Part shown: positions 1-64,000 of the stretch, in pieces
How the letters are laid out: the number at the start of each line of letters is the position of its first letter
Position numbering within the stretch: position 1 is the stretch's first letter
Source: Escherichia phage BP32
Direction: 5' to 3' (one strand)
Length of the DNA stretch: 64,000 bases
Sequence record: OR906198.1
Made by a program: the position numbers and the translations under genes
Notes under the pieces: generated by a model
The model's database searches: none
What the model saw: the letters and a program-made list of their open reading frames with translations, nothing else
What the model was told of the DNA's origin: nothing

Positions 1-171
1 GCCGAGTGGTTTAGTAATTCAGGCGAACAGCAATTTAATGAAGCGTGGAACATGGGTGATATTAGTGGAATTTATCCTACAACAGAAATTTCTGTTCAGG
101 GATATGGCATTCATGAACCTATTCGTTTAGTTGAATATGATTTATGTACTGGTGAGGAAGTCAAATATGAT
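1..171 (+). CDS. hypothetical protein, 5-prime truncated at window edge
   Basis: frame 1 open from window start to TGA 169-171; stop overlaps next start (ATGA). Confidence 0.4.
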
Positions 172-433
172 TGAAGACATTAAGGGTTATAAGCCACATA
201 CTGAAGAGAAAATCGGTAAAGTGAATGCTATCAAAGACGCTGAAGTTCGTTTAGGACTTATCTTTGATGCTTTATATGATGAATTCTGGGAAGCACTAGA
301 TAATTGTGAAGACTGCGAACTCACAAAGAATTATGCTGAAAGCCTCGATCAGTTAACTATTGCTAAAACGAAACTCAAAGAAGCCAGTATGTGGGCTTGT
401 CGTGCTGTGTTCCAACCAGAGGAAAAATATTAA
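167..433 (+). CDS. vs.4: small early protein, candidate cyclic-oligonucleotide sponge (Acb2 / T4 Vs.4-like), 88 aa
   Basis: GAGGAAG RBS 8 nt upstream of ATG 167; position two ORFs upstream of regB as recalled for T4 vs.4; Tyr8 and Lys23 match my unverified recollection of Acb2 ligand-binding residues. Confidence 0.5.
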
Positions 434-711
434 TGGCTCAATTAAGCGCAGGGTTTGGTTATGAGTATTATACTGCCCCTCGTCGTGTATCTGTCGCTCC
501 TAAGAAAATTCAAAGTCTTGATGACTTCCAAGAAGTAGTCCGTAAAGCTTTCCAGGACTACGCACGTTATCTTAAAGAAGATTCACAGGACTGTCTCGAA
601 GAAGATGAAATTGCTTACTATGAGCAGCGTCTTGAACAGCTTAAAAACCTACATGAGGTTCGTGCAGAAGTTTCAAAGTCTATGAATAAATTGATTAGAT
701 TTAAAGAATAA
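433..711 (+). CDS. hypothetical early protein (vs.3 position), 92 aa
   Basis: ATG overlaps upstream stop (TAATG); GAGGAAAAA RBS; acidic protein. Confidence 0.55.
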
Positions 712-713
712 CT

Positions 714-743
714 GTTTACTTTTCCTCTTGACTGTGGTATAAT
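714..743 (+). promoter_or_regulatory. T4-type early promoter (GTTTAC, 17 bp, TATAAT)
   Basis: gtttacttttcctcttgactgtggtataat immediately upstream of regB. Confidence 0.7.
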
Positions 744-770
744 TTTTCTATCAGTTAAGAGGAGAATAAC

Positions 771-1232
771 ATGACTATCAACACAGAAGTTTTTATCCGT
801 CGAAATAAGCTCCGTCGTCACTTTGAGTCGGAGTTTCGTCAAATTAACAATGAGATTCGTGAGGCATCAAAAGCAGCAGGGGTCTCATCGTTTCATCTAA
901 AATATTCTCAGCATCTTCTTGATCGTGCAATTCAACGGGAGATTGATGAGACATATGTTTTTGAATTATTCCATAAAATAAAAGACCATGTTTTAGAAGT
1001 TAATGAATTTCTGAGTATGCCTCCGCGTCCTGACATTGATGAGGATTTTATTGATGGGGTTGAATATCGTCCTGGACGTTTAGAAATCACAGATGGAAAT
1101 CTTTGGCTTGGATTTACAGTTTGTAAACCTAATGAGAAGTTCAAAGACCCGTCACTTCAGTGCAGGATGGCAATCATCAACAGTCGTCGTTTACCAGGAA
1201 AGGCTTCTAAAGCAGTAATTAAAACTCAATGA
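771..1232 (+). CDS. regB: RegB sequence-specific endoribonuclease
   Basis: 153 aa as in T4 RegB; protein sequence recognised; AGAGGAGA RBS; own early promoter. Confidence 0.85.
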   Translation: MTINTEVFIRRNKLRRHFESEFRQINNEIREASKAAGVSSFHLKYSQHLLDRAIQREIDETYVFELFHKIKDHVLEVNEFLSMPPRPDIDEDFIDGVEYRPGRLEITDGNLWLGFTVCKPNEKFKDPSLQCRMAIINSRRLPGKASKAVIKTQ

Positions 1233-1239
1233 GGTAAGC

Positions 1240-1785
1240 ATGAGAAAAGCACTACTCGCTGGTCTATTGGCCATTTCTATGATGGCACATAGCTCCGAGC
1301 ATACTTTCAGTAATGTCCAACTCGATAACATGCGTTACGCGTATCAATTCGGGGAACAATTTTCTAAGGATGGAAAATATAAAACACACAAAAATATCCA
1401 CAAGAGCGGATTGGGTCATATAATGGCTGCTATTTTATGGCAAGAAAGCTCTGCCGGAGTTAATTTAAAATCTAAACCAAAGCATCATGCCTATGGAATG
1501 TTCCAAAATTATTTGCCTACTATGCGAGCAAGAGTTAAGGAACTTGGTTATAATATGACCGATGCTGAAATAAAAAGAATGTTGAATAAACGGTCCAATT
1601 CAGCTTCCTGGGCGTACATTGAACTTTCTTATTGGTTAAATATACATAAGGGCGATATAAGAAAGGCGATATCCTCTTATAATTCGGGATGGAATGTTAA
1701 AGCAGGTTCTAAATATGCTTCTGAAGTCCTAGAAAAGGCTAATTACCTTAAAAATAATAAACTTTTGGAAATAGTAAATGACTAA
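1240..1785 (+). CDS. secreted lytic-transglycosylase-like protein (SLT/lysozyme-like fold), vs.1 position
   Basis: N-terminal signal peptide; WQESSAG motif resembling the catalytic E-S motif of soluble lytic transglycosylases. Confidence 0.6.
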   Translation: MRKALLAGLLAISMMAHSSEHTFSNVQLDNMRYAYQFGEQFSKDGKYKTHKNIHKSGLGHIMAAILWQESSAGVNLKSKPKHHAYGMFQNYLPTMRARVKELGYNMTDAEIKRMLNKRSNSASWAYIELSYWLNIHKGDIRKAISSYNSGWNVKAGSKYASEVLEKANYLKNNKLLEIVND

Positions 1786-2119
1786 AATTTTGGTTTTATG
1801 TATAGGATTAATTTCATTTTCTGCGTTAGCAAATACATCATACACTGAAATTAGAGAGTATGTAAACCGTACTGCCGCGGATTATTGTGGGAAAAATAAA
1901 GCATGTCAAGCCGAATTTGCGCAGAAATTAATATATGCATATAAAGATGGAGAAAGAGATAAATCAAGTAGATACAAAAATGATACATTGTTAAAACGAT
2001 ATGCTAAAAAGTGGAATACCTTAGAATGTTCAGTTGCGGAGGAGAAAGATAAAGCCGCCTGTCATTCAATGGTTGACCGTTTGGTAGATTCTTATAATCG
2101 AGGATTGAGTACTAGATGA
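1778..2119 (+). CDS. hypothetical secreted protein (vs position)
   Basis: 113 aa ORF with N-terminal hydrophobic signal-like segment; ATG overlaps upstream stop. Confidence 0.5.
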   Translation: MTKILVLCIGLISFSALANTSYTEIREYVNRTAADYCGKNKACQAEFAQKLIYAYKDGERDKSSRYKNDTLLKRYAKKWNTLECSVAEEKDKAACHSMVDRLVDSYNRGLSTR

Positions 2120-2595
2120 TTGTAAAATATATCAAGGGCGATATTGTCGCCCTATTTCTTCAAGGTAATATTATTGCGCACGGGTGCAATTGTTTTCATA
2201 CAATGGGCTCTGGCGTAGCAGGTCAATTAGCAAGAGCCTATCCCAAAATTTTAGAAATAGATAAAACCACTACTGAGTACGGTTCTCGTGATAAATTAGG
2301 CGATATGTCTATTGTTTTTAAACATAATCCTACGGGATTTGGTATATGCTATAACTTGTATACGCAATACGAACCGGGTCCTAATCTTGATTATGGTGCT
2401 TTAGTAAACTGCATGATAGAATTAAATCTACAGGCAGAGACCCTTTTGTTTAAACCAGTAATTTATATTCCACGCATAGGTTGTGGTATTGCTGGTGGTG
2501 ATTGGGATAAGGTTTCTAAATTAATCGACATGTTTACTCCTGATATTGATTTAATAGTGGTGGATTATGAAAGTACATTACCCGCATCCGTTTGA
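2116..2595 (+). CDS. macrodomain protein (ADP-ribose binding/processing fold)
   Basis: GDI..(10)..IIAHGCNCFHTMGSGVAGQL and later IGCGIAGGDWDKV align by eye to the macrodomain NAAN...GGGV and G-x-G-x-G motifs. Confidence 0.6.
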   Translation: MIVKYIKGDIVALFLQGNIIAHGCNCFHTMGSGVAGQLARAYPKILEIDKTTTEYGSRDKLGDMSIVFKHNPTGFGICYNLYTQYEPGPNLDYGALVNCMIELNLQAETLLFKPVIYIPRIGCGIAGGDWDKVSKLIDMFTPDIDLIVVDYESTLPASV

Positions 2596-2779
2596 TCCTA
2601 AAAACAAAGTGGAAATTATTCGTCAATGGGAACGCATTTGCCGTACTAAATGTCCAATTAATAGTCCTCATGATGTAGATAAAGACTATATAGGAACATT
2701 CGTTGAATATACCTTTATTGATAAGAAAGGTCGTAAACAGCACGTAGAAGAATATTGCTTAAAGGTTACATGGTTATGA
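2567..2779 (+). CDS. hypothetical protein
   Basis: 70 aa ORF overlapping upstream gene end; no recognisable motif. Confidence 0.45.
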   Translation: MKVHYPHPFDPKNKVEIIRQWERICRTKCPINSPHDVDKDYIGTFVEYTFIDKKGRKQHVEEYCLKVTWL

Positions 2780-2982
2780 GCCAAACTAGTATTCTTAAAA
2801 ATGCTCATTGTGAAAAGTGTAAATGGCCGGTTGTTTTTGCTTTATGTAATGATGAAATGGCTTGTGATTTCGATTATTGGTGCTATTGTTCTAATAAAGG
2901 ATGCATCAATCATAAAGGTGAAGGATTTTATTCAGGATTTTATCCTTATCCTGATTTCGTTAAAGAAGGTAAACCAAAATGA
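2770..2982 (+). CDS. small Cys-rich protein, possible metal-binding
   Basis: AAGG RBS 7 nt upstream of ATG 2770; CxxC plus several further Cys in 70 aa. Confidence 0.5.
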   Translation: MVMSQTSILKNAHCEKCKWPVVFALCNDEMACDFDYWCYCSNKGCINHKGEGFYSGFYPYPDFVKEGKPK

Positions 2983-3155
2983 ATGATGATTTAAAATATC
3001 AATTATTACGTGAACTTGATGTTTTGATTGAACTTTCTGCACAAAAAGGATTTATAATTGGATCGGGTCAAAAAGACCCCAACGGTCATTCAATCGTAGC
3101 GGTTATGAATCAGAAACGAGTCATTTTAAAACTTTTGGGGATTGACATACTGTGA
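2979..3155 (+). CDS. hypothetical small protein (58 aa)
   Basis: ATGA start/stop overlap with upstream ORF; below the 60 aa cutoff of the ORF track. Confidence 0.4.
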   Translation: MNDDLKYQLLRELDVLIELSAQKGFIIGSGQKDPNGHSIVAVMNQKRVILKLLGIDIL

Positions 3156-3337
3156 GCCTAAGCAAAGAACAAAAAGATAAATTGTTTGAGCTTATCCATG
3201 AACTTCTAGATGAGCATACAGAAGCAAACACCTTTTATGATGAATACGGCCCGCTATCTCCCGAACAGCAGGAAGAATTTGCTGATCGGTTTGATAAGAA
3301 AGAAAATGAATTAATAGCTTATGTGAATACGCTTTAA
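3152..3337 (+). CDS. hypothetical acidic protein (61 aa), possible GTG start
   Basis: GTGA overlap with upstream stop; highly acidic. Confidence 0.4.
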   Translation: MSLSKEQKDKLFELIHELLDEHTEANTFYDEYGPLSPEQQEEFADRFDKKENELIAYVNTL

Positions 3338-3346
3338 GAAGGTGAT

Positions 3347-3928
3347 ATGGCGAGTTTAATTTTTACTTATGCAGCAATGAATGCTGGAAAATCTGCTTCT
3401 CTTTTGACTGCTGCGCATAATTATAAAGAACGTGGAATGAGTGTATTAGTTCTTAAGCCTGCTATTGATACTCGCGATTCTGTCTGTGAAGTCGTTTCTC
3501 GCATTGGAATTAAGCAGGAAGCGAATATTATTACGGATGATATGGATATTTTTGAGTTTTATAAATGGGCTGAAGCACAAAAAGATATTCATTGCGTATT
3601 TGTAGATGAAGCTCAGTTTTTAAAAACTGAACAGGTGCATCAATTAAGCCGAATTGTCGATACATATAATGTTCCTGTTATGGCTTATGGACTAAGGACT
3701 GATTTCGCTGGAAAATTATTTGAAGGTTCTAAAGAACTTTTGGCGATTGCAGATAAACTTATTGAACTAAAGGCAGTTTGTCATTGTGGTAAAAAAGCGA
3801 TTATGACAGCTCGATTAATGGAAGATGGAACACCAGTTAAAGAAGGTAATCAAATTTGTATTGGTGATGAAATTTATGTTTCTTTGTGTAGAAAACATTG
3901 GAATGAATTAACTAAAAAGCTCGGTTAG
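3347..3928 (+). CDS. tk: thymidine kinase
   Basis: 193 aa; P-loop NAGKSAS; C-terminal Cys cluster; sequence recognised as T4 Tk; AAGGTGA RBS. Confidence 0.97.
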   Translation: MASLIFTYAAMNAGKSASLLTAAHNYKERGMSVLVLKPAIDTRDSVCEVVSRIGIKQEANIITDDMDIFEFYKWAEAQKDIHCVFVDEAQFLKTEQVHQLSRIVDTYNVPVMAYGLRTDFAGKLFEGSKELLAIADKLIELKAVCHCGKKAIMTARLMEDGTPVKEGNQICIGDEIYVSLCRKHWNELTKKLG

Positions 3929-3937
3929 TGCAAAAGT

Positions 3938-3945
3938 TATAAATA
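3938..3945 (+). promoter_or_regulatory. T4 late-promoter consensus TATAAATA
   Basis: exact TATAAATA about 25 nt upstream of ATG 3971. Confidence 0.4.
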
Positions 3946-3970
3946 GGTTTATCTAACTAAAGGGGTATAT

Positions 3971-4183
3971 ATGCTACAATTAACTGAAAAGCAACTTCGC
4001 AATCTTACTGTTCTTCAATTAGATGAAATTCGTAGGGAAGTTGGAAATATCATTTCAGCTTTGCGTCGAGAAGTATCACTCAACCAATCTCCGGCAGACT
4101 ATACTAGATTGCGAAATTTTGAAAAATACCTTGATAAAGTTAAGGCCGTGCATCGGCATAAAGTAAATACAGGACAAAAATGA
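3971..4183 (+). CDS. hypothetical protein
   Basis: 70 aa; AAGGGG RBS. Confidence 0.55.
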
Positions 4184-4195
4184 TAGGAGGCCTTT

Positions 4196-4489
4196 ATGGC
4201 CTTAAAAGCAACGGCACTATTTGCCATGCTAGGATTAGCGTTTGCTTTATCTCCACCAATTGAAGCGAATGTCGATCCTCATTTTGATAAATTTATGGAA
4301 TCTGGTATTAGACATGTTTATATGCTTTTTGAAAATAAAAGCGTAGAATCATCTGAACAGTTCTATAGTTTTATGCGAACGACCTATAAAAATGACCCGT
4401 GCTCTTCCGATTTTGAATGTATAGAACGAGGCGCGGAGATGGCACAATCATACGCTAGAATTATGAACATTAAATTGGAGACTGAATGA
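4196..4489 (+). CDS. hypothetical secreted protein
   Basis: 97 aa with cleavable-looking signal peptide; GGAGG RBS. Confidence 0.6.
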   Translation: MALKATALFAMLGLAFALSPPIEANVDPHFDKFMESGIRHVYMLFENKSVESSEQFYSFMRTTYKNDPCSSDFECIERGAEMAQSYARIMNIKLETE

Positions 4490-4872
4490 AATTCAGCGAC
4501 TTTTCACAAAGTGGAAAACCTTCAAAGGCAGATGAATATTTAGGTTTATTAATGGCTGCGCAAGCTTATTTTCATTCTGCGCATTTTGAAACTAAAAGTT
4601 ATGCTAGACACAAAGCATACGATTTTATTTTCTCTGAGTTGCCAGATTTGATTGACAAATTTGGTGAGCAGTATTTGGGGTATTCTGGTAGAAAATACAC
4701 ACCTTCAATTCCAGATGCTAGTAAACTTCCTACCGACACAATTAAAATGATTGATCGTATACTAGACCAATCTAACAGCATTTATAAAGAAATGCCTCCA
4801 GCCATTCAAAGCACGATAGATGATATTACTGGGATGTTTTACCAGAGTAAATATCTTCTTTCCCTCGAATAA
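4486..4872 (+). CDS. hypothetical protein
   Basis: 128 aa; GGAG RBS; start overlaps upstream stop. Confidence 0.6.
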
Positions 4873-4876
4873 CATT

Positions 4877-4899
4877 AGTCTCCTTCGGGAGACTTTTTT
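4877..4899 (+). terminator. rho-independent terminator hairpin (TTCG loop)
   Basis: agtctcc-ttcg-ggagact followed by T6. Confidence 0.75.
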
Positions 4900-4909
4900 C
4901 ATTTTACCG

Positions 4910-4939
4910 GTTTACTTTCCATTTGAGCTGTGATACTAT
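4910..4939 (+). promoter_or_regulatory. T4-type early promoter
   Basis: gtttac...17-18 bp...tactat directly after the terminator. Confidence 0.6.
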
Positions 4940-4967
4940 ACAACCATCGGATAAAGAGGAGAACATC

Positions 4968-5156
4968 ATGAAAATTGAAGCACTCAATCAAGAAGGAAAT
5001 ATCTACGTCATCATTAATGGTGATTTTTTCGTCGACATGGATGAAGTTACTAGTGAAGAACTTGTAGAACTTCTTAAGAAACGTTATGATATGTGTGATG
5101 AAGCTGCAACTCACATGGCGTGTGCAATATTCTCTCTTTCATATGTGGTGGAATAA
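4968..5156 (+). CDS. hypothetical acidic protein (62 aa)
   Basis: AGAGGAGA RBS before ATG 4968. Confidence 0.6.
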
Positions 5157-5359
5157 TGATTAGTATTGAACAAGCAGATAAAATTAAAGAATTGGTAGCT
5201 TTAATTCGCAAAGCAGATGAGGAACTTAGTGACTTTGCTTGGTTTTCGTCAGGCATTGCAAATAAAGGTATTGAAGAATTTGAAGCTAAAGTTGATAATG
5301 CTGTAGAAGCTTTAGATATGTTTCTTGATGAAATTATCGATCACAATACGAGAGTTTAA
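5156..5359 (+). CDS. hypothetical protein (67 aa)
   Basis: TAATG overlap with upstream stop. Confidence 0.55.
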   Translation: MISIEQADKIKELVALIRKADEELSDFAWFSSGIANKGIEEFEAKVDNAVEALDMFLDEIIDHNTRV

Positions 5360-5361
5360 GT

Positions 5362-5556
5362 ATGCTGACACACGAACAGTTTGAAAAAATCATTAAATTA
5401 GCACGTGATGTTGAAATAGATTCATATCAATTAGCAGTTGAGCACTGTGAAGGATATTCATACGAAGGTATAGCAGCAGCTAAAAAGGATTTGGATAAAT
5501 CTAAAGCTAAGTTAGTTCAATATCTTGAAATGATTAGGTGGAATAATGAAAACTGA
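5362..5556 (+). CDS. hypothetical protein (64 aa)
   Basis: ORF track; compact spacing. Confidence 0.55.
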   Translation: MLTHEQFEKIIKLARDVEIDSYQLAVEHCEGYSYEGIAAAKKDLDKSKAKLVQYLEMIRWNNEN

Positions 5557-5719
5557 AAAGCAGATGTTTTTAATGAAGCTAATTGAAGAATATGCTAATG
5601 CAGTTTCTGACTATGAGTATTCTGCTCGGGAAAGAGGTACAGCTTTCGCAAAGGAAGAAATGAAAATCATGGTTGATGCTCACACAAAACTCCAGAATTT
5701 TATTGAAAACGTCATTTAA
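5546..5719 (+). CDS. hypothetical small protein (57 aa)
   Basis: AGGTGG RBS; overlaps upstream gene end in another frame. Confidence 0.45.
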   Translation: MKTEKQMFLMKLIEEYANAVSDYEYSARERGTAFAKEEMKIMVDAHTKLQNFIENVI

Positions 5720-5721
5720 TG

Positions 5722-5751
5722 GTTTACAAGTTGGCAAGGTTATGGTATAGT
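5722..5751 (+). promoter_or_regulatory. T4-type early promoter
   Basis: gtttacaagttggcaaggttatggtatagt. Confidence 0.65.
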
Positions 5752-5779
5752 AATCTTGTCAACTGTCAAGGAGAAGAGA

Positions 5780-5884
5780 ATGAAAGTTTTGTTTGTTGTG
5801 TATGTGATGATTCAATATAATTACCCAATGTTTACTTATAATCTGGTGAACAACATTATTGATATTATTCAAAGGAGTATGTAA
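5780..5884 (+). CDS. tiny hydrophobic peptide (34 aa)
   Basis: strong AAGGAGA RBS right after the early promoter. Confidence 0.35.
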   Translation: MKVLFVVYVMIQYNYPMFTYNLVNNIIDIIQRSM

Positions 5885-5886
5885 TT

Positions 5887-6441
5887 GTGAGTGAGTCGAA
5901 GAGAATCAATATGAAACGATTAGTATTAGAAGTTAGTCCGCTTTTTGGTGAATTGGCTATAGAAAAAGTAAATAACATGTATCGTTTGACGCAAGAAGAC
6001 GATATGCTATATTTTACGCCTAGTGAAATCATTCATTTAACCCAAATTGAATATCCTTATACCGATAAAATAGTAAGCATCAATGATGAGCATAAAATTC
6101 ATTTTTGTTCTTTATGCTCGGGATTTAGTATTAAAAGTGAGTCAATATGCTTATCAATTGATAATTGGGATAATTTTATAACTAAGATTAAATATTTTTA
6201 TTATTCTAATGAAAGGAAACATAGTTTAAAATGGTTTAAAAAATGTAATGCTATTATTACTAACACTTGCAATCAGAACGGTGAAACTATTTTAAACGTA
6301 TCAAAATGTTATGAAGATGGAGATGTCTTAACTATTCGTCAATCGGTAAATGATGTTAATGTTGTTGTATTAAACAAAGAAGAAGCTGTTTTATTAAAGA
6401 CTTATCTTGATTCTGTCATTCCAACTATGATTTCAAAGTGA
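5887..6441 (+). CDS. hypothetical protein, paralog A
   Basis: 184 aa; C-terminal segment similar to the next ORF; start uncertain (GTG 5887 or ATG 5911). Confidence 0.55.
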   Translation: MSESKRINMKRLVLEVSPLFGELAIEKVNNMYRLTQEDDMLYFTPSEIIHLTQIEYPYTDKIVSINDEHKIHFCSLCSGFSIKSESICLSIDNWDNFITKIKYFYYSNERKHSLKWFKKCNAIITNTCNQNGETILNVSKCYEDGDVLTIRQSVNDVNVVVLNKEEAVLLKTYLDSVIPTMISK

Positions 6442-6447
6442 GGAAAT

Positions 6448-6969
6448 ATGTTTATTTCAAGTGGAAGTGGTTTAATTCGTGTTGAATTTAAAAATGACAT
6501 CTTCCTTATTCAAGGAGATGATATTATTAAAATGAGTTATGACGAAATCAAGAAAATTTGTCACGCTCTTGAAAGTCATGGAAAGGAAAATGCTACTATC
6601 GATATAGGTGATTTATGGGTAACGCTTTATGAAGTATCCGAAGGATTTAACATTGAAGATGAAAATAACATTTTAGCTATTGATAAAAGGACCGATTTGT
6701 TTGATGTGTTAAAAGTTTATGAACAGTCAAACGGTGGAAGAAAAGCCGTATTGATTTATCAAAAACCGCATTCATGTGGAACTGCTTCAATCATTTCAAA
6801 TATTGAAGATGAAACTGATACCTATATGTGTGTTTTGAAAGCTGGTGGTGACCGTCATCCGGATTTTATTTCTATTCGTCAAAACAATGGAGAAATTTCA
6901 TTATCAAAATCAGAAGCTGAAGCTATGATTAAGTATTTAACAACTGTTACACCTTCAATGAAAGGATAA
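6448..6969 (+). CDS. hypothetical protein, paralog B
   Basis: 173 aa; C-terminus resembles that of the preceding ORF. Confidence 0.55.
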   Translation: MFISSGSGLIRVEFKNDIFLIQGDDIIKMSYDEIKKICHALESHGKENATIDIGDLWVTLYEVSEGFNIEDENNILAIDKRTDLFDVLKVYEQSNGGRKAVLIYQKPHSCGTASIISNIEDETDTYMCVLKAGGDRHPDFISIRQNNGEISLSKSEAEAMIKYLTTVTPSMKG

Positions 6970-6971
6970 TT

Positions 6972-7418
6972 ATGATTATTAATGAAAACTCTTGGCACGT
7001 TCGTATGCATGATTTCTTTTACTGGCAGCGTCCGAATTCTTTGTGTAAATATTTCTGGAAAATGGCGTGGACGTTCTTAGTTATCGGTGTTATTTGCACA
7101 TCGGGGCTATTAGGTAGTTGGGTGGTAGGACAAGCTATTTTAAGTCAATTTGGTGTTACAGGATTCTGGCTTCTACATGCAGGCGGAACCGTATTTGGTG
7201 TACTGATATTTGCTACGATTGTCATTATTGCAGTAGGTATAGCATATATTGTAGCTAAGATTTCAGGTTTATGGGAAGGAGTCAGGTATGATAGAGCGTG
7301 GAAGCGTCAACAAGACGAAGAAAACGGTATTGAACATCCTAAGAGTGTAATCGTTGAATACCTTAAAGCTAGTAAATCTAAAATCTGCCCTATGATAGAA
7401 TTTAAGGATGTTAAATGA
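6972..7418 (+). CDS. membrane protein (2-3 predicted TM helices)
   Basis: long hydrophobic stretches. Confidence 0.6.
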   Translation: MIINENSWHVRMHDFFYWQRPNSLCKYFWKMAWTFLVIGVICTSGLLGSWVVGQAILSQFGVTGFWLLHAGGTVFGVLIFATIVIIAVGIAYIVAKISGLWEGVRYDRAWKRQQDEENGIEHPKSVIVEYLKASKSKICPMIEFKDVK

Positions 7419-8425
7419 AAACAGTAATGAAAAGCTATTTTGGTAGTCATCTTTATGGAACTTCTACTCCAGAATCTGATGTAGATTTCAAAGAAATCTT
7501 TGTTCCTCCTGCTCGCGACATTCTTATCGGAAATGTTAAAGAGCATATGAGTAAAAACACTAACAACACATCATCTAAAAACACTAAAGATGATATTGAC
7601 CATGAACTATACAGTCTTAAGTATTTCTTTAAATTAGCAGCAGATGGTGAAACTGTAGCATTGGATATGCTCCATACTCCACCTGAACTGGTAGTTAAAT
7701 CTGATTTGCCTGATGTATGGAAGTTTATTCAAGACAATCGTTCTCGTTTTTATACGACTAACATGAAATCCTATTTAGGATATGTCCGCAAGCAAGCTTC
7801 TAAATACGGTGTCAAGGGTTCTCGTTTGGCTGCATTGCGTGATGTATTGAAAGTAGTTAATCAAATCCCTGATCAGTGGGTTGATTATCAAGAAGACGGT
7901 TCCATTAAGCAACGTCGTACTAAAGTTGAAGATATTAAGCATCGTCTTCCAGAGAACGAGTTCTGTGAATGGGTGTTCCATAATCACGAGAAAACAGGCC
8001 CGCAAACGTTCTATACTGTGTTGGGTCGTAAATATCAGACAACGCTTTCTCTTATTGAGCTTAAGCAGTCACTGAACAAATTAGATGCTGAATACGGCGA
8101 ACGTGCTCGTAAGGCTGAAGCGAATGAGGGCATTGACTGGAAAGCTCTTAGTCATGCTTGCCGTGGTGGACTCCAACTATTGGAAATTTACAAAACTGGT
8201 GATTTGGTTTATCCACTCCAAGATGCTCCATTTATTCTCGACGTGAAGTTGGGTAAACATCCATTTAAAACTGTTCAAGAGTTTTTGGAAGATGTGGTCG
8301 ATCAAGTAGAAGCAGCATCCATTGAAGCTTCTAAGAACGGTATGCAGCAAAAAGTAGACATGAGTTTCTGGGATGACTTCCTTGAGAGGGTTTATCTTGA
8401 AAACCACCGAAGTTATTATAAATGA
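7415..8425 (+). CDS. nucleotidyltransferase-fold protein (Pol-beta superfamily motif)
   Basis: N-terminal FGSHLYGTSTPESDVDF fits the hG[GS]x(9-13)DxD signature; 336 aa. Confidence 0.55.
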   Translation: MKTVMKSYFGSHLYGTSTPESDVDFKEIFVPPARDILIGNVKEHMSKNTNNTSSKNTKDDIDHELYSLKYFFKLAADGETVALDMLHTPPELVVKSDLPDVWKFIQDNRSRFYTTNMKSYLGYVRKQASKYGVKGSRLAALRDVLKVVNQIPDQWVDYQEDGSIKQRRTKVEDIKHRLPENEFCEWVFHNHEKTGPQTFYTVLGRKYQTTLSLIELKQSLNKLDAEYGERARKAEANEGIDWKALSHACRGGLQLLEIYKTGDLVYPLQDAPFILDVKLGKHPFKTVQEFLEDVVDQVEAASIEASKNGMQQKVDMSFWDDFLERVYLENHRSYYK

Positions 8426-8428
8426 TAA

Positions 8429-8452
8429 GGGAGCCTTCGGGCTCCCTTTTTT
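8429..8452 (+). terminator. rho-independent terminator (TTCG loop)
   Basis: gggagcc-ttcg-ggctccc followed by T6. Confidence 0.8.
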
Positions 8453-8476
8453 ATTTCAAAAATTTTTCATAAAACT

Positions 8477-8506
8477 GTTTACAAGCATAAAGCTTTATGG
8501 TACTAT
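8477..8506 (+). promoter_or_regulatory. T4-type early promoter with conserved leader
   Basis: gtttac...17 bp...tactat; leader to ATG 8541 nearly identical to the one at 35241-35291. Confidence 0.65.
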
Positions 8507-8540
8507 ACAACTATCAACTGATACGGATTTGGAGAATAAA

Positions 8541-9509
8541 ATGAAAACTGTAACTATCAATAAAGGTATCTACTTCGGTAAAGAAATCTCTGGAACTTTT
8601 GAGCTCTTAGGCGAATGGTTCCCAGATAATGCTCCGGTAGATGCACAAGGAGATGGTAAAGTTTTTGTTGAAATTGACGGTAAACGTCGCGGTGTTTGGG
8701 TTTACAAATCAGATATTTCATATGATGGTGTAAAAGTTGAAGAAGTTAAAGAATCATATGAAGATATGAAAACCCGCATTAATAAAAGATTTAATGTTAT
8801 GGGAATGATGACGAATGGTATTATTAATGGAAATATTCGTTCATTAATTATCTCTGGCGCAGCAGGTATTGGTAAAACGTATTCTTTAGATAAAGCTTTA
8901 AATAAAGCAAATGATATTGGATACATTGAATATAAAAGCATTAATGGTAAAATCTCTGGTATTGGTCTTTATGAGCAGCTTTGGAATAATCGTGAAGAGA
9001 ACTCTGTCCTTTTGATTGATGATGTGGATGTTTTCTCTGATATGGACATTCTTAATCTTCTGAAAGCTGCTCTGGACACTGGAGAGACCCGTAAAGTCTG
9101 CTGGAGCACTGCATCTTCTTACTTAGAAGAAAAAGGCATTGACCGTGAGTTTGAATTTAAAGGAACGATTGTTTTTATCACAAACGTTGATATTGACCGC
9201 GAATTAGACCGTGGTACTAAACTTGCCCCACACTTACAAGCATTAGTGTCCCGCTCAGTTTATTTAGATTTGGGTGTTCACACTAATGAAGAAATTATGG
9301 TCAGGGTTGAAGATGTTATTCTTTCAACCGACATGATGCAAAAGCGCGGTCTTTCTGATGAAGAAACTTATAAAGCATTATCATGGATGAAAGTTAATGT
9401 TAATCGTTTACGCAATGTTTCACTGCGTACTGCTCTTTATCTTGCTGACTTTATTATGACCGACAAAAACGGTTGGGAAGAAATTGCTGAGGTTACTCTT
9501 CTGAAATAA
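8541..9509 (+). CDS. AAA+ ATPase (Walker A/B)
   Basis: Walker A GAAGIGKTY, Walker B LLIDDVD; GGAGA RBS; the listed start at 8373 was rejected because it reads through the terminator and promoter. Confidence 0.7.
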   Translation: MKTVTINKGIYFGKEISGTFELLGEWFPDNAPVDAQGDGKVFVEIDGKRRGVWVYKSDISYDGVKVEEVKESYEDMKTRINKRFNVMGMMTNGIINGNIRSLIISGAAGIGKTYSLDKALNKANDIGYIEYKSINGKISGIGLYEQLWNNREENSVLLIDDVDVFSDMDILNLLKAALDTGETRKVCWSTASSYLEEKGIDREFEFKGTIVFITNVDIDRELDRGTKLAPHLQALVSRSVYLDLGVHTNEEIMVRVEDVILSTDMMQKRGLSDEETYKALSWMKVNVNRLRNVSLRTALYLADFIMTDKNGWEEIAEVTLLK

Positions 9510-9610
9510 TTCATAAGAGGACTTCTATGACAAAAAGGCAGTTCAGAAATAGATTATATGGACTGCCATTAAAAAGATGACTAGAATTAAACTGGTGAAT
9601 GGAGGTAGTG

Positions 9611-9913
9611 ATGTTATACTCAAAGGCTCGTGAAATTTACGAAACTAAAATTAAAGAAGCAGTATTTCAATTCGCAACGACAATGCGATGGACAAATGAC
9701 TGGGAGTATTCAAAAAATCATAAGAAGCCCATGGTGACAAGAAAGGCTCATATGTTAGTGTTAATAGACCGTGAGCAGATTAAAGCCCGAGAAGCCCTCC
9801 AGAATCATAAAAAGGCTGCCTTTGAATGGTTTATGGATAATACTGCTCCTGAGACTAAGAAAGCGGTAAGTGCATGGTTCAGTGGAAAAAATTGTGAAAG
9901 AAGTTTCTTTTAG
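9611..9913 (+). CDS. hypothetical protein (100 aa)
   Basis: GGAGG RBS 5 nt upstream of ATG 9611. Confidence 0.55.
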   Translation: MLYSKAREIYETKIKEAVFQFATTMRWTNDWEYSKNHKKPMVTRKAHMLVLIDREQIKAREALQNHKKAAFEWFMDNTAPETKKAVSAWFSGKNCERSFF

Positions 9914-9915
9914 TT

Positions 9916-9945
9916 GTTTACAAGACTGTTCCTCTGTGGTACTAT
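9916..9945 (+). promoter_or_regulatory. T4-type early promoter with conserved leader
   Basis: near-identical copy of 63098-63157. Confidence 0.65.
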
Positions 9946-9973
9946 ACAACTATCAACTACGGAGGAACAGAAA

Positions 9974-10501
9974 ATGAACGCTAAAGATATTTTCAACTTG
10001 GTAAATTACAACGATGGTAAATTTAAATCTGAAGCACAAAGCAAGTTCTTTAACGACATCTCAATCGGAGGTGAAATCACTGTTGATGGAGGACAAATTT
10101 ACAAATCCCGTTGGAATTGGATCGTTATTATTGATGAGATCGGTATTGTAGAAATTTACAAGAATACGAATAAAAATAGTACATTACACTGGTCTCGTGA
10201 TACTAACGAACAGTACAAAAAGGATAAAGCATCTAAATTATCTCGTGTAACTCAAGAAGATATTGAGTTCATCAAGAAAGATATTTTAATGTATGATAAC
10301 TTAATTGCTGAAGAGCAAGCTGTTATTGATAAATTTGACGAGATTAAAGCTTCTCGTGAAATTCCTGATTTTATGAAAGAATCAGTAAATGAACGATACA
10401 CTCTCATTTCAGAGCGTATTGAAACTTACAAAAAGCAAAGAGCTGAACGCCAAAATACTCTTCGGAAGTTTGAAGAACGGTTAAAGACGGTACTCGCATA
10501 A
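9974..10501 (+). CDS. hypothetical protein with C-terminal coiled coil
   Basis: GGAGG RBS; 175 aa. Confidence 0.6.
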   Translation: MNAKDIFNLVNYNDGKFKSEAQSKFFNDISIGGEITVDGGQIYKSRWNWIVIIDEIGIVEIYKNTNKNSTLHWSRDTNEQYKKDKASKLSRVTQEDIEFIKKDILMYDNLIAEEQAVIDKFDEIKASREIPDFMKESVNERYTLISERIETYKKQRAERQNTLRKFEERLKTVLA

Positions 10502-10556
10502 CCGCTTTATACCAAGGATGGTATAATGGTTCTAAGCCCTTTTAATTGAGATTATT

Positions 10557-10964
10557 ATGAAACAGCTGATAATTAAAAGATTGAATTTATTGATATGTTG
10601 TTTATGTGTAGTAGTTGCATATGGTTATTACGCAATTAATGATTATATGCATTATAAAGATTATGATGTTACTGTAGTTAATACCATTACAGGAACACAA
10701 GGAAAAGGGTCTAGTTTATCGTTTATTGCCGTATATGAACTCAAAGACGGTTATAGATTTAGTGAATATATTTCACCAGAGATGTATTCGTCAATAGAAA
10801 AAGGTGATAATATTACTGTAAGTTTACGTCCTTTCGACGTAAAACAGACATTGTTTGATAATATTGTTTGGTTCTTTGGAATGGTATTAGTTCAATCTGT
10901 GTGTGGTGCTTATATAGTCTTTTCCATCATATTCTGTGTATTTAGTAAAATTGAAATTGAGTGA
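10557..10964 (+). CDS. membrane protein (N- and C-terminal TM helices)
   Basis: hydrophobic segments flanking a soluble domain. Confidence 0.55.
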   Translation: MKQLIIKRLNLLICCLCVVVAYGYYAINDYMHYKDYDVTVVNTITGTQGKGSSLSFIAVYELKDGYRFSEYISPEMYSSIEKGDNITVSLRPFDVKQTLFDNIVWFFGMVLVQSVCGAYIVFSIIFCVFSKIEIE

Positions 10965-10971
10965 GGAAAAT

Positions 10972-11859
10972 ATGTCAGTCGTAATTAATAATGTCAATGC
11001 AGTAATTAAATCTTTAGTTAATAAAAAATCAAATGAATGGACTGTACTTCAACACGACGAGTCAGATAAATTTTTTCATAAATTTAACCCAGTACTAAAT
11101 TTAAATGTTATTGATAAAGATGTTCACGCCGAAATTTTAGATAAGTTTAAAGTTGATATTGGATTTGGATTAGAAAAACATTTACAACGAACAAACGGGT
11201 CTGGAATGCTTTTATCTAATCGCATCATGAAAGCCCTTAATAAAATTGGAGCGTTGTCTCGCATTAACGCGAGTGAAATTCTTCGCAATTATAATAAAGG
11301 ATATGACCTTTATGGTCGACTAATGCCGAAATTATCATTTGACCAAATGATCGCAGATTTGTGGGAAAATCAACGACGATTATTAGCATTAGGCGCTCGA
11401 TTAGCTAAAGGTCTAGATAAACAAATGATTTTTAAAACTAATAATACAGAAGACCTTAAATGCTTTAAATTTAGTACTCGTGGAGATGATTATTACGTCA
11501 GAGCTCGCTCTACAGATTATGTTAATATGGGGCATCATCTCTGTTTAGCTTTTGAAATTTTAAAAGAAGCTGGAACATTAGAATATGTGTCTGGTGCTAA
11601 ATGTCCGATTGGTTCAAGTTGTATTTTAATTTATCGCCCGGATGAATCCAGTTCAACTAAATTGCCTACAAAACCTGTACCAGTTCATAGTAATGAAAAA
11701 CATTCTGAACAAATTGATTATTTTAATAAGCAAATTGAAGAGCTGAATATTTCTATTCAACAATATGACGATGAAATCTTTAGACTATCCGGATTGAGTA
11801 GTAAAGCTAAATCTGAACGTGAAAAATTAATTAAAATTGTTGATTTACTTAAATCTTAA
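10972..11859 (+). CDS. hypothetical protein, paralog family member 1 (C-terminal coiled coil)
   Basis: GAGGAAAA RBS; 295 aa; shares central region and coiled-coil tail with the next three ORFs. Confidence 0.6.
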   Translation: MSVVINNVNAVIKSLVNKKSNEWTVLQHDESDKFFHKFNPVLNLNVIDKDVHAEILDKFKVDIGFGLEKHLQRTNGSGMLLSNRIMKALNKIGALSRINASEILRNYNKGYDLYGRLMPKLSFDQMIADLWENQRRLLALGARLAKGLDKQMIFKTNNTEDLKCFKFSTRGDDYYVRARSTDYVNMGHHLCLAFEILKEAGTLEYVSGAKCPIGSSCILIYRPDESSSTKLPTKPVPVHSNEKHSEQIDYFNKQIEELNISIQQYDDEIFRLSGLSSKAKSEREKLIKIVDLLKS

Positions 11860-11867
11860 GGAACACC

Positions 11868-12896
11868 ATGAAAACTCGTTCTCAAATTGAAGATATGGTT
11901 CGTAATGCCAGTTATACTCGTGATGTTATGACATTTTTGTGTGAAAATAATTTAGACCTTAATAAAGTTAATTGTTCCATTCACGCCTTTAAACATCTGA
12001 ATAGCAGTGAATGGGTGCGTAATTTTAGCGAAGCAGGGTATATTACACAAATGACGGCTCGTGAGCAGCTCACTGATTTCTGTAAAACTATCGATTATAA
12101 AAATCCTCTATTTGTTCAAGGCGTTGGTCAAAGTAAGGTCGATTTATCATCTGGATTTTTTAATCCAAATCATTATCGTATTGAATGGAGATTTATTGCT
12201 CTGTTCCGCAAGCAACTAAAACAAATTTTATCAACTGCGAGTCGATTAAAAGGTTCTGATATTAACTTAAAGAATCTGAAATTTGATGGTTATACTCTTC
12301 AGATGGAAGTAAGACCATTAAAAGAAAATAATAGAACTGCACGAATTAGCTTTAAACCTAATACAAAAAATTCTCTTTCAATTTGTGAATGCCTTAAATC
12401 GCAGTTGACAGAAGCATTTAAGTATATGGATGTTGTTGCTGCTGTCCAGTCTAAGATTTCACAGCGTTTCGAACTATTTAAATTAGACACAACAACATAT
12501 AAACTTGATATGATCGTTTCATTTAAATACGATTTTTTGAGAAAGGACGAAGTCACACAAGAGAAAAAGCAGGAAGTGCAAGATAACTTAAATTTAAATT
12601 TATCCAATTACTCATCAAACGATCCTAAATTTTGGATGTATAGTTCAGGTAATAAAGATGCATGGAAATTCAATAAAGTGAATTTTCTTCCTATTGAAAA
12701 TCCGAGTCTTAAACCTGTTGAAAAATGGCATGCAGATGCGATTGAAAAGTCTATCAAGGCAGTAGATGATGAACTCGTTAAAGCAACTAATGAAGTGTTA
12801 GAAGCTGAAAAGATGCTAGAAAAAGCTCAAGAAAAAGTCAAAAATCTCACGAAGCAACGTTCTAAACTGAACAATGCACTAAATGCACTGAACTAG
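11868..12896 (+). CDS. hypothetical protein, paralog family member 2
   Basis: 342 aa; AAGGA RBS; coiled-coil C-terminus. Confidence 0.6.
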   Translation: MKTRSQIEDMVRNASYTRDVMTFLCENNLDLNKVNCSIHAFKHLNSSEWVRNFSEAGYITQMTAREQLTDFCKTIDYKNPLFVQGVGQSKVDLSSGFFNPNHYRIEWRFIALFRKQLKQILSTASRLKGSDINLKNLKFDGYTLQMEVRPLKENNRTARISFKPNTKNSLSICECLKSQLTEAFKYMDVVAAVQSKISQRFELFKLDTTTYKLDMIVSFKYDFLRKDEVTQEKKQEVQDNLNLNLSNYSSNDPKFWMYSSGNKDAWKFNKVNFLPIENPSLKPVEKWHADAIEKSIKAVDDELVKATNEVLEAEKMLEKAQEKVKNLTKQRSKLNNALNALN

Positions 12897-12925
12897 TTTA
12901 CTTTACCACAGGGATGTGGTATAAT
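12896..12925 (+). promoter_or_regulatory. T4-type early promoter
   Basis: gtttactttaccacagggatgtggtataat; one mismatch from the promoter at 58099. Confidence 0.7.
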
Positions 12926-12953
12926 GTTCTTACTTTCTACTGAGGAGATTAAT

Positions 12954-13955
12954 ATGACTCGTAACGAATATATCAAATCATTCAATAGCGTTATTGATGA
13001 TAAAGCTATACCGATGTTTGGCCAAAATAGCGTTCTTTCTATTATCAATCAATGGCTCAATAGTGTTGATGCAGGTATTGTTTCTTCTACTAAATTTATT
13101 CATGAAATTCGTAAAATTTCTAGTCGTGTAGATAAAGATGTTATCAAGAAAACCTTTAAAGAGTCTCGTCTTCTTTCATATTTGGTTAATCGGGATATTC
13201 TTGGTAATTTTGGGAAAGAAATTAAACGAACCAAAGATGTAGTAGGATATAATTGGTTCGGTGATGTTAATACTTATCATCTTAATACTAAAGAAGACCC
13301 TGAGAATATTTTTACTCGTCGTTGGGTTAGTGAATTTAGGAGTTTTACGAAGCAAATTCTAAAATCAGCTTCTAAATTATGTTATGGCGATTATCGTCAA
13401 ATTCATCCCTTAGCTGATGATATGATTATAGCAGAAGAATATGAGCTTGATAAAAACAAAGTAGCTATTTTTATTAATTACAGATTTTTTACACCAGAAA
13501 CTAACCAAAGGAATATTAATAAATTTTTCTCAATTGCTAGCACTATAACTCGTCAATTAGAGACTGCACTACTTTGTATGGAAACGGTAGAAAATATTCA
13601 TACTTATCCTTTTAAGAATATGTGCGGCTGGGAAGGATATAAAATTGTAGTTAGTCTTCGTGAAGTGAAATGTGCTTATTCACCGACTGATAAAGAAATT
13701 TACCAACAAAAATGCGAAGAAATTGTGAATACTCCTAAAGAAGAAACTACCCTTGAGGAACTAATGGAATGTCTTGATGATTCGCCTGAACCGGTAGAAA
13801 TTCGTCCAGAAGTTATTGCATTAGAAAAAGCTTATAAAGAAGTTTTAGAAATTTCTAATAAAGCGCAGAAAGAATATGAGAAGGCTAAAAGGATTTGGGA
13901 AGAATCTGTTAATCGCTTGGATCGTCTTGAACAAGCTTTACAGTTAATTAAGTAA
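12954..13955 (+). CDS. hypothetical protein, paralog family member 3
   Basis: GAGGAG RBS; 333 aa; FRSFTKQILKSASKL resembles FRKQLKQILSTASRL of member 2. Confidence 0.6.
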   Translation: MTRNEYIKSFNSVIDDKAIPMFGQNSVLSIINQWLNSVDAGIVSSTKFIHEIRKISSRVDKDVIKKTFKESRLLSYLVNRDILGNFGKEIKRTKDVVGYNWFGDVNTYHLNTKEDPENIFTRRWVSEFRSFTKQILKSASKLCYGDYRQIHPLADDMIIAEEYELDKNKVAIFINYRFFTPETNQRNINKFFSIASTITRQLETALLCMETVENIHTYPFKNMCGWEGYKIVVSLREVKCAYSPTDKEIYQQKCEEIVNTPKEETTLEELMECLDDSPEPVEIRPEVIALEKAYKEVLEISNKAQKEYEKAKRIWEESVNRLDRLEQALQLIK

Positions 13956-14007
13956 TTTAAAGCCAAGGATGGCTCGGAGTATAAATCATTAACTAAGTGA
14001 GAAGAAC

Positions 14008-14937
14008 ATGAAAACTCGTAAACATTATATTGATTATTTTGACAGTCTTATTACTAAACATCGTAATTATCAGATCGGGCACAGAGCAGTAATCAATAAT
14101 ATTCTTCGTGATTTCCTTCAATATGTTGGCCAGGAAAATCATATCTGTAAAGATACTCAAAACGCTTATTCTCATTCGTTGGGCAATTTGCTTCAATGGT
14201 TTAAACGTTCTCGTCTGTTATCTTCTACTGTAGCTAGTGATAACATTAAAAACTTTATGAAGCCGAGCTTCATTAAATCTGCGACATCTATAACCGATTT
14301 GGTTGAATTTACTATTGTTAACGATGTTAAAAAGACCCATTTGGCTGATTGGTTATCTACCATTCCTGAAACTAAATTTGCTGATAAATTCGCTTGTCAA
14401 TTCAATGACCAAGTGAATATGCTTTTTAAGCATGCTCGTAAACTATTTACCGCGGGTGATGACCGTACAAATACAGTTCATGTTAAGGACTGGGTTATTG
14501 CTGATGAAGTAACACACAAGCCAGGTGGTTCATCAGTATTAATTAATATCCAGGTTCCTTATTATTACTCACGTAATCTCGGCACCATGACAGCTAGAGA
14601 AATTAATAAGCATAACAAAACTATTCGTTCGTTGTCTTATAAACTCTGCACGATGGTGGAGATGATGGACGTAGTGGAAATGTATGACGAAACCGAAGAT
14701 AATGGTTCAATGTTATACAGTTCACGCATTCTAATTAAACTGAAGAACCCTAATACGTATAAGCCAGTTGTAAAAGAACCTAAAATAGAAAAGGTTGATA
14801 ACTTGAGCGAAGAACGTGAATACCTCAAATCTCGACTAGTTGAAGTTGAAGCTCAGATTGCCGAACACACTAAATTGTTAAAAGCTCTTAATGCAAAAGC
14901 AAATGGTTTACGTAATGCTATTGAGGTATTGAAATGA
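14008..14937 (+). CDS. hypothetical protein, paralog family member 4
   Basis: 309 aa; N-terminus MKTRKHY resembles member 2; coiled-coil C-terminus. Confidence 0.6.
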   Translation: MKTRKHYIDYFDSLITKHRNYQIGHRAVINNILRDFLQYVGQENHICKDTQNAYSHSLGNLLQWFKRSRLLSSTVASDNIKNFMKPSFIKSATSITDLVEFTIVNDVKKTHLADWLSTIPETKFADKFACQFNDQVNMLFKHARKLFTAGDDRTNTVHVKDWVIADEVTHKPGGSSVLINIQVPYYYSRNLGTMTAREINKHNKTIRSLSYKLCTMVEMMDVVEMYDETEDNGSMLYSSRILIKLKNPNTYKPVVKEPKIEKVDNLSEEREYLKSRLVEVEAQIAEHTKLLKALNAKANGLRNAIEVLK

Positions 14938-15251
14938 AAAAGCGTCTATTAGAAGATATTGCAGCTTCAAGTAATTCCAGTCTAATTAAAATTATTATGG
15001 CTGGTGAAGAAGACGATTTAGAAATGCGTGGAAAGATTCATGGTTGTGACGATCTAGACTTTAAACCTCCTGCTTGGGATGCCATTATGGCTATGGTTGA
15101 ACGCCGCGAAAGGGCTTCTAAGAATGTTCCGAACTGCCCAAAATGTGGTACTAAACAGGTCCAATTGGTCAATTGGCATAAACCAGAACTTGAATATAAA
15201 TGTCGTCATTGCAAACACCGATTTAACCGAGAAGAAAATGCCCAAGCGTAA
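14934..15251 (+). CDS. zinc-ribbon protein
   Basis: C-terminal CPKCG...(14)...CRHCKH; 105 aa. Confidence 0.55.
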
Positions 15252-15480
15252 AGAATATATGGAGATTGCTGAAAAAGCAGTCCGTGAATTAGCAATAGCT
15301 TATTATAATGAACACGGTAAATTTCCTGATAGATATAGCGTTCTTAAATCTGCTTTAACTCGTTCATATAAAAATATGCTATCAGAAGTAAGTGATATTA
15401 TATACAAACATAAAGAACAAACGGGCCAAAGTCTTGATTATGACGAGACTTTTAAACAAGTACTAGGAATTAAGGAATAA
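15238..15480 (+). CDS. hypothetical protein; start uncertain
   Basis: in-frame ATGs at 15238 and 15259; weak RBS. Confidence 0.4.
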
Positions 15481-15481
15481 T

Positions 15482-15745
15482 ATGTTTAAAGTATATGGTT
15501 ATGATAGCAACATCCACAAATGTGTGTATTGCGATAATGCAAAACGTCTTTTGACTGTGAAGAAACAGCCGTTTGAATTTATCAACATTATGCCGGAAAA
15601 AGGTGTTTTTGATGATGAGAAAATTGCTGAACTTCTGACTAAACTAGGTCGTGACACTCAAATCGGATTGACGATGCCTCAGGTATTTGCTCCTGATGGA
15701 AGTCATATTGGTGGATTTGACCAATTGCGGGAATACTTTAAATGA
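15482..15745 (+). CDS. nrdC: thioredoxin/glutaredoxin for ribonucleotide reductase
   Basis: 87 aa; CVYC active site; sequence recognised as T4 NrdC. Confidence 0.95.
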   Translation: MFKVYGYDSNIHKCVYCDNAKRLLTVKKQPFEFINIMPEKGVFDDEKIAELLTKLGRDTQIGLTMPQVFAPDGSHIGGFDQLREYFK

Positions 15746-15957
15746 TGCTCGAAGGAACTGATTATATCCATGACTACCGCGGAAGCGCGGTATATGTGGG
15801 TGATGAGGTTGCAGTTTATTATGGGTATGGAACTTTGATGACAGCAAAGGTTATTCAAATTAAAAATGGCCGTGCTAAACTCGAAGTTTATTATTCTAAT
15901 GGTGAAAAGTCTATTTCTAAATGGAAATACGGCGATTGTATGGTCAAATTGGGGTAA
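15742..15957 (+). CDS. hypothetical protein (71 aa)
   Basis: ORF track; start overlaps nrdC stop. Confidence 0.5.
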   Translation: MMLEGTDYIHDYRGSAVYVGDEVAVYYGYGTLMTAKVIQIKNGRAKLEVYYSNGEKSISKWKYGDCMVKLG

Positions 15958-15959
15958 AT

Positions 15960-16130
15960 ATGATTTACGATATTAGTGTATCAAGAACTCCGTCAATGGT
16001 TACTATTCCAGCTGAAGAATTAGATCGTCTTCAGAAAATTGAAGAACTTCTTTGGGAAATTGAATCTGATTTGCCATCAGGATTAGAATCCTGGATTGAT
16101 TATGAAGAACTTAATAAATTGCGAAATTAA
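15960..16130 (+). CDS. hypothetical small protein (56 aa)
   Basis: in-frame ATG with GGGG RBS. Confidence 0.4.
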   Translation: MIYDISVSRTPSMVTIPAEELDRLQKIEELLWEIESDLPSGLESWIDYEELNKLRN

Positions 16131-16140
16131 GTGGTGACAA

Positions 16141-16461
16141 ATGACTATTGAAAATAAATTAGATGTTGATGCAGTTCTGAGTGAAATCATCGAAGACCAT
16201 GATGCATTTTCAGAAAACTATGATTTCGATTTTTCGGATTATCTTAAACCTGTCGAAATAGAAGACTGGGTACAAGATGGCAAATGCCAATATCGGCAGT
16301 GTGTTTATTTTAGCCCAAAACATAATGTACATGTTTCCGTAAATGAATGCCGTTCAGGTTCTTACCATTCTGACTGGTATTATGCAGTTCCGACTGTTGA
16401 ATTAGTCGAGCCCCGTGAACGTGTAGTAACTCAGACAATACGAGAATGGATTACGCTATAA
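16141..16461 (+). CDS. hypothetical acidic protein
   Basis: 106 aa ORF. Confidence 0.5.
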   Translation: MTIENKLDVDAVLSEIIEDHDAFSENYDFDFSDYLKPVEIEDWVQDGKCQYRQCVYFSPKHNVHVSVNECRSGSYHSDWYYAVPTVELVEPRERVVTQTIREWITL

Positions 16462-16584
16462 AACCTTGGTGGGCGGCTAGATGGGAAACAGTAGAGCCAG
16501 AGCCGGAAGAACCGGTTTACACTGATGAAGAAACAGTATATAATGAACCAACGATAAATGACTTAATTGATATGGAGATGGGAC

Positions 16585-17031
16585 ATGATTACAGTAGATA
16601 AGTGGTTTAGAATTAATCGTGCTGATAAAGGGCTGTGTAATTACTGGCCGGAACTTAGTGCAGGTACTGTCTTTAAAGTTCGTGAACTCGCAAAAGAATG
16701 CGAAGATGATATAGAACCTGATACTGGAATTATTGAAATTGAACTTTCTGATGGAAAGATTATTAACATCTATGATAAGCCAATTACGTATTGGTGCTTA
16801 TGGAATACTGAATCAGTAGAAAATGGCGAAATTGAAGAAGTTGTAGAACGAGCTGATCAAGCTCTTCATAAACCTAAAGCTGGATTTCAGGGTGAACGCA
16901 TTTCATATGCATTATCTAAATCGGCGTTGAAAAAAGATATTGATGATTATGAAGGAAATTTGATGCAAGCTGCGGCAGAATATATTGAATGGCTTGAAAC
17001 TCAAATTTCTTTTTCTGACCGAGCGTTTTAA
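16585..17031 (+). CDS. hypothetical protein (148 aa)
   Basis: GGAG RBS before ATG 16585; the listed TTG start at 16567 is less likely. Confidence 0.5.
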   Translation: MITVDKWFRINRADKGLCNYWPELSAGTVFKVRELAKECEDDIEPDTGIIEIELSDGKIINIYDKPITYWCLWNTESVENGEIEEVVERADQALHKPKAGFQGERISYALSKSALKKDIDDYEGNLMQAAAEYIEWLETQISFSDRAF

Positions 17032-17049
17032 TACTTGAAAATAATAAAT

Positions 17050-17077
17050 ACCCTTATCTATTTAAGGTAAGGGTTTT
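17050..17077 (+). promoter_or_regulatory. stem-loop overlapping the gene 49 ribosome-binding region
   Basis: acccttA ... Taagggt inverted repeat followed by TTTT, 3 nt before ATG 17081. Confidence 0.45.
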
Positions 17078-17080
17078 ATT

Positions 17081-17554
17081 ATGTTATTGACTGGCAAATT
17101 ATACAAAGAAGAAAAACAAAAATTTTATAATGCGCAAAATGGTAAATGCTTAATTTGCCAACGAGAACTAAATCCTGATGTTCAAGCTAATCACCTCGAC
17201 CATGACCATGAATTAAATGGACCAAAAGCAGGAAAGGTACGTGGATTGCTCTGTAATCTCTGCAATGCTGCGGAAGGTCAAATGAAGCATAAATTTAATC
17301 GTTCTGGCTTAAAGGGACAAGGTGTTGATTATCTTGAATGGTTAGAAAATTTACTTACTTATTTAAAATCCGATTACACCCAAAATAATATTCACCCTAA
17401 CTTCGTTGGAGATAAATCAAAGGAATTTTCTCGTTTAGGAAAAGAGGAAATGATGGCTGAGATGCTTCAAAGAGGATTTGAATATAATGAATCTGACACT
17501 AAAACACAATTAATAGCTTCATTTAAGAAGCAGCTTAGAAAGAGTTTAAAATGA
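17081..17554 (+). CDS. 49: endonuclease VII (Holliday junction resolvase)
   Basis: 157 aa; sequence recognised; Cys cluster and HLDHDHE motif. Confidence 0.95.
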   Translation: MLLTGKLYKEEKQKFYNAQNGKCLICQRELNPDVQANHLDHDHELNGPKAGKVRGLLCNLCNAAEGQMKHKFNRSGLKGQGVDYLEWLENLLTYLKSDYTQNNIHPNFVGDKSKEFSRLGKEEMMAEMLQRGFEYNESDTKTQLIASFKKQLRKSLK

Positions 17555-19368
17555 CAATTGAAAAAGAAATTGAAGGATTAATTCATAAAACTAATAAAGA
17601 CCTTTTGAACGAGAATGCTAATAAAGATTCTCGTGTTTTTCCAACTCAACGGGACCTTATGGCTGGTATTGTGTCTAAACACATTGCCAAAAATATGGTC
17701 CCGTCTTTTATTATGAAAGCGCATGAAAGCGGAATTATTCATTTCCATGATATTGATTATTCCCCTGCTCTTCCATTTACTAATTGCTGTTTAGTAGATT
17801 TAAAAGGAATGCTTGAGAACGGATTTAAGCTCGGTAATGCACAGATTGAAACTCCTAAATCAATCGGCGTTGCTACTGCAATTATGGCGCAAATTACTGC
17901 ACAGGTTGCTTCCCATCAATATGGTGGAACGACTTTTGCGAATGTAGACAAAGTACTTTCTCCTTATGTTAAACGCACCTATGCAAAACATATTGAAGAT
18001 GCAGAAAAATGGCAAATCGCTGATGCGCTGAATTACGCCCAGTCTAAAACAGAAAAAGACGTATACGATGCATTCCAAGCTTATGAATATGAAGTAAATA
18101 CTCTCTTTAGTTCAAACGGACAAACGCCCTTTGTAACAATTACATTTGGCACGGGAACTGACTGGACTGAACGAATGATTCAGAAAGCAATTCTGAAAAA
18201 TCGTATCAAAGGTCTTGGTCGTGATGGGATAACTCCTATTTTCCCTAAGCTTGTTATGTTCGTTGAAGAGGGTGTTAATCTTTATAAAGACGATCCGAAC
18301 TATGATATTAAGCAGCTTGCTCTAGAGTGTGCAAGTAAAAGAATGTATCCTGACATCATTTCGGCTAAGAACAATAAAGCTATCACAGGTTCATCTATTC
18401 CTGTTTCTCCAATGGGTTGCCGCAGTTTCTTAAGTGTATGGAAAGATTCGACTGGTAATGAAATTCTTGATGGACGTAATAATCTTGGCGTTGTAACACT
18501 GAATCTTCCTCGTATTGCGTTAGATTCTTATATTGGAACACAGTTCAATGAACAGAAATTTGCCGAATTGTTCAATGAACGAATGGATTTATGTTTTGAA
18601 GCTTTGATGTGTAGAATCAGTTCCTTAAAAGGAGTTAAAGCTACTGTTGCTCCTATTCTTTACCAAGAAGGTGCATTCGGGGTTCGTCTTAAACCTGATG
18701 ACGATATAATTGAGTTATTTAAAAACGGTAGAAGTTCAGTGTCCCTAGGATACATTGGTATTCACGAATTGAATATTCTTGTCGGTCGTGATATTGGACA
18801 AGAAATTTTAACTAAAATGAATACTCATCTTAAACAATGGACTGAAAGAACCGGATTTGCTTTTAGTTTATATTCTACTCCTGCTGAAAACCTGTGCTAT
18901 CGCTTCTGTAAACTTGATACCGAAAAATATGGAAGTGTAAAAGATGTTACCGATAAAGGCTGGTACACTAACAGTTTCCACGTTTCAGTAGAAGAAAATA
19001 TTACTCCGTTTGAAAAGATTTCTCGCGAAGCACCGTATCATTTCATTGCGACAGGTGGTCACATTTCTTATGTTGAACTTCCTGATATGAAAAATAACCT
19101 AAAAGGTCTTGAGGCTGTATGGGATTATGCTGCACAACATTTAGATTATTTTGGTGTTAATATGCCAGTAGATAAATGTTTTACATGCGGAAGTACCCAT
19201 GAAATGACTCCTACTGAAAACGGATTTGTTTGTTCTATTTGTGGAGAAACTGATCCTAAAAAGATGAACACAATAAGAAGAACATGTGGCTATTTGGGAA
19301 ATCCGAATGAACGCGGATTTAATCTTGGCAAAAATAAAGAAATCATGCATAGGGTTAAACACCAATGA
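17551..19368 (+). CDS. nrdD: anaerobic ribonucleoside-triphosphate reductase
   Basis: 605 aa contiguous ORF; C-terminal Cys cluster and glycyl-radical-type tail RTCGYLGN. Confidence 0.97.
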   Translation: MTIEKEIEGLIHKTNKDLLNENANKDSRVFPTQRDLMAGIVSKHIAKNMVPSFIMKAHESGIIHFHDIDYSPALPFTNCCLVDLKGMLENGFKLGNAQIETPKSIGVATAIMAQITAQVASHQYGGTTFANVDKVLSPYVKRTYAKHIEDAEKWQIADALNYAQSKTEKDVYDAFQAYEYEVNTLFSSNGQTPFVTITFGTGTDWTERMIQKAILKNRIKGLGRDGITPIFPKLVMFVEEGVNLYKDDPNYDIKQLALECASKRMYPDIISAKNNKAITGSSIPVSPMGCRSFLSVWKDSTGNEILDGRNNLGVVTLNLPRIALDSYIGTQFNEQKFAELFNERMDLCFEALMCRISSLKGVKATVAPILYQEGAFGVRLKPDDDIIELFKNGRSSVSLGYIGIHELNILVGRDIGQEILTKMNTHLKQWTERTGFAFSLYSTPAENLCYRFCKLDTEKYGSVKDVTDKGWYTNSFHVSVEENITPFEKISREAPYHFIATGGHISYVELPDMKNNLKGLEAVWDYAAQHLDYFGVNMPVDKCFTCGSTHEMTPTENGFVCSICGETDPKKMNTIRRTCGYLGNPNERGFNLGKNKEIMHRVKHQ

Positions 19369-19835
19369 ATTATGATAGATTTTATCCTTGCGATTTTGTG
19401 AATGGCCCTGGATGCAGGGTCGTTCTTTTCGTTACAGGTTGTTTGCATAAATGCGAAGGGTGTTATAATAAATCAACGTGGAATGCTAGAAATGGCGTTC
19501 CATTCACTGGTGAAACACTGGAACAATTAATTGAATGTTTGAATAATGATTATATAGAAGGATTAACTATAACTGGAGGAGACCCTCTTTATCCTGATAA
19601 TCGAGATGTTGTTCATTGCATTGTTCAAACAGTAAAAAATCTTTATCCAAATAAAAGCATTTGGTTGTGGACAGGATATAAATTTGAAGATATTAAACAA
19701 CTAGAAATGCTTAAATATGTTGATGTTATTATTGATGGGAAGTATGAGAAAAATCTTCCGACCAAAAAGCTGTGGCGAGGTTCAGATAATCAGCGACTTT
19801 GGTCAAATACCGATGGGGTGTGGAAACATGATTAA
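19365..19835 (+). CDS. nrdG: anaerobic RNR activating protein (radical SAM)
   Basis: 156 aa; Cys-rich N-terminus (CLHKCEGC). Confidence 0.93.
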   Translation: MNYDRFYPCDFVNGPGCRVVLFVTGCLHKCEGCYNKSTWNARNGVPFTGETLEQLIECLNNDYIEGLTITGGDPLYPDNRDVVHCIVQTVKNLYPNKSIWLWTGYKFEDIKQLEMLKYVDVIIDGKYEKNLPTKKLWRGSDNQRLWSNTDGVWKHD

Positions 19836-19949
19836 ATTGAATTATATTATGGACACTATAAATGATATGATTTTTCATTTTGGTCCAGAATTTTATTCGC
19901 AGTATAGTTTAGTACTTATCAATGCTTGGTTAATCAATTAAGGGTAAAT

Positions 19950-20162
19950 ATGTATAAATTTCGTAAAGGTTTAGCTGATTTTCTTACAACCGTAACGTTC
20001 TTTTTGTTTATGGCAGTTGGAGCTATTTTCCTTATTCCTTTTATTGCTATATTTTTCGTGATTAGTTTGATTTCTCCAGAAAAAGGACTATCTTCTAGCG
20101 AATTCAATGAGCGTCTGGATAAAATTACTAACAAGCTGAATGCTGCTCTTAGTAAGGAATAG
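19950..20162 (+). CDS. small membrane protein
   Basis: AAGGG RBS; hydrophobic core. Confidence 0.5.
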   Translation: MYKFRKGLADFLTTVTFFLFMAVGAIFLIPFIAIFFVISLISPEKGLSSSEFNERLDKITNKLNAALSKE

Positions 20163-20164
20163 TT

Positions 20165-20473
20165 GTGAAACAAAACAAGATTGAAGTCTATGGAATTCCA
20201 GATGAAGTAGGTCGTTGTCCTGGATGTCAATCAGTTACAAAACTTCTAAAGGAGCTCAATGCTCCTTTTACTTTCTATAAAGTTCTTACAAATAATGGTA
20301 AGATTGAGTATGATCGTCCACTGATTGTATCTCTTGCTAAACGAGCTGGATTCACATCTCTTAACATTCGTTATCCAGTCATTTTCATCAATGATTCTAG
20401 ACAAAAGAACATTAAACACTTCAAAGAAACTCTCATTTCACTTGGATATGATAGAGATATCATAGAAGATTAA
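20165..20473 (+). CDS. nrdH: glutaredoxin-like redoxin (NrdH-like)
   Basis: CPGC motif in a thioredoxin-fold sized protein (102 aa); GTG start; position next to nrdG. Confidence 0.6.
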   Translation: MKQNKIEVYGIPDEVGRCPGCQSVTKLLKELNAPFTFYKVLTNNGKIEYDRPLIVSLAKRAGFTSLNIRYPVIFINDSRQKNIKHFKETLISLGYDRDIIED

Positions 20474-20477
20474 GATG

Positions 20478-20499
20478 GGCCCTCTGGGCCTTTCTTTCT
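20478..20499 (+). terminator. terminator-like GC hairpin
   Basis: ggccc-tct-gggcc followed by a T-rich run. Confidence 0.45.
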
Positions 20500-20571
20500 C
20501 ACATTCTGTATATTACCATTCTAAGCTATCGTTCCCTTCTTATCATTCCCTAAAATAATTTTCACAAAGTT

Positions 20572-20601
20572 GTTTACAAGAAGTTTAAACTGTGGTATTA
20601 T
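20572..20601 (+). promoter_or_regulatory. T4-type early promoter
   Basis: gtttacaagaagtttaaactgtggtattat. Confidence 0.7.
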
Positions 20602-20631
20602 TAACATATGAATTGCCTTTGAGGATTTGAT

Positions 20632-20814
20632 ATGGTTGTGGTTGATAAAGAAATTAAAAAGGGACAATATTATTTTATTAATGGTAATGTTGTTCGTGTT
20701 ACTTATGTAAACGGTTTTGAAGTTTATTATCTTATACTCAAGTTACATAAACAGATGATTTGTGATCGTGCTGTATTTAGTTCAGTTGCTAAGGAAATTA
20801 AACTCCATGGGTAA
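20632..20814 (+). CDS. hypothetical protein (60 aa)
   Basis: GAGGA RBS. Confidence 0.5.
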   Translation: MVVVDKEIKKGQYYFINGNVVRVTYVNGFEVYYLILKLHKQMICDRAVFSSVAKEIKLHG

Positions 20815-21100
20815 AACGTATCGTCGTAAAGATTTAAAAGTACGTGATTATGACTATTTCGGAAAGCGTAAAGCTCCTGATGGTGTAAGTCATAAAGATA
20901 TGGTTGAAAACATTTTTCGCTCTGATAAATGGCGTAGAATGAAAGGCATTGATTCAGAAGTTAAAGATGAGTTAAATCGTCAATTGCGTGGTGAAGTAAG
21001 AAAGTTGAAAAAATCAGTTTACATTGACGATGATTTTGATTACAATACTTCTCAACGAGTTGCTAAGCGTAAATCAAACGAGTGCTATCGTTACAGCTGA
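20807..21100 (+). CDS. hypothetical basic protein (97 aa)
   Basis: AAGGA RBS before ATG 20807. Confidence 0.55.
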   Translation: MGKTYRRKDLKVRDYDYFGKRKAPDGVSHKDMVENIFRSDKWRRMKGIDSEVKDELNRQLRGEVRKLKKSVYIDDDFDYNTSQRVAKRKSNECYRYS

Positions 21101-21107
21101 GGAAAAT

Positions 21108-21239
21108 ATGAATATCAAACGCATGCTTTTTAAACAAGGATTATACACTTTAAATATTGCTCCAAAAGGCGATACGACCAAGTGGTCAGTAAATGACTGG
21201 ATTAAATTCATTGATGAAAACGGTAACTGGAAAATTTAA
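21108..21239 (+). CDS. hypothetical small protein (43 aa)
   Basis: GAGGAAAA RBS. Confidence 0.4.
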   Translation: MNIKRMLFKQGLYTLNIAPKGDTTKWSVNDWIKFIDENGNWKI

Positions 21240-21440
21240 ATGAATCCTGAATCTAAATTATCACAACGAATTGCCGAAGCTCGTCGTCAGTTCTTTGAAA
21301 ATATGATAGCCCAAGGTATTGATGACGAAGTTTTTCTGAACTGGTTTTGGAATCACAAATATTCAAGCTGTTCAGGGGCAATATTAATATCAGCCGCAAT
21401 GATGTATGAAGGCTGGAAAGGTGCCAAACAGTTTAGCTAA
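21240..21440 (+). CDS. hypothetical protein (66 aa)
   Basis: ORF track. Confidence 0.5.
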   Translation: MNPESKLSQRIAEARRQFFENMIAQGIDDEVFLNWFWNHKYSSCSGAILISAAMMYEGWKGAKQFS

Positions 21441-21457
21441 GGGCTTCGGCCCTTTTT
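21441..21457 (+). terminator. rho-independent terminator (GCTTCGGC hairpin)
   Basis: gggc-ttcg-gccc followed by T5. Confidence 0.75.
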
Positions 21458-21492
21458 GGATAATAAAATTTTAACGCAATTGAGGATAATGT

Positions 21493-21819
21493 ATGACTAT
21501 TCAAATTAAAAACGCCATCAATTCTTATGCATATGATAAAGTAGTTTCTCTGCTAGAAAAAGGCGATATTGTAACTCCTCAAATTTTGGATAAATGGGAA
21601 AAAGAGCTTCATCAGACGATGAAACAGAATGATCAGAAGATTGGACGAAATACTGTCCGTGAATTGATGGTTCAATATATCTTGTCAGAATTTGATGTTA
21701 AAGCTTTTGGTGTAGAATCTAAAGCTTATCAAAAGCATGAAATTTCTGATAAAACTATTCGTCGTATGAAAAATCAACGCAAGAAAAAATTTGCTGATCT
21801 GAAAATTACTAAGGTATGA
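21493..21819 (+). CDS. hypothetical protein (108 aa)
   Basis: GAGGA RBS. Confidence 0.55.
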   Translation: MTIQIKNAINSYAYDKVVSLLEKGDIVTPQILDKWEKELHQTMKQNDQKIGRNTVRELMVQYILSEFDVKAFGVESKAYQKHEISDKTIRRMKNQRKKKFADLKITKV

Positions 21820-21821
21820 AT

Positions 21822-22037
21822 ATGAATGAAGCTCTTATTAACGATTTGCGTCTTGCCGGATATGAAGTAAATACTAATGGCATTGGTTTAACTCAAATTG
21901 AAGGAAACGGATTCATCCTTGAGTATGAATTTAGCCAATGGTGGTTATATGCTAATTATGGCGAATTAATTGAATATGTCGATCAATTTGATTCACTAGA
22001 TGCAGCTCTTGAAGCGGCTAAGTTGATGAATACATGA
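21822..22037 (+). CDS. hypothetical protein (71 aa)
   Basis: AAGG RBS 8 nt upstream. Confidence 0.5.
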   Translation: MNEALINDLRLAGYEVNTNGIGLTQIEGNGFILEYEFSQWWLYANYGELIEYVDQFDSLDAALEAAKLMNT

Positions 22038-22303
22038 AATTTATTAATATTTCTATTACTATTGAAAATTATGGAATTTTCTATGTTGACCAATATATGA
22101 AAATTTCATTTTTCCCAAATAAGACTGGTGTTGGATATTGGGAAAGCCATGTTTCTGAATTAAATGAAAGTGAATATGTTAGCACACATGAAAAGTTTTT
22201 AGACTTTTTATATCATGCTGATTTAACTAGTCATTACATAGATATTCATGAATTTAAAAAGATGATGGAGAAAGTGTTCCAAGCATACTGTTTACTTAGA
22301 TAA
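22034..22303 (+). CDS. hypothetical protein (89 aa)
   Basis: ORF track. Confidence 0.5.
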   Translation: MKFINISITIENYGIFYVDQYMKISFFPNKTGVGYWESHVSELNESEYVSTHEKFLDFLYHADLTSHYIDIHEFKKMMEKVFQAYCLLR

Positions 22304-22381
22304 CTGATATCCTCTATGCTTTAAGATAGATCTTCAAATATTATGATATAATAGATCTATGAATTGAGCTAAGAGGTGAAA

Positions 22382-22939
22382 ATGTCAGAAACTAAGCCTA
22401 AATATAATTACGTAAACAATAAAGAGCTTTTACAAGCTATTATTGATTGGAAAACAGAATTAGCAAATAATAAAGACCCAAATAAAGTAGTTCGTCAGAA
22501 TGATACTATCGGATTAGCCATTATGCTTATTGCAGAAGGCTTATCTAAACGTTTCAACTTTTCAGGATACACCCAGTCTTGGAAACAAGAAATGATTGCA
22601 GATGGTATAGAAGCTTCTATTAAGGGGCTTCATAATTTTGACGAAACGAAATATAAAAACCCACATGCATATATAACTCAAGCTTGTTTTAATGCATTCG
22701 TCCAACGTATTAAAAAAGAACGTAAGGAAGTTGCAAAGAAATATAGTTACTTCGTTCACAATGTCTATGACAGTCGTGACGACGATATGGTTGCGTTAGT
22801 AGATGAAACTTTTATTCAAGACATTTACGATAAAATGACGCATTACGAAGAATCAACCTATAGAACACTAGGGGCTGAAAAGAAAAGTGTTGTAGACGAT
22901 TCTCCTAGTTTGGATTTTTTATATGAGGCTAACGATTAA
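22382..22939 (+). CDS. 55: late transcription sigma factor gp55
   Basis: sequence recognised ([17 protein letters not shown]...); AGAGGTGA RBS. Confidence 0.95.
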
Positions 22940-23141
22940 CCTCTCCGGATTCTTGGAAGAAATACCCGAAGTTGAAGCTATTCCCTATTTACTTAAAATG
23001 TATCTCAGGGAAGTTTTAGCTCTTGACATTGATATTGATCCAGAAAATCCGTATGATACCGCTTTTAAATCTAATGGTGTAGAATTAAACTATCGGTATC
23101 ATTTAACAGATGATGATTTTTATTTTATATTAGAGAAATAA
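22923..23141 (+). CDS. hypothetical protein (72 aa)
   Basis: ORF track; overlaps end of gene 55. Confidence 0.4.
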
Positions 23142-23142
23142 T

Positions 23143-23460
23143 ATGACTGATAAACCCGAAATTAATGATGAAGTGGAAAAGCTTATTTCTTCTATTGAAG
23201 AAAAGAACCGTCTTGAAGCAGAAAGAAAAGCAAATAAGTTATTGTCTAAAAATAAACGCGAACTGAACCGTCTTTATAAACACGCTCAAATTGCAGCTGA
23301 AAACAATAATTTTGCTCAATACGAATATGCTATCAAGAAAAGTCGGGATATTCTAAAACAGCCATATAATGATGAACTCATTAGTATTCTTTGGAAGACT
23401 ACTAGATCACAGATTGAGGATATGATTGATGCTTACACACGTAAAATTCAAGCGTCTTAA
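23143..23460 (+). CDS. hypothetical coiled-coil protein (105 aa)
   Basis: ORF track. Confidence 0.5.
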   Translation: MTDKPEINDEVEKLISSIEEKNRLEAERKANKLLSKNKRELNRLYKHAQIAAENNNFAQYEYAIKKSRDILKQPYNDELISILWKTTRSQIEDMIDAYTRKIQAS

Positions 23461-23632
23461 AATTAATGCAGGATTTACTGAATCTTTGAATGGTCATCTT
23501 TGTGTGAAAATTTCTGAAAAAGAATACCATGATAGTTCAATTAAAGAAGTTAATCCTCCTATTGTAAGAGCAGACCCTAATATGAAAGTGTGGGTTGATT
23601 CTTATCAAGTCAAAAAATGGTGGCAACTGTGA
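23426..23632 (+). CDS. hypothetical protein (68 aa)
   Basis: ORF track; overlaps upstream ORF. Confidence 0.35.
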   Translation: MMLTHVKFKRLKINAGFTESLNGHLCVKISEKEYHDSSIKEVNPPIVRADPNMKVWVDSYQVKKWWQL

Positions 23633-23635
23633 AAG

Positions 23636-23809
23636 ATGAACACCCAGACTTCTGAAATAGATTATAATAAAATTCGTTCCTCTAAAGTAGAAATGATGAG
23701 ACGTTTTAAAGAGTCTCATGATAAAGCTAAAGCAGAAGGAACTATAACATATAAGCGTATAAAATTTAGAAGCTCTAATGAGCCTCTGTATGGCGTATTA
23801 TGTGGATAG
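23636..23809 (+). CDS. hypothetical small protein (57 aa)
   Basis: in-frame ATG after the upstream stop; weak RBS. Confidence 0.3.
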   Translation: MNTQTSEIDYNKIRSSKVEMMRRFKESHDKAKAEGTITYKRIKFRSSNEPLYGVLCG

Positions 23810-23826
23810 GAGCCTCGGCTCCTATA
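23808..23826 (+). terminator. terminator-like hairpin
   Basis: aggagcc-tcg-ggctcct; weak T-run. Confidence 0.35.
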
Positions 23827-23875
23827 TTGCTTTATAAATTTTTGGTAAAATAAACCAAAACAATGAGGATATTAA

Positions 23876-25078
23876 ATGAAAGTATGCATTTTTATGGCTC
23901 GAGGTCTTGAAGGTTGTGGTGTAACTAAATTTTCTCTTGAGCAACGTGATTGGTTTATTAAAAATGGTCATGAAGTAACTTTGGTTTATGCTAAAGATAA
24001 ATCATTTACTCGTAATTGCGCGCATGATTATAAGTCATTTTCAATTCCAGTTTTATTGGCAAAAGAATACGATAAAACACTTAAGCTGGTAAATGATTGT
24101 GATATTCTAATTATCAATTCAGTTCCTGCTACTTCAGTAGAAGAAGACACTATTAATAACTATAAAAAAATTATTGATAACATTAAACCTTCGGTTCGTG
24201 TTGTAGTTTATCAGCATGACCATTCTTCTCTTTCTTTGCGCCGAAATTTGGGATTAGAAGAAACTGTTCGTCGAGCTGATGTTATTTTTAGCCATTCTGA
24301 TAATGGTGATTTTAATAAAGTTCTGATGAAAGAATGGTATCCGGAAACTGTTTCTCTGTTTGATGATATTGAAGAAGCACCGACCGTATATAACTTTCAG
24401 CCTCCTATGGATATTGCGAAGGTTCGATCAACCTACTGGAAAGATGTTTCTGAAATTAACATGAATATCAACCGTTGGATTGGTCGTACTACTACATGGA
24501 AAGGCTTTTATCAGATGTTTGATTTTCACGAAAAACATCTTAAACCTGCAGGACTAAGTACTATTATGGAAGGTCTGGAACGTTCTCCAGCTTTCATTCC
24601 TATTAAAGAAAAAGGAATTCCATACGAGTATTATCGTCTTCATCAAGTAGACCAAATTAAAATTGCTCCTAATTTGCCGACGCAAATTCTCGACCGTTAT
24701 GTAAATAGCGAAATGCTTGAACGCATGAGTAAATCCGGATTTGGTTATCAGCTGAGTAAGTTGGACAAAAAATATCTACAACGTTCTTTAGAATATACTC
24801 ATCTCGAGCTTGGTGCATGTGGAACAATTCCGGTATTTTGGAAATCTACGGGCGAAAATTTAAAATTCCGTGTTGATAACACTCCGTTAATTTCTCATGA
24901 TAGCGGTATCGTTTGGTTTGATGAAAATGACATGGAATCAACATTTGAACGTATTAAAGAACTGTCATCTGACCGAGCTCTTTATGACCGCGAACGTGAA
25001 AAAGCTTATGAATTTTTGTATCAGCATCAAGATTCAAGCTTCTGCTTTAAAGAACAGTTTGACATTATTACAAAATAA
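23876..25078 (+). CDS. a-gt: DNA alpha-glucosyltransferase
   Basis: 400 aa; sequence recognised as T-even alpha-gt. Confidence 0.95.
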   Translation: MKVCIFMARGLEGCGVTKFSLEQRDWFIKNGHEVTLVYAKDKSFTRNCAHDYKSFSIPVLLAKEYDKTLKLVNDCDILIINSVPATSVEEDTINNYKKIIDNIKPSVRVVVYQHDHSSLSLRRNLGLEETVRRADVIFSHSDNGDFNKVLMKEWYPETVSLFDDIEEAPTVYNFQPPMDIAKVRSTYWKDVSEINMNINRWIGRTTTWKGFYQMFDFHEKHLKPAGLSTIMEGLERSPAFIPIKEKGIPYEYYRLHQVDQIKIAPNLPTQILDRYVNSEMLERMSKSGFGYQLSKLDKKYLQRSLEYTHLELGACGTIPVFWKSTGENLKFRVDNTPLISHDSGIVWFDENDMESTFERIKELSSDRALYDREREKAYEFLYQHQDSSFCFKEQFDIITK

Positions 25079-25079
25079 A

Positions 25080-25094
25080 GGGCTTCGGCCCTTT
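25080..25094 (+). terminator. terminator-like GCTTCGGC hairpin
   Basis: gggc-ttcg-gccc with a short T-run. Confidence 0.5.
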
Positions 25095-25254
25095 AGCTTT
25101 ATACGGAGTTTGATATAATGATATTCCTTGGATATGTGATACTTTTTCTAGCGTTTTATCTATTCACTAGAGCATGTTGGATTGGGTTCTTTAGCACCCC
25201 AGATGGATTTATTTCAATAATTTTATTTTGCATTTCAATGACGGTTCTTGATAT

Positions 25255-25878
25255 ATGAAAAAATATATAACTTATTTAACAATATATAGTGGAGATAAAC
25301 TTCCTCCTTTTTATATTGGATCTACATCTTTAGATAGGCATTTAGCCGGATATCATGGATCAGTTTTATCTAAAAAGTATAAGAAAATTTATAATGAAGA
25401 ACTTTCAAATAACCCACATTTATTTGATTCATGCATTTTAGATGAATTTGATACGCGCGAAGAAGCTATTAAATGCGAGCTATATTATCAACGTTTGCAT
25501 GATGCGGTTAAAAATCCATTATTCTTTAATATGTCATATGCTGCTCCAAAAGGTTCATTTGGAAGAGATATTAAAGGACAAAATCATCCATTATATGGTT
25601 CTCATAATTGTAAAGGAAACATACATTCACATGACCCATTAACAGGAAAATCTGCCTTTTTACCGTATATTCCAGAAGGTTATGTAAAAGGAAGGTCAAA
25701 TAAATTTAAAGCTTCATCACATAATAAAGGTAAAAAATGGTATAATAACGGAGTTAAGCAAATGTTATGTCATGAACCTCCTGGTCCTGAATGGACAAAG
25801 GGAAAAATTAAAGAACTAGTTTCAAAAGCAGCTAAATTAGGATGGAAAAGACACCATGAAAATACTAAACTTGGGTGA
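25255..25878 (+). CDS. GIY-YIG family homing-endonuclease-like protein (Seg/I-TevI-like)
   Basis: YLTIY...(8)...FYIGSTS, then R..H, then FDSCILDEF...E aligning by eye with the I-TevI catalytic domain; 207 aa. Confidence 0.7.
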   Translation: MKKYITYLTIYSGDKLPPFYIGSTSLDRHLAGYHGSVLSKKYKKIYNEELSNNPHLFDSCILDEFDTREEAIKCELYYQRLHDAVKNPLFFNMSYAAPKGSFGRDIKGQNHPLYGSHNCKGNIHSHDPLTGKSAFLPYIPEGYVKGRSNKFKASSHNKGKKWYNNGVKQMLCHEPPGPEWTKGKIKELVSKAAKLGWKRHHENTKLG

Positions 25879-26875
25879 TTGGCATTTAGGCGTTAAAGCT
25901 GATGATGAGTGGATTCGCGGTATTCAAATTGATGGAATTAAGCAAGCGATAGAATATTCTAAGAAAAATGGAATTACGGTATGGATTCAATACGGTGATA
26001 TTTTTGATGTACGAAAAGCGATCACGCATAAAACTATGGAGTTTGCTCGTGAAATAGTTCAAATGCTTGATGGCGCTGGAATCACATTACATACTATTGT
26101 AGGAAATCACGATCTCCACTATAAAAATGTAATGCATCCAAACGCTTCTACTGAGCTTTTGGCTAAATATCCTAATGTTAAAGTATATGATAAGCCTACT
26201 ACAGTAGATTTTGACGGATGTTTGATTGATTTAATTCCTTGGATGTGTGAAGAAAATACTGGTGAAATTCTTGAACACATCAAAACTTCATCTGCTTCTT
26301 TTTGTGTTGGTCACTGGGAGCTGAATGGATTTTATTTTTATAAAGGAATGAAATCTCACGGTCTTGAACCTGATTTCCTTAAGACTTATAAAGAGGTTTG
26401 GTCTGGTCACTTCCATACTATCTCTGAGGCTGCTAACGTCAAATATATTGGGACACCATGGACACTAACTGCAGGTGACGAGAATGACCCTCGCGGGTTC
26501 TGGATGTTTGATACAGAAACAGAACGAATGGAATTTATTCCAAACAACACTACCTGGCATCGTCGAATTCAATATCCATTTAAGGGAAAAATTGACTATA
26601 AAGATTTTACAAATCTATCAGTACGTGTTATAGTAACTGAGGTAGACAAAAATCTGACGAAGTTCGAATCTGAACTAGAAAAAGTTGTGCATTCATTACG
26701 AGTTGTGTCAAAGATTGATAACTCTGTTGAGTCAGATGATAGTGAAGAAGTTGAAGTTCAATCTCTTCAGACGTTGATGGAAGAATATATTAATGCAATT
26801 CCAGACATCACTGATTCTGATCGCGAAGCACTTATTCAATATGCAAATCAGTTATATGTAGAGGCAACACAATGA
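25856..26875 (+). CDS. 47: recombination endonuclease subunit (Mre11-like)
   Basis: 339 aa; phosphoesterase motifs GDWHLG, GDIFD, GNHD. Confidence 0.95.
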   Translation: MKILNLGDWHLGVKADDEWIRGIQIDGIKQAIEYSKKNGITVWIQYGDIFDVRKAITHKTMEFAREIVQMLDGAGITLHTIVGNHDLHYKNVMHPNASTELLAKYPNVKVYDKPTTVDFDGCLIDLIPWMCEENTGEILEHIKTSSASFCVGHWELNGFYFYKGMKSHGLEPDFLKTYKEVWSGHFHTISEAANVKYIGTPWTLTAGDENDPRGFWMFDTETERMEFIPNNTTWHRRIQYPFKGKIDYKDFTNLSVRVIVTEVDKNLTKFESELEKVVHSLRVVSKIDNSVESDDSEEVEVQSLQTLMEEYINAIPDITDSDREALIQYANQLYVEATQ

Positions 26876-27135
26876 CTTTTGATGAATTTAAAAATGTTAT
26901 GATGAGTCAGCATTTTGAATGCGAAGTAAAAGATGATATTGGGCATAAAGAAATTATTGAATATTGGTTTGAACCGTTAGAGGTTGAAGATAATTGTATT
27001 AAAAAGGTTACGGTCTGCACTGACTGGGCTGTATCTTTTAACTTCAACATTTTAGATAATGACACACCTAAATCATTACAAGATATGGCTGTATCTTGTA
27101 TTAAGGATGCATACTGTGAAGTTTTCGACATTTGA
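26872..27135 (+). CDS. hypothetical protein (87 aa)
   Basis: ORF track. Confidence 0.5.
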   Translation: MTFDEFKNVMMSQHFECEVKDDIGHKEIIEYWFEPLEVEDNCIKKVTVCTDWAVSFNFNILDNDTPKSLQDMAVSCIKDAYCEVFDI

Positions 27136-27322
27136 CATTAACGATGAATTCATAGCAAATATTGATTACACCGAAGAAGATTCTAGATATGTTGGAATAA
27201 TTTATATCACATCAAAAGCAGCACAAGGTGTTGTTTGCATGGCTGAATTTGATGAATACTTTTTAGATTATGATGATATGATAGAATGGTCTAAAAGATA
27301 CATTAAAAGGAATCTTTTGTGA
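27107..27322 (+). CDS. hypothetical protein; start uncertain (ATG 27107 or GTG 27116)
   Basis: ORF track; AAGGA precedes. Confidence 0.35.
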   Translation: MHTVKFSTFDINDEFIANIDYTEEDSRYVGIIYITSKAAQGVVCMAEFDEYFLDYDDMIEWSKRYIKRNLL

Positions 27323-29001
27323 AGAATTTTAAACTAAACCGAGTTAGGTATCAAAATATAATGTCAGTAGGTGGAAATCCTATTGACATTCAATTAGATA
27401 AGGTTCAAAAAACTCTTATTACTGGACGAAATGGTGGTGGTAAGTCTACTATGTTAGAAGCCATCACATTTGGGCTTTTTGGCAAGCCATTTCGTGATGT
27501 AAAGAAAGGTCAATTAATAAACAGCACAAATAAGAAAGAGCTTTTAGTTGAACTGTGGATGGAATATGATGAGAAAAAGTACTATATCAAAAGAGGACAA
27601 AAACCAAATGTTTTCGAAATCACCGTTAACGGTACACGTCTTAATGAATCTGCCAGCAGTAAAGATTTCCAAGCAGAATTTGAACAGCTTATCGGAATGT
27701 CATACGCCAGTTTCAAACAGATCGTCGTACTCGGCACGGCTGGATATACCCCTTTTATGGGCCTATCCACTCCTGCAAGAAGAAAACTCGTCGAAGACCT
27801 GCTCGAGGTAGGAACATTAGCTGAAATGGATAAGCTTAATAAAGCACTAATACGTGAATTAAATTCACAAAACCAAGTGCTTGATGTTAAAAAAGATAGT
27901 ATTATCCAACAAATTAAAATATATAATGATAATGTTGAACGCCAGAAAAAATTGTCTGGTGACAATCTTACTCGTCTGCAGAATATGTATGATGATTTGG
28001 CAAAGGAAGCTAGAACGCTAAAATCGGAAATAGAAGAAGCTAATGAAAGATTAGTTAATATTGTTTTAGATGAAGACCCGACTGATGCATTTAATAAAAT
28101 CGGTCAAGAAGCATTTTTAATTAAATCAAAAATTGACTCGTATAATAAAGTCATTAATATGTATCACGAAGGTGGATTATGTCCAACCTGTTTGTCACAA
28201 TTAAGTTCCGGTGATAAAGTTGTTTCTAAAATTAAAGATAAAGTTTCTGAATGCACCCATTCGTTTGAACAGCTTTCAACACATCGTGATAATTTAAAAG
28301 TTCTTGTTGATGAATACCGAGATAATATTAAAACCCAGCAGACGTTGGCGAATGATATTCGCAATAAAAAGCAATCCTTAATCACGACAGTAGATAAAGC
28401 TAAAAAGGTTAAAGCGGCTATAGAAAAAGCATCATCCGAGTTTATTGACCATGCTGATGAAATAGCACTGCTTCAAGAAGAACTTGATAAAATTGTTAAG
28501 ACAAAAACTAATTTAGTAATGGAAAAATACCATAGAGGAATTTTGACTGATATGCTCAAAGATTCTGGTATTAAAGGTGCTATTATTAAAAAGTACATTC
28601 CATTATTTAATAAGCAAATTAACCATTATCTTAAAATAATGGAAGCGGATTATGTGTTTACATTAGATGAAGAATTTAATGAGACAATTAAATCCCGTGG
28701 TCGTGAAGATTTTAGTTATGCTTCATTTAGTGAAGGTGAAAAAGCACGAATTGATATTGCTCTTTTATTTACTTGGCGTGATATTGCTTCTATCGTATCT
28801 GGGGTTAGTATTAGTACATTAATTCTTGATGAAGTGTTTGACGGGTCATTTGATGCCGAAGGTATTAAAGGTGTAGCTAATATTATAAATTCAATGAAAA
28901 ATACTAATGTTTTTATAATTTCGCATAAAGACCATGACCCGCAAGAATATGGTCAACATCTTCAAATGAAGAAAGTTGGTCGATTTACTGTAATGGTTTA
29001 A
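27319..29001 (+). CDS. 46: recombination endonuclease subunit (Rad50-like ATPase)
   Basis: 560 aa; Walker A GRNGGGKST; long coiled coil; CxxC hook; GTG start. Confidence 0.95.
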   Translation: MKNFKLNRVRYQNIMSVGGNPIDIQLDKVQKTLITGRNGGGKSTMLEAITFGLFGKPFRDVKKGQLINSTNKKELLVELWMEYDEKKYYIKRGQKPNVFEITVNGTRLNESASSKDFQAEFEQLIGMSYASFKQIVVLGTAGYTPFMGLSTPARRKLVEDLLEVGTLAEMDKLNKALIRELNSQNQVLDVKKDSIIQQIKIYNDNVERQKKLSGDNLTRLQNMYDDLAKEARTLKSEIEEANERLVNIVLDEDPTDAFNKIGQEAFLIKSKIDSYNKVINMYHEGGLCPTCLSQLSSGDKVVSKIKDKVSECTHSFEQLSTHRDNLKVLVDEYRDNIKTQQTLANDIRNKKQSLITTVDKAKKVKAAIEKASSEFIDHADEIALLQEELDKIVKTKTNLVMEKYHRGILTDMLKDSGIKGAIIKKYIPLFNKQINHYLKIMEADYVFTLDEEFNETIKSRGREDFSYASFSEGEKARIDIALLFTWRDIASIVSGVSISTLILDEVFDGSFDAEGIKGVANIINSMKNTNVFIISHKDHDPQEYGQHLQMKKVGRFTVMV

Positions 29002-29056
29002 TTTATAAGAGATTATGCTTTAATTTATTAGAGTATAATCTCTATGGAGGAAAAAC

Positions 29057-29245
29057 ATGGAATATTCAACTGGACAGCATCTATTAACTATTCCTGAAAT
29101 AAAACGATATATTCTGAGAAATAATTTTTCTAATGAAGAGCATATAGTTACTGAATCTATGCTTAAGAATGCATTTAAAGCAGAATATACGAAAATAATG
29201 TCCAACAGAAATGAAGCTTGGACTGTTACTGATTATTATGACTAA
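29057..29245 (+). CDS. hypothetical protein (45.2 position, 62 aa)
   Basis: GGAGGAAAA RBS; size and position between 46 and rpbA. Confidence 0.6.
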   Translation: MEYSTGQHLLTIPEIKRYILRNNFSNEEHIVTESMLKNAFKAEYTKIMSNRNEAWTVTDYYD

Positions 29246-29254
29246 AGGTGTATT

Positions 29255-29644
29255 ATGACTAAAATTACTGTGAATTATACTGTTGATGTAAAAGATATTC
29301 AGCCAAAACACGTGCGTTCTGAATCAAATCCACAAAACCAAAATAAAATTCGTCGAGCATGGGTTTTGTCTCTTTCTGATAACGCGATGGAAGTTATTCA
29401 GAACAAAATTAAATCTGCACCTGCTCGTCATGCGTATTATGAAGCTATCGATCGTGAAGTGAGTGATAAATGGATTGAACTGATGCGCAAACATACGACA
29501 GAATCTCTAAACGCTGGTGCTAAATTTATTATGACTTCATGTGGTGAACGCCTTGAAGATGATTATTGCGGTAATGCAGATGAACGTCTAATTGTTGCTG
29601 CTCAAATTGTTGCGGAAACAATTGCTGCTGATTTTAATCGTTAA
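29255..29644 (+). CDS. rpbA: RNA polymerase binding protein
   Basis: 129 aa immediately upstream of gene 45. Confidence 0.8.
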
Positions 29645-29668
29645 TTGCTTTATTAAATTAGTTATAAA
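29643..29668 (+). promoter_or_regulatory. candidate middle promoter (MotA box TGCTTTA plus -10)
   Basis: aattgcttta then about 11 bp then tataaa upstream of gene 45. Confidence 0.35.
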
Positions 29669-29699
29669 ATTAAATCTCATTTGAATTGAAGGAAATTAC

Positions 29700-30386
29700 A
29701 TGAAACTGTCTAAAGATACTACTGCTCTGCTTAAAAATTTCGCTACTATTAACTCTGGTATTATGCTTAAATCCGGTCAATTTATTATGACTCGCGCGGT
29801 TAATGGTACAACTTATGCGGAAGCAAATATTTCTGACACTATTGATTTTGATGTAGCAATTTACGATTTGAACGGTTTTCTCGGTATTCTGTCTCTAGTT
29901 AATGATGATGCAGAAATTTCCCAGTCAGAAGATGGTAATATTAAAATTGCTGATGCCCGTTCAACAATTTTTTGGCCAGCAGCCGATCCGAGTACAGTAG
30001 TTGCTCCTAATAAACCAATTCCATTCCCGGTAGCATCTGTTGTTACTGAAATTAAAGCTGAAGACCTTCAACAGCTATTGCGTGTATCTCGTGGTCTGCA
30101 GATTGATACAATTGCTATCACAGTAAAAGAAGGTAAAATCGTAATTAACGGTTTTAATAAAGTAGAAGATTCTGCTTTGACTCGTGTTAAATATTCTTTG
30201 ACTCTTGGTGATTATGATGGTGAAAATACATTTAATTTCATTATCAATATGGCAAATATGAAAATGCAACCAGGAAATTATAAACTGCTGCTCTGGGCAA
30301 AAGGTAAACAAGGCGCTGCTAAATTTGAAGGTGAACATGCGAATTATGTAGTAGCTCTTGAAGCTGATTCTACCCACGACTTTTAA
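29700..30386 (+). CDS. 45: sliding clamp
   Basis: 228 aa; sequence recognised. Confidence 0.95.
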   Translation: MKLSKDTTALLKNFATINSGIMLKSGQFIMTRAVNGTTYAEANISDTIDFDVAIYDLNGFLGILSLVNDDAEISQSEDGNIKIADARSTIFWPAADPSTVVAPNKPIPFPVASVVTEIKAEDLQQLLRVSRGLQIDTIAITVKEGKIVINGFNKVEDSALTRVKYSLTLGDYDGENTFNFIINMANMKMQPGNYKLLLWAKGKQGAAKFEGEHANYVVALEADSTHDF

Positions 30387-30387
30387 T

Positions 30388-30406
30388 AAAGGGCTTCGGC
30401 CCTTTA
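30388..30406 (+). terminator. rho-independent terminator (GCTTCGGC hairpin)
   Basis: aaagggc-ttcg-gcccttt. Confidence 0.65.
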
Positions 30407-30437
30407 TAATTTACACTAAAACTTGAATGAGGAAATT

Positions 30438-31397
30438 ATGATTACTGTAAATGAAAAAGAACACATTCTTGAACAGAAATATCGTCCATCTACTATCGAT
30501 GAATGTATTCTTCCCGCCTTTGATAAAGAAACCTTTAAATCTATTACAAGTAAAGGTAAGATTCCACATATTATTCTTCATTCTCCTTCTCCAGGAACAG
30601 GTAAAACAACCGTAGCAAAAGCATTGTGTCATGATGTAAATGCTGATATGATGTTTGTGAATGGCTCAGATTGTAAAATTGATTTCGTTCGCGGTCCTTT
30701 GACCAATTTTGCTAGCGCAGCTTCATTTGATGGTCGTCAAAAAGTAATCGTTATTGATGAATTTGACCGTTCAGGGTTAGCAGAGTCTCAGCGACATCTT
30801 CGTTCCTTTATGGAAGCTTATAGTTCAAACTGTAGTATTATTATTACTGCTAACAATATTGATGGTATTATTAAACCACTTCAGTCACGCTGTCGAGTTA
30901 TTACATTCGGTCAACCGACCGATGAAGATAAAATTGAAATGATGAAGCAGATGATTCGTCGATTGACTGAAATCTGTAAGCATGAAGGAATTGCTATAGC
31001 TGATATGAAAGTTGTAGCAGCTTTGGTTAAAAAGAATTTTCCTGATTTTCGTAAAACTATTGGTGAGCTCGATAGTTATTCATCTAAAGGTGTTTTGGAT
31101 GCTGGTATTTTATCACTGGTTACTAACGATCGTGGTGCTATTGATGATGTTCTTGAATCTCTCAAAAATAAAGATGTTAAACAGCTCAGAGCTTTAGCAC
31201 CAAAATATGCAGCTGATTATTCGTGGTTCGTAGGTAAACTTGCCGAAGAAATCTATACACGTGTAACTCCACAGAGTATTATTCGTATGTATGAAATTGT
31301 TGGTGAAAATAACCAGTATCATGGAATTGCGGCTAATACGGAATTACATTTAGCATATCTTTTCATTCAATTGGCATGCGAAATGCAGTGGAAGTGA
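30438..31397 (+). CDS. 44: clamp loader large subunit
   Basis: 319 aa from ATG 30438 (GAGGAAA RBS); Walker [11 protein letters not shown]. Confidence 0.97.
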
Positions 31398-31398
31398 T

Positions 31399-31962
31399 AT
31401 GAGCTTATTTGAAGATGATATTCAATTAAACGAGCATCAAGTTGCTTGGTATTCAAAAGATTGGACAGCTGTCCAATCTGCTGCTGATTCTTTTAAAGAA
31501 AAAGTTGAAAATGAATTTTTTGAAATAATTGGAGCTATCAATAATAAAATTAAATGCTCTATTGCTCAAAAAGATTATTCAAAATACATGGTTGAGAATG
31601 CATTATCACAATTTCCGGAGTGCATGCCAGCTGTATATGCTATGAATTTAATTGGATCAGGTTTAAGCGATGAAGCCCATTTTAATTATCTGATGGCTGC
31701 TGTTCCTCGGGGTAAAAGATATGGTAAATGGGCAAAACTGGTTGAAGATTCTACCGAAGTATTGATTATTAAGTTACTTGCTAAGCGGTATCAAGTTAAT
31801 ACAAATGATGCAATTAACTATAAATCAATTCTTACTAAAAATGGAAAACTTCCTTTAGTATTAAAAGAACTAAAAGGTTTAGTCACGGATGATTTTTTGA
31901 AAGAAGTGACTAAGAATGTAAAAGAACAGAAACAACTCAAAAAACTAGCATTGGAATGGTAA
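31399..31962 (+). CDS. 62: clamp loader small subunit
   Basis: 187 aa; position between 44 and regA. Confidence 0.9.
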
Positions 31963-31963
31963 A

Positions 31964-32332
31964 ATGATTGAAATTACTCTTAAAAAACCTGAAGATTTTC
32001 TGAAAGTAAAAGAAACCTTGACTCGTATGGGAATTGCTAATAATAAAGATAAAGTTCTGTATCAGTCCTGCCACATTCTTCAGAAAAAAGGACTATACTA
32101 TATCGTTCATTTTAAAGAAATGCTTCGTATGGATGGTCGTCAAGTTGAAATGACAGAAGAAGATGAAGTTCGTCGTGATTCGATTGCATGGCTGTTAGAA
32201 GATTGGGGACTGATTGAAATCGCTCCCGGTCAAAGAACTTTTATGAAAGATTTAACTAATAACTTCCGAGTTATTTCTTTTAAGCAAAAACATGAATGGA
32301 AACTCGTTCCTAAATATACGATTGGTAATTAA
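31964..32332 (+). CDS. regA: translational repressor RegA
   Basis: 122 aa; sequence recognised. Confidence 0.9.
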   Translation: MIEITLKKPEDFLKVKETLTRMGIANNKDKVLYQSCHILQKKGLYYIVHFKEMLRMDGRQVEMTEEDEVRRDSIAWLLEDWGLIEIAPGQRTFMKDLTNNFRVISFKQKHEWKLVPKYTIGN

Positions 32333-32336
32333 GCAA

Positions 32337-32356
32337 GGGGCTTCGGCCCCTTATTT
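32337..32356 (+). terminator. rho-independent terminator (GCTTCGGC hairpin)
   Basis: ggggc-ttcg-gcccc followed by ttattt. Confidence 0.7.
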
Positions 32357-32373
32357 GGAGTATAATATATCAA

Positions 32374-32410
32374 GAGCCTAATAACTCGGGCTATAAACTA
32401 AGGAATATCT
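32374..32410 (+). promoter_or_regulatory. gene 43 translational operator (gp43 autoregulatory RNA hairpin)
   Basis: agagcctaataactcgggctataaactaaggaatatct directly before ATG 32411; matches my recollection of the T4 operator. Confidence 0.6.
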
Positions 32411-35107
32411 ATGAAAGAATTTTATATCTCTATTGAAACAGTCGGAAATAGCATTGTTGAACGTTATATTGATGAAAATGGAAAGGAACGTACTCGTGAA
32501 GTAGAATATCTTCCGACTATGTTTAGGCATTGTAAGGAAGAGTCAAAATACAAAGACATTTATGGTAAAAATTGCGCTCCTCAAAAATTTCCATCAATGA
32601 AAGATGCCCGAGATTGGATGAAACGAATGGAAGACATCGGTCTCGAAGCTCTTGGTATGAACGATTTTAAACTCGCTTATATCAGTGATACATATGGTTC
32701 AGAAATTGTTTATGACCGAAAATTTGTTCGTGTAGCTAACTGTGACATTGAGGTTACTGGTGATAAATTTCCTGACCCAATGAAAGCAGAATATGAAATT
32801 GATGCTATCACACATTATGATTCAATTGACGACCGTTTTTACGTCTTTGATTTGTTGAATTCAATGTACGGTTCAGTATCAAAATGGGATGCAAAGTTAG
32901 CTGCTAAGCTTGACTGTGAAGGTGGTGATGAAGTTCCTCAAGAAATTCTTGACCGAGTAATTTATATGCCATTTGATAATGAGCGTGATATGCTCATGGA
33001 ATATATTAATCTCTGGGAACAGAAACGACCTGCTATTTTTACCGGTTGGAATATTGAGGGATTTGACGTTCCGTATATCATGAATCGTGTTAAAATGGTT
33101 CTCGGTGAACGTAGTATGAAACGCTTCTCTCCAATCGGTCGAGTAAAATCTAAACTAATTCAAAATATGTACGGTAGCAAAGAAATTTATTCTATTGATG
33201 GCGTATCTATTCTTGATTATTTAGATTTGTACAAGAAATTCGCATTTACTAATTTGCCATCGTTCTCTTTGGAATCAGTTGCTCAGCATGAAACCAAAAA
33301 AGGTAAATTACCGTACGATGGTCCTATTAATAAACTTCGTGAGACTAATCATCAACGATACATTAGTTATAACATCATTGACGTAGAATCAGTTCAAGCA
33401 ATTGATAAAATTCGTGGGTTTATCGATCTAGTTTTAAGTATGTCTTATTATGCTAAAATGCCTTTTTCTGGTGTAATGAGTCCTATTAAAACTTGGGATG
33501 CTATTATTTTTAACTCACTGAAAGGTGAACATAAGGTTATTCCTCAACAAGGTTCGCACGTTAAACAAAGTTTTCCAGGTGCATTTGTGTTTGAACCTAA
33601 ACCGATTGCTCGTCGATACATTATGAGTTTTGACTTGACGTCTCTGTATCCTAGCATTATTCGTCAGGTTAACATTAGTCCTGAGACTATTCGTGGACAG
33701 TTTAAAGTTCATCCAATTCATGAATATATCGCAGGAACAGCTCCTAAGCCAAGTGATGAATATTCTTGTTCTCCGAATGGATGGATGTATGATAAGCATC
33801 AAGAAGGTATCATTCCAAAGGAAATCGCTAAAGTATTTTTCCAGCGTAAAGATTGGAAAAAGAAAATGTTCGCTGAAGAAATGAATGCCGAAGCTATTAA
33901 AAAGATTATTATGAAAGGTGCAGGGTCTTGTTCAACTAAACCAGAAGTTGAACGATATGTTAAGTTCAATGATGATTTCTTAAACGAATTATCGAATTAC
34001 ACTGAATCTGTTCTTAATAGTCTGATCGAAGAATGTGAAAAAGCAGCTACACTTGCTAACACAAATCAGCTGAACCGTAAAATTCTTATTAACAGTCTTT
34101 ATGGTGCTCTTGGTAACATTCATTTCCGCTATTATGATTTGCGAAATGCTACTGCTATCACAATTTTTGGTCAAGTTGGTATTCAGTGGATTGCTCGTAA
34201 AATTAATGAATATCTGAATAAAGTATGTGGAACTGATGGTGAAGATTTCATCGCAGCAGGTGATACTGATTCGGTATATGTTTGTGTAGATAAAGTAATT
34301 GAAAAAGTAGGTCTTGACCGCTTTAAAGAACAAAATGATTTAGTTGAATTCATGAATCAGTTCGGTAAGAAAAAGATGGAACCTATGATTGATGTTGCAT
34401 ATCGTGAGTTATGTGATTATATGAATAACCGCGAGCATCTGATGCATATGGACCGTGAAGCTATTTCTTGTCCTCCGCTTGGTTCAAAGGGTGTTGGTGG
34501 ATTTTGGAAAGCGAAAAAGCGTTATGCTCTGAACGTTTATGATATGGAAGATAAGCGATTTGCTGAACCGCATCTAAAAATCATGGGTATGGAAACTCAA
34601 CAGAGCTCAACACCAAAAGCAGTACAAGAAGCTCTCGAAGAAAGTATTCGTCGTATTCTTCAGGAAGGTGAAGAGTCTGTCCAAGAATACTACAAGAACT
34701 TTGAGAAAGAATATCGTCAACTTGACTATAAAGTTATTGCTGAAGTAAAAACTGCGAACGATATAGCGAAATATGATGATAAAGGTTGGCCAGGATTTAA
34801 ATGCCCGTTCCACATTCGTGGGGTGCTAACTTATCGTCGAGCTGTTAATGGTTTAGGTGTAGCTCCAATTTTGGATGGAAATAAGGTAATGGTTCTTCCA
34901 TTACGTGAAGGAAATCCATTTGGTGATAAGTGCATTGCTTGGCCGTCGGGTACGGAACTTCCAAAAGAAATTCGTTCTGATGTACTGTCTTGGATTGACT
35001 ACTCAACTTTGTTCCAAAAATCGTTTGTTAAACCGCTTGCGGGCATGTGTGAATCGGCAGGTATGGACTATGAGGAAAAAGCTTCGTTAGACTTCCTGTT
35101 TGGCTGA
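32411..35107 (+). CDS. 43: DNA polymerase (family B)
   Basis: 898 aa; exonuclease and polymerase motifs (DTDS); sequence recognised. Confidence 0.98.
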   Translation: MKEFYISIETVGNSIVERYIDENGKERTREVEYLPTMFRHCKEESKYKDIYGKNCAPQKFPSMKDARDWMKRMEDIGLEALGMNDFKLAYISDTYGSEIVYDRKFVRVANCDIEVTGDKFPDPMKAEYEIDAITHYDSIDDRFYVFDLLNSMYGSVSKWDAKLAAKLDCEGGDEVPQEILDRVIYMPFDNERDMLMEYINLWEQKRPAIFTGWNIEGFDVPYIMNRVKMVLGERSMKRFSPIGRVKSKLIQNMYGSKEIYSIDGVSILDYLDLYKKFAFTNLPSFSLESVAQHETKKGKLPYDGPINKLRETNHQRYISYNIIDVESVQAIDKIRGFIDLVLSMSYYAKMPFSGVMSPIKTWDAIIFNSLKGEHKVIPQQGSHVKQSFPGAFVFEPKPIARRYIMSFDLTSLYPSIIRQVNISPETIRGQFKVHPIHEYIAGTAPKPSDEYSCSPNGWMYDKHQEGIIPKEIAKVFFQRKDWKKKMFAEEMNAEAIKKIIMKGAGSCSTKPEVERYVKFNDDFLNELSNYTESVLNSLIEECEKAATLANTNQLNRKILINSLYGALGNIHFRYYDLRNATAITIFGQVGIQWIARKINEYLNKVCGTDGEDFIAAGDTDSVYVCVDKVIEKVGLDRFKEQNDLVEFMNQFGKKKMEPMIDVAYRELCDYMNNREHLMHMDREAISCPPLGSKGVGGFWKAKKRYALNVYDMEDKRFAEPHLKIMGMETQQSSTPKAVQEALEESIRRILQEGEESVQEYYKNFEKEYRQLDYKVIAEVKTANDIAKYDDKGWPGFKCPFHIRGVLTYRRAVNGLGVAPILDGNKVMVLPLREGNPFGDKCIAWPSGTELPKEIRSDVLSWIDYSTLFQKSFVKPLAGMCESAGMDYEEKASLDFLFG

Positions 35108-35120
35108 TAGAATAAATCTA

Positions 35121-35141
35121 GGGACCTCCGGGTCCCTTTTT
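35121..35141 (+). terminator. rho-independent terminator
   Basis: gggacc-tccg-ggtccc followed by T5. Confidence 0.8.
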
Positions 35142-35224
35142 CATACAAGTAATATAAATCTATACTTAGGAAAAATAGATGATTCTGGGCCCTTTGAATT
35201 CATTAAAAATTTTTTCACAAAATG

Positions 35225-35254
35225 GTTTACATCCCGGTTCCTTTATGGTACTAT
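35225..35254 (+). promoter_or_regulatory. T4-type early promoter with conserved leader
   Basis: gtttac...17 bp...tactat; leader nearly identical to 8492-8543. Confidence 0.65.
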
Positions 35255-35288
35255 ATAACTATCAACTGATACGGATTTGGAGAATGAA

Positions 35289-35669
35289 ATGAAAATCGCT
35301 ATTTTGGTTATTGCATTGGGTCTTACTGGTTGTGTAGCTCAAGGACCAGTAGTAAATCAGTCTGATGTAGGAAAAATTGTAAACTGTTCAAGCAAATTTT
35401 ATAATCCTAATGTTAAGTGTTATAAAGAAGCTCCAAAACAGACAGTAGAACAAATGCAGGCGAATTTTGACGAAGCTATTCGTCCAGATGAATCTGCCCA
35501 AGCATATCGTAATTCAGATGTAATTACACGCGAAGAAAAAATTGAAAGCTACTGCGCTGAACTTTGGGCTAATTGGGCTAATAATTACCAATGGCGTACT
35601 GGTAAAAATGCTCCGATGGAGTATGTAGTGAATTCTTATAATTCATGTGTAAAAAATTTGACTAAGTGA
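35289..35669 (+). CDS. predicted lipoprotein
   Basis: signal peptide with lipobox LTGC; GGAGA RBS; 126 aa. Confidence 0.6.
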   Translation: MKIAILVIALGLTGCVAQGPVVNQSDVGKIVNCSSKFYNPNVKCYKEAPKQTVEQMQANFDEAIRPDESAQAYRNSDVITREEKIESYCAELWANWANNYQWRTGKNAPMEYVVNSYNSCVKNLTK

Positions 35670-35676
35670 GGAAAAC

Positions 35677-35928
35677 ATGGAAACTTTAGTAGCAGGTTCA
35701 ATTTTTATGGTTTTAGTTTCAGGCGTGTTGGCTATTATTATATACATGCTTCCATGGTTCATCGCCTTGATGCGTGGGTCAAAATCGACAGTAGGAATCT
35801 TTTTTACATCTTTACTGTTTAACTGGTCAATCATTGGTTGGTTTATTACATTTATTTGGTCAATTGCGGGTGAAACCAAAAAGTCTGCACAGCCAAATCA
35901 AGTAATTATCATCAGAGAGAAGGAATGA
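35677..35928 (+). CDS. imm: immunity to superinfection membrane protein
   Basis: 83 aa, two TM helices; position between 43 and 42. Confidence 0.8.
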   Translation: METLVAGSIFMVLVSGVLAIIIYMLPWFIALMRGSKSTVGIFFTSLLFNWSIIGWFITFIWSIAGETKKSAQPNQVIIIREKE

Positions 35929-36074
35929 AAAGCAAAATTATAGCAGTGTTGCTTTTAATCTTGATGATTATAATAAGTATATACTATAGTGTAACGGTTC
36001 CTTGCATGATTCCAACTATTATTTTAGGTTGGGGTTTATTACTGTTACAAGTTAAATATGAATGTATCAATTGA
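35925..36074 (+). CDS. small hydrophobic peptide (49 aa)
   Basis: ATGA overlap with imm stop; below the ORF track cutoff. Confidence 0.4.
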   Translation: MKSKIIAVLLLILMIIISIYYSVTVPCMIPTIILGWGLLLLQVKYECIN

Positions 36075-36081
36075 GGTTTAA

Positions 36082-36822
36082 ATGATTAGTGACTCTATGA
36101 CAGTTGAAGAAATCCGTCTTCATTTGGGGCTTGCATTAAAAGAAAAAGATTTCGTAGTTGATAAAACTGGTGTTAAAACTATTGAAATTATTGGCGCATC
36201 ATTTGTAGCAGATGAACCGTTTATTTTTGGCGCTCTTAATGATGAATACATTCAGCGTGAACTTGAATGGTATAAATCTAAGAGCTTGTTTGTTAAAGAT
36301 ATTCCAGGTGAAACACCAAAGATTTGGCAGCAGGTAGCATCTTCTAAAGGCGAAATTAACTCGAATTATGGTTGGGCTATCTGGTCAGAAGATAACTATG
36401 CTCAGTATGATATGTGTTTAGCTGAACTTGGTCAAAATCCTGATTCTCGGCGTGGTATCATGATTTATACTCGTCCATCCATGCAGTTTGACTACAACAA
36501 AGATGGTATGTCAGATTTCATGTGTACGAATACAGTACAGTATCTGATTCGTGATAAGAAAGTCAATGCAGTAGTTAACATGCGCTCAAATGACGTGGTC
36601 TTCGGATTCCGCAATGATTATGCGTGGCAAAAATACGTACTAGATAAATTAGTATCTGATTTGAATGCAGGTGATTCAACTCGTCAGTATAAAGCAGGTT
36701 CCATTATATGGAATGTCGGAAGCCTTCACGTGTATTCTCGTCATTTTTATTTGGTCGACCATTGGTGGAAAACTGGCGAAACTCATATTGCGAAAAAAGA
36801 TTATAATGGTGAGTGGAAATGA
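36082..36822 (+). CDS. 42: dCMP hydroxymethylase
   Basis: 246 aa; thymidylate-synthase-like fold; sequence recognised. Confidence 0.95.
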   Translation: MISDSMTVEEIRLHLGLALKEKDFVVDKTGVKTIEIIGASFVADEPFIFGALNDEYIQRELEWYKSKSLFVKDIPGETPKIWQQVASSKGEINSNYGWAIWSEDNYAQYDMCLAELGQNPDSRRGIMIYTRPSMQFDYNKDGMSDFMCTNTVQYLIRDKKVNAVVNMRSNDVVFGFRNDYAWQKYVLDKLVSDLNAGDSTRQYKAGSIIWNVGSLHVYSRHFYLVDHWWKTGETHIAKKDYNGEWK

Positions 36823-37661
36823 TTCAATTCGTAATTCCAAGCTATCAACGTGTAGGGGCAGTTTCTGCCCTTGATATGTTTCCATCTGATTATGAACCAC
36901 ATATTGTAGTACGTGAACATGAAGAAAAAGCTTATTATGACGCTTACGGGTCTAGAGCTAAAATTATAACTATTCCTGATGATGTCAATGGAATTGCTGG
37001 TACTCGTAAAGCGATTACTGATATGTATGCAGGTCAGCGAATTTGGATGATTGATGATGATACTACTATTCGTATGAGTTCAATGCGAAAGAAAGATGAT
37101 CGTCGCTGCGTAGATAAAATTAATCAGTTAACTCGTGAACAATTCTATGAATTGATTCAATACGTTGAAGATGCCATGGATTGCGGGTATTATCACGGTC
37201 ATGCTCGTTTACCTATTTTTAAAATTACTTCATCTTGGGGTAATTATCGTGAAAATTCATATGGATTCACGAATACATGGTATGACCTTGGAAAACTTAC
37301 AACAGAACAAATTGGGTATGGAAAAATTGATTTATGCGAAGATATGTATGCATTTCTCAATTTAATTAATCAAGGTTATCCGCATTTGGCCTTGTTCAAA
37401 TATCTGGTTGTATCCGGAAAAGCACAGGCTCCCGGTGGATGCAGCTCAATTCGTAGTAATTCTAAGCATAATAGAGCTCTTGAGCAAATCAATAAAGAGT
37501 TTCCAGAGCAAGCTCGTTGGAAAACTTCTAATATTGAAAAACGAAAATCATTAGGTGAAGAAGACGAGCCATTAAAGGTTCTTCGCATGTGTGTTTCGCG
37601 CAAAGAAAAGTCAGAAGCGTTTCATAAGTTTAATGCTATTCATCCAATAGCAGTTGATTAA
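36819..37661 (+). CDS. GT-A-like glycosyltransferase at the beta-gt locus (not T4 beta-gt; possibly a T2/T6-type beta-glucosyl-HMC-alpha-glucosyltransferase)
   Basis: 280 aa with DDD motif (WMIDDDTT); sits between 42 and uvsX; sequence unlike T4 beta-gt as I recall it. Confidence 0.55.
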   Translation: MIQFVIPSYQRVGAVSALDMFPSDYEPHIVVREHEEKAYYDAYGSRAKIITIPDDVNGIAGTRKAITDMYAGQRIWMIDDDTTIRMSSMRKKDDRRCVDKINQLTREQFYELIQYVEDAMDCGYYHGHARLPIFKITSSWGNYRENSYGFTNTWYDLGKLTTEQIGYGKIDLCEDMYAFLNLINQGYPHLALFKYLVVSGKAQAPGGCSSIRSNSKHNRALEQINKEFPEQARWKTSNIEKRKSLGEEDEPLKVLRMCVSRKEKSEAFHKFNAIHPIAVD

Positions 37662-37738
37662 TGCCTAAATTTATTGTGTTATAATTACCCTATCTTTAAC
37701 CAGTGAGGAAAATATAATGATGCCTATGGAAAAAATGA

Positions 37739-38920
37739 ATGTCTATTGCAGATTTAAAATCCCGTTTGATTAAAGCTTCCACTTCTAAAATGACTGCTGA
37801 ACTGACTACATCTAAATTCTTTAATGAAAAGGATGTAATCCGTACAAAAATTCCAATGCTCAATATCGCTATTTCCGGCGCGATTGATGGTGGTATGCAG
37901 TCTGGTTTAACCATTTTTGCAGGTCCTTCTAAACACTTTAAATCAAATATGTCTTTGACTATGGTTGCGGCGTATTTGAACAAATATCCTGATGCGGTTT
38001 GTCTATTTTATGATAGCGAATTTGGTATTACTCCAGCTTATTTGCGATCCATGGGAGTTGACCCGGAACGAGTAATTCATACACCAATCCAGTCAGTTGA
38101 ACAACTGAAAATTGATATGGTGAATCAGCTTGAAGCTATTGAGCGCGGTGAAAAAGTTATTGTATTCATCGACTCAATCGGTAATATGGCTTCTAAGAAA
38201 GAAACGGAAGATGCCTTGAATGAAAAATCTGTGGCAGATATGACTCGTGCTAAATCACTGAAGTCATTATTCCGTATTGTTACTCCTTATTTTAGTATTA
38301 AAAACATTCCATGTGTTGCGGTTAACCATACAATTGAAACAATTGAAATGTTTAGTAAAACCGTGATGACAGGTGGTACAGGCGTAATGTATTCGGCTGA
38401 TACTGTATTCATTATCGGTAAGCGTCAGATTAAAGATGGTTCTGATCTTCAGGGGTATCAATTTGTTCTAAATGTAGAAAAATCTCGTACCGTCAAAGAA
38501 AAAAGTAAATTCTTTATTGATGTTAAATTTGACGGTGGTATCGATCCTTATTCTGGATTGTTAGATATGGCTCTTGAATTAGGATTTGTAGTAAAACCTA
38601 AAAATGGTTGGTATGCTCGTGAATTTCTTGACGAAGAAACCGGCGAGATGATTCGCGAAGAAAAATCTTGGCGCGCAAAAGATACCAATTGCACTACATT
38701 CTGGGGTCCTTTATTTAAGCATCAACCATTCCGAGATGCTATTAAACGTGCTTATCAGTTAGGTGCTATTGATAGTAATGAAATTGTTGAAGCTGAAGTC
38801 GACGAATTGATTAACTCAAAGGTTGAAAAATTTAAATCTCCAGAAAGTAAAAGTAAATCAGCAGCTGATTTAGAAACTGACCTAGAACAGTTAAGTGGTA
38901 TGGAAGAATTTAATGAATAA
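37739..38920 (+). CDS. uvsX: RecA-like recombinase UvsX
   Basis: 393 aa; Walker A GPSKHFKS; sequence recognised. Confidence 0.97.
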   Translation: MSIADLKSRLIKASTSKMTAELTTSKFFNEKDVIRTKIPMLNIAISGAIDGGMQSGLTIFAGPSKHFKSNMSLTMVAAYLNKYPDAVCLFYDSEFGITPAYLRSMGVDPERVIHTPIQSVEQLKIDMVNQLEAIERGEKVIVFIDSIGNMASKKETEDALNEKSVADMTRAKSLKSLFRIVTPYFSIKNIPCVAVNHTIETIEMFSKTVMTGGTGVMYSADTVFIIGKRQIKDGSDLQGYQFVLNVEKSRTVKEKSKFFIDVKFDGGIDPYSGLLDMALELGFVVKPKNGWYAREFLDEETGEMIREEKSWRAKDTNCTTFWGPLFKHQPFRDAIKRAYQLGAIDSNEIVEAEVDELINSKVEKFKSPESKSKSAADLETDLEQLSGMEEFNE

Positions 38921-39251
38921 AGATGATTTAGATTTAGAAATTATCGATGAATCCCCCTCTTCGGAGGGGGAAGAAGAAAGAAAAGAACGTCTTTTTAATG
39001 AATCTCTTAAGATAATTAAATCTGCCATGGAAAATGTTATCCAGGAGATTGTCATTAAACTAGAAGATGGTTCTACACACATTGTGTATGTGACAAAATT
39101 AGATTGGGTTGATGGAAAAGTCGTAATGGACTTTGCTGTTCTTGACCAAGAAAGAAAAGCTGAGTTAGCTCCTCATGTAGAAAAATGTATTACAATGCAA
39201 CTACAAGATGCATTTAATAAAAGGTCAAAGAAAAAATTTAAATTCTTTTAA
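38913..39251 (+). CDS. 40: gp40 head assembly protein
   Basis: ATG overlaps uvsX stop; position between uvsX and 41. Confidence 0.7.
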   Translation: MNKDDLDLEIIDESPSSEGEEERKERLFNESLKIIKSAMENVIQEIVIKLEDGSTHIVYVTKLDWVDGKVVMDFAVLDQERKAELAPHVEKCITMQLQDAFNKRSKKKFKFF

Positions 39252-39260
39252 GGAGTAAGT

Positions 39261-40688
39261 GTGGTAGAAATTATTCTTTCTCATCTCATATTTGATCAAG
39301 CTTATTTTTCAAAAGTTTGGCCATATATGGATTCAGAATATTTTGAAAGTGGTCCAGCTAAAAATACATTCAAATTAATTAAATCTCATGTTAATGAGTA
39401 CCATAGCGTTCCATCTATTAATGCGTTAAATGTTGCATTAGAAAATAGTTCATTTACTGAAACAGAATATTCTGGTGTAAAAACACTTATTTCAAAACTA
39501 ACCGATTCTCCGGAAGACCACAGCTGGTTAGTAAAAGAAACAGAAAAATATGTTCAGCAAAGGGCGATGTTTAATGCTACGTCTAAAATAATTGAAATTC
39601 AAACTAATGCTGAGCTTCCTCCGGAAAAACGAAATAAGAAAATGCCAGATGTAGGTGCTATTCCTGACATCATGCGCCAAGCATTATCAATTTCATTTGA
39701 TAGCTACGTTGGTCATGATTGGATGGATGACTACGAAGCACGTTGGCTATCTTATATGAATAAAGCTCGTAAGGTTCCATTTAAACTCAAAATTCTAAAT
39801 AAAATTACTAAAGGCGGAGCTGAAACTGGAACACTGAACGTTTTAATGGCTGGTGTTAACGTCGGTAAGTCATTAGGTCTGTGTTCATTAGCAGCAGATT
39901 ATTTGCAGCTCGGACATAATGTTCTTTACATTTCCATGGAAATGGCAGAAGAAGTTTGTGCTAAGCGTATTGATGCTAATATGCTTGATGTTTCTCTTGA
40001 TGACATTGATGATGGGCATATTTCTTACGCTGAATATAAAGGAAAAATGGAAAAATGGCGTGAGAAATCTACTCTTGGACGTTTAATCGTTAAACAGTAT
40101 CCTACTGGTGGAGCAGACGCTAATACATTTCGGTCGCTTTTAAATGAATTAAAGCTCAAGAAGAATTTTGTTCCAACAATCATTATTGTTGACTATCTAG
40201 GTATTTGTAAATCTTGCCGCATCAGAGTTTATTCAGAAAATAGTTACACAACTGTTAAAGCTATCGCAGAAGAATTACGTGCTCTGGCTGTTGAAACCGA
40301 AACTGTTCTTTGGACTGCAGCACAGGTTGGTAAACAAGCTTGGGATTCTTCTGATGTTAACATGAGCGATATTGCAGAATCTGCCGGTCTTCCAGCAACA
40401 GCCGATTTTATGCTTGCGGTCATTGAAACCGAGGAGTTAGCAGCTGCTGAACAACAACTCATTAAGCAAATCAAATCACGATATGGTGATAAGAATAAAT
40501 GGAATAAGTTTTTGATGGGTGTTCAAAAAGGAAATCAGAAATGGGTAGAAATTGAACAAGATTCTACTCCAACTGAAGTGAACGAAGTGGCAGGTTCACA
40601 GCAGATTCAAGCTGAGCAGAATCGCTATCAAAGAAACGAATCCGCTCGAGCTCAGTTAGATGCTTTGGCAAATGAATTAAAATTTTAG
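39261..40688 (+). CDS. 41: replicative DNA helicase (DnaB-like)
   Basis: 475 aa; Walker A GVNVGKS; GTG start; sequence recognised. Confidence 0.97.
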   Translation: MVEIILSHLIFDQAYFSKVWPYMDSEYFESGPAKNTFKLIKSHVNEYHSVPSINALNVALENSSFTETEYSGVKTLISKLTDSPEDHSWLVKETEKYVQQRAMFNATSKIIEIQTNAELPPEKRNKKMPDVGAIPDIMRQALSISFDSYVGHDWMDDYEARWLSYMNKARKVPFKLKILNKITKGGAETGTLNVLMAGVNVGKSLGLCSLAADYLQLGHNVLYISMEMAEEVCAKRIDANMLDVSLDDIDDGHISYAEYKGKMEKWREKSTLGRLIVKQYPTGGADANTFRSLLNELKLKKNFVPTIIIVDYLGICKSCRIRVYSENSYTTVKAIAEELRALAVETETVLWTAAQVGKQAWDSSDVNMSDIAESAGLPATADFMLAVIETEELAAAEQQLIKQIKSRYGDKNKWNKFLMGVQKGNQKWVEIEQDSTPTEVNEVAGSQQIQAEQNRYQRNESARAQLDALANELKF

Positions 40689-40717
40689 TTTACAAGCTGA
40701 CAAGACTATGGTATAGT
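40688..40717 (+). promoter_or_regulatory. T4-type early promoter with inverted repeat around the -10
   Basis: gtttacaagctgacaagactatggtatagtagtcttg; caagact/agtcttg inverted repeat. Confidence 0.65.
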
Positions 40718-40747
40718 AGTCTTGTTGGTTAAATTGGGGAAATTATT

Positions 40748-40939
40748 ATGGAATTAGCAAAGATTGTTTTTATTGGCTGGTTTGAAAATGGTAATATGTT
40801 TACCAAAGAAATCACTATGGATGTGTCTGATAAAGATCAAATTCTATGGGTCACTTCACAACTTGCTGAAGTTAATAAAGCTTTAGTTAAAGCATTTGTT
40901 AATGATAAAAAAGTTTTTGAATCTGATTGGCGAGGGTAA
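40748..40939 (+). CDS. small early protein, Dmd-like by position and size (candidate antitoxin against RnlA/LsoA-type toxins)
   Basis: 63 aa, first ORF downstream of gene 41 with its own early promoter; identity not verified. Confidence 0.4.
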   Translation: MELAKIVFIGWFENGNMFTKEITMDVSDKDQILWVTSQLAEVNKALVKAFVNDKKVFESDWRG

Positions 40940-40940
40940 T

Positions 40941-41183
40941 ATGCATACGGTTTTATTTAAACCTACTCCGTATAATGTTAGGAAAAATACTCAATTCAAA
41001 GCACTTGTTGCAGATACGTGGGAATTGGTGTTAGATATTCCAGCAGAAGAAAGTCCTCCATTTGGTCGAGTGGAATTTATTAAGTTTGCTGTGCGCCCTA
41101 CGAAGCGACAGATTCGTCAATGCAAAAGATACTTTCGTAAAATCGTCAAGTTAGAGAAACAGTTATTGATGCTAGTAAAATAG
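40941..41183 (+). CDS. hypothetical basic protein (80 aa)
   Basis: GAGGGTAA RBS. Confidence 0.5.
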   Translation: MHTVLFKPTPYNVRKNTQFKALVADTWELVLDIPAEESPPFGRVEFIKFAVRPTKRQIRQCKRYFRKIVKLEKQLLMLVK

Positions 41184-41185
41184 TA

Positions 41186-41215
41186 GTTTACAAGCTGATA
41201 GAGTTGTGTTATAGT
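41186..41215 (+). promoter_or_regulatory. T4-type early promoter with 10 bp inverted repeat
   Basis: gtttac...tatagt; agctgataga ... tctatcagct. Confidence 0.65.
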
Positions 41216-41246
41216 AATTCTATCAGCTAATCGCGGAGAAAAGAAA

Positions 41247-41501
41247 ATGATGCTAGTTAATAGAGAATATCAGTTTAAATCAGAAGAAGATTTGGAAAAA
41301 TTCGCAAGTGGTTGTGAACTGAATAGACGCACAGCTAAAGTCATAGGATTAAAACCCTTTACAGTTCTAGATTGTGAAGTTTCTAAATTCCGCAGAGGGT
41401 GTTCTATTAGCGGTCATGCTCTGGTTGATGGGAACACATTTTTCTTTGTTTTTAGCGTCAGAGAACTTTTATTGATTAACGAACTTGAGGAAATAAAATA
41501 G
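41247..41501 (+). CDS. hypothetical protein (84 aa)
   Basis: GGAGAAAA RBS. Confidence 0.55.
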   Translation: MMLVNREYQFKSEEDLEKFASGCELNRRTAKVIGLKPFTVLDCEVSKFRRGCSISGHALVDGNTFFFVFSVRELLLINELEEIK

Positions 41502-41558
41502 TTTACTTTTGTTGGAAATTGAGATACTATATAAACATAAACTACTGAGGAGATTATC

Positions 41559-41852
41559 ATGAAAAAATTTGTTTTTGCTGCAATTTTTGCTTTGGCTTCT
41601 TGTACTGCTCAGCCTGCTATGGCGGGTTATGATAAAGATTTGTGCGAATGGTCTATGACTGCAGATCAGACTGAGGTTGAAACTCAGATTGAAGCAGATA
41701 TTATGAATATCGTTGAGCGTGATCGCCCTGAAATGAAAGCTGAAGTACAAAAACAGCTTAAGTCTGGTGGTGTAATGCAGTATAATTACGTTTTGTATTG
41801 CGATAAAAACTTCAATAATAAAAATATCATCGCTGAAGTGGTAGGTGAATAA
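41559..41852 (+). CDS. sp: periplasmic protein Spackle (inhibits tail lysozyme; superinfection exclusion)
   Basis: 97 aa with signal peptide; sequence and size match my recollection of T4 Sp. Confidence 0.75.
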   Translation: MKKFVFAAIFALASCTAQPAMAGYDKDLCEWSMTADQTEVETQIEADIMNIVERDRPEMKAEVQKQLKSGGVMQYNYVLYCDKNFNNKNIIAEVVGE

Positions 41853-41864
41853 TTAGAGGTTAAT

Positions 41865-42029
41865 ATGAAAACATATAAAGAATTTATCAAAGAAGATATG
41901 GTCGCTGGAGATTCAGGTGGTAATCCTGAAAATATCTCTACTGGAACAACATCAGGTGCTGTAGTAAATAAAGGCCCTGAACAGATTCCTAAAAAGAAAA
42001 AAGAGGAATCTAAAGAAAAAGAAGAGTAA
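41865..42029 (+). CDS. hypothetical small protein (54 aa)
   Basis: AGAGG RBS; Lys/Glu-rich tail. Confidence 0.4.
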   Translation: MKTYKEFIKEDMVAGDSGGNPENISTGTTSGAVVNKGPEQIPKKKKEESKEKEE

Positions 42030-42031
42030 AA

Positions 42032-43060
42032 ATGTCATCAATACCTTGGATTGATAATGAGTTTGCATATCGTGCATTAGCTCATTTACCTAAATTCACA
42101 CAAGTAAATAATAGTTCAACTTTTAAATTACGGTTTAGATGCCCTGTTTGTGGAGATTCAAAAACCGACCAAAATAAAGCCCGTGGATGGTATTACGGTG
42201 ATAATAATGAAGGAAATATTCATTGTTATAACTGCAACTATCATGCACCAATCGGAATATATTTAAAGGAGTTTGAACCCGATTTATATCGTGAGTATAT
42301 CTTTGAAATAAGAAAAGAAAAAGGTAAAAGTCGTCCAGTAGAAAAACCTAAAGAACTTCCTAAACAACCTGAGAAGAAAATAATTAAATCTCTTCCGTCA
42401 TGCATTAGATTAGATAAACTGGCGGAAGACCATCCAATTATAAAATACGTAAAAGCTCGCTGTATTCCAAAGGATAAATGGAAATATCTTTGGTTTACAA
42501 CCGAATGGCCTAAATTAGTTAATAGCATAGCACCAGGAACATACAAAAAGGAAATACCTGAGTCTCGTCTTGTTATTCCAATTTATAATGCTAATGGAAA
42601 AGCCGAGTCTTTTCAAGGACGTGCATTAAAGAAAGATGCTCCTCAAAAATATATCACCATCAAAGCTTATCCTGAGGCAACAAAAATCTATGGAGTTGAA
42701 CGAGTTAAAGATGGTGATGTATATGTTCTAGAAGGACCTATAGATTCACTTTTTATTGAAAATGGTATAGCTATTACAGGTGGTCAATTAGACCTAGAAA
42801 TTGTTCCATTTAAAGATAGACGTGTATGGGTTTTAGATAATGAACCTCGTCACCCTGATACTATTAAACGAATGACTAAATTAGTTGATGCAGGAGAAAG
42901 GGTTATGTTTTGGGATAAATCTCCCTGGAAATCAAAAGATGTTAATGATATGATTAGAAAGGAAGGTGCAACCCCTGAACAAATTATGGAATATATGAAA
43001 AATAATATTGCCCAAGGGTTGATGGCTAAAATGCGGCTATCTAAATATGCTAAGATTTAA
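42032..43060 (+). CDS. 61: DNA primase
   Basis: 342 aa; zinc-binding motif CPVCGDSK; Toprim-like region. Confidence 0.93.
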   Translation: MSSIPWIDNEFAYRALAHLPKFTQVNNSSTFKLRFRCPVCGDSKTDQNKARGWYYGDNNEGNIHCYNCNYHAPIGIYLKEFEPDLYREYIFEIRKEKGKSRPVEKPKELPKQPEKKIIKSLPSCIRLDKLAEDHPIIKYVKARCIPKDKWKYLWFTTEWPKLVNSIAPGTYKKEIPESRLVIPIYNANGKAESFQGRALKKDAPQKYITIKAYPEATKIYGVERVKDGDVYVLEGPIDSLFIENGIAITGGQLDLEIVPFKDRRVWVLDNEPRHPDTIKRMTKLVDAGERVMFWDKSPWKSKDVNDMIRKEGATPEQIMEYMKNNIAQGLMAKMRLSKYAKI

Positions 43061-43257
43061 ATTAACCCAACTAAAGCAAATGCTAAATCTACGAATGTAT
43101 CAAGAGTAATTACTGGAATACTAACGCCATGAGCAATAGCAACTGGCGATAAAACAAAATTCCAAAGTAAAATTCCTATCATAGCAGAAATAGTAAAAGC
43201 TATACGTTTTTTATTACCTTTGATGGCATTAACAAGTGCCATTAATTTTTGTACCAT
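43057..43257 (-). CDS. small membrane protein on the opposite strand (66 aa, 2 TM)
   Basis: only minus-strand ORF lying in an intergenic gap; AAGGAGG RBS 8 nt upstream; ATAAATA late-promoter-like element upstream. Confidence 0.5.
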   Translation of the reverse strand: MVQKLMALVNAIKGNKKRIAFTISAMIGILLWNFVLSPVAIAHGVSIPVITLDTFVDLAFALVGLI

Positions 43258-43306
43258 GCGTCGTCCTCCTTTAAATTAAATATTTATCGCAAATTTTACA
43301 AAATTT

Positions 43307-43336
43307 GTTTACTTTCTCAGCTTGTTGTGGTATTAT
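43307..43336 (+). promoter_or_regulatory. T4-type early promoter
   Basis: gtttactttctcagcttgttgtggtattat. Confidence 0.65.
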
Positions 43337-43361
43337 AAAATAAACTGCTGAGGATAATATA

Positions 43362-44701
<1,340 letters not shown>

Positions 44702-44702
44702 C

Positions 44703-44725
44703 TGCTTATATTCAAATGATATAAT
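44703..44725 (+). promoter_or_regulatory. candidate middle promoter (MotA box TGCTT plus -10 TATAAT)
   Basis: ctgcttata then 12 bp then tataat upstream of gene 56. Confidence 0.4.
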
Positions 44726-44759
44726 TATTTAACTTATTAATGAATTGAAAGGAAAAATA

Positions 44760-45278
44760 ATGGCTTACTTTAATGAATGTTCACAACTGATTGAAGGCGC
44801 TGATAAAGCTCAAAACGAATACTGGGATATTCTCGGTGATGAAAAAGACCCGCTGCAGGTTATGCTTGATATGCAGAAATCTTTACAGGTTCGTTTAGCT
44901 AAAGATAAACCTGAATATAACCGTCATCCTGATGATTTGGCTACTGCTGGTGAAGTTGTTGATTGGCTACGTAATCAGAAAGATTATATTGACGATGAAT
45001 TCCGTGAACTTCTGACATCTCTTGGCGGTATGAGCAATGGCGAAAAAGATGCATCTGCTGTATGGAAGCCTTGGAAAGCTCAACACGGTGAACGCCGCGA
45101 AACTCTAATTACTGATTTGTCTCCACAAGACCAGTTGGAAATTAAATTCGAAATGATTGATATTCTTCATTTCGTTCTGAACATGTTCCAAGGTCTTGGT
45201 CTTACGGCTGAAGAAATCTTTAAACTTTATTATCTGAAAAATGCTGAAAACTTCGCTCGTCAAGACCGAGGTTATTAA
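44760..45278 (+). CDS. 56: dCTP pyrophosphatase (dCTPase/dUTPase)
   Basis: sequence recognised; AAGGAAA RBS before ATG 44760. Confidence 0.93.
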   Translation: MAYFNECSQLIEGADKAQNEYWDILGDEKDPLQVMLDMQKSLQVRLAKDKPEYNRHPDDLATAGEVVDWLRNQKDYIDDEFRELLTSLGGMSNGEKDASAVWKPWKAQHGERRETLITDLSPQDQLEIKFEMIDILHFVLNMFQGLGLTAEEIFKLYYLKNAENFARQDRGY

Positions 45279-45322
45279 TAGCTCGTTTATTTAAACGACG
45301 ACTTAAAAGCCGTGAGAATTAT

Positions 45323-45330
45323 TATAAATA
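45323..45330 (+). promoter_or_regulatory. late promoter TATAAATA
   Basis: exact consensus about 30 nt upstream of soc. Confidence 0.6.
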
Positions 45331-45360
45331 ATCATGTAATTTAAATAAAAGGAGAATTAC

Positions 45361-45606
45361 ATGGCTAGTACTCGCGGTTATGTTAATATCAAAACATTTG
45401 AGCAGAAATTAGATGGAAATAAGAAAATTGAAGGAAAGGAAATTTCAGTAGCTTTCCCTCTTTATTCTGACGTTCACAAAATTTCTGGCGCTCATTACCA
45501 GACATTCCCTTCAGAAAAAGCAGCATATACTACTGTATATGAAGAAAATCAGCGTACTGAATGGATTGCTGCAAACGAAGATTTGTGGAAAGTAACTGGC
45601 GGTTAA
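45361..45606 (+). CDS. soc: small outer capsid protein
   Basis: 81 aa; sequence recognised. Confidence 0.93.
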   Translation: MASTRGYVNIKTFEQKLDGNKKIEGKEISVAFPLYSDVHKISGAHYQTFPSEKAAYTTVYEENQRTEWIAANEDLWKVTGG

Positions 45607-45614
45607 TAATTCAA

Positions 45615-45638
45615 GGACTTCTTCGGGAGTCCTTTTTT
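45615..45638 (+). terminator. rho-independent terminator
   Basis: ggacttc-ttcg-ggagtcc followed by T6. Confidence 0.8.
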
Positions 45639-45648
45639 CATTTAAACG

Positions 45649-45678
45649 GTTTACTTTCCAAAATGAGTATGGTATAAT
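45649..45678 (+). promoter_or_regulatory. T4-type early promoter
   Basis: gtttactttccaaaatgagtatggtataat. Confidence 0.7.
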
Positions 45679-45704
45679 AGAATTATCTTATAGAGGAGAG
45701 CGCT

Positions 45705-45911
45705 ATGTTAAATCGTTGGATTAAACCAAATGAAGATTTAGATATTATCATTTCACGACATGTAATGAAGAAATATGAACTACAGCCATGGTCTACAGAA
45801 GTTGTTGTGCATTCATTTATGATGTACGCAGATGGTTCTGTCGAATTTAACGCAGAGATTCGATATGATTATGGTGAGAAGCAAGTTGAATTCAAGAGAG
45901 GCTTTTTGTAA
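45705..45911 (+). CDS. hypothetical protein (68 aa)
   Basis: AGAGGAGAG RBS. Confidence 0.55.
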   Translation: MLNRWIKPNEDLDIIISRHVMKKYELQPWSTEVVVHSFMMYADGSVEFNAEIRYDYGEKQVEFKRGFL

Positions 45912-46252
45912 TGTTTATCTTTAATTGGTTTAAAAATTTCTTTACAGATTTTTTCTCTACAGCTCCTGGAGAAGGTGTAGTTCCTATTTCAAACGACTAC
46001 CTTCCTTTAACTGTAGTTGAATATGTTTATATGGGAGATGGAACAGTAGAAGCAGTTACTATGACTTATGAAGAAGCCCAAGAATATTATAAAAATCCTT
46101 GGCGCTGGTCAACACCTACTACATCATCTAATACACAGAATACACAGTCTAGTTCTGATTCATATGACACTAATGTTCCTGTTCATGTATGGACGGGCGA
46201 TTCGTGTGGAAGTTCTTGTGATTCTAGTTGTTCATCTACATCTTGTGATTGA
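45911..46252 (+). CDS. hypothetical protein with Cys/Ser/Asp-rich C-terminal tail
   Basis: 113 aa ending [18 protein letters not shown]. Confidence 0.5.
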
Positions 46253-46260
46253 GGAAAATT

Positions 46261-46746
46261 ATGGAAGCGATTTTGTTTGAAATGTATATTAGCAGTAATA
46301 GCATGTCGTTTGCTAAAGATGTTCCAATTACCGTAGCAGTAATGATTGATAAAAGATATGATAATAGCATGTATCTAGTAGAAGATTTTATTTCAATGCC
46401 AGTTCCAGAAGATGTTGAAATAAAACTTAAAAAGATCGGAATTATTGAAACTGTACGAAATTCTCCATTTATGTCAATTCAAGCATTTACTAAATCTAAC
46501 TATATTGATGTTGCTGAAGCATATTATAACAATAAACCGCTGCCATTATATTCATATGATTCAATATATGACTGGAAAATAGATAAGGGAAATAAATTTA
46601 TAATTACGGAAGAAAATGCGCTATCATATTTTATTACTTCTTTATGGAATAATTTAAATCCAAATTTGCTAAAAATTCATAAATTTGATGATGCTCCTAC
46701 TGTTGTTTTAGGTAAAATAAATGAAAGTTCTGAAGAAAATGTTTGA
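46261..46746 (+). CDS. hypothetical protein (161 aa)
   Basis: GAGGAAAA RBS. Confidence 0.55.
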
Positions 46747-46924
46747 ATGGTTCAGTAGACCAAACTCAATGTACATTGATGATGGTTGGGTTGAACAAGC
46801 AAATAAAGAAATGCAGAACGAATCGGAAGAATGGATGAAATCAATGATTAGTGCTGAGAAAGAAAAGAAATTAGAACGCTCAGCTCTTAAATTGATGAGA
46901 GACATCTATGGGGATAAATCATGA
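46721..46924 (+). CDS. hypothetical protein (67 aa)
   Basis: ORF track. Confidence 0.4.
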
Positions 46925-47085
46925 ACAGAGATATGACGTTAGAAGAGGCCAAGGCTAAAGCAAATGAAGCATTGGATTTGCTTCTTAAAATTGGCAGTAA
47001 AATGATGGAAGAAAATGAGAAATATATCCAGGAAAACAAAATTCTTGACGGTCCATTAGTAGGCAAAAGGAAATCACATGATTGA
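46921..47085 (+). CDS. hypothetical small protein (54 aa)
   Basis: ATGA overlap; GGGGA RBS. Confidence 0.4.
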
Positions 47086-47548
47086 AGTAGCAAAACATTA
47101 TTCAATAGAATTTATGTCTAAAGAAGGTAAATCAGTAAATACGCTTGACAAAAAGTGCTCATTAATTATTCCTTTGGCAGAAAATCCGGATATTTTAATT
47201 AAAGATATAAAAGAAAGAAAATATCCAGAAAATGTTATCCTAATTATAAAGCATACTGAAGATATTTTGCAGAATACTGATTCACCATTTTCTTCTTCTG
47301 AGGCTTTAACTATCAAAGGCTATAAAAGAGCTCATGAATATGGTCTTTTTAGCCTGTTTGAAGATGATAAGGTTAAATTAGCGAGTCAACCTTTTAAAAG
47401 TAAAACATTCATTATTGAAGATATTAAAGATATAAATGCATTTGTTAAGATGGTCTGGGCTCATTTTGATGTTGGACTACGCTGGAGAATGTCCGAAGAA
47501 GAAAGAAAGACTATTGAAACTAATCGTTATTTTGGTTTTTATCGCTAG
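47078..47548 (+). CDS. hypothetical protein (156 aa)
   Basis: AAGGAAA RBS. Confidence 0.55.
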
Positions 47549-47556
47549 GAATTAAT

Positions 47557-47739
47557 ATGGATTTATTTGAGATGTTAGAAGATAATCATTCTACGAATAT
47601 CCAGAATGATTCTAGTGATTATAAGAAAGAATACCGTATAGTATTACAGAATTATGGAATTGAAGCCCCAGATGCTCTTCTAGAAGAACTAGCTTCATAC
47701 CATCTTGACCCTCCGCCCTGGGCTCCCTGGGCAAAATAA
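47557..47739 (+). CDS. hypothetical acidic protein (60 aa)
   Basis: AGGA RBS. Confidence 0.5.
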   Translation: MDLFEMLEDNHSTNIQNDSSDYKKEYRIVLQNYGIEAPDALLEELASYHLDPPPWAPWAK

Positions 47740-47750
47740 TTCAAAAAGTT

Positions 47751-47780
47751 GTTTACTTTCCTTTCTAACGATGATATGAT
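47751..47780 (+). promoter_or_regulatory. T4-type early promoter
   Basis: gtttactttcctttctaacgatgatatgat. Confidence 0.55.
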
Positions 47781-47806
47781 AGCTTCTGAAGTATATGGAG
47801 GCTATC

Positions 47807-48430
47807 ATGATTATTAATCTTGCAGATGTTGAACAGTTATCTATAAAAGCTGAAAGCGTTGATTTTCAATATGATATGTATAAAAAGGTCTGTGAAAAAT
47901 TTACTGACTTTGAACAGTCAGTTCTTTGGCAATGTATGGAAGCCAAAAAGAATGAAGCTCTTCACCGGCAATTGAATAAAATCGTTAAAAAGCATTTAAC
48001 TAAATCACCTTATCAGCTATATCGTGGTATATCAAAATCGACAAAAGAGCTCATTAAAGATTTACAAGTCGGAGAAGTGTTTTCAACGAACAGAGTAGAT
48101 TCATTTACTACTAGTTTGCACACAGCATGTGGTTTTTCTTATGTTGAGTATTTCACTGAAATAATATTTCGCTTAAAAACTGATAAAGCTTTTAATTATT
48201 CTGACCATATCAGCGATATTATACTTTCTTCTCCTAATACTGAGTTTAAGTATACATATGAAGATACTGATGGATTAGATTCAGAACGTACTGATAACTT
48301 AATGATGATTGTGCGTGAACAAGAATGGATGATTCCAATTGGAAAGTATAAAATAACTTCTATTTCAAAAGAAAAATTACACGATTCATTTGGAACATTT
48401 AAAGTGTATGATATTGAGGTAGTTGAATGA
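47807..48430 (+). CDS. modB: ADP-ribosyltransferase (R-S-ExE type)
   Basis: 207 aa from ATG 47807 (GGAGG RBS); motifs R (LYRG), STS-like (FTTSLH), ExE (REQEWMIP). Confidence 0.75.
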   Translation: MIINLADVEQLSIKAESVDFQYDMYKKVCEKFTDFEQSVLWQCMEAKKNEALHRQLNKIVKKHLTKSPYQLYRGISKSTKELIKDLQVGEVFSTNRVDSFTTSLHTACGFSYVEYFTEIIFRLKTDKAFNYSDHISDIILSSPNTEFKYTYEDTDGLDSERTDNLMMIVREQEWMIPIGKYKITSISKEKLHDSFGTFKVYDIEVVE

Positions 48431-49029
48431 AATATTCAGCAATGCAATTAAAAGATTTTAAAATCAAATCAATGGATGCATCGGTGCGTGCTTCTATTCG
48501 TGAAGAATTACTTTCTGAAGGATTTAATTTATCTGAAATTGAACTTTTAATTCATTGTATTACTAATAAGCCAGACGATCATTCTTGGTTAAATGAAATA
48601 ATCAAATCTCGTTTGGTTCCAAACGATAAACCTCTTTGGAGAGGTGTTCCAGTTGAGACTAAGCAGGTGTTAAATCAAGGAATTGATATTATTACATTTG
48701 ATAAAGTAGTATCAGCTTCATATGATAAAAATATAGCTCTACATTTTGCTTCTGGATTAGAATACAACACACAAGTTATTTTTGAATTCAAAGCTCCTAT
48801 GGTATTTAATTTCCAGGAGTATGCTATAAAAGCTCTACGTTGTAAAGAATATAGTCCAAGTTTTAAGTTTCCAGATAGCCATCGCTATCGTAATATGGAA
48901 TTAGTTTCAGATGAACAAGAAGTAATGATACCAGCTGGAAGTGTATTTAGAATTGCGGATAGATATGAGTATAAAAAGTATTCAACATACACTATCTATA
49001 CTCTTGACTTTGAAGGATTTAATCTATAA
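48427..49029 (+). CDS. modA: ADP-ribosyltransferase (R-S-ExE type)
   Basis: 200 aa paralog of the preceding gene; motifs LWRG, SASY, DEQEVMIP. Confidence 0.75.
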   Translation: MKYSAMQLKDFKIKSMDASVRASIREELLSEGFNLSEIELLIHCITNKPDDHSWLNEIIKSRLVPNDKPLWRGVPVETKQVLNQGIDIITFDKVVSASYDKNIALHFASGLEYNTQVIFEFKAPMVFNFQEYAIKALRCKEYSPSFKFPDSHRYRNMELVSDEQEVMIPAGSVFRIADRYEYKKYSTYTIYTLDFEGFNL

Positions 49030-49084
49030 TGGAAGGACTTAGATTCATTATACCATGAAAGTTTTAAAGCATTTTCATAAAGTT

Positions 49085-49114
49085 GTTTACAAGCTGAAGT
49101 AAAAATGATATAGT
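49085..49114 (+). promoter_or_regulatory. T4-type early promoter
   Basis: gtttacaagctgaagtaaaaatgatatagt. Confidence 0.65.
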
Positions 49115-49144
49115 ATAAGTAGTTAACCCGTCCGTGAGAAAAAT

Positions 49145-49891
49145 ATGAAACTGACTAATAATCAAATTCGTAAAATTAAACGTCGTCTAGAGCATACTCA
49201 GGCATCTGCTAAAAGACGTTCTAAAGATTTTAACTTAGACTTTAATTACATTAAAAATATTTTAGATCAGAAAGTTTGCGCTTACTCGGGAGAACCTTTT
49301 GATAATCGTATTGAAGGAGAGAAATTATCATTAGAACGTTTTGATAATAACGTTGGATACATTAAAGGGAATGTTATTGCAGTAAAGAAAAAGTATAATA
49401 CATTTCGTTCTGATTATACTTTAGAAGAGTTGATTGAAAAGCGTGATTTATTTGCTTTGCGAATTGGTCGTTCATCTGCGAAAAAAGTTCATAAACTAAA
49501 TTTAGATGAAAAGAAATGGGCTAAAATCAAAAAGACTTATAATCAAATTAAATCTATACAGAAAAAACGTGAAAACCGAATTGAGCACATTTCTCAGCTT
49601 TCTAAATCAAAACAAACTTCTGACGTTAAGCTAACGATTATAGCACTTAAAGCTCGTATTGATGGTTCTCGTATAGCAGAAGGTGCTGAAGTTGTTAAAT
49701 TGAACGTTCTTCTTAAAGGCTCGGATTGGAAAACTGTGAAAAAGTTGTCAGAAGCAGAAATGCAATATGATATGTGTGATAAAATTATTCAAGGTATAGA
49801 GCGGTATCAAAACTTGTCTTTTATTGATAAACTTAAACTGAAAAGAGGATACCCGCTAAATTGTTCAATTTTTAAACTTATCCGAGGATAA
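49145..49891 (+). CDS. hypothetical basic protein (248 aa), Srd position
   Basis: position between modA and dda; identity not verified. Confidence 0.5.
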   Translation: MKLTNNQIRKIKRRLEHTQASAKRRSKDFNLDFNYIKNILDQKVCAYSGEPFDNRIEGEKLSLERFDNNVGYIKGNVIAVKKKYNTFRSDYTLEELIEKRDLFALRIGRSSAKKVHKLNLDEKKWAKIKKTYNQIKSIQKKRENRIEHISQLSKSKQTSDVKLTIIALKARIDGSRIAEGAEVVKLNVLLKGSDWKTVKKLSEAEMQYDMCDKIIQGIERYQNLSFIDKLKLKRGYPLNCSIFKLIRG

Positions 49892-49892
49892 T

Positions 49893-50204
49893 ATGTTTTA
49901 TGTATATGCGATAGTGTATAGAGATAAAGATGGATTTGCGGTGCCTGTTCCTCTTGATGAACATCGCCCTGCTGTATTTTTTGAAAGGGAGATTGCTGAT
50001 AAAGTATTTACAACTCTTAAAGAGCAGTATCAACTAGCTTTAGGTATGGGAATTCCGAGATTAGTTGAGACTCCACGTAAGTTTTGGTTTAATAAAATAG
50101 AAGTTAAACATGTTAAGCCTGATGTAGACACACAAAGATTATATCGGCGAATTTTAGATACTGGGCGTATTGTTAGTATACCAATTGCAGGGAATTTACG
50201 ATGA
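49893..50204 (+). CDS. hypothetical protein (dda.1 position, 103 aa)
   Basis: ORF track; directly upstream of dda. Confidence 0.55.
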   Translation: MFYVYAIVYRDKDGFAVPVPLDEHRPAVFFEREIADKVFTTLKEQYQLALGMGIPRLVETPRKFWFNKIEVKHVKPDVDTQRLYRRILDTGRIVSIPIAGNLR

Positions 50205-51520
50205 CATTTGATGATTTGACCGAAGGCCAGAAAAATGCCTTTAACATTGTTATGAGGGCTATTAAAGAAAAGAAACACCATGTAACTATTAATGGACCTG
50301 CTGGTACTGGTAAGACTACTCTTACTAAGTTCATCATTGAAGCTTTAATATCTACAGGCGAAACTGGAATTATTTTAGCAGCTCCTACACATGCAGCTAA
50401 AAAGATTCTTTCAAAACTATCGGGGAAAGAAGCGAGTACTATTCACAGTATTCTCAAAATTAACCCAGTAACATACGAAGAAAACGTTCTTTTTGAACAA
50501 AAAGAAGTACCGGATTTAGCTAAATGCAGGGTATTAATCTGCGACGAAGTGTCAATGTATGATAGAAAGCTATTTAAAATTCTGCTTTCAACTATCCCGC
50601 CGTGGTGTACTATAATTGGAATAGGCGATAATAAGCAAATTAGACCTGTTGACCCAGGAGAAAACACTGCTTATATCAGTCCGTTCTTTACGCACAAAGA
50701 CTTTTATCAGTGTGAACTCACCGAAGTTAAACGCAGTAATGCTCCTATTATTGATGTAGCTACTGATGTTCGTAACGGTAAGTGGATTTATGATAAAATT
50801 ATTGATGGGCATGGAGTACGTGGATTTACTGGTGATACCGCTTTACGCGATTTTATGGTAAATTATTTTTCAATCGTAAAATCACTAGATGATTTGTTTG
50901 AAAATCGTGTAATGGCATTTACGAATAAATCTGTTGATAAGTTGAATAGCATTATTCGCAAAAAGATTTTTGAAACCGATAAAGATTTTATCGTTGGTGA
51001 AATTATTGTAATGCAGGAACCATTAATTAAAACATATAAAATTGATGGAAAGCCTGTGTCAGAAATTATTTTTAATAACGGACAATTAGTTCGTATTATA
51101 GAAGCAGAGTATACATCAACATTTGTTAAAGCTCGTGGTGTTCCTGGAGAATATCTAATTCGTCATTGGGATTTAACAGTAGAAACTTACGGCGATGATG
51201 AATATTATCGTGAAAAGATTAAAATAATTTCATCTGATGAAGAGCTGTATAAGTTTAACTTATTTTTAGGTAAAACGGCAGAAACTTATAAAAATTGGAA
51301 TAAAGGCGGAAAAGCTCCGTGGAGCGATTTTTGGGATGCTAAATCACAGTTTAGTAAAGTGAAAGCACTTCCTGCGTCAACATTCCATAAAGCTCAGGGC
51401 ATGTCTGTAGATCGTGCTTTCATCTATACACCTTGTATTCATTATGCAGATGCTGAACTAGCACAGCAGCTTCTTTATGTTGGTGTAACACGTGGTCGTT
51501 ATGATGTGTTTTATGTATGA
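50201..51520 (+). CDS. dda: SF1 DNA helicase Dda
   Basis: 439 aa; Walker A GPAGTGKTT; Walker B ICDEVSM. Confidence 0.93.
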   Translation: MTFDDLTEGQKNAFNIVMRAIKEKKHHVTINGPAGTGKTTLTKFIIEALISTGETGIILAAPTHAAKKILSKLSGKEASTIHSILKINPVTYEENVLFEQKEVPDLAKCRVLICDEVSMYDRKLFKILLSTIPPWCTIIGIGDNKQIRPVDPGENTAYISPFFTHKDFYQCELTEVKRSNAPIIDVATDVRNGKWIYDKIIDGHGVRGFTGDTALRDFMVNYFSIVKSLDDLFENRVMAFTNKSVDKLNSIIRKKIFETDKDFIVGEIIVMQEPLIKTYKIDGKPVSEIIFNNGQLVRIIEAEYTSTFVKARGVPGEYLIRHWDLTVETYGDDEYYREKIKIISSDEELYKFNLFLGKTAETYKNWNKGGKAPWSDFWDAKSQFSKVKALPASTFHKAQGMSVDRAFIYTPCIHYADAELAQQLLYVGVTRGRYDVFYV

Positions 51521-51526
51521 TTAAAT

Positions 51527-51787
51527 TTGAGGAAGCTATTCGTGGAAATAACTAAAGACCAGTTTTATCTACTTCAAGATAAAGTGAGCGAAATATATGA
51601 AATAGCTTATAGTAAAAATCGCAAAAACGTGAAAATTGAATCAGGCAAGTTAATGCTTCAATTGGAAGAAATCGAACGAGATTTGATTGCGTTAGAATTC
51701 TTTTGCGGTGAAGTGAAAACTGTCACAATCAGTGATTATGTTTTAGGTGAAATTAGCCATCTTTATAAGGCGATTATTAATGATTGA
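51527..51787 (+). CDS. hypothetical protein (86 aa), paralog of next ORF
   Basis: similar LEEI..D...F motif to the downstream ORF. Confidence 0.5.
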   Translation: MRKLFVEITKDQFYLLQDKVSEIYEIAYSKNRKNVKIESGKLMLQLEEIERDLIALEFFCGEVKTVTISDYVLGEISHLYKAIIND

Positions 51788-52022
51788 ATTAAGTTTACAT
51801 CAGTTTAAATCTCTTATGACAAATGTTAAAGCTGTCATTGAGGAAAATCCAGGACCTGATAATGTTACTATTCGCGAAAAAGCTTCAAAGATAGTATACA
51901 GTCTTGAAGAGATACAAAAAGATATTGAATCTATGGCAAAATTTATTGATGAGCCCATTAATAAAGTTTATATCCAAGATTATACTGTAGGTCAAATTCG
52001 CGATTTAGCAAGGAAAATTTAA
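51780..52022 (+). CDS. hypothetical protein (80 aa), paralog of previous ORF
   Basis: AAGG RBS before ATG 51780. Confidence 0.5.
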   Translation: MIELSLHQFKSLMTNVKAVIEENPGPDNVTIREKASKIVYSLEEIQKDIESMAKFIDEPINKVYIQDYTVGQIRDLARKI

Positions 52023-52705
52023 TGTTTGATTTTATTATAGATTTTGAAACAATGGGAAGTGGTGAAAAGGCAGCTGTTATTGATTTGGCTGTTATTGCCT
52101 TTGACCCTAATCCAGAAGTAGTTGAAACATTCGATGAATTAGTTTCGCGCGGCATTAAAATCAAATTTGATTTAAAAAGTCAAAAAGGACATCGTCTTTT
52201 TACTAAAAGCACTATCGAATGGTGGAAAAATCAGTCTCCTGAAGCTCGAAAAAATATTGCACCGTCAGATGAAGATGTAAGCACTATCGATGGTATTGTA
52301 AAATTTAATGATTACATCAATGCACATAACATCGATCCTTGGAAATCTCAAGGCTGGTGCCGTGGAATGTCGTTTGATTTTCCAATTTTAGTCGATCTCA
52401 TTCGCGATATTCAACGTCTTAATGGCGTTTCTGAGAATGAACTTGACACATTTAAGTTAGAACCGTGTAAATTCTGGAATCAGCGTGATATTCGTACCAG
52501 AATTGAAGCACTTCTCCTTGTTCGTGATATGACCACGTGTCCTCTTCCAAAAGGAACTTTAGATGGATTCGTTGCACATGATTCTATTCATGACTGTGCG
52601 AAAGACATCCTGATGATGAAGTATGCTTTGCGATATGCTATGGGTCTTGAAGATGCTCCGTCAGAGGAAGAGTGCGATCCTCTATCTCTTCCAACAAAAC
52701 GATAA
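52022..52705 (+). CDS. dexA: exonuclease A (DnaQ-like 3-5 exonuclease)
   Basis: 227 aa; DFET motif; sequence recognised. Confidence 0.9.
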   Translation: MFDFIIDFETMGSGEKAAVIDLAVIAFDPNPEVVETFDELVSRGIKIKFDLKSQKGHRLFTKSTIEWWKNQSPEARKNIAPSDEDVSTIDGIVKFNDYINAHNIDPWKSQGWCRGMSFDFPILVDLIRDIQRLNGVSENELDTFKLEPCKFWNQRDIRTRIEALLLVRDMTTCPLPKGTLDGFVAHDSIHDCAKDILMMKYALRYAMGLEDAPSEEECDPLSLPTKR

Positions 52706-52711
52706 AAAGTT

Positions 52712-52741
52712 GTTTACTTCCTCGGTTAGTTGTGGTATTAT
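52712..52741 (+). promoter_or_regulatory. T4-type early promoter
   Basis: gtttacttcctcggttagttgtggtattat. Confidence 0.7.
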
Positions 52742-52768
52742 AACACCATAGCTACTGAGGATAATAAA

Positions 52769-53269
52769 ATGAAAATTTATCGTGTTGAATCATCTTTTAG
52801 TATTCTTAATTGTGAAGATGCTATAACAATACGTCGAAATCTTTGTGTTCAAATAACGCCATACAGGAGTATAATAGATTCATGGAGCGAAGAGTGGTTA
52901 TTACACGTAGGTTATGACAGACCTAATTTTATGCATCATAGCGATGATAATAAAAGAATTCCTTTACCACACGAAGATAAACTATTAGTTAAAAACGCTA
53001 ATATAGTAATTAATACTAAGTTCAAGAAAGATTATGTTGGAGTAGAATATCATATTCCAGGATGGTTTATAGCTCTTTATCATTTTGCTTTCGCTAGTGA
53101 ATATGATATGATGAGATGGTTCACACGAGAAGAGCGGGAAGAATTATCTTCTAAAGGATTTTATCTCGCTGTATACGAAGTTTCTGAAGATGAAGTTATC
53201 ATTGGCGGGCACCAAGTAATGTTCCGCAAATCGCATGCTGAACTCATAGATTTTATTGAAATGAGATAA
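52769..53269 (+). CDS. hypothetical protein (166 aa; motB.2 position)
   Basis: GAGGA RBS. Confidence 0.55.
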   Translation: MKIYRVESSFSILNCEDAITIRRNLCVQITPYRSIIDSWSEEWLLHVGYDRPNFMHHSDDNKRIPLPHEDKLLVKNANIVINTKFKKDYVGVEYHIPGWFIALYHFAFASEYDMMRWFTREEREELSSKGFYLAVYEVSEDEVIIGGHQVMFRKSHAELIDFIEMR

Positions 53270-53271
53270 TT

Positions 53272-53814
53272 ATGAAATTTAATTATAATCCTGAATACAT
53301 ACCAAATCCGGTAGCTAAACTGATTGATTTTGATGTTGTAAGCACTTATGTATGCCCTGTTAAACCACTGGAAATTAAGGAACCTACTATGACTACCGCT
53401 ATTGAAATCGGCAAAACCTACAAACTGGTTGAACCTGAAATTAAAACTAATGCCTTGATTTCCGGCCATAAAACTCTGACTGATGTTTTTGGCGAAGGCG
53501 AATTTACTGTTGAAGACTTTGAAAAAAGTAAATGGTTTACTAAATCTTATATTGTACACGGTCGTCGTTTAGACAATAACAAAATAGAGAAAATCCTGGT
53601 TTATGAAGCAGAGTTCATCCTGTTCCAAGAAGTTGAAGAACAAGACCCTACAGACCTTCTAACTCGTGCGGTAGCTATCAAGACTCCATTTATTTCAGTC
53701 TGTGGTTGGGTAACAGACCAGTGGATTGAAGATGGTGTTGAACTTCTGAACGTTGTTCATGCAGGTGATTTTAGTGTAGTACCTCGTAGTGCGGTGGTAG
53801 CTATTTTGAATTAA
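53272..53814 (+). CDS. MotB-like paralog (180 aa)
   Basis: C-terminal VTDQWIEDGVELLNVV resembles ITDQWVEDGVKLYNVV of the next gene. Confidence 0.55.
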   Translation: MKFNYNPEYIPNPVAKLIDFDVVSTYVCPVKPLEIKEPTMTTAIEIGKTYKLVEPEIKTNALISGHKTLTDVFGEGEFTVEDFEKSKWFTKSYIVHGRRLDNNKIEKILVYEAEFILFQEVEEQDPTDLLTRAVAIKTPFISVCGWVTDQWIEDGVELLNVVHAGDFSVVPRSAVVAILN

Positions 53815-53816
53815 TA

Positions 53817-53846
53817 GTTTACAAACTCTTGGGACCAGAGTATAAT
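53817..53846 (+). promoter_or_regulatory. T4-type early promoter with inverted repeat around the -10
   Basis: gtttac...tataat; ggacc/ggtcc flank the -10. Confidence 0.65.
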
Positions 53847-53890
53847 GGTCCTGTGGAGTATAAAATCTTTTTAACAAGTGAGAGATAACT

Positions 53891-54379
53891 ATGATTATTA
53901 ATATTGGTGAAATTGCTCGTGTATCTGATAAATCCCGTTCTAAAGCAGCAGGAAAATTGGTTGAAATTGTAAGCATTCAGCTTAAACGTGGTGTTAAAGA
54001 CGAAGATTCTGAAGTAAAAGTGCGTATCATTCCTAAAGATGGAAAGTCTAAACCTCAGTTTGGCTATGTTCGTGCGAAATTTCTTGAATCTGCGTTTTTG
54101 AAAGCTGTTCCTGCTAAAGGAATTGAAACGATTGATACTTCGCATGTAGGTGTAGACTTTAAGTGGAAACTCGGTCAGGCTATTAAGTTCATTGCTCCCT
54201 GTGAATTTAAATTTATCAAAGATGATGGTGTGGCTGTTTATACTCGCGCTATGTGCGCATACATTACCGATCAGTGGGTAGAAGACGGTGTTAAGCTGTA
54301 TAATGTGGTATTTTTAGGAACATACAAAGTCATTCCTGAAAGCTGGATTAAACACTATAGCAAAGCTCTCTATGCATAA
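53891..54379 (+). CDS. motB: MotB (modifier of transcription)
   Basis: 162 aa as recalled for T4 MotB; position between dexA and the gene 39 region. Confidence 0.6.
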   Translation: MIINIGEIARVSDKSRSKAAGKLVEIVSIQLKRGVKDEDSEVKVRIIPKDGKSKPQFGYVRAKFLESAFLKAVPAKGIETIDTSHVGVDFKWKLGQAIKFIAPCEFKFIKDDGVAVYTRAMCAYITDQWVEDGVKLYNVVFLGTYKVIPESWIKHYSKALYA

Positions 54380-54404
54380 AGTTTAAAATTTTTTCATAAA
54401 ACTA

Positions 54405-54433
54405 TATACATCAGTAGTTGATTATGGTACTAT
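54405..54433 (+). promoter_or_regulatory. early-promoter-like element inside an 11 bp perfect inverted repeat
   Basis: cagtagttgat-tatggtactatatcaat-atcaactactg; -35 is the variant TATACA. Confidence 0.5.
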
Positions 54434-54476
54434 ATCAATATCAACTACTGATACAGAAAACAACTTGGAGAATAAA

Positions 54477-54746
54477 ATGGAAAACTTAATTATCATCGAA
54501 CAATCTTTCAACGATTATGGTATGGCTTACGGTTATCGTGCGATAATGGAAGATTCTCGTGGATGTGTTATCGATATTGCTGAATGTAAAGATTTACTGC
54601 AGCTTTTGAAGATTGTTCGTAAAAATTGGGATTGTGAAAACATTAAAGTTCGTGTTGTAACGGAAGAAGAAACTGTTTTTCATGATGTAAAATTTGCCAA
54701 AGGTGCTGCTACTATTCTGAAACGCATCGCTCCACTGTTCAATTAA
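54477..54746 (+). CDS. hypothetical protein (89 aa)
   Basis: GGAGA RBS. Confidence 0.55.
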   Translation: MENLIIIEQSFNDYGMAYGYRAIMEDSRGCVIDIAECKDLLQLLKIVRKNWDCENIKVRVVTEEETVFHDVKFAKGAATILKRIAPLFN

Positions 54747-54759
54747 TGAGGAAATTGTA

Positions 54760-54975
54760 ATGAAACGTAAAACTGTTCAGAATTGCACTAATGACGAATT
54801 TGAAGATGTATTATTTGATCCAGATTTGGTAGTGGTTCAAAAGGAACATACTGTTAAGTTTACTCACTTGACTTCGGTTTATGTGTATGAAAAGGTTGGT
54901 GATAAACAACCAATTTACGGTGTATTTCGTGAAATTACTGAAGATGGCACAACTTACTGGAAGGAAATTTATTAA
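54760..54975 (+). CDS. hypothetical protein (71 aa; Cef position)
   Basis: GAGGAAA RBS; size matches my recollection of T4 Cef; not verified. Confidence 0.45.
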
Positions 54976-55394
54976 TGGCTATTAAATTTGAAGTTAATAA
55001 ATGGTATCAATTTAAAAATAAACAAGCTCAAGAAAATTTTATTAAAGACCATACTGATAACGGAATCTATGCACGACGTTTAGGTATAGAACCTTTTAAA
55101 ATTTTAGATGTTGACTATTACGGGCGTCCTACTAAAATTGTGACATCTACTGGCACAATTGGATATTCAACATGTGGTACAGTCATTGACGAAAACTTTA
55201 TCTGGCTCTCTACTAACGAAGCTGAGTTCTTTGATGAAGTTGAAAATCCATACCAGGCTGCTGAAGAACAAGAGCAGGAAGAGCAAGAACAAATAGAAGA
55301 TTTCACAGAATTCCCGGTAATGAAAGTTACTATTGAAAATAATGAACAGGCATGGTCCTTGTATCAGATGTTGAAAGCACACTTTAAGGAATAA
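54975..55394 (+). CDS. hypothetical protein with acidic EQ-repeat (139 aa; GoF position)
   Basis: ATG overlaps upstream stop; [10 protein letters not shown] low-complexity segment. Confidence 0.5.
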
Positions 55395-55396
55395 TT

Positions 55397-55573
55397 ATGC
55401 CAATGTATGATTATAAATGCCAATCCGAAGATTGTGGGCATGAATATGAAAAAATTAAAAAGATTTCTGAACGAGAAAATGATGTTTGCCCTAAATGTCA
55501 TCGTTTGTCTACTCGTCGGCCTTCTGCTCCTAAGCATGTGAATGGTGGATTTTACGACTTACTTAAAGGGTAA
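55397..55573 (+). CDS. small zinc-ribbon protein (58 aa)
   Basis: two CxxC pairs (CQSEDCG ... CPKC); AAGGA RBS. Confidence 0.45.
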   Translation: MPMYDYKCQSEDCGHEYEKIKKISERENDVCPKCHRLSTRRPSAPKHVNGGFYDLLKG

Positions 55574-55575
55574 TT

Positions 55576-55947
55576 ATGTTTAAAATCGGTAAGAAATATC
55601 GTGTTCGCGAAGGTGAAGAAAAGAAATATCTACTTTCTTCTATTTATAGGAATAGTTCTATTAATACTGTAATATCTACAAGCGAATTTATCGTTGAAGA
55701 TATGAAAGGTCATAATGTTACAATGATTAGTACAGCATCTGGAAATGATGGAAAAATTCTTCACAGCTTTCAGAGTAATGTTCTAATTTATGATGAAGAA
55801 TTTGACTTCTTCGAAGAAGTTACAGAAGATTTTGATTTTGGATGCACCATCACTATGAAATCTGGTGACCCTCTTTCATTTACGGTTAAAGATGAAAGAA
55901 GTCGCTTGAGAATTATTAGTCTTCTTCAAGCCATTAAATTTGAGTGA
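55576..55947 (+). CDS. hypothetical protein (123 aa)
   Basis: ORF track. Confidence 0.55.
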   Translation: MFKIGKKYRVREGEEKKYLLSSIYRNSSINTVISTSEFIVEDMKGHNVTMISTASGNDGKILHSFQSNVLIYDEEFDFFEEVTEDFDFGCTITMKSGDPLSFTVKDERSRLRIISLLQAIKFE

Positions 55948-55951
55948 AATT

Positions 55952-56212
55952 ATGAAATATGTTAATCGTTCTATCGCGGCATTAGTATTAGCAGTATCTT
56001 TAGTAGGATGTACTGATGCTGATAATGCAACCAAAGTTTTGTCTTCAAGTGGGTTTACTAATATTGAAATCACTGGATACAATTGGTTTGGTTGCTCTGA
56101 AAATGATTTCCAACACACTGGATTTCGTGCTATTGGACCTACTGGGCAGAAAGTAGAAGGAACCGTGTGTTCTGGTCTATTCTTCAAGGATTCGACTATC
56201 CGTTTTAAATAA
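55952..56212 (+). CDS. predicted lipoprotein (86 aa)
   Basis: signal peptide with lipobox LVGC. Confidence 0.55.
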   Translation: MKYVNRSIAALVLAVSLVGCTDADNATKVLSSSGFTNIEITGYNWFGCSENDFQHTGFRAIGPTGQKVEGTVCSGLFFKDSTIRFK

Positions 56213-56229
56213 AAGGCCTTCGGGCCTTT
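56213..56229 (+). terminator. terminator-like hairpin (GCCTTCGGGC)
   Basis: aaggcc-ttcg-ggcctt followed by ttt. Confidence 0.55.
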
Positions 56230-56281
56230 AGCTTTATGATTACTGGAGTATAATATTCCCGAAACCAAACGAGGATAAGTG

Positions 56282-58099
56282 ATGATTAAGAATGAAATTA
56301 AAATTCTGAGCGATATTGAACATATCAAAAAGCGTAGCGGCATGTACATTGGCTCTTCCGCTAATGAAATGCATGAGCGCTTTCTGTTTGGTAAATGGGA
56401 AAGTGTTCAGTATGTACCTGGTCTTGTTAAGCTTATTGATGAAATTATTGATAACTCAGTAGATGAAGGTATTCGTACTAAGTTTAAATTCGCAAATAAA
56501 ATTAATGTTACTATCAAAAACAATCAAGTAACAGTTGAAGATAACGGTCGTGGTATTCCACAAGCGATGGTTAAAACACCTACTGGTGAAGAAATTCCTG
56601 GTCCAGTTGCTGCCTGGACTATTCCAAAAGCAGGTGGTAACTTTGGTGATGATAAAGAACGCGTCACCGGTGGTATGAATGGTGTTGGTTCTAGTTTAAC
56701 TAACATTTTTTCTGTGATGTTTGTCGGTGAAACCGGCGATGGTCAAAATAATATTGTAGTTCGTTGTTCAAATGGCATGGAAAATAAATCGTGGGAAACT
56801 ATTCCTGGAAAATGGAAAGGAACTCGCGTTACTTTCATTCCCGATTTTATGTCATTTGAAACTAATGAGCTATCTCAGGTTTATCTTGACATTACACTAG
56901 ATCGTCTCCAGACACTTGCGGTAGTTTATCCTGATATTCAATTTACCTTTAACGGTAAAAAGGTTCAGGGTAATTTTAAGAAATATGCACGCCAATATGA
57001 TGAACACGCTATCGTTCAAGAACAAGAAAATTGTTCTATTGCGGTTGGTCGTTCACCTGATGGTTTTCGTCAATTAACATACGTCAATAACATTCATACT
57101 AAGAATGGTGGCCATCACATTGACTGCGTTATGGATGATATTTGTGAAGACCTTATTCCACAAATCAAACGTAAATTCAAAATTGATGTAACTAAAGCAC
57201 GTGTCAAAGAATGTTTGACTATCGTTATGTTTGTTCGTGATATGAAAAACATGCGATTTGATTCTCAAACTAAAGAGCGTCTGACTTCTCCATTTGGTGA
57301 AATCCGTAGTCATATTCAGCTTGATGCTAAAAAGATTTCACGTGCTATTTTGAATAATGAAGCAATTTTAATGCCAATCATTGAAGCTGCCTTGGCTCGT
57401 AAATTGGCGGCAGAAAAAGCAGCAGAAACTAAAGCAGCTAAAAAGGCCTCTAAAGCTAAGGTTCATAAACACATTAAAGCGAATCTTTGCGGTAAAGATG
57501 CTGACACTACTCTTTTCTTGACTGAGGGTGATTCTGCTATCGGATATCTTATTGATGTTCGTGATAAAGAACTTCATGGTGGTTATCCATTACGCGGTAA
57601 AGTTCTTAACAGCTGGGGTATGTCATATGCTGATATGCTTAAAAACAAAGAACTGTTTGATATTTGCGCAATCACTGGATTAGTTCTTGGCGAAAAAGCT
57701 GAAAACTTGAATTATCATAATATTGCTATTATGACCGATGCTGATCATGATGGTCTAGGAAGCATTTATCCTTCTCTGCTCGGATTTTTTAGTAATTGGC
57801 CAGAACTGTTTGAACAAGGAAGAATTCGCTTTGTCAAAACTCCTGTAATCATCGCTCAGGTCGGTAAAAAACAAGAATGGTTTTATACAGTCGCTGAATA
57901 TGAGAGTGCCAAAGATGCTCTACCTAAACATAGCATCCGTTATATTAAGGGGCTTGGCTCTTTGGAAAAATCTGAATATCGCGAGATGATTCAAAACCCA
58001 GTATATGATGTTGTTAAACTTCCTGAGAATTGGAAAGAGCTTTTTGAAATGCTCATGGGAGATAATGCTGACCTTCGTAAAGAATGGATGAGCCAGTAG
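56282..58099 (+). CDS. 39: DNA topoisomerase II large (GyrB-like) subunit, uninterrupted
   Basis: 605 aa; ATPase and Toprim domains (TDADHDG); C-terminal region matches what T4 encodes separately as gp60. Confidence 0.95.
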   Translation: MIKNEIKILSDIEHIKKRSGMYIGSSANEMHERFLFGKWESVQYVPGLVKLIDEIIDNSVDEGIRTKFKFANKINVTIKNNQVTVEDNGRGIPQAMVKTPTGEEIPGPVAAWTIPKAGGNFGDDKERVTGGMNGVGSSLTNIFSVMFVGETGDGQNNIVVRCSNGMENKSWETIPGKWKGTRVTFIPDFMSFETNELSQVYLDITLDRLQTLAVVYPDIQFTFNGKKVQGNFKKYARQYDEHAIVQEQENCSIAVGRSPDGFRQLTYVNNIHTKNGGHHIDCVMDDICEDLIPQIKRKFKIDVTKARVKECLTIVMFVRDMKNMRFDSQTKERLTSPFGEIRSHIQLDAKKISRAILNNEAILMPIIEAALARKLAAEKAAETKAAKKASKAKVHKHIKANLCGKDADTTLFLTEGDSAIGYLIDVRDKELHGGYPLRGKVLNSWGMSYADMLKNKELFDICAITGLVLGEKAENLNYHNIAIMTDADHDGLGSIYPSLLGFFSNWPELFEQGRIRFVKTPVIIAQVGKKQEWFYTVAEYESAKDALPKHSIRYIKGLGSLEKSEYREMIQNPVYDVVKLPENWKELFEMLMGDNADLRKEWMSQ

Positions 58100-58128
58100 T
58101 TTACTTTACCACAAGGATGTGGTATAAT
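58099..58128 (+). promoter_or_regulatory. T4-type early promoter
   Basis: gtttactttaccacaaggatgtggtataat; one mismatch from the copy at 12896. Confidence 0.7.
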
Positions 58129-58153
58129 TAATTGGGCAAATGAGGATATTGAA

Positions 58154-58357
58154 ATGAAATCATATAGAGTAAATTTAGAACTTTTTGATAAAGCAGTTCA
58201 TCGAGAATATAGAATCATTCAACGCTTTTTCGATATGGGAGAAGCCGAAGAGTTTAAAAACCGCTTTAAGGATATTAGAGATAAAATTCAATCTGACACC
58301 GCAACTAAAGATGAACTACTAGAAGTTGCTGAAGTTATTAAACGCAATATGAATTAA
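58154..58357 (+). CDS. hypothetical protein (rIIA.1 position, 67 aa)
   Basis: GAGGA RBS. Confidence 0.55.
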
Positions 58358-58367
58358 TGAGGAAATT

Positions 58368-60545
58368 ATGATTATCACCACTGAAAAAGAAACAATTCTT
58401 GGTAATGGTTCTAAATCAAAAGCATTTAGCATCACAGCATCTCCTAAAGTATTTAAAATTCTATCATCTGATTTGTACACAAACAAGATTCGCGCAGTAG
58501 TCCGTGAATTGATTACCAACATGATTGATGCCCATGCTCTTAATGGAAATCCTGAAAAATTTATCATACAAGTTCCAGGACGATTAGATCCGCGATTTGT
58601 TTGTCGAGATTTTGGTCCGGGTATGAGCGATTTTGATATTCAGGGTGATGATAATTCTCCTGGGTTGTATAATTCATACTTCAGTTCATCTAAGGCTGAA
58701 TCCAACGATTTCATTGGCGGATTTGGTTTAGGTTCTAAATCTCCGTTTAGTTATACTGATACATTTAGTATTACTTCGTACCATAAAGGTGAAATTCGCG
58801 GTTATGTAGCTTACATGGATGGTGACGGTCCGCAAATTAAACCTACATTCGTAAAAGAAATGGGTCCAAATGATAAAACTGGTATTGAAATCGTAGTTCC
58901 AGTTGAAGAAAAAGATTTTAGAAACTTTGCTTATGAAGTTTCTTATATCATGCGACCATTCAAAGATTTAGCTATCATTAACGGTCTTGACCGCGAAATT
59001 GATTATTTTCCGGATTTTGATGACTATTACGGTGTAAATCCAGAAAGATACTGGCCAGATCGTGGTGGATTGTATGCTATCTATGGCGGCATTGTTTATC
59101 CTATCGAAGGTGTTATTAGAGATCGTAACTGGTTAAGCATCCGCAATGAAGTGAATTATATTAAGTTTCCAATGGGTTCACTTGATATTGCTCCATCGCG
59201 TGAGGCTCTTTCACTAGATGATCGTACTCGTAAAAATATTATTGAGCGTGTTAAAGAGCTCAGTGAGAAGGCATTTAATGAAGATGTAAAACGATTTAAA
59301 GAATCTACATCTCCTCGTCATACATACCGTGAATTGATGAAGATGGGATATTCTGCTCGAGATTATATGATTAGCAATTCGGTCAAATTCACGACTAAAA
59401 ATCTGTCATATAAAAAGATGCAAAGCATGTTTGAACCTGACAGTAAGTTATGTAATGCAGGAGTTGTGTATGAAGTAAATCTTGACCCTCGACTGAAACG
59501 CATTAAGCAAAGCCATGAAACTTCAGCCGTTGCATCAAGTTATCGTCTGTTTGGTATTAACACAACAAAAATTAATATCGTTATTGATAATATTAAAAAC
59601 CGCGTTAATATTGTCCGTGGATTAGCACGTGCATTAGATGATAGCGAATTTAATAACACCTTAAATATTCATCACAATGAGCGTCTTCTGTTTATTAATC
59701 CGGAAGTAGAATCACAGATTGATTTACTCCCTGATATTATGGCAATGTTTGAAAGTGATGAAGTTAACATTCATTATTTGTCAGAAATTGAAGCTTTAGT
59801 TAAAAGTTATATTCCAAAGGCAGTAAAAAGTACAGCTCCTCGTCCTAAAACTGCCACTGCATTTAAGTTTGAAATTAAAGACGGGCGTTGGGAAAAAGAG
59901 GAATTGTTTACGCTCACATCAGAAGCAGATGAAATTACTGGTTATGTAGCATACATGCATCGTTCTGATATTTTCTCTATGGATGGTACTACATCGCTTT
60001 GTCATCCATCTACGAATATTTTGATTCGTATGGCTAATCTTATTGGCATTAATGAATTTTATGTTATTCGTCCGCTTTTGCAGAAAAAGGTAAAAGAACT
60101 TGGTCAGTGCCAATGTATTTTTGAAACTTTGCGTGATTTATATGTAGATGCTTTTGATGATGTAGATTATGATAAGTATGTAGGTTATTCAAGTTCAGCT
60201 AAACGATATATTGATAAAATTATTAAGTATCCTGAACTAGATTTTATGATGAAGTACTTCAGTGTAGATGAAGTTTCTGAAGAATATACACGACTCGCTA
60301 ATATGGTTAGTTCATTACAGGGTGTATATTTCAACGGTGGAAAAGATACCATCGGTCATGACATCTGGACAGTAACTAATCTTTTTGATGTATTATCAAA
60401 TAATGCTTCAAAAAACAGTGATAAAATGGTTGCTGAGTTTACCAAGAAATTCCGTATTGTTTCCGACTTCATCGGTTATCGCAACTCTTTAAGTGATGAT
60501 GAAGTTTCCCAAATCGCTAAAACTATGAAGGCCCTTGCGGCCTAA
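58368..60545 (+). CDS. rIIA: rIIA membrane-associated protein
   Basis: 725 aa; GyrB/Hsp90-like ATPase N-terminus; sequence recognised. Confidence 0.95.
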
Positions 60546-60556
60546 TAAGGAAAATT

Positions 60557-61495
60557 ATGTACAATATTAAATGCCTGACCAAAAACGAACAAGCTGAAAT
60601 TGTCAAACTGTATTCAAGTGGTAATTATACCCAGCAGGAATTGGCTGATTGGCAAGGTGTATCGGTTGACACAATCCGTCGTGTTTTGAAAAATGCTGAA
60701 GAAGTTGAGCGCTCCAAAGTTACCATTAGCGGTGACATTACAGTTGAAGTTAAGAGTGATGTAGCTATTGCTCCAGTTGCTAAATCTGACATTATTTGGA
60801 ATGCATCTAAAAAATTCATTTCAATTACTGTTGATGGCGTAACTTATAACGCAACTCCTAATACTCATTCAAACTTCCAGGAAATTCTTAATCTGCTTGT
60901 TGCAGATAAATTGGAAGAAGCGGCACAAAAAATTAATGTTCGTCGCGCTGTTGAAAAATATATTTCCGGTGATGTTCGAATTGAAGGTGGAAGCCTGTTC
61001 TATCAAAATATTGAATTGCGGTCTGGTTTAGTTGATCGTATTCTTGATTCGATGGAAAAAGGTGAAAACTTTGAATTTTATTTTCCGTTCTTGGAAAATC
61101 TGCTGGAAAACCCAAGCCAAAAAGCAGTATCTCGACTCTTTGATTTCTTGGTAGCAAACGATATTGAAATTACAGAAGACGGCTACTTCTATGCTTGGAA
61201 AGTAGTTCGCAGCAATTACTTTGACTGTCACTCAAATACCTTTGATAACAGTCCTGGTAAAGTAGTTAAAATGCCACGTACTCGTGTGAATGACGATGAT
61301 ACACAAACTTGTTCTCGTGGTCTGCATGTGTGTTCTAAATCTTATATTCGTCACTTTGGCAGTTCAACCAGCCGAGTTGTAAAAGTTAAAGTACATCCTC
61401 GCGATGTAGTATCAATTCCAATTGATTACAACGATGCTAAAATGCGTACCTGCCAATACGAAGTAGTTGAAGACGTTACTGAACAATTTAAATAA
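60557..61495 (+). CDS. rIIB: rIIB protein
   Basis: 312 aa immediately downstream of rIIA. Confidence 0.9.
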   Translation: MYNIKCLTKNEQAEIVKLYSSGNYTQQELADWQGVSVDTIRRVLKNAEEVERSKVTISGDITVEVKSDVAIAPVAKSDIIWNASKKFISITVDGVTYNATPNTHSNFQEILNLLVADKLEEAAQKINVRRAVEKYISGDVRIEGGSLFYQNIELRSGLVDRILDSMEKGENFEFYFPFLENLLENPSQKAVSRLFDFLVANDIEITEDGYFYAWKVVRSNYFDCHSNTFDNSPGKVVKMPRTRVNDDDTQTCSRGLHVCSKSYIRHFGSSTSRVVKVKVHPRDVVSIPIDYNDAKMRTCQYEVVEDVTEQFK

Positions 61496-61508
61496 GGGCT
61501 TCGGCCCT
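61496..61508 (+). promoter_or_regulatory. GCTTCGGC hairpin without T-run (RNA stability or processing element)
   Basis: gggc-ttcg-gccc right after the rIIB stop. Confidence 0.35.
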
Positions 61509-61523
61509 TAACTAAGGAAAATT

Positions 61524-61718
61524 ATGTTAGGTTATCAAGCACGAGTAAAAGAAGAATACGATCAATTAATGCTCAAAATTAATGCACTGAGCAAATTTTT
61601 AGAAAGCACAAAGTTTCTAACTATTAATGAAGTTGAACAAGAATTGCTGCTTTCACAGTTTATCTCAATGAAATCTTACGCAGATTGTTTAGAGAAAAGA
61701 ATTGCACAATTCAAATAA
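61524..61718 (+). CDS. hypothetical protein (64 aa)
   Basis: AAGGAAA RBS. Confidence 0.5.
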   Translation: MLGYQARVKEEYDQLMLKINALSKFLESTKFLTINEVEQELLLSQFISMKSYADCLEKRIAQFK

Positions 61719-61720
61719 TT

Positions 61721-61740
61721 AAGGGGCTTCGGCCCTTTTG
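61721..61740 (+). terminator. rho-independent terminator (GCTTCGGC hairpin)
   Basis: ggggc-ttcg-gccc followed by tttt. Confidence 0.65.
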
Positions 61741-61754
61741 TTTTAAGGAAAATT

Positions 61755-62081
61755 ATGATTTATTGTATGAATATCGGTGATTCCGACATAAAAGAAATTT
61801 CTCTACACGGTAATCATCACGCTAATATTGTGTACTGCAATAAATTCGAGTTTGGACATGAAAAACTTGGAGTTCTTTACTGCAATGATGTTATAGTCAT
61901 GGATAAAAAGAATCTCGATGAACTTGATCGTAATTCTTTAGATGAAAATGATCGAATTTATTATGGTACTCTTAAAGTATATAACGCTTATCTTAGTGGT
62001 AAAAAGGAAAGTCTAAATGCAGAAAACGAATCCAGGTTTACAGAGACTATTTCAGATTCCGACATTTACCCTATCGAATAG
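61755..62081 (+). CDS. hypothetical protein (108 aa)
   Basis: AAGGAAA RBS. Confidence 0.55.
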   Translation: MIYCMNIGDSDIKEISLHGNHHANIVYCNKFEFGHEKLGVLYCNDVIVMDKKNLDELDRNSLDENDRIYYGTLKVYNAYLSGKKESLNAENESRFTETISDSDIYPIE

Positions 62082-62574
62082 TGACTTGACTAGTGAAATG
62101 AAGGTCAAAATTGCTGATACAGCAAGATACTCTTTAAAACAAAACCCGAACCAGGATAAAGCAGAAGTTATCGAAAGATGCCGTATCGCTGTGTACGCAG
62201 AGTTTTTTGTAGCAGATTGGCTAAGCGGGTATGTCAACAAAGGCCAAGAGGATGTTAATGATCCGTATACATACGCATGGGATGTATTGGCACATCCAAA
62301 ATACTGCGGGCTTCGTGTAGAAGTTAAGACACATCAAACTGACTCACGTTGGATTTCGGTAACAACAGGATGCAGCGGAGAGTATCCATACGGTTCTGGA
62401 ATAAATCTAGGGCCCATTCTGAATCATCAAGTCGCTGACTGTATAATTATATTCAACACTAAAGAAATTCATCCAGGTGTCATCCAGTACACTCCGAAGT
62501 TCATCGGTGATAGAGAAGACCTTCGTAAGGTTGTAAGAAAAAGCAACTACAACGGATGGTATCTTTCTATTTAA
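62017..62574 (+). CDS. denB: endonuclease IV (cytosine-DNA-specific), assigned by position and size
   Basis: 185 aa as recalled for T4 DenB; located downstream of rIIB; start overlaps upstream ORF by 65 nt. Confidence 0.55.
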   Translation: MQKTNPGLQRLFQIPTFTLSNSDLTSEMKVKIADTARYSLKQNPNQDKAEVIERCRIAVYAEFFVADWLSGYVNKGQEDVNDPYTYAWDVLAHPKYCGLRVEVKTHQTDSRWISVTTGCSGEYPYGSGINLGPILNHQVADCIIIFNTKEIHPGVIQYTPKFIGDREDLRKVVRKSNYNGWYLSI

Positions 62575-62591
62575 AAAATTTTCACAAAACA

Positions 62592-62621
62592 GTTTACATA
62601 CCACAAGGACCGTGGTACTAT
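62592..62621 (+). promoter_or_regulatory. T4-type early promoter with conserved leader
   Basis: gtttacataccacaaggaccgtggtactat. Confidence 0.65.
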
Positions 62622-62648
62622 ACAACTATCAGCTACGGAGGAGTAAAA

Positions 62649-62912
62649 ATGAAATTTAAATTTTATTACGCTAAACATAAAATAACTGATGAGTTTGTGT
62701 CAGTTGAATATTCTAGCGACGATGAAGGTATGATTTATACTCGCTTGGGACTATCGCATTGGGAGTCTGATACGCCTTATTTTTCAACTCCCGAAGAAAT
62801 TACACGCTTAGTTAATGGTCATATGAATGACCACTGGAATGTAATTCTTTCAGATAGTCTTAAAGCGGCTATTAATAGTAATGAAATGAAAATCGCTGAG
62901 ATTGAACTATGA
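62649..62912 (+). CDS. hypothetical protein (87 aa)
   Basis: GGAGGAG RBS. Confidence 0.55.
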   Translation: MKFKFYYAKHKITDEFVSVEYSSDDEGMIYTRLGLSHWESDTPYFSTPEEITRLVNGHMNDHWNVILSDSLKAAINSNEMKIAEIEL

Positions 62913-63097
62913 GTTCATTGTGGTGGTGTTTCGTTTGGTTAATTAGTATTCCATTAATTTGTTTAACATTTACTTTTATGATGAGGTTATTATGAAAATT
63001 TTAAATTCTGTACTTATTGCTTGTGCGTGGTGGGTTGCGCAAGTTTCGGCAGTAGTGATTGGTATTCACATTTATTACGAATATTTTTAAAAAAGTT

Positions 63098-63127
63098 GTT
63101 TACAAGACTGTTCCTCTGTGGTATTAT
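63098..63127 (+). promoter_or_regulatory. T4-type early promoter with conserved leader
   Basis: near-identical copy of 9916-9976. Confidence 0.65.
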
Positions 63128-63154
63128 TACCCTATCAACTACGGAGGAACAGAA

Positions 63155-63268
63155 ATGAAAAAGATTGTTAAAGCTATATGGAATGTAGTTATAATACTAG
63201 TAGTTTTGAGTATATTCCCAATCGTTTTAATGATTGATGTATTAAACGCTTACTTTGGATTTATATGA
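63155..63268 (+). CDS. tiny membrane peptide (37 aa)
   Basis: GGAGG RBS; hydrophobic. Confidence 0.4.
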   Translation: MKKIVKAIWNVVIILVVLSIFPIVLMIDVLNAYFGFI

Positions 63269-63275
63269 GGAAAAT

Positions 63276-63473
63276 ATGAAGCGTAAACGCAGTGCTTTTA
63301 CATTTATTGAATGGTTTTTCGATAATATTTTTCCAGCTTTATTCATTTTCATGCTGATTTTCGCCTTAGGTTCAGTTGTAGTTGGAATCTATTTGATGGC
63401 AGTTGTCGGAATGGATATTCACCAAAATGGTTTGAAATCTGTGGTTGAAACAATTTGGAATGGTGTAAAATGA
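63276..63473 (+). CDS. small membrane protein (65 aa)
   Basis: GAGGAAAA RBS; 2 TM helices. Confidence 0.5.
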   Translation: MKRKRSAFTFIEWFFDNIFPALFIFMLIFALGSVVVGIYLMAVVGMDIHQNGLKSVVETIWNGVK

Positions 63474-63588
63474 TGAATTTGCTGAGCGGTTGGTTTTATA
63501 TTCTCATGTTTTACATTGGCGCAAATTTCCCATATTGGATGGGATGGTCAACAACTGCATTTGGATTTTATACTCCTTGAGGTGAATT

Positions 63589-63804
63589 ATGAAAATTTTT
63601 AAAGATGTAAAAGTTGGTGAAATTTTCTGTTTAGATAATGGTGATCAGTTAATTCGTATTTCGCCTCTTAAGAGCACCAGCGAGAAAATGACAGTTAATG
63701 CTACTTTAGCAAATAACAGTAATGAACGTTTCTGTATTGAAAATGATACTGAAACTTATACTGTAGAAGAGTTTTGGGAATTGAGCGTCGACTGCGACGA
63801 TTAA
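63589..63804 (+). CDS. hypothetical protein (71 aa)
   Basis: GAGGTGA RBS. Confidence 0.55.
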   Translation: MKIFKDVKVGEIFCLDNGDQLIRISPLKSTSEKMTVNATLANNSNERFCIENDTETYTVEEFWELSVDCDD

Positions 63805-63863
63805 TTTATCGGCCGTGTGTATTCATGCGGCCTTGGAGTAGAAAATAATTAGAGGAAATTAAA

Positions 63864-64000
63864 ATGAAATATATGACTGTTACTGATCTGAATAATGCAG
63901 GTGCTACTGTTATTGGTACAATCAAGGGCGGTGAATGGGTTTTTGGAACTCCGCATAAAGACATTTTGTCTAAACCTGGATTTTACTTTTTAGTGAGCAA
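63864..64000 (+). CDS. ndd: nucleoid disruption protein, 3-prime truncated at window edge
   Basis: N-terminus [25 protein letters not shown] recognised; AGAGGAAA RBS. Confidence 0.85.

Follow-up and report, generated by a model that had tools for sequence, protein, structure and literature searches.

Identification of a probable T2/T6-type secondary DNA glucosyltransferase gene at the beta-gt locus of Escherichia phage BP32

Glucosyltransferase genes of described phages

The ba-gt genes of phages T2 and T6 encode enzymes that produce beta-1,6-glucosyl-alpha-glucosyl-hydroxymethylcytosine (gentiobiosyl-hmC), which was reported at 5% in T2 and 72% in T6 (PMC6024577), T6 being the reference phage for a high level of this modification. 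When ba-gt was deleted from T6, only alpha-glucosyl-hmC was found, the DNA could be degraded by the DNA glycosylase Brig1 and the phage was more sensitive to Brig1 (PMC11078745). GmrSD also targets gentiobiosyl-hmC (bioRxiv 10.64898/2025.12.06.692756), and BrxU cleaves every modification tested (PMC13390438).

The distribution of these genes has been surveyed repeatedly. The combination of the alpha-glucosyltransferase gene a-gt with ba-gt was found in twelve RB phages, and the T4 pair (a-gt with b-gt) in RB55 and RB59 only (PMC6024577). Among 753 phage genomes, a-gt and b-gt occurred together in only six (PMC13216743). Ten new Tequatroviruses were described as carrying 'TAGT at the position syntenic with T4 beta-GT' (PMC13390438), TAGT (TET-associated glycosyltransferase) being the Pfam family to which the ba-gt product belongs.

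The gene between gene 42 and uvsX

The window analysed here is the whole 64,000-nucleotide stretch from Escherichia phage BP32 (sequence record OR906198.1). An initial annotation had proposed that a 280-aa glycosyltransferase is encoded at 36819-37661, between gene 42 and uvsX, in the slot where T4 carries a 351-aa beta-glucosyltransferase. The two neighbours were confirmed by domain matches and the reading frame was found to be uninterrupted. The length and place given for the T4 gene were right; T4 also has segA there. The features of the locus are as follows:

36082..36822, plus strand: gene 42, dCMP hydroxymethylase, which makes the hmC precursor (246 aa; Thymidylat_synt match at 5e-16, thymidylate-synthase family)
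36819..37661, plus strand: ba-gt (TAGT) coding sequence, probable beta-glucosyl-HMC-alpha-glucosyltransferase, 280 aa (reading frame, identity to T2 and T6, Pfam, PHROG and GT-A model)
37739..38920, plus strand: uvsX, the right flank of the locus, 393 aa (RecA and T4_UVSX_C domains)
36805..37750, unstranded: cassette without nucleotide homology to T4, replacing T4 b-gt and segA (blastn against T4)

The ba-gt reading frame (280 aa, plus strand) runs from an ATG at 36819 to a TAA at 37659-37661 and ends 77 nt upstream of uvsX. The program-made list of open reading frames placed its start at a GTG at 36813, two codons before this ATG; the annotations of T2, Geo, Solly, TB37, CP and other phages use the ATG that corresponds to 36819. 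The ATG overlaps the stop codon of gene 42 as ATGA and is preceded, 6 nt upstream, by the Shine-Dalgarno-like sequence GGTGAG; ba-gt would be translationally coupled to gene 42 through this overlap. A scan for promoters and terminators around ba-gt returned counts near the shuffled expectation and no convincing signal. The terminator scan flagged a G+C-rich hairpin at 36853..36873 (plus strand), about 35 nt into the ba-gt coding region, with a stem of about 8-9 bp and a UUU loop; it is kept in T2 and T6 and its local fold z-score is only -1.95. Elsewhere at the locus, a 49-aa hydrophobic open reading frame without a Pfam match lies at 35925..36074 (plus strand), between imm and gene 42. The annotations of Geo, Solly, TB37, CP and EL list it as a 'phage protein' of 150 nt; those of T4, T2 and T6 do not. 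The RefSeq label for gene 42 is 'thymidylate synthase'.

The 280-aa protein was 98% identical to T2 ba-gt over its full length (274/280) and 97% identical to T6 ba-gt over 280 aa. It matched PHROG 842, 'beta-glucosyl-HMC-alpha-glucosyltransferase' (6.5e-89), and the Pfam family TAGT (PF20691) with 38.8 bits, above the gathering cut-off of 27.5 bits, the match spanning residues 3-207 of the protein and positions 2-205 of the 205-position profile. The locus was collinear with T2 and T6 at 95-96% nucleotide identity (blastn of window 35001-39000). These matches agree with the T2/T6-type beta-glucosyl-HMC-alpha-glucosyltransferase that had been proposed, and we put at roughly 93% the probability that the reading frame encodes a T2/T6-type secondary DNA glucosyltransferase with a predicted T6-like DNA pattern. 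From its near-identity to the T2, T6 and Solly enzymes, the protein is expected to use UDP-glucose as donor and alpha-glucosyl-hmC in DNA as acceptor, forming a beta-1,6 linkage.

The alignment with the T4 and T2/T6 enzymes that the initial annotation had suggested was carried out: the T2 and T6 proteins matched over their full length, and T4 b-gt gave no match. No full-length homology to T4 b-gt was found, and the gene is not that of T4. BLASTP between the two proteins (280 and 351 aa) reached a best E of 3.3, and tblastn of T4 b-gt across the whole 64-kb window gave no match at E <= 1. In blastn of window 35001-39000 against T4, homology stopped at 36804 and restarted at 37751, inside uvsX, with gene 42 being 95% identical in nucleotides to T4 gene 42 up to position 36804. 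Because homology to T4 breaks at 36804/37751 while T2 and T6 stay collinear, this is a clean cassette difference, of 946 bp in the window against 1941 bp in T4 (b-gt and segA). Nucleotide identity to T4 was 95% on the gene 42 side (35001..36804) and 87% on the uvsX side (37751..39000), which suggests that the tract exchanging the glucosyltransferase cassette reached into uvsX.

We also considered that the reading frame might be a diverged T4-type b-gt, a GT-B enzyme that adds a single beta-glucose to hmC. Its position in the T4 b-gt slot would fit, and several database records label the gene 'b-gt'; the length of 280 aa against 351 aa, the best E of 3.3, the cassette without nucleotide homology and the predicted GT-A rather than GT-B fold (see below) do not. 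With BLASTP, the fold search, blastn and tblastn all against it, this explanation was rejected and given no weight.

The ba-gt gene was found full-length in 474 phage records at >= 90% nucleotide identity, and the T4-type b-gt in 29 records, mostly listed as T4 itself, plus RB55 and RB59. Together with the published surveys, these counts mark ba-gt at the locus as the standard state of the genus. The proposal of a 'different' glycosyltransferase at the beta-gt locus thus held in so far as the enzyme is unlike that of T4; as something unusual it did not hold, since ba-gt is the Tequatrovirus norm and T4 is the exception. With dN/dS of 0.02-0.06 (against T2, T6, Geo, Solly, TB37 and CP), ba-gt is under strong purifying selection, and this value and the 474 full-length records identify it as a real gene and not a chance reading frame. 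It is an ordinary T2/T6-type gene, already known, with published roles in gentiobiosyl-hmC formation and Brig1 evasion. Labels in the databases are muddled: the 351-aa T4-type b-gt of RB55 and RB59 (our records H66 and H67) is called 'beta-glucosyl-HMC-alpha-glucosyl-transferase', and the 280-aa ba-gt of T2 and PP01 (LC348380 / LC348379) is named 'b-gt'.

Predicted fold and putative active site

Searching the PDB sequences with the protein gave nothing meaningful (best E = 0.93, to unrelated RNA-binding proteins), and the fold was therefore tested on a predicted model. The AlphaFold2 model was built from an 11-sequence alignment, with a mean pLDDT of 82 and a pTM of 0.84, and low-confidence loops at residues 89-101, 135-139 and 202-205. 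Foldseek against the PDB returned 213 matches at E <= 0.001, and the best 50 of the 213 were all glycosyltransferases, led by GT-A enzymes of the GT2 family (WrtF, AvpGT, RmlT, K4CP, TarP and TarS). The model consists of a single Rossmann-like alpha/beta/alpha domain that matches solved GT-A structures; the top fold matches were GT-A, and the two-domain GT-B fold was not seen in the model. The T6 TAGT was assigned a GT-A fold as a sister group to GT2 by AlphaFold3 analysis (PMC13216743), and the modelled fold of the window protein agrees with this result for its orthologue.

A word-indexed homologue search gave 12 proteins. For conservation analysis, an exhaustive HMMER search yielded 354 representatives, and 65 diverse homologues were aligned. 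The only invariant columns were R11, D80, D175, G186 and G207, all of which are present in the window protein. Three motifs are relevant to the putative active site:

36849..36851, plus strand: codon CGT for R11, the family-invariant arginine of the N-terminal IPSYQR motif (intact in the window, invariant in both alignments)
37053..37061, plus strand: DDD (DXD) motif, D79-D80-D81, GAT GAT GAT, putative metal and UDP-diphosphate site (sequence, conservation)
37338..37343, plus strand: E174-D175 ('CEDMY'), D175 being the putative catalytic base of an inverting GT-A enzyme (conservation)

The DDD motif, named in the initial annotation as typical of GT-A enzymes, is indeed present at residues 79-81, directly after model strand E74-77, and the best fold matches belong to GT2-family GT-A enzymes. 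D79 and D81 are >= 90% conserved among the 65 homologues, as expected of a DXD motif. D175 is also invariant in the 11 closer homologues; it lies about 95 residues past the DXD motif, which we take to be as in GT2 enzymes. By analogy with these enzymes, we infer that D79-D81 form the DXD metal/diphosphate site and that D175 is the catalytic base. In an inverting GT-A mechanism of this kind, a divalent metal and the diphosphate of UDP would be bound by the D79-D81 motif, and D175, as the base, would activate the 6-OH of the glucose that serves as acceptor. Inversion at C1 of UDP-alpha-glucose would yield a beta linkage, which is the linkage known for the product.

Predicted DNA modification and comparison with known systems

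The remaining genes of the modification pathway were located in the window:

23876..25078, plus strand: a-gt, DNA alpha-glucosyltransferase, 400 aa, which makes the alpha-glucosyl-hmC acceptor (Pfam AGT PF11440, 2.4e-236)
44760..45278, plus strand: gene 56, dCTPase/dUTPase, 172 aa, of the hmC pathway (dUTPase_2 match; length and position as T2 gene 56)

With a-gt, gene 42, gene 56 and ba-gt all present, the full pathway from hmC through alpha-glucosyl-hmC to gentiobiosyl-hmC is encoded. In the proposed order of events, gp42 and gp56 would, with the replisome, place hmC in the phage DNA, the phage alpha-glucosyltransferase would attach an alpha-linked glucose to hmC, and ba-gt would link a second glucose, taken from host UDP-glucose, beta-1,6 to this alpha-glucose, the product being gentiobiosyl-hmC. 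This product is expected to mask alpha-glucosyl-hmC from Brig1 and to give no protection against type IV enzymes of the GmrSD/BrxU type. Both gentiobiosyl-hmC and the effect on host defence that had been ascribed to such an enzyme are published for T6 (PMC11078745).

A further reading frame was noticed near a-gt, 207 aa long, at 25255..25878 (plus strand), between a-gt/47.1 and gene 47 and overlapping the start of gene 47. Its match to the GIY-YIG nuclease domain is weak (E = 9e-4) and does not reach the Pfam cut-off. T4, T2 and T6 lack it at that place, and phage Some has an annotated reading frame of equal length next to 47.1; the frame is probably an inserted homing endonuclease gene of the seg-like kind.

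An arabinosyl-type system, as in RB69 and Mosigvirus, was dropped as a candidate, because a-gt is present in the window and the wild Tequatroviruses measured, which have the same gene pair, carry glucose-based modifications (PMC13390438). It is also conceivable that ba-gt is a primary transferase acting directly on hmC, or that it transfers a sugar other than glucose, as the distant 'solitary' TAGT homologues may do. TAGT homologues without a-gt or b-gt occur in 288 of 753 phage genomes, and TAGT occurs alongside b-gt in some phages, so that acceptor specificity varies within the family (PMC13216743, PMC6024577). At 97-98% identity to the T2 and T6 enzymes and with a-gt in the window, however, it is very unlikely that donor or acceptor has changed. 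Moreover, T6 deleted for ba-gt keeps alpha-glucosyl-hmC, which shows the T6 enzyme to be secondary (PMC11078745), and in wild phages that carry the same two genes, gentiobiose is present and other sugars are not (PMC13390438). We regard a primary or non-glucose activity as exceedingly improbable and retain the secondary glucosyltransferase as the preferred reading.

The extent of modification was considered by comparing the window with six loci from phages whose virion DNA has been measured (Solly, TB37, CP, Geo, EL and BGP). [quoted passage not shown] The window TAGT differs from those of Solly and TB37 by 4 residues, from that of CP by 5 and from those of Geo, EL and BGP by 9. The window a-gt differs by 2 residues from that of Solly, by 4 from that of T2 (396/400 identical, 99%) and by 35-36 from those of Geo, T6 and T4 (T6: 35/400). 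As both window enzymes group with the high-gentiobiosyl set, a T6/Solly-like pattern is the best prediction, and the virion DNA is predicted from the sequences to be T6-like, gentiobiosyl-hmC making up roughly two thirds, bare hmC about a third and mono-alpha-glucosyl-hmC only a small share. T2 qualifies this prediction: its a-gt is nearly identical and its TAGT differs at just 6 residues, yet its gentiobiosyl-hmC is reported at 5%. Gene presence does not fix the extent of gentiobiosylation, which cannot be read from sequence with confidence, because T2 (5%), T6 (72%) and Geo, EL and BGP (about 40%) all have enzymes >= 97% identical to that of the window. The initial claim of a different DNA glucosylation pattern thus stands for the type of enzyme, which is of T2/T6 type and without similarity to T4 b-gt, and does not extend to how much gentiobiosyl-hmC is made.

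Three residues of the window TAGT (S23, K92 and K226) are absent from every phage with measured DNA. K92 and K226 are present in the representative (P0001) of a 485-member cluster, from which S23 is absent; S23 occurs in one IMG/VR relative (L010).

Residue 11 of T2 ba-gt is His (CAT), and Arg was found in the window and in every other homologue examined. The T2 codon lies at L001:13105-13107 (LC348380, minus strand), aligned with window 36849..36851. Allele counts were obtained by megablast with exact 31-mers: the CAT 31-mer matched 8 phage records, of which seven are named T2 and the eighth is SV76, with a genome as long as that of a T2 record. The CGT 31-mer matched 106, the two together covering just 114 of the 474 records, since the 28-nt word is interrupted by other polymorphisms. 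R11 was also present in all six Durham phages and in all five IMG/VR relatives, an IMG/VR scan of 5 loci being too few for allele frequencies. The restriction of H11 to T2 is well supported but not exhaustive. R11H may be a hypomorphic allele private to the T2 lineage and is a plausible cause of the low (5%) gentiobiosylation of T2. This is a mildly new lead that could account, in a way open to testing, for the long-known contrast in amount between T2 and T6. A broader proposition is rather doubtful: that the window ba-gt is a fully active wild type, that R11H and not a T2-type or T6-type design causes the T2/T6 contrast, and that the a-gt/TAGT allele pair sets the ratio, the window being T6/Solly-like.

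Lesions were found in two T6 records. MH550421 has an amber TAG at codon 10 (L002:12951-12953), its coding sequence being annotated from Met20 (261 aa), and AP018814 has lost one Asp of the DDD motif in frame (DDD to DD, 279 aa; L004:2135-2974). The cause is either an accumulation of ba-gt mutations in laboratory stocks or sequencing error. The window ba-gt is free of such lesions, with R11 kept, DDD intact and no stop codon.

These alleles bear on whether the window ba-gt could be weak or inactive, as it apparently is in laboratory T2, leaving the DNA with mostly mono-alpha-glucosyl-hmC and little gentiobiosyl-hmC. The low level in T2 (PMC6024577) occurs with an enzyme 98% identical to that of the window and an a-gt 4 aa away, and the two T6 records would mean that the gene can be lost on laboratory hosts. 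The window gene, however, lacks those lesions and is under strong purifying selection, and its closest measured relatives, Solly, TB37 and CP, contain about two thirds gentiobiosyl-hmC (PMC13390438). We consider a weak or inactive ba-gt very unlikely and favour an active enzyme with T6-like output.

For annotation, ba-gt places the phage among the Tequatroviruses of the common type, with alpha-gt + TAGT. The expected gentiobiosyl-hmC should allow partial escape from Brig1, a glycosylase specific for alpha-glucosyl-hmC, and leave the phage sensitive to enzymes of the GmrSD/BrxU type, a prediction useful for judging the host range of phage-therapy candidates.

Among known systems, the TAGTs of Solly, TB37 and CP (Tequatroviruses of the Durham Collection) are the closest proteins from phages with measured DNA. 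Solly lacks dam and the adjacent restriction-enzyme-like gene, whereas the window has both, a combination reported only in Geo, EL and BGP (PMC13390438). In the window, the latter gene is a 186-aa open reading frame at 43362..43922 (plus strand), directly upstream of dam (43922..44701). It resembles the restriction endonuclease families DpnII (E = 0.0022) and BanI weakly, below threshold, and differs from Geo_034 by only 2 aa; T2 has a 546-nt hypothetical gene there.

T2 ba-gt (BBC14657.1; Q06717, 280 aa, in PMC6024577) shares with the window gene its length, the locus between gene 42 and uvsX and the ATGA overlap, and differs by six substitutions (R11H, S23T, K92R, I101V, K226R and P251S). 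T6 ba-gt (ggt; Q06718) occupies the same locus and has N40, G55 and H106 where the window protein has Y, D and R. The bacterial GT2 enzymes (WrtF, AvpGT, RmlT, TarS, TarP and K4CP) have just 7-16% sequence identity to the window protein, and their acceptors are teichoic acid, glycans and lipid-linked sugars, not DNA. T4 b-gt resembles ba-gt in its slot downstream of gene 42, its UDP-glucose donor and its beta-linked product on phage hmC DNA; it is unrelated in sequence and fold (351 aa, GT-B), and acts on bare hmC, whereas ba-gt acts on alpha-glucosyl-hmC.

Follow-up and report, generated by a model that had tools for sequence, protein, structure and literature searches.

The inverted repeats that bracket the -10 hexamers of early promoters in Escherichia phage BP32 are real and occur far above chance expectation. 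They are an already known feature of T4-type phages, which carry promoter-early stem-loop (PeSL) cassettes (Arbiol et al. 2010, PMC2839356; Comeau et al. 2014, PMC4122927), with a forerunner in Repoila et al. 1994, as cited in the PeSL papers (PMC2839356; PMC4122927). The repeats probably represent the stem-loop half of such cassettes, the object under selection being a hairpin in the sense-strand RNA that forms only in read-through RNA. The 5' arm of this hairpin would lie in the spacer between -35 and -10, and its 3' arm past the -10; because the embedded promoter's own transcripts lack the 5' arm, the hairpin would be confined to RNA reading in from the upstream gene. Embedding of this kind would be found where promoter and preceding stop codon are fused, leaving no intergenic space for a structure of its own, and the hairpin would punctuate and insulate adjacent early expression units. 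The original prediction had offered three options for the repeats, namely operator sites for a dimeric repressor, cruciforms and RNA structures; RNA structure is the best supported of these, and the other two are not supported.

Early promoters and their stem-loops

The stretch analysed here (the window, 64,000 nucleotides) belongs to a T4-like coliphage with ~98% identity to phage 132, IME340 and RB3. It contains 21 sites of the type GTTTAC-N18-TAnnnT, most of them with TGG preceding the -10, which are taken as promoters by consensus prediction, with a start site assumed ~7 nt past the -10. An ATG follows 25-44 nt past the -10 at all 21 promoters, and the 20 nt 5' of the -35 have a mean A+T content of 78%, compared to 65.6% for the whole window. 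Depending on the class, a stem-loop is present in or beside ~10-13 of the 21 promoters; about half of the promoters lack such a structure, including one (41501) that abuts an upstream stop. All five repeats that had been predicted are present, each flanking the -10 hexamer of a T4-type early promoter, with a single correction to the positions: the ctcagc/gctgag repeat, said to start at 43315, was placed one base early, and its true arms are 43316-43321 and 43347-43352. The promoters at these repeats follow the T4 early consensus GTTTAC-N18-TAnnnT, except that at 54404, where the -35 is TATACA. When G.U pairs are allowed, most stems exceed the predicted lengths. All features described below lie on the plus strand.

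Two classes of hairpin can be distinguished. In class A the hairpin encloses NNNN and the -10 as a 10-nt loop and leaves the Shine-Dalgarno sequence (SD) free; its members are the two focal promoters (40688 and 41186) and those at 5722 and 53817. The dmd early promoter (40688-40717) consists of a -35 GTTTAC (40688-40693), a TGn-type spacer end and a -10 TATAGT (40712-40717), and its -35 is overlapped by the TAG stop of gene 41 (40686-40688). The repeat caagact/agtcttg (40701-40707/40718-40724) is here part of a hairpin at 40697-40728 in which CTGACAAGACT (40697-40707) pairs with AGTCTTGTTGG (40718-40728) over 11 bp, two of them G.U, around the loop ATGG plus TATAGT; the minimum free energy structure lengthens it to 40695-40730. 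The folding energy is -18.9 kcal/mol for the sense strand (z -6.1) and -10.1 for the antisense strand. This promoter serves dmd (63 aa, 40748-40939), as annotated in RB3 and phage 132. The second focal promoter (41186-41215; -35 GTTTAC at 41186-41191, -10 TATAGT at 41210-41215) starts directly behind gene 61.4, the stop of which ends 2 nt upstream of the -35, and serves ORF84 (41247-41501; phrog_2980, E = 3e-20). Its repeat agctgataga/tctatcagct (41193-41202/41219-41228) extends to a hairpin of 13 bp with one G.U pair at 41193-41228, formed by AGCTGATAGAGTT (41193-41205) and AATTCTATCAGCT (41216-41228) around the loop GTGT plus TATAGT (sense -18.0 kcal/mol, z -5.2; antisense -12.6).

Among the other class A promoters, that at 5722-5764 pairs AGTTGGCAAGGTT (5729-5741) with AATCTTGTCAACT (5752-5764) over 13 bp with two G.U pairs. 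At 53817-53859 the repeat ggacc/ggtcc (53832-53836/53847-53851) extends to GGGACC (53831-53836) and GGTCCT (53847-53852), with an outer helix of ACTCT (53825-53829) and GGAGT (53855-53859); the hairpin has an energy of -17.4 kcal/mol in the sense strand (z -3.5) and -13.0 in the antisense strand. The early-type promoter TATACA-N17-TACTAT at 54404-54452 resembles class A, with an offset stem and a loop of 17 nt: its repeat cagtagttgat/atcaactactg (54412-54422/54440-54450) forms a stem of 11-13 bp between CAGTAGTTGAT and ATCAACTACTG at the same positions (sense -20.2 kcal/mol, z -5.6; antisense -18.0).

In class B the 3' arm contains the SD. The gene 56 early promoter and its hairpin (43307-43364) pair TTCTCAGC (43314-43321) in the spacer with GCTGAGGA (43347-43354) over the SD, upstream of the ATG at 43362; with G.U pairs the stem is 8 bp long (sense -12.1 kcal/mol, z -2.6; antisense -8.4). 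Five further members belong here. At 714-773, TCCTCTTGACTG (723-734) in the spacer pairs with CAGTTAAGAGGA (752-763), which holds the SD, before the ATG at 771. At 9916-9976, CTGTTCCTCTGTGG (9926-9939) pairs with CTACGGAGGAACAG (9957-9970), with the SD within and the ATG at 9974, and the same two arms recur at 63098-63157 (ATG 63155). At 52712-52771, the hairpin of motB.2, positions 52719-52736 pair with 52745-52761, which include the SD GAGGA (ATG 52769). The promoter at 47751-47809 is a variant: its 5' arm (47775-47787) begins within the -10, and GGAGG together with the AUG at 47807 lies in the 3' arm (47797-47809).

Excess over chance, covariation and the upstream stop codon

Short inverted repeats are frequent in AT-rich sequence, and the cases of 5-6 bp (53832 and 43316) are singly unremarkable, so that the repeats might be chance palindromes of AT-rich intergenic DNA. 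There is practically nothing to be said for this as an explanation of the whole set, since permutation, shuffle, random-position and slid-register controls alike reject it. A search around the 21 early promoters of the window found an excess, and the supposition that the repeats occur around promoters no more often than in shuffled sequence fails. Duplexes between the spacer and the downstream sequence of the same promoter have a mean energy of -12.2 kcal/mol, compared to -7.5 kcal/mol for non-cognate pairings among the 21 promoters (none of 20000 permutations was as low), and the shuffle z-score of this pairing is -12.5. An energy of -13 kcal/mol or lower is reached by 10 of the 21 promoters but by only 1.4% of 5000 random positions with the same geometry (binomial p = 7e-14). 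In a non-redundant set of 128 early promoters, drawn from diverse T4-like phages, 20% reach the same threshold, as against 2.5% of non-cognate pairings. A single stem in one fixed register over all 128 promoters is only weakly enriched, because the position of the stem differs among the classes, and this test was superseded by the duplex energies and by an unbiased scan of one promoter skeleton. That scan, with GTTTACA-N13-RTGK-TATAGT, gave 115 unique sites, 24 of which have 6-13 contiguous pairs in one fixed register where 2.4 were expected. In this skeleton set 47.2% of the cells are paired, compared to 40.2 +/- 1.1% after shuffling (0 of 500 shuffles), and the covariation score is 0.266 against 0.178 (again 0 of 500), with 0.14-0.20 in slid registers.

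The comparison with T4, which the original prediction had suggested, shows that T4 carries the same repeats. The dmd promoter is identical there (record position 20612), with a G-C pair where the window hairpin has G.U; the T4 ortholog of the promoter at 53817 (position 7215) reads GGTCCC, again changing the window's G.U to G-C, and the structure at 52712 is also found in T4 at 8218. The T4 RefSeq record has no promoter features annotated, and an Rfam search of positions 40000-55000 gave 0 matches at the gathering score. Compensatory changes were counted only among close orthologs, as 'homologs' at 70% identity mixed in paralogous promoters that share leaders, not spacers. Nearly all of the changes are pair-preserving transitions via G.U: 13 are one-sided and pair-preserving, one is a double change and ~3 are breaks at helix ends, small numbers that make this a weak test. 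A variant of the dmd-promoter hairpin (L011/L016) has two changes, both of which keep the pairing, and a query with the Dmd protein found 10 loci, half of which lack the promoter.

The sense strand folds more stably than the antisense strand (Wilcoxon p = 3.5e-4). Base composition does not explain this asymmetry, because it is confined to promoters that abut an upstream stop (sense -14.3 vs antisense -11.3, p = 3e-7; -7.1 vs -6.9 at non-abutting promoters, p = 0.27). The same division governs the pairing itself. Strong pairing is found at 22 of the 56 promoters with the -35 at most 8 nt past the stop of an open reading frame (39%), compared to 4 of the 72 others (5.6%; Fisher p = 3e-6, odds ratio 11), and the fold of the whole region from spacer to AUG has a z-score of -2 or lower at 43 of 58 abutting promoters vs 12 of 70 others (Mann-Whitney p = 6e-11). 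Three promoters of the window that lie behind a canonical early-strand terminator (4910, 8477 and 45649) are without the repeat.

Probable function in read-through RNA and alternative explanations

With the assumed start site, the 5' arm always falls in the spacer or in the -10, and RNA from the promoter itself is thus without the inhibitory arm. As the 3' arm of class B holds the SD, the next gene should be translated from own-promoter RNA and poorly from read-through RNA. Folding predicts such an occlusion: the probability that the SD is unpaired in read-through RNA is 0.00-0.05 at 714, 9916, 43307, 47751, 52712 and 63098, and for own-promoter RNA it rises from 0.00 to 0.35 at 714 and from 0.05 to 0.96 at gene 56. 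The mean is 0.31 in read-through and 0.58 in own-promoter RNA (p = 2e-5), a comparison in which the longer RNA is biased to pairing, and a length-matched control gives modest significance (p = 0.015). Values below 0.2 are found for 9 of 21 promoter-served genes, compared to 13% of 45 control genes without a promoter. At the two focal promoters the SD is not occluded (unpaired probability 0.82 for dmd and 0.74 for ORF84). Since their SD is accessible and their tails are poor in U, class A hairpins are explained neither by translational occlusion nor by canonical intrinsic termination; most likely they would be intercistronic structures that attenuate transcription, mark or stabilise RNA ends, or block re-initiation by ribosomes from the upstream reading frame. 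In both classes the hairpins are expected to form in vivo and may act on transcription, RNA stability or translation.

Different explanations at the level of DNA have to be weighed against this reading. A dyad with the -10 at its centre is the arrangement of a classical operator, and the shut-off of T4 early promoters is reportedly not fully understood (PMC3014915; PMC2988021), which would suit a dimeric phage or host repressor that binds each repeat and silences the early promoter by occupying its -10. Such a role is barely credible here: the arm positions hold ~0-0.6 bit, whereas the -35 holds 1.8 bit and the -10 holds 1.2 bit, there is no common half-site because the arms differ at every promoter, and the loop varies from 10 to 17 nt, so that a fixed spacing is also missing. 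Moreover, the frequent G.U pairs would be mismatches in duplex DNA, pairing is stronger in the sense than in the antisense strand and co-varies instead of conserving a half-site, and about half of the early promoters are without the repeat, whose presence depends on an abutting upstream stop. Nothing supports the proposed link between the repeats and the shut-off of the promoter itself; the hairpin cannot form in that promoter's RNA and tracks the stop that abuts it upstream. A cruciform or hairpin extruded in supercoiled or single-stranded DNA, altering promoter activity, replication or recombination, could draw on repeats of 6-14 bp and on the PeSL stem-loops, which blocked sequencing reactions on single-stranded template and for which recognition by a recombination protein was proposed (PMC2839356). 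G.T pairs are tolerated within one strand, and single-stranded non-template DNA could therefore adopt the fold. Loops of 10-17 nt, however, disfavour cruciform extrusion, and the complementary-strand hairpin, with its A.C mismatches, is 2-9 kcal/mol weaker; on both counts a cruciform is very unlikely, and a role at the level of DNA does not predict the link to upstream stop codons or to the SD.

The PeSL authors themselves read the hairpins as intrinsic terminators or attenuators that halt transcription from upstream. A PeSL stem-loop of phi1/RB49 lowered the expression of a downstream lacZ to the same extent as rrnB T1 (PMC2839356). In line with this, the hairpins of the window are found where a separate terminator is missing, and overlapping promoter-terminator units are reportedly widespread among bacteria (bioRxiv 10.64898/2026.08.19.745784). 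For the window we consider termination unlikely. The T-even-type stems fail the sequence definition of an intrinsic terminator, because they are AT-rich, have loops of 10-17 nt and lead into A-rich tails that lack a U-tract: the 8 nt after class A stems contain a mean of 1.0 T, with at least 5 T in 0 of 24 cases. For lack of a U-tract the dmd and ORF84 hairpins are not canonical terminators either, and a terminator scan of 20 kb, which included the stems at 714, 5722 and 9916, flagged no -10-bracketing stem. In addition, a lacZ reporter cannot tell termination from translational or stability effects, and the SD pairing of class B has no termination rationale. It is quite unlikely, too, that the repeats exist mainly through the shuffling of promoter cassettes by PeSL-mediated modular exchange. 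Mini-circles have been demonstrated for the PeSLs of phi1/RB49 (PMC2839356), and the cassette of promoter and ORF84 (41186-41500) is missing from T4, with its junctions at the -35 sequences of two promoters. But within the promoters it is the stems that are conserved least, and they therefore offer little homology for recombination, the indel at the neighbouring gene 61.2 is not bounded by promoters, and recombination predicts neither sense-strand G.U pairs nor SD pairing nor compensatory change. RNase III sites were rejected because the stems are too short, and sigma-dependent pausing, roadblock termination by promoter-bound polymerase and target presentation to RegB were set aside as making no prediction testable in sequence.

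For the sense-strand hairpin in read-through RNA, the rule that emerges is its presence when an upstream stop abuts the -35, with G.U pairs in the sense strand. In T4-type phages numerous very small early genes follow one another head to tail, every one under a very strong promoter of its own, and promoter-embedded hairpins would explain the independence of adjacent units at no intergenic cost. They would also give a handle on two questions in T4, immediate-early vs read-through expression and the shut-off of early protein synthesis. More speculatively, and less likely than not, the embedded hairpins would be a general insulation device of T4-like phages: at each fusion of an early promoter to the gene before it, the folded read-through RNA would leave the following gene dependent almost exclusively on its own promoter for expression. 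Once the early promoters are off, read-through RNA from middle promoters would then remain untranslated for these genes, which would partly explain the sharp shut-off of early proteins, and class A would contribute likewise via blocked re-initiation or the marking of RNA ends. For annotators, dyad symmetry around the -10 in T4-type phages should not be taken for an operator.

Comparison with known systems

Intercistronic stabilisers of polycistronic mRNA, such as REP-type 3' hairpins or 5' stem-loops giving protection from RNase E, would resemble the window hairpins in having a stable hairpin without a U-tract between two cistrons, but they are not part of a promoter. Promoter-coupled terminators (Fletcher et al., bioRxiv 2026, 10.64898/2026.08.19.745784) are similar in that one compact stretch ends the upstream unit and starts the downstream unit, saving intergenic space. 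In that type the hairpin lies over the -35, a T-tract directly precedes the -10, and the 3' end is located ~10 bp short of the start site, whereas the window hairpins enclose the -10 and have no T-tract.

Closer to class B are the SD-sequestering hairpins with an internal promoter that have been proven for the T4 genes e, soc, 49 and I-TevI (reviewed by Uzan and Miller 2010, PMC3014915). In these genes the long RNA pairs the SD or AUG; transcripts from the promoter, which lies in the 5' half, are without the inhibitory arm and are translated. Class B shows precisely this arrangement. The internal promoters of the T4 genes are late (or middle) and serve temporal control, whereas those of the window are early, and the two focal class A hairpins, unlike the T4 structures, do not touch the SD.

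PeSL cassettes are the nearest relatives. The stems of RB49 and phi1 are hairpins of G/C runs and reported terminators, in contrast to the AT-rich stems of the window with loops of 10-17 nt and no U-tract. According to the published PST legend, the stem-loops lie 'just upstream' of the promoter, a type that the window also contains (4910, 8477 and 45649) and that is distinct from the -10-bracketing type. Neither the SD-pairing class nor the rule of embedding where a stop abuts the -35 was found in the PeSL literature examined. As in PeSLs, the window has an AT-rich tract and a strong (here predicted) sigma70-type early promoter, behind which come an SD and the ATG of a small early gene; the stem-loop lies within the promoter or overlaps it, in one form 'overlapping the -10 box', contains G-T pairs and recurs many times per genome. 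PeSL cassettes are also typically placed in hyperplastic regions and beside indels that separate close relatives; of the two indels seen near the focal promoters, that of the promoter and ORF84 has its junctions at -35 sequences, and that of gene 61.2 does not. The PeSL promoter of the PST/T4 pair is TTTACW-N17-TAYWAT (PMC4122927), and the focal promoters, TTTACA-N17-TATAGT, have one mismatch to TAYWAT. It is plausible that the PST consensus 'AGNA-loop-TCNT' corresponds to the class A stems described here.

Predicted hairpins at the early promoters

The 64-kb window belongs to a T4-like coliphage (genus Tequatrovirus) with its early genes on the + strand, where 21 T4-type early promoters are predicted (bare numbers below name promoters by the start of the -35 element). 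Their layout is an AT-rich tract, GTTTAC, 18 nt mostly ending in TGG, TAnnnT and a Shine-Dalgarno sequence (SD), and the ATG follows 25-44 nt past the -10. The five inverted repeats of the original prediction, at 40688, 41186, 43307, 53817 and 54404, were all found in place, with one start coordinate 1 base off, and each flanks the -10 hexamer in a promoter-like site of this layout. With G.U pairs allowed, the two focal promoters, 40688 (serving dmd) and 41186 (serving ORF84), carry + strand stems of 11 bp (40697-40707/40718-40728) and 13 bp (41193-41205/41216-41228), respectively, both with a 10-nt loop made up of four bases and the -10 hexamer.

Hairpins are distributed bimodally, with strong structure at about half of the window promoters and none at the remainder. 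In class A (5722, 40688, 41186, 53817) the 3' arm directly follows the -10, and four bases separate the end of the 5' arm from the -10; 54404 is class A-like, with an offset stem. In class B (714, 9916, 43307, 52712, 63098) the spacer pairs with the SD of the next gene, and in a variant, 47751, the 5' arm begins within the -10. A third type (12904-12921, 58107-58124 and ~62600-62616; promoters 12896 and 58099 are among the carriers), in which ACCAC of the spacer pairs with GTGGT of the TGn/extended -10, sits entirely within the promoter, and its copy at 12904 was flagged by a terminator scan. The 5' arm lies upstream of the predicted start site in every case, so that, if these starts are correct, the hairpin can form only in RNA entering from upstream, and not in RNA started at the embedded promoter.

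Inverted repeats at the early promoters exceed chance. When the 18-nt spacer of each window promoter was paired with the sequence following its -10, cognate duplexes averaged -12.2 kcal/mol, compared to -7.5 with the downstream regions of other promoters, and 0/20000 permutations were as low. Values of -13 kcal/mol or lower occur at 10/21 promoters and at 1.4% of 5000 random positions of the same geometry (binomial p = 7e-14). Displaced arms give background values only, and the repeats are more frequent at promoters than in shuffled sequence (shuffled arms, z = -12.5). Folded as individual RNAs, the five hairpins of the original prediction reach -18.9, -18.0, -17.4, -20.2 and -12.1 kcal/mol (fold z-scores -6.1 to -2.6).

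Variable arms, retained pairing and strand asymmetry

The arm sequence is not common to the promoters, arm positions holding ~0-0.6 bit vs 1.8 bit for the -35 and 1.2 bit for the -10. Among 128 non-redundant early promoters, taken from diverse T4-like phages (89 loci), stems differ (e.g., GGTGTAGGAG, GGTAGGGCT, GATAAGACT), and 20% reach -13 kcal/mol or lower, compared to 2.5% of non-cognate combinations. An IMG/VR scan for the bare skeleton GTTTACA-N13-RTGK-TATAGT, with the arms unconstrained, yielded 115 unique sites, 24 of which have 6-13 contiguous pairs in a fixed register (2.4 expected), with up to five pair types per position. In the gapless alignment, pairs fill 47.2% of cells (40.2 +/- 1.1 shuffled) and the covariation score is 0.266 (0.178 shuffled), each with 0/500 shuffles reaching it; the score also exceeds that of every slid register. 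The repeat at the dmd promoter is also present in T4, with G-C replacing G.U; the T4 ortholog of 53817 has GGTCCC instead of GGTCCT, and that of 52712 is unchanged. In one relative the 5' arm of the dmd repeat differs by two pair-preserving changes, within close-ortholog variation that is too sparse for a strict compensatory test.

Sense folds at the window promoters are more stable than antisense folds (Wilcoxon p = 3.5e-4), by 2-9 kcal/mol in the five reported hairpins. This advantage is due to G.U pairs, of which the 24 fixed-register stems contain 20; 18 of these stems reach at least 9 bp by the sense rule vs 8 by the antisense rule. Promoters abutting an upstream ORF show the asymmetry (sense -14.3, antisense -11.3, p = 3e-7) and those without an abutting ORF do not (-7.1 and -6.9, p = 0.27), a restriction that rules out base composition as its cause.

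The repeats had been proposed to be operators of a dimeric repressor, cruciforms, or RNA structures for early promoter shut-off. Operators are contradicted by arm sequences and spacing that vary between promoters and by the G.U pairs, and the loop sizes and strand asymmetry make cruciforms unlikely. An RNA structure is supported, one that would act on RNA of the upstream unit rather than in shut-off of the promoter itself.

Judged by sequence, promoters with shared arms or leaders resemble paralogs of a single promoter/leader cassette. The spacer and SD arms at 9916-9976 and 63098-63157, 53 kb apart, are identical, and the leader ACAACTATCAACT after the -10 is common to five promoters, including 8477, 35225 and 62592. 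In one phage lineage (IMG/VR T4-like contigs L091, L102, L106, L126, L128, L139, L183) the leader ACTCCTACAC(C/A)AAC after TATAGT is kept at many promoters; only some spacers are complementary to this leader, so that hairpin formation there depends solely on the 5' arm.

Upstream genes, ribosome binding sites and the dmd locus

The strongest correlate of the hairpin is the upstream gene. Strong pairing is present at 22/56 promoters with the -35 <=8 nt from the preceding ORF stop vs 4/72 others (Fisher p = 3e-6), and spacer-to-AUG folds reach z <= -2 at 43/58 abutting promoters vs 12/70 others (p = 6e-11). In the window, no bracketing repeat was found at 4910, 8477 and 45649, each of which is preceded, 15-30 nt upstream, by a canonical early-strand terminator (4877-4894, 8427-8448, 45613-45634; GC-rich, TTCG tetraloop, T-runs) and a similar, TTTTTCATTT-type linker. 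The association with abutting ORFs thus suggests that structure is put inside the promoter where intergenic room is absent, and that the hairpin has to do with the upstream gene's RNA.

The mean predicted probability of an unpaired SD is 0.31 in read-through RNA vs 0.58 in own-promoter RNA (p = 2e-5), and values below 0.2 occur in 9/21 promoter-served genes vs 13% of 45 promoter-less genes in folds of equal length (p = 0.015). Class B SDs are predicted at 0.00-0.05 in read-through RNA; at the focal promoters the SD is predicted to remain accessible (0.82 and 0.74). The tail after class A stems is A-rich and nearly devoid of U, which places these stems outside the definition of an intrinsic terminator; their function, at both focal promoters included, is one that we infer. 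Downstream of 53817 and separate from its promoter-embedded stem, a second hairpin (53859-53886) pairs the next gene's SD region (unpaired probability 0.00-0.02 in long and short transcripts alike).

The region 40000-42500 is matched by 624 phage records, with 97.6-98.3% identity to phage 132, IME340 and RB3. By RB3, T4 and phage 132 annotation, the focal repeats lie between gene 41 (helicase, end 40688) and gene 61 (primase, 42032-43060), in the order 41, dmd, 61.4, ORF84, sp, 61.1, 61. The ORF84 cassette of promoter and ORF (41186-41501, +) is not present in T4, where gene 61.4 runs directly into the sp promoter, and its junctions lie at the -35 GTTTAC of two promoters. ORF84 (84 aa) matches phrog_2980 'goF mRNA metabolism modulator' (E = 3e-20) and has no Pfam match; its cassette adjoins dmd, also an RNA-metabolism gene. 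Between sp and 61.1 (~41852-41865) the window, like RB3, lacks gene 61.2, which is 627 bp long in T4 and phage 132, and this indel, in contrast to the ORF84 cassette, has no promoters at its borders. Between genes 61 and 56 (43060-43362), where T4 has dam, a middle promoter and oriA, the window has no dam gene but a small ORF on the minus strand (dam.1 in RB3) and, at 43220-43245, a T-run hairpin; the promoter of gene 56 is early-type and carries an SD-pairing hairpin.

Relation to known stem-loops

Promoter-early stem-loops (PeSLs) have been described in phi1/RB49, where a lacZ assay gave terminator-like activity for one stem-loop and the cassettes have a recombination role; AT-rich, weaker analogues on T4 early promoters are also mentioned (Arbiol et al., 2010; PMC2839356). 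A PeSL catalogue exists for PST/T4 (Comeau et al., 2014; PMC4122927). In the accessible papers compared, we found neither a rule tying the hairpin to an abutting stop codon nor a sense-strand asymmetry controlled for composition, nor any figure for how large the SD-pairing class is at early promoters. The geometry of bacterial promoter-coupled terminators (2026 preprint) is unlike that of the window hairpins. In layout, class B corresponds to the T4 hairpins of genes e, soc, 49 and I-TevI, for which occlusion is proven, although the internal promoter is late or middle in those and early in class B (PMC3014915). Given the published PeSLs and T4 occlusion hairpins, the promoter hairpins of the window are an object already known.

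Follow-up and report, generated by a model that had tools for sequence, protein, structure and literature searches.

The gene 41-61 islet of Escherichia phage BP32: very probably a T-even anti-TA island of the RB3 type

Introduction

What do the small genes between the helicase gene 41 and the primase gene 61 of Escherichia phage BP32 encode, and how does their set compare with that of T4? We addressed this question in a 64,000-nt stretch of the phage genome (record OR906198.1), hereafter the window, in which the islet occupies positions 40748-42029, exactly from the ATG of a 63-aa ORF to the stop codon of a 54-aa ORF. The phage is RB3-like (98.5% nt identity) and belongs to Tequatrovirus. The locus is already known: it is the T4 "anti-TA island" that Srikant, Guegler and Laub published in 2022 (PMC9391042). 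The BP32 islet is very probably an RB3-type variant of this T-even island, with a three-unit architecture to which we assign proposed roles. The gene identities, architecture, conservation and hairpin covariation come from the present analysis, whereas we infer all biochemical activities in the islet from published work on T4 and RB69.

Gene content of the islet

The genes of the islet and its flanks are as follows.

39261..40688, + strand: gene 41, replicative helicase, left flank; a 475-aa ORF, carried as gene 41 in the RB3 and T4 annotations
40748..40939, + strand: dmd, 63 aa; Pfam Dmd, phrog_2102 and PDB matches
40941..41183, + strand: 61.4 = tifA, predicted RNA-binding ToxN inhibitor; Pfam DUF7279, identity with T4 gp61.4
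41247..41501, + strand: ORF3, 84 aa; phrog_2980 (3e-20), BLASTP match to the GoF N-terminal domain (NTD), AF2 model, Shine-Dalgarno sequence GGAG
41559..41852, + strand: sp (61.3), Spackle, 97 aa; Pfam T4_Spackle, PDB 6X6O, identity with T4
41853..41864, no strand: 12-nt spacer in the place of 61.2/adfA (empty slot); seen on aligning T4 and vB_EcoM_P8
41865..42029, + strand: 61.1, 54 aa; phrog_1823 (7e-34), 96% identical to T4 gp61.1
42032..43060, + strand: gene 61, primase, right flank; 98% identical to T4 gp61

The preliminary description had placed five small ORFs between the helicase and primase genes, and all five are real genes on the same (+) strand. Each matched a PHROG family (3e-20 to 4e-46), and three exceeded Pfam cut-offs. 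NCBIfam and PADLOC matched none of the five proteins, and Rfam returned no match in 38000-45000 at E<=1. Overlapping alternative ORFs of 93, 48, 41 and 40 aa, read from either strand or another frame, matched no PHROG and were rejected as genes. On the left, gene 41 differs from T4 gp41 with a dN of 0.003. Direct comparison of the gene order, together with alignment, confirmed that the islet holds one ORF more than T4 before sp and one fewer after it, as stated in the preliminary description.

Promoters, hairpins and repeats

The following elements were located around the islet genes.

40689..40717, + strand: early promoter P1, TTTACA-17-TATAGT with TG; 10/12 match, identical in T4
40695..40730, + strand: P1 hairpin, 15-bp; MFE z-score -5.4
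41176..41184, no strand: left copy of the 9-nt direct repeat TAAAATAGT; tifA stop codon and start of the -35 element
41187..41215, + strand: early promoter P2, TTTACA-17-TATAGT; 10/12 match, inside the segment absent from T4
41193..41228, + strand: P2 hairpin; MFE -18 kcal/mol, z-score -3.7
41494..41502, no strand: right copy of TAAAATAGT; ORF3 stop codon and start of the P3 -35 element
41502..41530, + strand: early promoter P3, TTTACT-N17-TACTAT, upstream of sp; found by regex scan, identical in T4

Early promoters had been proposed for the islet, two in number; we found three early-promoter-like sites, the first of which falls just outside 40748-42029. P1 and P2 share the 15 nt TAGTTTACAAGCTGA. 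According to PMC9391042, dmd-tifA is transcribed from an early promoter ahead of dmd, and the same paper mentions "a promoter downstream of tifA". The islet would comprise three transcription units, all immediate-early and all on the + strand: P1 would transcribe the dmd-tifA bicistron, P2 would serve ORF3, and P3 would serve sp-61.1 and read on into the primase gene 61.

In the P1 hairpin, the -10 element is held in the loop and the 3' arm. The P2 hairpin adopts the same register with a different stem sequence. Comparison with paralogous elements revealed covariation, with compensatory changes in seven of the 15 pairs and 97.8% of cells paired. P3 formed no hairpin (fold z-score 0.13). The promoter hairpins carry no U-tract, and no terminator-like sites were called. 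We found no description of a hairpin in such geometry, across the -10 element, in the literature examined; a covarying hairpin within several early promoters may merit a dedicated study. The repeat TAAAATAGT occurs three times in the 64 kb, and two of the copies, 318 bp apart, flank the P2-ORF3 cassette.

The dmd-tifA operon

The first gene after gene 41 is dmd, which lies behind an early promoter and is co-operonic with tifA, a single base separating its stop codon from the tifA ATG. Its product had been put forward beforehand as Dmd-like, and the similarity to Dmd was clear. It scored 94.1 bits against Pfam PF17587 (cut-off 27; 6.2e-27), with residues 1-63 on profile positions 1-60, and matched phrog_2102 (8e-35) and the PDB entries 5HY3_B (T4 Dmd, 1.8e-21) and 5I8J (1.8e-22). 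By homology with T4, Dmd would replace the labile antitoxins RnlB and LsoB, so that the HEPN RNase toxins RnlA and LsoA would be blocked.

The BP32 allele is divergent, with 66.7% aa identity to T4 Dmd, a dS of 0.90 and a dN/dS of 0.20. The divergence (dS 0.90, 33% aa) is confined exactly to the dmd ORF, the neighbouring genes showing dS values of 0.06-0.25, and the allele is a minority one, present in 24 of 798 Dmd records. Such a pattern could mean that the protein, still a genuine Dmd, has shifted its specificity to an RnlA/LsoA-family toxin other than that of T4 Dmd; the neighbouring TifA and AdfA are reportedly tuned to particular toxin variants (PMC9391042, PMC11257639). In that case, complementation on an rnlAB+ host might fail because of the shifted specificity. 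However, the dN/dS indicates conserved function and not diversifying selection, and the allele keeps the core motifs (GWF, MFTK, AEVN-ALVKAF, terminal RG). T4 Dmd itself already acts as an inhibitor of RnlA as well as of LsoA (Otsuka and Yonesaki 2012, as cited in PMC8266594). A shift of specificity is conceivable but rather unlikely, and we describe the BP32 protein as a predicted antitoxin mimic against RnlA/LsoA, whose specificity may differ from that of T4 Dmd.

The second gene, 61.4, corresponds to tifA. Its product scored 71.6 bits against Pfam DUF7279 (cut-off 24.5; 5e-20) and is 86% identical to T4 gp61.4. PMC9391042 is the source for both the dmd-tifA operon and the notion of an "anti-TA island", and TifA is a published ToxN inhibitor (PMC9391042, PMC10853763). 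RNA binding and ToxN neutralisation need its Pro-Thr cap followed by a basic α-helix (PMC10853763). Both are intact in BP32, where the translation reads P53 T54 K55 R56 Q57 I58 R59 ... K62 R63 ... R66 K67. The protein is 80 aa long, compared to 85 in T4, with an altered C-terminal tail in which the last residues are replaced, and residue 41 is Phe (F41), as in the weaker T4 allele. ToxN inhibition is predicted by homology: TifA would bind ToxN along with RNA and would neutralise toxIN, a type III system. We note that 61.4 had been understated in the preliminary description, which did not reflect its match to the published TifA.

sp, 61.1 and the absent adfA

Spackle, which had been listed among the islet products, is present at full length (Pfam PF25676, 151.6 bits, 9e-45; PDB 6X6O, 2e-60) and is 96% identical to T4 Sp. 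Its N-terminus is hydrophobic and ends in AMA/GYD, and the 75-aa chain 7CN6 aligns with residues 23-97, which suggests residues 1-22 as a putative signal peptide. The exported protein would inhibit the gp5 tail lysozyme of superinfecting T-even phages in the periplasm and would thereby confer superinfection exclusion. The last gene of the islet, 61.1, encodes a protein with a lysine/glutamate-rich tail.

The gene missing in comparison with T4 is 61.2, that is adfA (anti-DarT factor A), and it is cleanly absent. The 12-nt spacer left between sp and 61.1 keeps the last adfA codons (AGA GGT TAA), which provide 61.1 with its Shine-Dalgarno sequence. Searches with phmmer and tblastn detected no AdfA homolog in the whole window, including the space between sp and 61.1, and relocation of adfA to another place in the window was rejected on the same grounds. 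In the absence of the adfA cassette, the phage lacks an AdfA-type anti-DarT function at the islet. AdfA was found in 487 records compared to 798 for Dmd, and ~40% of the Dmd-bearing records have no AdfA match. In T2 and T4, adfN (gene 30.3) acts as the main factor against DarTG1 (PMC11257639); if adfN were present elsewhere in the BP32 genome, the tolerated loss of adfA would be explained. The earlier reading had not pointed out that 61.2 encodes a published anti-DarT factor.

One may ask whether the lack of 61.2 and the additional ORF could stem from an assembly artefact or a miscount. Nothing was found in favour of this. The junctions are clean, the same junctions recur in many independently sequenced phages (RB3 group, phiC600P9, Nami, EP01), and T2 is reported to be naturally devoid of adfA (PMC11257639), all of which leaves the artefact explanation a practically negligible chance. 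The composition of the islet predicts which TA defences would be evadable, namely RnlA/LsoA-type systems through Dmd and ToxN-type systems through TifA, with no AdfA to act on DarT. The practical value of such a prediction is modest.

ORF3

ORF3, the additional gene, starts 8 nt downstream of its Shine-Dalgarno sequence GGAG. BLASTP aligned it with residues 7-47 of the T4 GoF NTD (2e-8), the N-terminal 41 aa being 37% identical, and residues 11-91 of T4 GoF match the whole of phrog_2980, the family of ORF3. The AF2 model (pLDDT 81.9) places β-strands at residues 7-10, 38-45, 52-60, 63-71 and 80-82, with two helices between β1 and β2. In BFVD, the model matched T4 MotB.1 (P39415, 2.8e-4) and the N-terminal domains of many other T4-like phage proteins (query TM 0.5-0.8). 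No PDB fold was matched at E<=0.001, the search returning only generic, insignificant SH3-like barrels. ORF3 has the length of the N-terminal domain alone, with neither linker nor C-terminal domain (CTD), and its subfamily carries a specific conserved set, C23/C43/C52/H57, that is absent from GoF. ORF3 is the counterpart of the N-terminal domain in the LSm-like GoF/MotB.1/Frd.2 family and lacks the CTD.

RefSeq records of RB3 and other phages label this gene goF, the T4 "mRNA metabolism modulator", which would imply GoF function. The label agrees with the match to phrog_2980, itself labelled "goF" (3e-20), and with the N-terminal identity given above. Nevertheless, a separate, full-length goF occupies the T4 position in the window:

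54975-55394: true goF, full-length

Moreover, T4 GoF scores best in phrog_622 (5e-38) and only 5.5e-6 in phrog_2980. ORF3 lacks the CTD entirely, has Gly at the position aligned with GoF D25, and bears the Cys/His set that GoF does not have. A goF orthologue is ~140 aa long, belongs to phrog_622 and lies upstream of gene 39, and ORF3 shares none of these features. It is very unlikely that ORF3 is goF; the RefSeq label reflects remote homology only, and a propagated misannotation is hereby corrected. As for the family itself, no clear phenotype was seen for wild-type GoF and MotB.1 (PMC12152347).

T4 has no ORF3, nor do most Tequatrovirus records; only 70 records hold it at >=95% identity, and it has no family in Pfam or NCBIfam. 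An exhaustive HMMER search against 1.8 billion representatives gave three matches, of which one is a true homolog (cluster); the other two were rejected, one being a spurious C2H2 zinc-finger protein and the other a repeat protein that contains SH3-like units. This scarcity would suit a remnant in decay, a GoF-family duplicate that has been truncated, or an ORF that arose by chance and rides on a promoter cassette. Against such origins, comparison with the SP18 (Gaprivervirus) homolog gave a pN of 0.30 and a saturated pS of 0.80, so the gene is under purifying selection. In metagenomic phages ORF3 retains 80% aa identity, compared to 67% for Spackle and 40-44% for TifA. It also has its own promoter and Shine-Dalgarno sequence, and its confidently predicted fold matches those of family members. 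We thus regard a remnant or chance ORF as highly improbable.

In all four phage groups examined, ORF3 is located in the 41-61 islet, in four different positions or arrangements. Its identities (80% and 55%) roughly parallel those of gp41 in the same phages (87% and 65%), and recent horizontal transfer was therefore unsupported. We also searched for a natural "empty site" with a synthetic junction joining the window-type tifA end to P3; the top matches were all two-piece and contained ORF3.

Returning to ORF3 as a functional gene, its product, a predicted small LSm/SH3-like β-barrel, might act as an early host-takeover or counter-defence factor, via RNA or a host nuclease or toxin; we put this forward only tentatively. 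A more specific and distinctly speculative proposal, to which we assign a low probability, is that ORF3 is a new counter-defence protein, an LSm/SH3-like barrel with a Cys3-His set that would neutralise a host RNase or TA-type defence, or shield early phage mRNA, encoded in its own promoter-hairpin cassette that moves within the island. Since ORF3 resides in the island in four of four groups and is under purifying selection, it is a reasonable candidate for counter-defence screens.

Comparison with known systems

In T4, the island between genes 41 and 61 has the order dmd, 61.4 (tifA), sp, 61.2 (adfA), 61.1 (PMC9391042). The BP32 islet agrees with it in position, orientation, the P1-driven dmd-tifA operon and the P3-sp-61.1 unit, and TifA, Sp, 61.1 and gp61 share 86-98% identity with their T4 counterparts. 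It differs in the absence of adfA, in the extra P2-ORF3 cassette between tifA and sp, in Dmd, which is 67% identical, and in the replaced end of TifA. The identical order, with ORF3 present and the adfA slot empty, is found in RB3, RB5, RB6, RB7, RB9 and RB10 (KM606994-KM606999, NC_025419), with 98.5% nt identity over 1.55 kb and point differences of ~1.5%. Further downstream, dam.1 of RB3 leads directly to gene 56, the stretch shown containing neither ORF186 nor dam, whereas the BP32 window has both.

[quoted passage not shown] 2025, PMC12152347). ORF3 resembles them in the NTD alignment, the five β-strands of its model and its status as an early gene with its own promoter. Unlike them, it has no linker or CTD and carries the C23/C43/C52/H57 set not found in GoF. 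It resides in the anti-TA island and not in the neighbourhood of gene 39, motB or frd.

The P2-ORF3 segment can also be compared with the promoter-early stem-loop (PeSL) cassettes of T4-type phages (Arbiol 2010, PMC2839356; Comeau 2014, PMC4122927). As in PeSLs, a strong early promoter and a stable intergenic stem-loop stand beside an ORF that varies among close relatives, and the cassette is bracketed by short direct repeats. In contrast to the published PeSLs, whose stem-loop lies upstream of the promoter, the BP32 stem-loop spans the spacer and the -10 element. It has no U-tract, no terminator was called, and the left junction relative to T4 falls within the 3' end of tifA and not within a PeSL. 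Taken together, the differences from T4 consist of cassette presence or absence and allele swaps, typical of hyperplastic PeSL-like regions in T4-like phages.

Organisation of the islet

The preliminary description placed five small ORFs between gene 41 and gene 61; they were recovered on one strand with exactly those coordinates. Its interpretation also held, and the locus proved better characterised than it knew: this is the anti-TA island already published for T-even phages. Where two early promoters had been counted, we saw three early-promoter-like sites (P1, P2 and P3).

Features of the islet and of related genes in the window
39261-40688, gene 41 (helicase), left flank of the islet
40689-40717, P1, early-promoter-like site before dmd
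40748-40939, dmd, 63 aa (Pfam PF17587, PDB T4 Dmd)
40941-41183, tifA (gp61.4), 80 aa (Pfam DUF7279)
41187-41215, P2, early-promoter-like site before ORF3
41247-41501, ORF3, 84 aa (phrog_2980)
41502-41530, P3, early-promoter-like site before sp
41559-41852, sp (Spackle), 97 aa (PDB 6X6O)
41865-42029, 61.1, 54 aa (gp61.1)
42032-43060, gene 61 (primase), right flank of the islet
43362-43922, + strand, 186-aa ORF, PD-(D/E)XK-like
43922-44701, dam, Dam methyltransferase gene
55576-55947, + strand, GoF-type paralog, 123 aa (phrog_622, 4e-28)

The window belongs to a T-even (Tequatrovirus) genome. Across 1.55 kb round the islet, identity was 98.5-98.6% to RB3, RB5, RB6, RB7, RB9, RB10 and phage 132, and partial matches to the region occurred in 552 phage records; the configuration is already deposited for the RB3 group and will not surprise a specialist. 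All five islet proteins matched PHROG families (3e-20 to 4e-46), and three of the five exceeded Pfam gathering thresholds. Overlapping ORFs in other frames and on the minus strand gave zero matches, and an Rfam search of the islet region returned no RNA families.

Dmd and TifA

Identification of the 63-aa ORF as Dmd was borne out by Pfam PF17587 (94 bits, cut-off 27) and by PDB matches to T4 Dmd (5HY3_B, 1.8e-21) and the Dmd chain 5I8J (1.8e-22). Identity to T4 Dmd was only 66.7%, with a 3-residue insertion. In the alignment, divergence from T4 stopped at the ORF limits, and dmd had a dS of 0.90 and a dN/dS of 0.20, versus a dS of 0.06-0.25 in neighbouring genes. The allele is an old one, brought in by recombination and kept by purifying selection, and it is in the minority, with 24 of the 798 records that hold Dmd.

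Gene 61.4, now named tifA, shares a transcript with dmd and encodes an inhibitor of the ToxN toxin (PMC9391042); inhibition needs RNA binding via a Pro-Thr-capped basic helix (PMC10853763). The window protein, 86% identical to its T4 counterpart, retained P53, T54, K55, R56 and R59, carried the weaker, T4-type F41, and differed from T4 in its last C-terminal residues. The vB_EcoM_P8 tifA bears the misleading label 'DNA polymerase'.

Differences from T4 and the adfA slot

The T4 order is dmd, 61.4, sp, 61.2, 61.1. Alignment with T4 upheld the remark that the islet holds one more ORF before sp and one fewer after it, and a four-way alignment located two changes, a replacement between tifA and P3 and the absence of 61.2. 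In the former, ~40 bp of T4, from the last tifA codons as far as the sp promoter's -35, become ~335 bp containing a new TifA tail, the early promoter P2 and ORF3. In the latter, the 627-bp T4 gene is reduced to a 12-nt spacer with its last codons, AGA GGT TAA, which provide the Shine-Dalgarno sequence of 61.1.

Gene 61.2 is adfA, anti-DarT factor A (PMC9391042; PMC11257639), and no AdfA homolog was found anywhere in the 64-kb window. This absence is a common polymorphism. The gene is naturally missing from T2, and a test of 17 Tevenvirinae phages showed it in only 13 (PMC11257639); the phage collection held AdfA in 487 records vs Dmd in 798. Deletion of adfA in T4 gave no DarTG1 phenotype, since AdfN (gp30.3) is the main factor (PMC11257639). 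The slot itself is modular. In IME340 (L005 1563-1919) and PD112 (L006 1554-1910) it is occupied by a 118-aa protein that shares with AdfA only the last 14 residues, SIDDQIFNAFMNRG; in a metagenomic phage (L009 3984-4973), a 144-aa AdfA-like gene is followed by a 68-aa ORF with a similar C-terminal motif, SIDDQIFNAFLKRGE.

The 97-aa ORF was rightly called Spackle (96% identity to T4 Sp; PDB 6X6O, 2e-60). The 75-aa chain 7CN6 aligned to its residues 23-97, which fits a signal peptide of 22 residues. The gp61.1 protein was 96% identical to that of T4; 61.1 of vB_EcoM_P8 is misleadingly labelled 'major capsid domain-containing protein', and the vB_Eco_F25 islet also contains a 'major capsid protein' label.

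ORF3, a small member of the GoF-related family

ORF3 matched phrog_2980 ('goF mRNA metabolism modulator') at 3e-20, and its residues 4-44 were 37% identical to residues 7-47 of T4 GoF. We rejected its identification as goF: a separate goF is present in the window, at 54975-55394, and T4 GoF falls in phrog_622, not phrog_2980, which it matched weakly via N-terminal domain residues 11-91. The 123-aa paralog adjoins goF on the downstream side, and the window holds at least three LSm-like family members, ORF3 included. In the public annotations examined (NC_025419.1, PV390659.2, OP870144.1, NC_000866.4), ORF3 is misleadingly labelled 'goF mRNA metabolism modulator' and gp41 'AAA family ATPase'; T4 dexA.2, publicly labelled 'dextranase', is another misleading name.

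By sequence match and predicted fold, ORF3 corresponds to the N-terminal domain, alone, described by Kim et al. (PMC12152347) for the GoF/MotB.1/Frd.2 LSm-like fold family. Its AlphaFold2 model (pLDDT 81.9, pTM 0.71) has five strands and in BFVD matched T4 MotB.1 (P39415, 2.8e-4), as well as the N-terminal domains of many T4-like phage proteins (query TM 0.5-0.8); a PDB fold search gave only generic SH3-like barrels, none significant. The library protein P0007 (395 aa), with five tandem ~80-aa units, matched ORF3 in its C-terminal half at 7.8e-7 and, weakly, the Pfam Mind-bomb SH3 repeat and KOW motif, consistent with an SH3-like barrel origin of the fold.

ORF3 is a genuine gene on several counts: a promoter of its own precedes it, with a GGAG Shine-Dalgarno 8 nt before the start codon; against the Gaprivervirus SP18 homolog, pN falls below pS (0.30 and 0.80, the latter saturated); it is conserved in metagenomic T4-like phages (80% identity vs 67% for Spackle and 40-44% for TifA); and C23, C43, C52 and H57, which GoF lacks, are conserved across its subfamily.

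We found ORF3 in 70 records of Tequatrovirus and in 13 others that are more distant. The four phage groups examined all had it within the 41-61 islet, each at a different position: after tifA in the window, straight behind gene 41 in SP18, just ahead of tifA in L008, and upstream of a 50-aa ORF, then tifA, in L009 and L010. L008-L010 are Logan metagenome contigs of T4-like phages (gp41 87% identical to the window's), in which a 253-aa ORF separates gene 41 from the ORF3 homolog. There the homolog takes the position upstream of tifA that dmd has in T4, and the fetched stretches yielded no Dmd homolog. A 9-nt direct repeat, TAAAATAGT, flanks the P2-ORF3 cassette with copies 318 bp apart, each covering a stop codon and the beginning of a -35 element; this is suggestive, as recombination between the copies would cut out the cassette precisely. 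Our best guess for the role of ORF3 is counter-defence or RNA protection, because it resides in the anti-TA island and its family is suspected of RNA action.

A nuclease-like ORF beside dam

The stop codon of the 186-aa ORF overlaps the dam ATG. Several results suggest that its product has a PD-(D/E)XK restriction-endonuclease fold: PADLOC REase_II matched at 4.8e-5, a Pfam DpnII match was sub-threshold, D72, E85 and K87 were invariant in the alignment, and the AF2 model (pLDDT 79) matched mainly PD-(D/E)XK-type nuclease folds, including VC1899, AF1548, Bax1, Can2, McrC and Hjc. The ORF is present in ~155 T-even records, T2 among them; at least two related phages without it retain only the last 28 codons, and T4 has ~310 bp there with no annotated gene. 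A candidate nuclease whose translation is coupled to that of a GATC methylase, in a lytic phage, may merit separate study.

Hairpins at early promoters

P1 and P2 have 15 nt in common, TAGTTTACAAGCTGA, and each carries a 15-bp hairpin that has its 5' arm inside the -35/-10 spacer and the TGnTATAGT element in its loop and 3' arm (fold z-scores -5.4 for P1 and -3.7 for P2). In an alignment of six such elements (P1, P2, the element at 5723, T4 P1 and, from two metagenomic phages, the promoter of ORF3), 97.8% of cells were paired and 7 of 15 pairs had compensatory double changes; register-shifted controls paired in only 26-63% of cells. On these grounds, the hairpin structure appears to be under selection. 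Early-promoter-like sites were enriched in such hairpins window-wide (pattern TTTAC-N17-TAnnnT): 8 of 24 had hairpins of ≤-15 kcal/mol, vs 0.6% of random 46-mers; plus-strand examples are at 715, 5723, 9917, 43308, 52713, 53818 and 63099. About one-third of the sites thus have a strong hairpin from the -35/-10 spacer to downstream of the -10. At several, the Shine-Dalgarno lies within the 3' arm, so that the hairpin would mask the ribosome-binding site in read-through transcripts only, leaving it unmasked in promoter-initiated ones.

We found no description of such hairpin geometry at early promoters in the literature accessible to our analysis. The window hairpins resemble promoter/stem-loop (PeSL) cassettes, through which modules are shuffled in T4-type phages (PMC2839356, PMC4122927); unlike them, however, the published stem-loops lie upstream of the promoter.

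Follow-up and report, generated by a model that had tools for sequence, protein, structure and literature searches.

Converging on gene 61, Escherichia phage BP32 carries on its minus strand a small gene that is a member of phrog_2024, a family already catalogued as hypothetical protein, and that is almost certainly real and translated. As a whole, the explanation that appears reasonably probable is that this is an accessory gene of T-even-type phages, expressed late and encoding an N-in membrane protein that modulates a partner. The gene is fairly ordinary, because it is conserved, probably late, dispensable in the laboratory and already catalogued as hypothetical. An earlier note on this DNA had picked out a 66-aa minus-strand ORF converging on gene 61, and the ORF list for the window (the whole 64,000-nucleotide stretch of record OR906198.1 that was analyzed) bears this out at 43057..43257, starting with ATG. 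Its stop codon (43057-43059) shares 4 nt with the TAA of gene 61, so that the two genes are convergent. The features of the locus are as follows:

42032..43060, plus strand: gene 61, an early gene, DNA primase, 342 aa (phrog_47, E 7e-106)
43057..43257, minus strand: small protein-coding gene, 66 aa, MVQKLMALVNAIKGNKKR-IAFTISAMIGILLWNFVLSPVAIA-HGVSIPVITLDTFVDLAFALVGLI
43057..43060, no strand assigned: stop-stop overlap of the small ORF and primase, TTAA, 4 nt
43220..43254, plus strand: hairpin (43220-43245) followed by TTTTT, from a consensus scan (1 found vs 0.3 expected)
43265..43271, minus strand: Shine-Dalgarno (SD) sequence AAGGAGG, 7 nt before the ATG
43272..43280, minus strand: A/T-only stretch TTTAATTTA separating the box from the SD, whose two leading A residues come next
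43281..43288, minus strand: candidate gp55-dependent late promoter box GATAAATA (-13 to -6), a 7/8 match to TATAAATA
43308..43336, plus strand: early-type promoter TTTACT, 17 nt spacer, TG, TATTAT, which serves the next plus-strand gene

Residues 2-66 of the protein align with positions 1-65 of the 65 in the phrog_2024 profile, a full-length match (E 1.9e-30). Members of the family are 63-69 aa in length, are flanked by gene 61 on one side and gene 56 or dam on the other, and are known by other names such as RB69ORF029w, RB32 ORF030w, VR7ORF033w, and bas37_0144; hundreds of relatives annotate the gene as hypothetical. The same position and orientation, convergent on primase, recur in five Tevenvirinae genera (Tequatrovirus, Mosigvirus, Gaprivervirus, Jiaodavirus, and a Karamvirus), and the identical 4-nt stop overlap is seen in T4, RB69, Bas37, CkP1, and others. 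Compared with these hypothetical proteins, all encoded on the opposite strand and none with an assigned function, the BP32 gene presents no substantive difference. It had also been described as the only opposite-strand gene, and the closest annotated relative agrees: in the collinear PP216085.1, which is 99.7% identical over a 601-bp query (window 42900-43500) and slightly different in gene content elsewhere, it is the sole minus-strand CDS among ~125, all others across the 64 kb lying on the plus strand.

The family is widely kept among T4-like phages. A tblastn search with the window protein matched 692 phage records, 685 near full length and ~99% intact, and a divergent query matched 824. 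The earlier note had allowed for an ORF that is absent or disrupted in close relatives; instead, the protein is present at ≥80% identity in ~502 records, compared with 503 in which the local DNA finds a match. Copies in IME339, ZJUN4, and GRNsp7 are 100% identical to that of the window; the T4 copy, which is unannotated, shares 92% identity with it. Values of dN/dS are 0.10-0.27 within genera and below 0.5 between genera, where synonymous sites are saturated yet 28-55% amino-acid identity is kept, and one relative carries an in-frame 9-nt deletion; these comparisons indicate that purifying selection acts on the ORF. Beyond T4-like phages the picture is sparse. An exhaustive HMM search of 1.84 billion representative proteins returned only 6 family members or fragments and no homolog of known function, a word-indexed profile search returned 85 proteins, all small hypotheticals from T4-like phages, and an IMG/VR scan yielded only 5 loci. 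Cluster names for the family are all 'hypothetical' or 'uncharacterized'.

That the ORF might be decaying or non-functional and retained by linkage to the 3' end of the primase gene is extremely improbable. Such decay would accommodate the ATT that replaces the ATG in the T6 RefSeq record, an A-run frameshift in one low-quality genome (ECCR664), the absence of the gene from the primase locus of Karamvirus CC31, its omission from the T4 reference annotation, and the non-essentiality of an ortholog. Against it stand the ~99% of records that are intact, the purifying selection, and retention across five genera despite turnover of the flanking DNA; moreover, according to the ORF list, no overlapping plus-strand gene constrains the region.

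The sequence immediately upstream of the gene holds a ribosome-binding site and a candidate late promoter. The AAGGAGG ribosome-binding site reported previously is present 7 nt before the ATG, and among the 66 ORFs on the minus strand that reach 60 aa, only the small ORF has an SD core before its first start codon. AAGGAGG occurs in the 64 kb 0 times on the plus strand and 2 times on the minus strand, and the second minus-strand copy (25309) has no ORF behind it. In all lineages examined, AGGAGG or AAGGAG precedes the start codon. Farther upstream, the element that had been noted for matching seven of the eight positions of the late consensus proves to be GATAAATA, which differs from TATAAATA at -13 alone and is separated from the ATG by 23 nt. 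ATAAATA is found 5 times on the two strands of the window vs ~40 expected, an 8-fold depletion, and is the most depleted A/T-only heptamer after the A7/T7 homopolymer runs. It is kept 10-23 nt before the ATG in 5/7 lineages examined, where the upstream DNA has otherwise diverged, and the other 2 carry variants with 6-7/8 matches, TATTAATA in a metagenomic relative and ATTAAATA in CkP1. The base at -13 before ATAAATA is G or A in Tequatrovirus, A in Mosigvirus, C in Gaprivervirus, and G and C in Jiaodavirus; a perfect TATAAATA lies upstream of the ORF in none of the lineages examined, -13 never being the consensus T. Among T4 late promoters, -13 is the most tolerant position, with A in 9/50 of those listed (PMC2988020; PMC1524935). 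The homologous site is already annotated as an 8-bp promoter in GenBank MT682714, and is not included in the HMM-based RB69 late-promoter list (Nolan et al. 2006). All 11 nt downstream of the box are A or T (TTTAATTTAAA), and an A/T-rich melting segment downstream of the box is a feature of late promoters (PMC2988020; PMC1524935). Because of this segment and the -13 to -6 rule, transcription is predicted to start near 43275 and to produce a leader of ~18 nt.

The upstream ATAAATA box is best read as a gp55-type late promoter, because different genera keep the box, its motif has been purged from the rest of the window, and early and middle transcription in T4 has the opposite polarity; the earlier description of a late-promoter-like signal draws support from each of these. 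In T4, early and middle transcripts all run counterclockwise, opposite to the small ORF (PMC2988020), whose clockwise polarity fits late transcription only. On these grounds of sequence and polarity, transcription of the gene is likely to be confined to the late phase. A different view would be that the gene is real but that a sigma-70-type host promoter drives its early or constitutive expression, with an early role, e.g. superinfection exclusion like that of Imm. This is improbable. The minus strand does carry two weak sigma-70-like 9/12 matches (43381-43354 and 43320-43293), and a late box that never has the consensus T at -13 is compatible with an early promoter; however, such matches occur at the chance level (7 found vs 4.6 ± 2.4 expected) and a consensus scan disclosed no convincing sigma-70 promoter on the minus strand. 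[quoted passage not shown]

An early-type promoter does occur at the locus, on the plus strand; it shares a 104-nt intergenic region with the late box and points away from it. Its cassette, ORF186 and in some phages dam, is variably present among relatives, so that the neighbor of the small gene may be nothing, dam, or ORF186 + dam, and the small ORF, box, and SD are unchanged throughout. A late promoter inside an early-gene block would be a property shared with soc, a T4 late gene in the early region; in the window, a TATAAATA box at 45323-45330 precedes the soc-region genes. In other ways the two differ: soc runs in the direction of the early genes and its product decorates the capsid, whereas the small gene runs against them, departs from the consensus at -13, and codes for a membrane protein.

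The arrangement of overlapping stops invites a further explanation, namely that what functions is a late RNA antisense to the 3' end of the gene 61 mRNA, the ORF being incidental. Scanning 41800-43100 for terminators revealed none on either strand. With the stop codons overlapping and no minus-strand terminator found downstream of the ORF inside gene 61, RNA made late from the small gene would run into the 3' part of gene 61 and be antisense to the primase mRNA. An antisense product is nevertheless a very improbable account of the locus, given that dN/dS is far below 1, that motifs and the hydrophobic pattern survive where identity is 28-50% and synonymous sites are saturated, and that the strong SD is conserved. 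Nor is the overlap itself conserved, because in Gaprivervirus the ORF and primase are 108-206 nt apart; in Jiaodavirus, a G+C-rich hairpin lies between them. On the plus strand, the hairpin and TTTTT lie opposite codons 2-13 of the small ORF and may constitute a weak terminator of gene 61, in which case the gene 61 RNA would cover the small ORF as an early antisense. This reading of the hairpin is uncertain, as it contains only 3 G-C pairs and no comparable hairpin and T-run was seen by eye in the orthologous Mosigvirus sequence. A T4 dRNA-seq study includes a table of 150 start sites, 22 of them antisense (10.1101/2024.04.04.588121), and a literature search found no T4 ribosome-profiling study of small ORFs.

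The encoded protein begins with a basic N-terminus, continues into one clear membrane helix, and ends in a short C-terminal segment that is acidic and hydrophobic. The proposal that this is a membrane-protein gene is well grounded in the phrog_2024 match, conservation, selection, and hydropathy, the Kyte-Doolittle mean reaching 1.8 over residues 18-42. All K/R residues fall within residues 4-18 and the only D/E residues are at 53 and 57; the protein is thus very likely an inner-membrane protein oriented N-in. The earlier note had described two membrane helices, and of these the first, at ~18-42, holds. The second hydrophobic stretch (44-66) has Kyte-Doolittle values of 1.6-1.9 but contains D53, D57, and P48, with one or two prolines in all; acidic residues and prolines are conserved in this segment. 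An AlphaFold2 model of only moderate confidence (pLDDT 73, 6 input sequences) places helices at 2-13, 16-42, and 52-63, the C-terminal part forming a loop and a 12-residue helix. In RB69, the orthologous protein has been predicted in the literature to contain one membrane helix (21-41), not two. Summed apparent insertion costs are 6-9 kcal/mol for the C-terminal segment vs 2-3 for helix 1. The two-helix description is accordingly doubtful, and a single span, as opposed to a hairpin, is somewhat the better supported topology.

Holins such as T4 T (class III), the phage 21 S68 pinholin (class II), and lambda S (class I) are small late phage membrane proteins, recognizable by a hydrophilic, highly charged C-terminal domain and by the clustering of their genes with those for endolysin and spanin. 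The BP32 protein resembles them in being a small, likely late membrane protein with a hydrophobic helix bearing polar residues, and it could be imagined as a two-helix hairpin that forms membrane holes, i.e. a class II holin, pinholin, or antiholin that sets or tunes lysis timing. Both hydrophobic stretches exceed 1.6 on the Kyte-Doolittle scale, late expression is likely, and D53 and D57 would be expected to occupy one face of the C-terminal helix, where they could line a pore. A UniRef entry for the OE5505 ortholog even reads 'Holin', apparently the product of an automatic pipeline; lacking supporting evidence, this label was rejected. Several features nonetheless set the protein apart from holins, and a hairpin holin is quite improbable. 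The C-terminal segment combines two acidic residues and prolines with the high insertion cost, and is modeled as a loop and short helix in a family whose RB69 member is predicted to span the membrane once. The C-terminus (...FVDLAFALVGLI, ending ...ALVGLI) has no charged tail, and no endolysin or spanin gene is adjacent, the neighbors being primase, dam, dCTPase, and soc. Profile and structure searches disclosed no sequence or fold relation to holins, whether through Pfam, NCBIfam, or structural matches. T4, in addition, already has the holin T and the antiholins RI and RIII.

Genetic data on an ortholog also bear on this question. In published transposon sequencing of Bas37, bas37_0144 (91945..92145, with the 4-nt primase overlap) received transposons in 20/24 TA sites and was classed as 'Non-essential', its insertion counts being near normal, whereas the endolysin gene e came out as essential in that study's T4 library. 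In 3 of 6 HIDEN-SEQ conditional screens, bas37_0144 gave log2FC values of 0.33, 0.20, and -0.28 (q = 1), with no significant change. The gene is therefore dispensable on laboratory E. coli K-12 and in at least 3 further test hosts or conditions. The holin-like part of the earlier proposal thus fails on three points: the missing charged C-terminal tail, the missing lysis genes, and the non-essential ortholog. Any role in lysis or lysis timing is unlikely, and assignments to lysis timing or exclusion are pure speculation.

Searches for functional clues returned little beyond the family itself. Pfam, NCBIfam, and PADLOC scans of the small protein and two distant orthologs gave no match, the best hit of a profile search against PDB sequences was noise (E 0.95), and Foldseek found no match in the PDB and, in BFVD, only family members plus two 63-aa T4-like phage proteins that are probably also members. 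A literature search found no paper naming ORF029w, ORF030w, or ORF033w. The label 'putative head morphogenesis protein' attached to the T6 and BW-1 genes was rejected as unreliable because the T6 record also contains plainly wrong notes, e.g. soc as 'terminase small subunit'.

Two groups of small proteins offer points of comparison. T4 Imm and Sp are, like the small protein, small envelope-located T-even accessory proteins that are non-essential in the laboratory; they differ in being products of early plus-strand genes, which in the window lie near 34436-34687 (Imm ortholog) and at 41559-41852 (Sp), and profile searches revealed no similarity to the small protein. MgrB, AcrZ, and MgtS are small single-span regulatory membrane proteins of enterobacteria. 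They have no homology to the small protein, and the resemblance is a functional analogy confined to size, the N-in single span, and conserved polar or proline residues within the helix and directly behind it; by this analogy, such residues suggest binding to a larger membrane partner.

In the explanation we favor, RNA polymerase with the gp55 sigma factor (together with gp33 and the gp45 clamp) would initiate ~6 nt downstream of the non-consensus GATAAATA, and the resulting short leader would deliver the strongest ribosome-binding site of the window. The product would insert in the inner membrane with its N-terminus in the cytoplasm, because of the positive-inside rule, and with its ~24-residue C-terminal tail in the periplasm or at the membrane interface. 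There, more speculatively, the small protein may bind or modulate another membrane protein in the late phase, without being a pore or enzyme itself, with contact made through an invariant motif, W-N-(F/Y)-x4-P-x5-G-x3-P. A bolder version, which we consider unlikely, is that the protein is an unrecognized late membrane regulator of T-even phages, whether a component of lysis inhibition (holin/antiholin), a late sensor of superinfection or periplasmic DNA, or an anchor for head assembly, acting through W-N...P...G...P on a phage or host partner. If that were true, pairing a weak promoter with a very strong ribosome-binding site would ensure that a potentially toxic product is made reliably but in small amounts.

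T4 is the reference model of this phage group, and the small gene is omitted from it though conserved across five genera. The T4 copy lies at 17738..17938 on the plus strand of NC_000866, with its box at 17709..17716, in a 309-bp gap between dam and gene 61 that is left empty in NC_000866.4, in KJ477684.1, and in the T4D annotation of a 2025 genome-wide essentiality screen. Because the annotations leave this gap empty, gene-based omics and knock-down screens of T4 never score the gene. In other respects it is one among many small T4 proteins that have no assigned function and are dispensable in the laboratory; annotating the T4 copy would close a small gap and add a late membrane protein for consideration in studies of lysis inhibition, exclusion, and the envelope.

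The small ORF, a 66-aa minus-strand reading frame, is a gene. It lies in the early gene block of this T4-like phage (Tequatrovirus), together with its expression signals and the following neighbours.

Features of the small ORF and its surroundings
41559-41852, plus strand: spackle
between spackle and gene 61, plus strand: 61.1
42032-43060, plus strand: primase gene 61
43057..43257, minus strand: small ORF, 66 aa, ATG start (from the sequence and the ORF list)
43265-43271, minus strand: Shine-Dalgarno sequence AAGGAGG, 7 nt before the ATG
43281-43288, minus strand: the box, GATAAATA, ending 23 nt before the ATG
43362-43922, plus strand: ORF186, 186 aa
43922-44701, plus strand: dam
same early block, plus strand: dCTPase gene 56

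The earlier note had described a sole opposite-strand gene, converging on gene 61 behind a strong AAGGAGG ribosome-binding site and an ATAAATA element, and all of this was borne out. In a collinear relative, all other annotated CDSs run on the plus strand across 64 kb; the coordinates, ATG and both upstream signals are as described, and the stop codons of the small ORF and primase overlap by 4 nt, making the two genes convergent. Length by itself is weak evidence, since minus-strand ORFs of 60 aa or more number 66 in the window; among them only the small ORF has a Shine-Dalgarno core ahead of its first start codon. The AAGGAGG heptamer has no plus-strand copy and two minus-strand copies, the other of which has no ORF behind it.

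The whole protein aligns with PHROG family 2024, a family of unknown function (E 1.9e-30). A tblastn search recovered 692 phage records, 685 of them covered over at least 80% in one piece, and 824 records with a more divergent family member as query. Loss or breakage of the ORF in relatives that keep the flanking DNA was the refutation envisaged earlier; about 502 records carry the protein at ≥80% identity, versus 503 that match the local DNA at ≥90%. The genomes inspected belong to Tequatrovirus (T4, T6, Lutter, OE5505, Bas37, Bas38, Bas40, Bas41), Mosigvirus (RB69, mar005P1, F31, PhAPEC2), Gaprivervirus (VR7, P896), Jiaodavirus (Klebsiella phage UTI-K1) and Karamvirus (Citrobacter phage CkP1), and in every one the gene is flanked by gene 61 and by gene 56 (or dam), is oriented against the early genes and converges on the primase 3' end. 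It is absent from the Karamvirus CC31. The adjoining cassette varies among phages (nothing, dam alone, or ORF186 with dam), and the small ORF and its upstream signals stay constant despite this variation. In a codon alignment of 16 sequences, dN/dS is 0.10-0.27 within genera and <0.5 between genera, where synonymous sites are saturated; a 9-nt deletion in one relative keeps the reading frame. As no plus-strand gene overlaps beyond the 4-nt stop overlap, this constraint belongs to the minus-strand frame.

Two records depart from the pattern. The T6 RefSeq NC_054907 has ATT for ATG (locus L007, 1501-1503), with its CDS beginning at an internal Met, while the nearest metagenomic relatives have ATG; in ECCR664 (L016), a low-quality assembly, the ORF is split where an A-run has lost 1 nt. 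For each, the explanation is a sequencing error or else the kind of loss that a non-essential gene tolerates. VR7 (NC_014792, locus L005, about 1702-1970, plus strand) carries an unannotated tandem paralog directly after its annotated copy of the small ORF (hhalign probability 96%, E 2.6e-9), which extends antisense into the 3' end of primase. The P896 copy (L006, 1693-1804) is truncated, and the tandem paralog thus looks like a decaying duplication.

The neighbourhood itself offers further observations. A 601-bp query around the small ORF (window 42900-43500) is closest to Escherichia phage vB_EcoM_HZ_ZJUN4 (99.7% identity). Gene 61.2, present between spackle and 61.1 in T4 and ZJUN4, is missing from window 41247-42029; with about 600 extra bases somewhere upstream, the window and the compared phage are in register again at primase. 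ORF186 (phrog_8706), directly upstream of dam and with its stop overlapping the dam start, is served by an early-type promoter of its own; Lutter, OE5505 and ZJUN4 carry it, T4 and T6 do not. It has weak matches to type II restriction endonucleases, namely Pfam DpnII (E 0.0022, below cutoff) and PADLOC REase_II (E 4.8e-5). GATC is both the site of the DpnII enzyme and the sequence methylated by Dam.

Transcription of the small ORF would probably be late-only, as judged from four lines of evidence: motif depletion, conservation, tolerance at -13, and polarity. No A/T-only heptamer of the window except A7/T7 is more depleted than ATAAATA, which has 5 copies on both strands versus about 40 expected from dinucleotide content (about 8-fold under-representation) or 17.5 by a maximal-order Markov estimate; TATAAATA occurs 3 times versus 10.8 expected, and VATAAATA twice versus 30. 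A motif so strongly purged is likely functional where it is kept, and its scarcity fits selection that keeps stray late promoters out of the early region. Other copies lie at 3938, 17043 and 45323 (plus strand), that at 45323-45330 preceding the soc-region late genes. A perfect TATAAATA also lies at 55641-55648 (minus strand) inside a plus-strand gene (55576-55947). Neither a Shine-Dalgarno sequence nor a credible ORF follows this copy; in view of the purging, it may be a late antisense promoter.

The box is kept in otherwise diverged upstream DNA among the lineages compared.

Forms of the box
T4 group and the window: GATAAATA
T6 group and Mosigvirus: AATAAATA
Gaprivervirus: CATAAATA
Jiaodavirus: GATAAATA and CATAAATA
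CkP1, weaker variant: ATTAAATA
one metagenomic lineage, weaker variant: TATTAATA

Of 50 listed T4 late promoters, 32 are perfect and nine have A at -13 (Geiduschek and Kassavetis, PMC2988020), and the -13 T is poorly conserved among T4 relatives (Nolan et al., PMC1524935). Only A and T occupy the 11 nt downstream of the box, a feature that has been described for late promoters. T4 early and middle transcripts all share one polarity and only late ones run either way (PMC2988020); the polarity of the small ORF is the "late-only" one. Sigma-70-like matches on its strand are no more frequent than expected by chance, and the homologous 8-mer is already annotated as a promoter in GenBank MT682714. 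Against a late promoter count the lack of a perfect late consensus upstream of the ORF in any lineage compared, and the absence of this site from Nolan's HMM list of 31 RB69 late promoters.

With no minus-strand terminator found after the small ORF in the window, a late transcript would run antisense into primase, raising the question of whether the locus acts solely as an antisense RNA. This is unlikely: selection falls on the small protein, and the two genes are separated by a hairpin in Jiaodavirus and by 108-206 nt in Gaprivervirus. Antisense transcription into primase would then be a by-product of expressing the protein. The Jiaodavirus hairpin, the G+C-rich AAGGGGCTTTGGCCCCT in the 18-nt gap between the convergent genes of UTI-K1 (L022, 2693-2715), looks like a bidirectional terminator; Tequatrovirus lacks such a hairpin because the stop codons overlap. 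Antisense to small-ORF codons 2-13, a plus-strand hairpin of the window followed by TTTTT (43220-43254) may act as a weak terminator of gene 61 transcription, in which case an early antisense RNA would cross the entire small ORF. Visual inspection of Mosigvirus showed no similar hairpin with a T-run.

Of the two membrane helices proposed earlier, the one at residues ~18-42 is clear and the second is doubtful. All five basic residues lie within positions 4-18, so that the N-terminus is expected on the cytoplasmic side by the positive-inside rule. The last 22 residues are hydrophobic and include a conserved proline and the only acidic residues, D53 and D57, on one helical face. The AlphaFold2 model (6 sequences, pLDDT 73) has three helices (2-13, 16-42, 52-63) and a loop at 43-51, and the published transmembrane prediction for RB69ORF029w is a single helix (21-41). 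Together these features moderately favour a single span with a periplasmic or interfacial C-terminal tail over a two-helix hairpin. The residues invariant across eight lineages after M1 (W32, N33, P38, G44, P48) occupy the outer half of the helix and positions just beyond, a pattern that may reflect specific binding to a partner in the membrane and not general membrane disruption.

No relative of known function was found in Pfam, NCBIfam, PADLOC, PDB sequences or by Foldseek against the PDB. When 1.84 billion representative proteins were searched exhaustively with a profile, only six family members or fragments came back, and a word-indexed profile search returned 85 proteins, all of 41-73 aa, whose named sources are all T4-like phages and whose names are all "hypothetical" except for one automatic "Holin" label. 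A 2025 preprint on phage transposon sequencing (10.1101/2025.11.20.689424) lists the Bas37 ortholog bas37_0144 (91945..92145, 201 bp, 4-nt primase overlap) as non-essential, with 20/24 TA sites hit and log2FC of 0.33, 0.20 and -0.28 in three conditional comparisons (q = 1). The holin-like identity proposed earlier fails on four grounds: the protein has no charged C-terminal tail and only a doubtful second membrane span, its gene is not linked to lysis genes, and Bas37 can dispense with the ortholog.

As a sequence feature the small gene is already known; it is a member of a catalogued, uncharacterised family (names include phrog_2024, RB69ORF029w, RB32 ORF030w and VR7ORF033w) and carries the label hypothetical in hundreds of genomes. 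A late promoter is a plausible reading, which one GenBank annotation has partly anticipated. In T4 the gene is missing from RefSeq NC_000866.4, where the gap 17626-17934 is empty, from record KJ477684.1, and likewise from the T4D annotation of the transposon screen; the T4 ORF lies at 17738..17938 (plus strand) and its box at 17709..17716. Nothing in the evidence would surprise a specialist; the small gene fills a tidy annotation gap in a model phage and would be one more late membrane protein to study.
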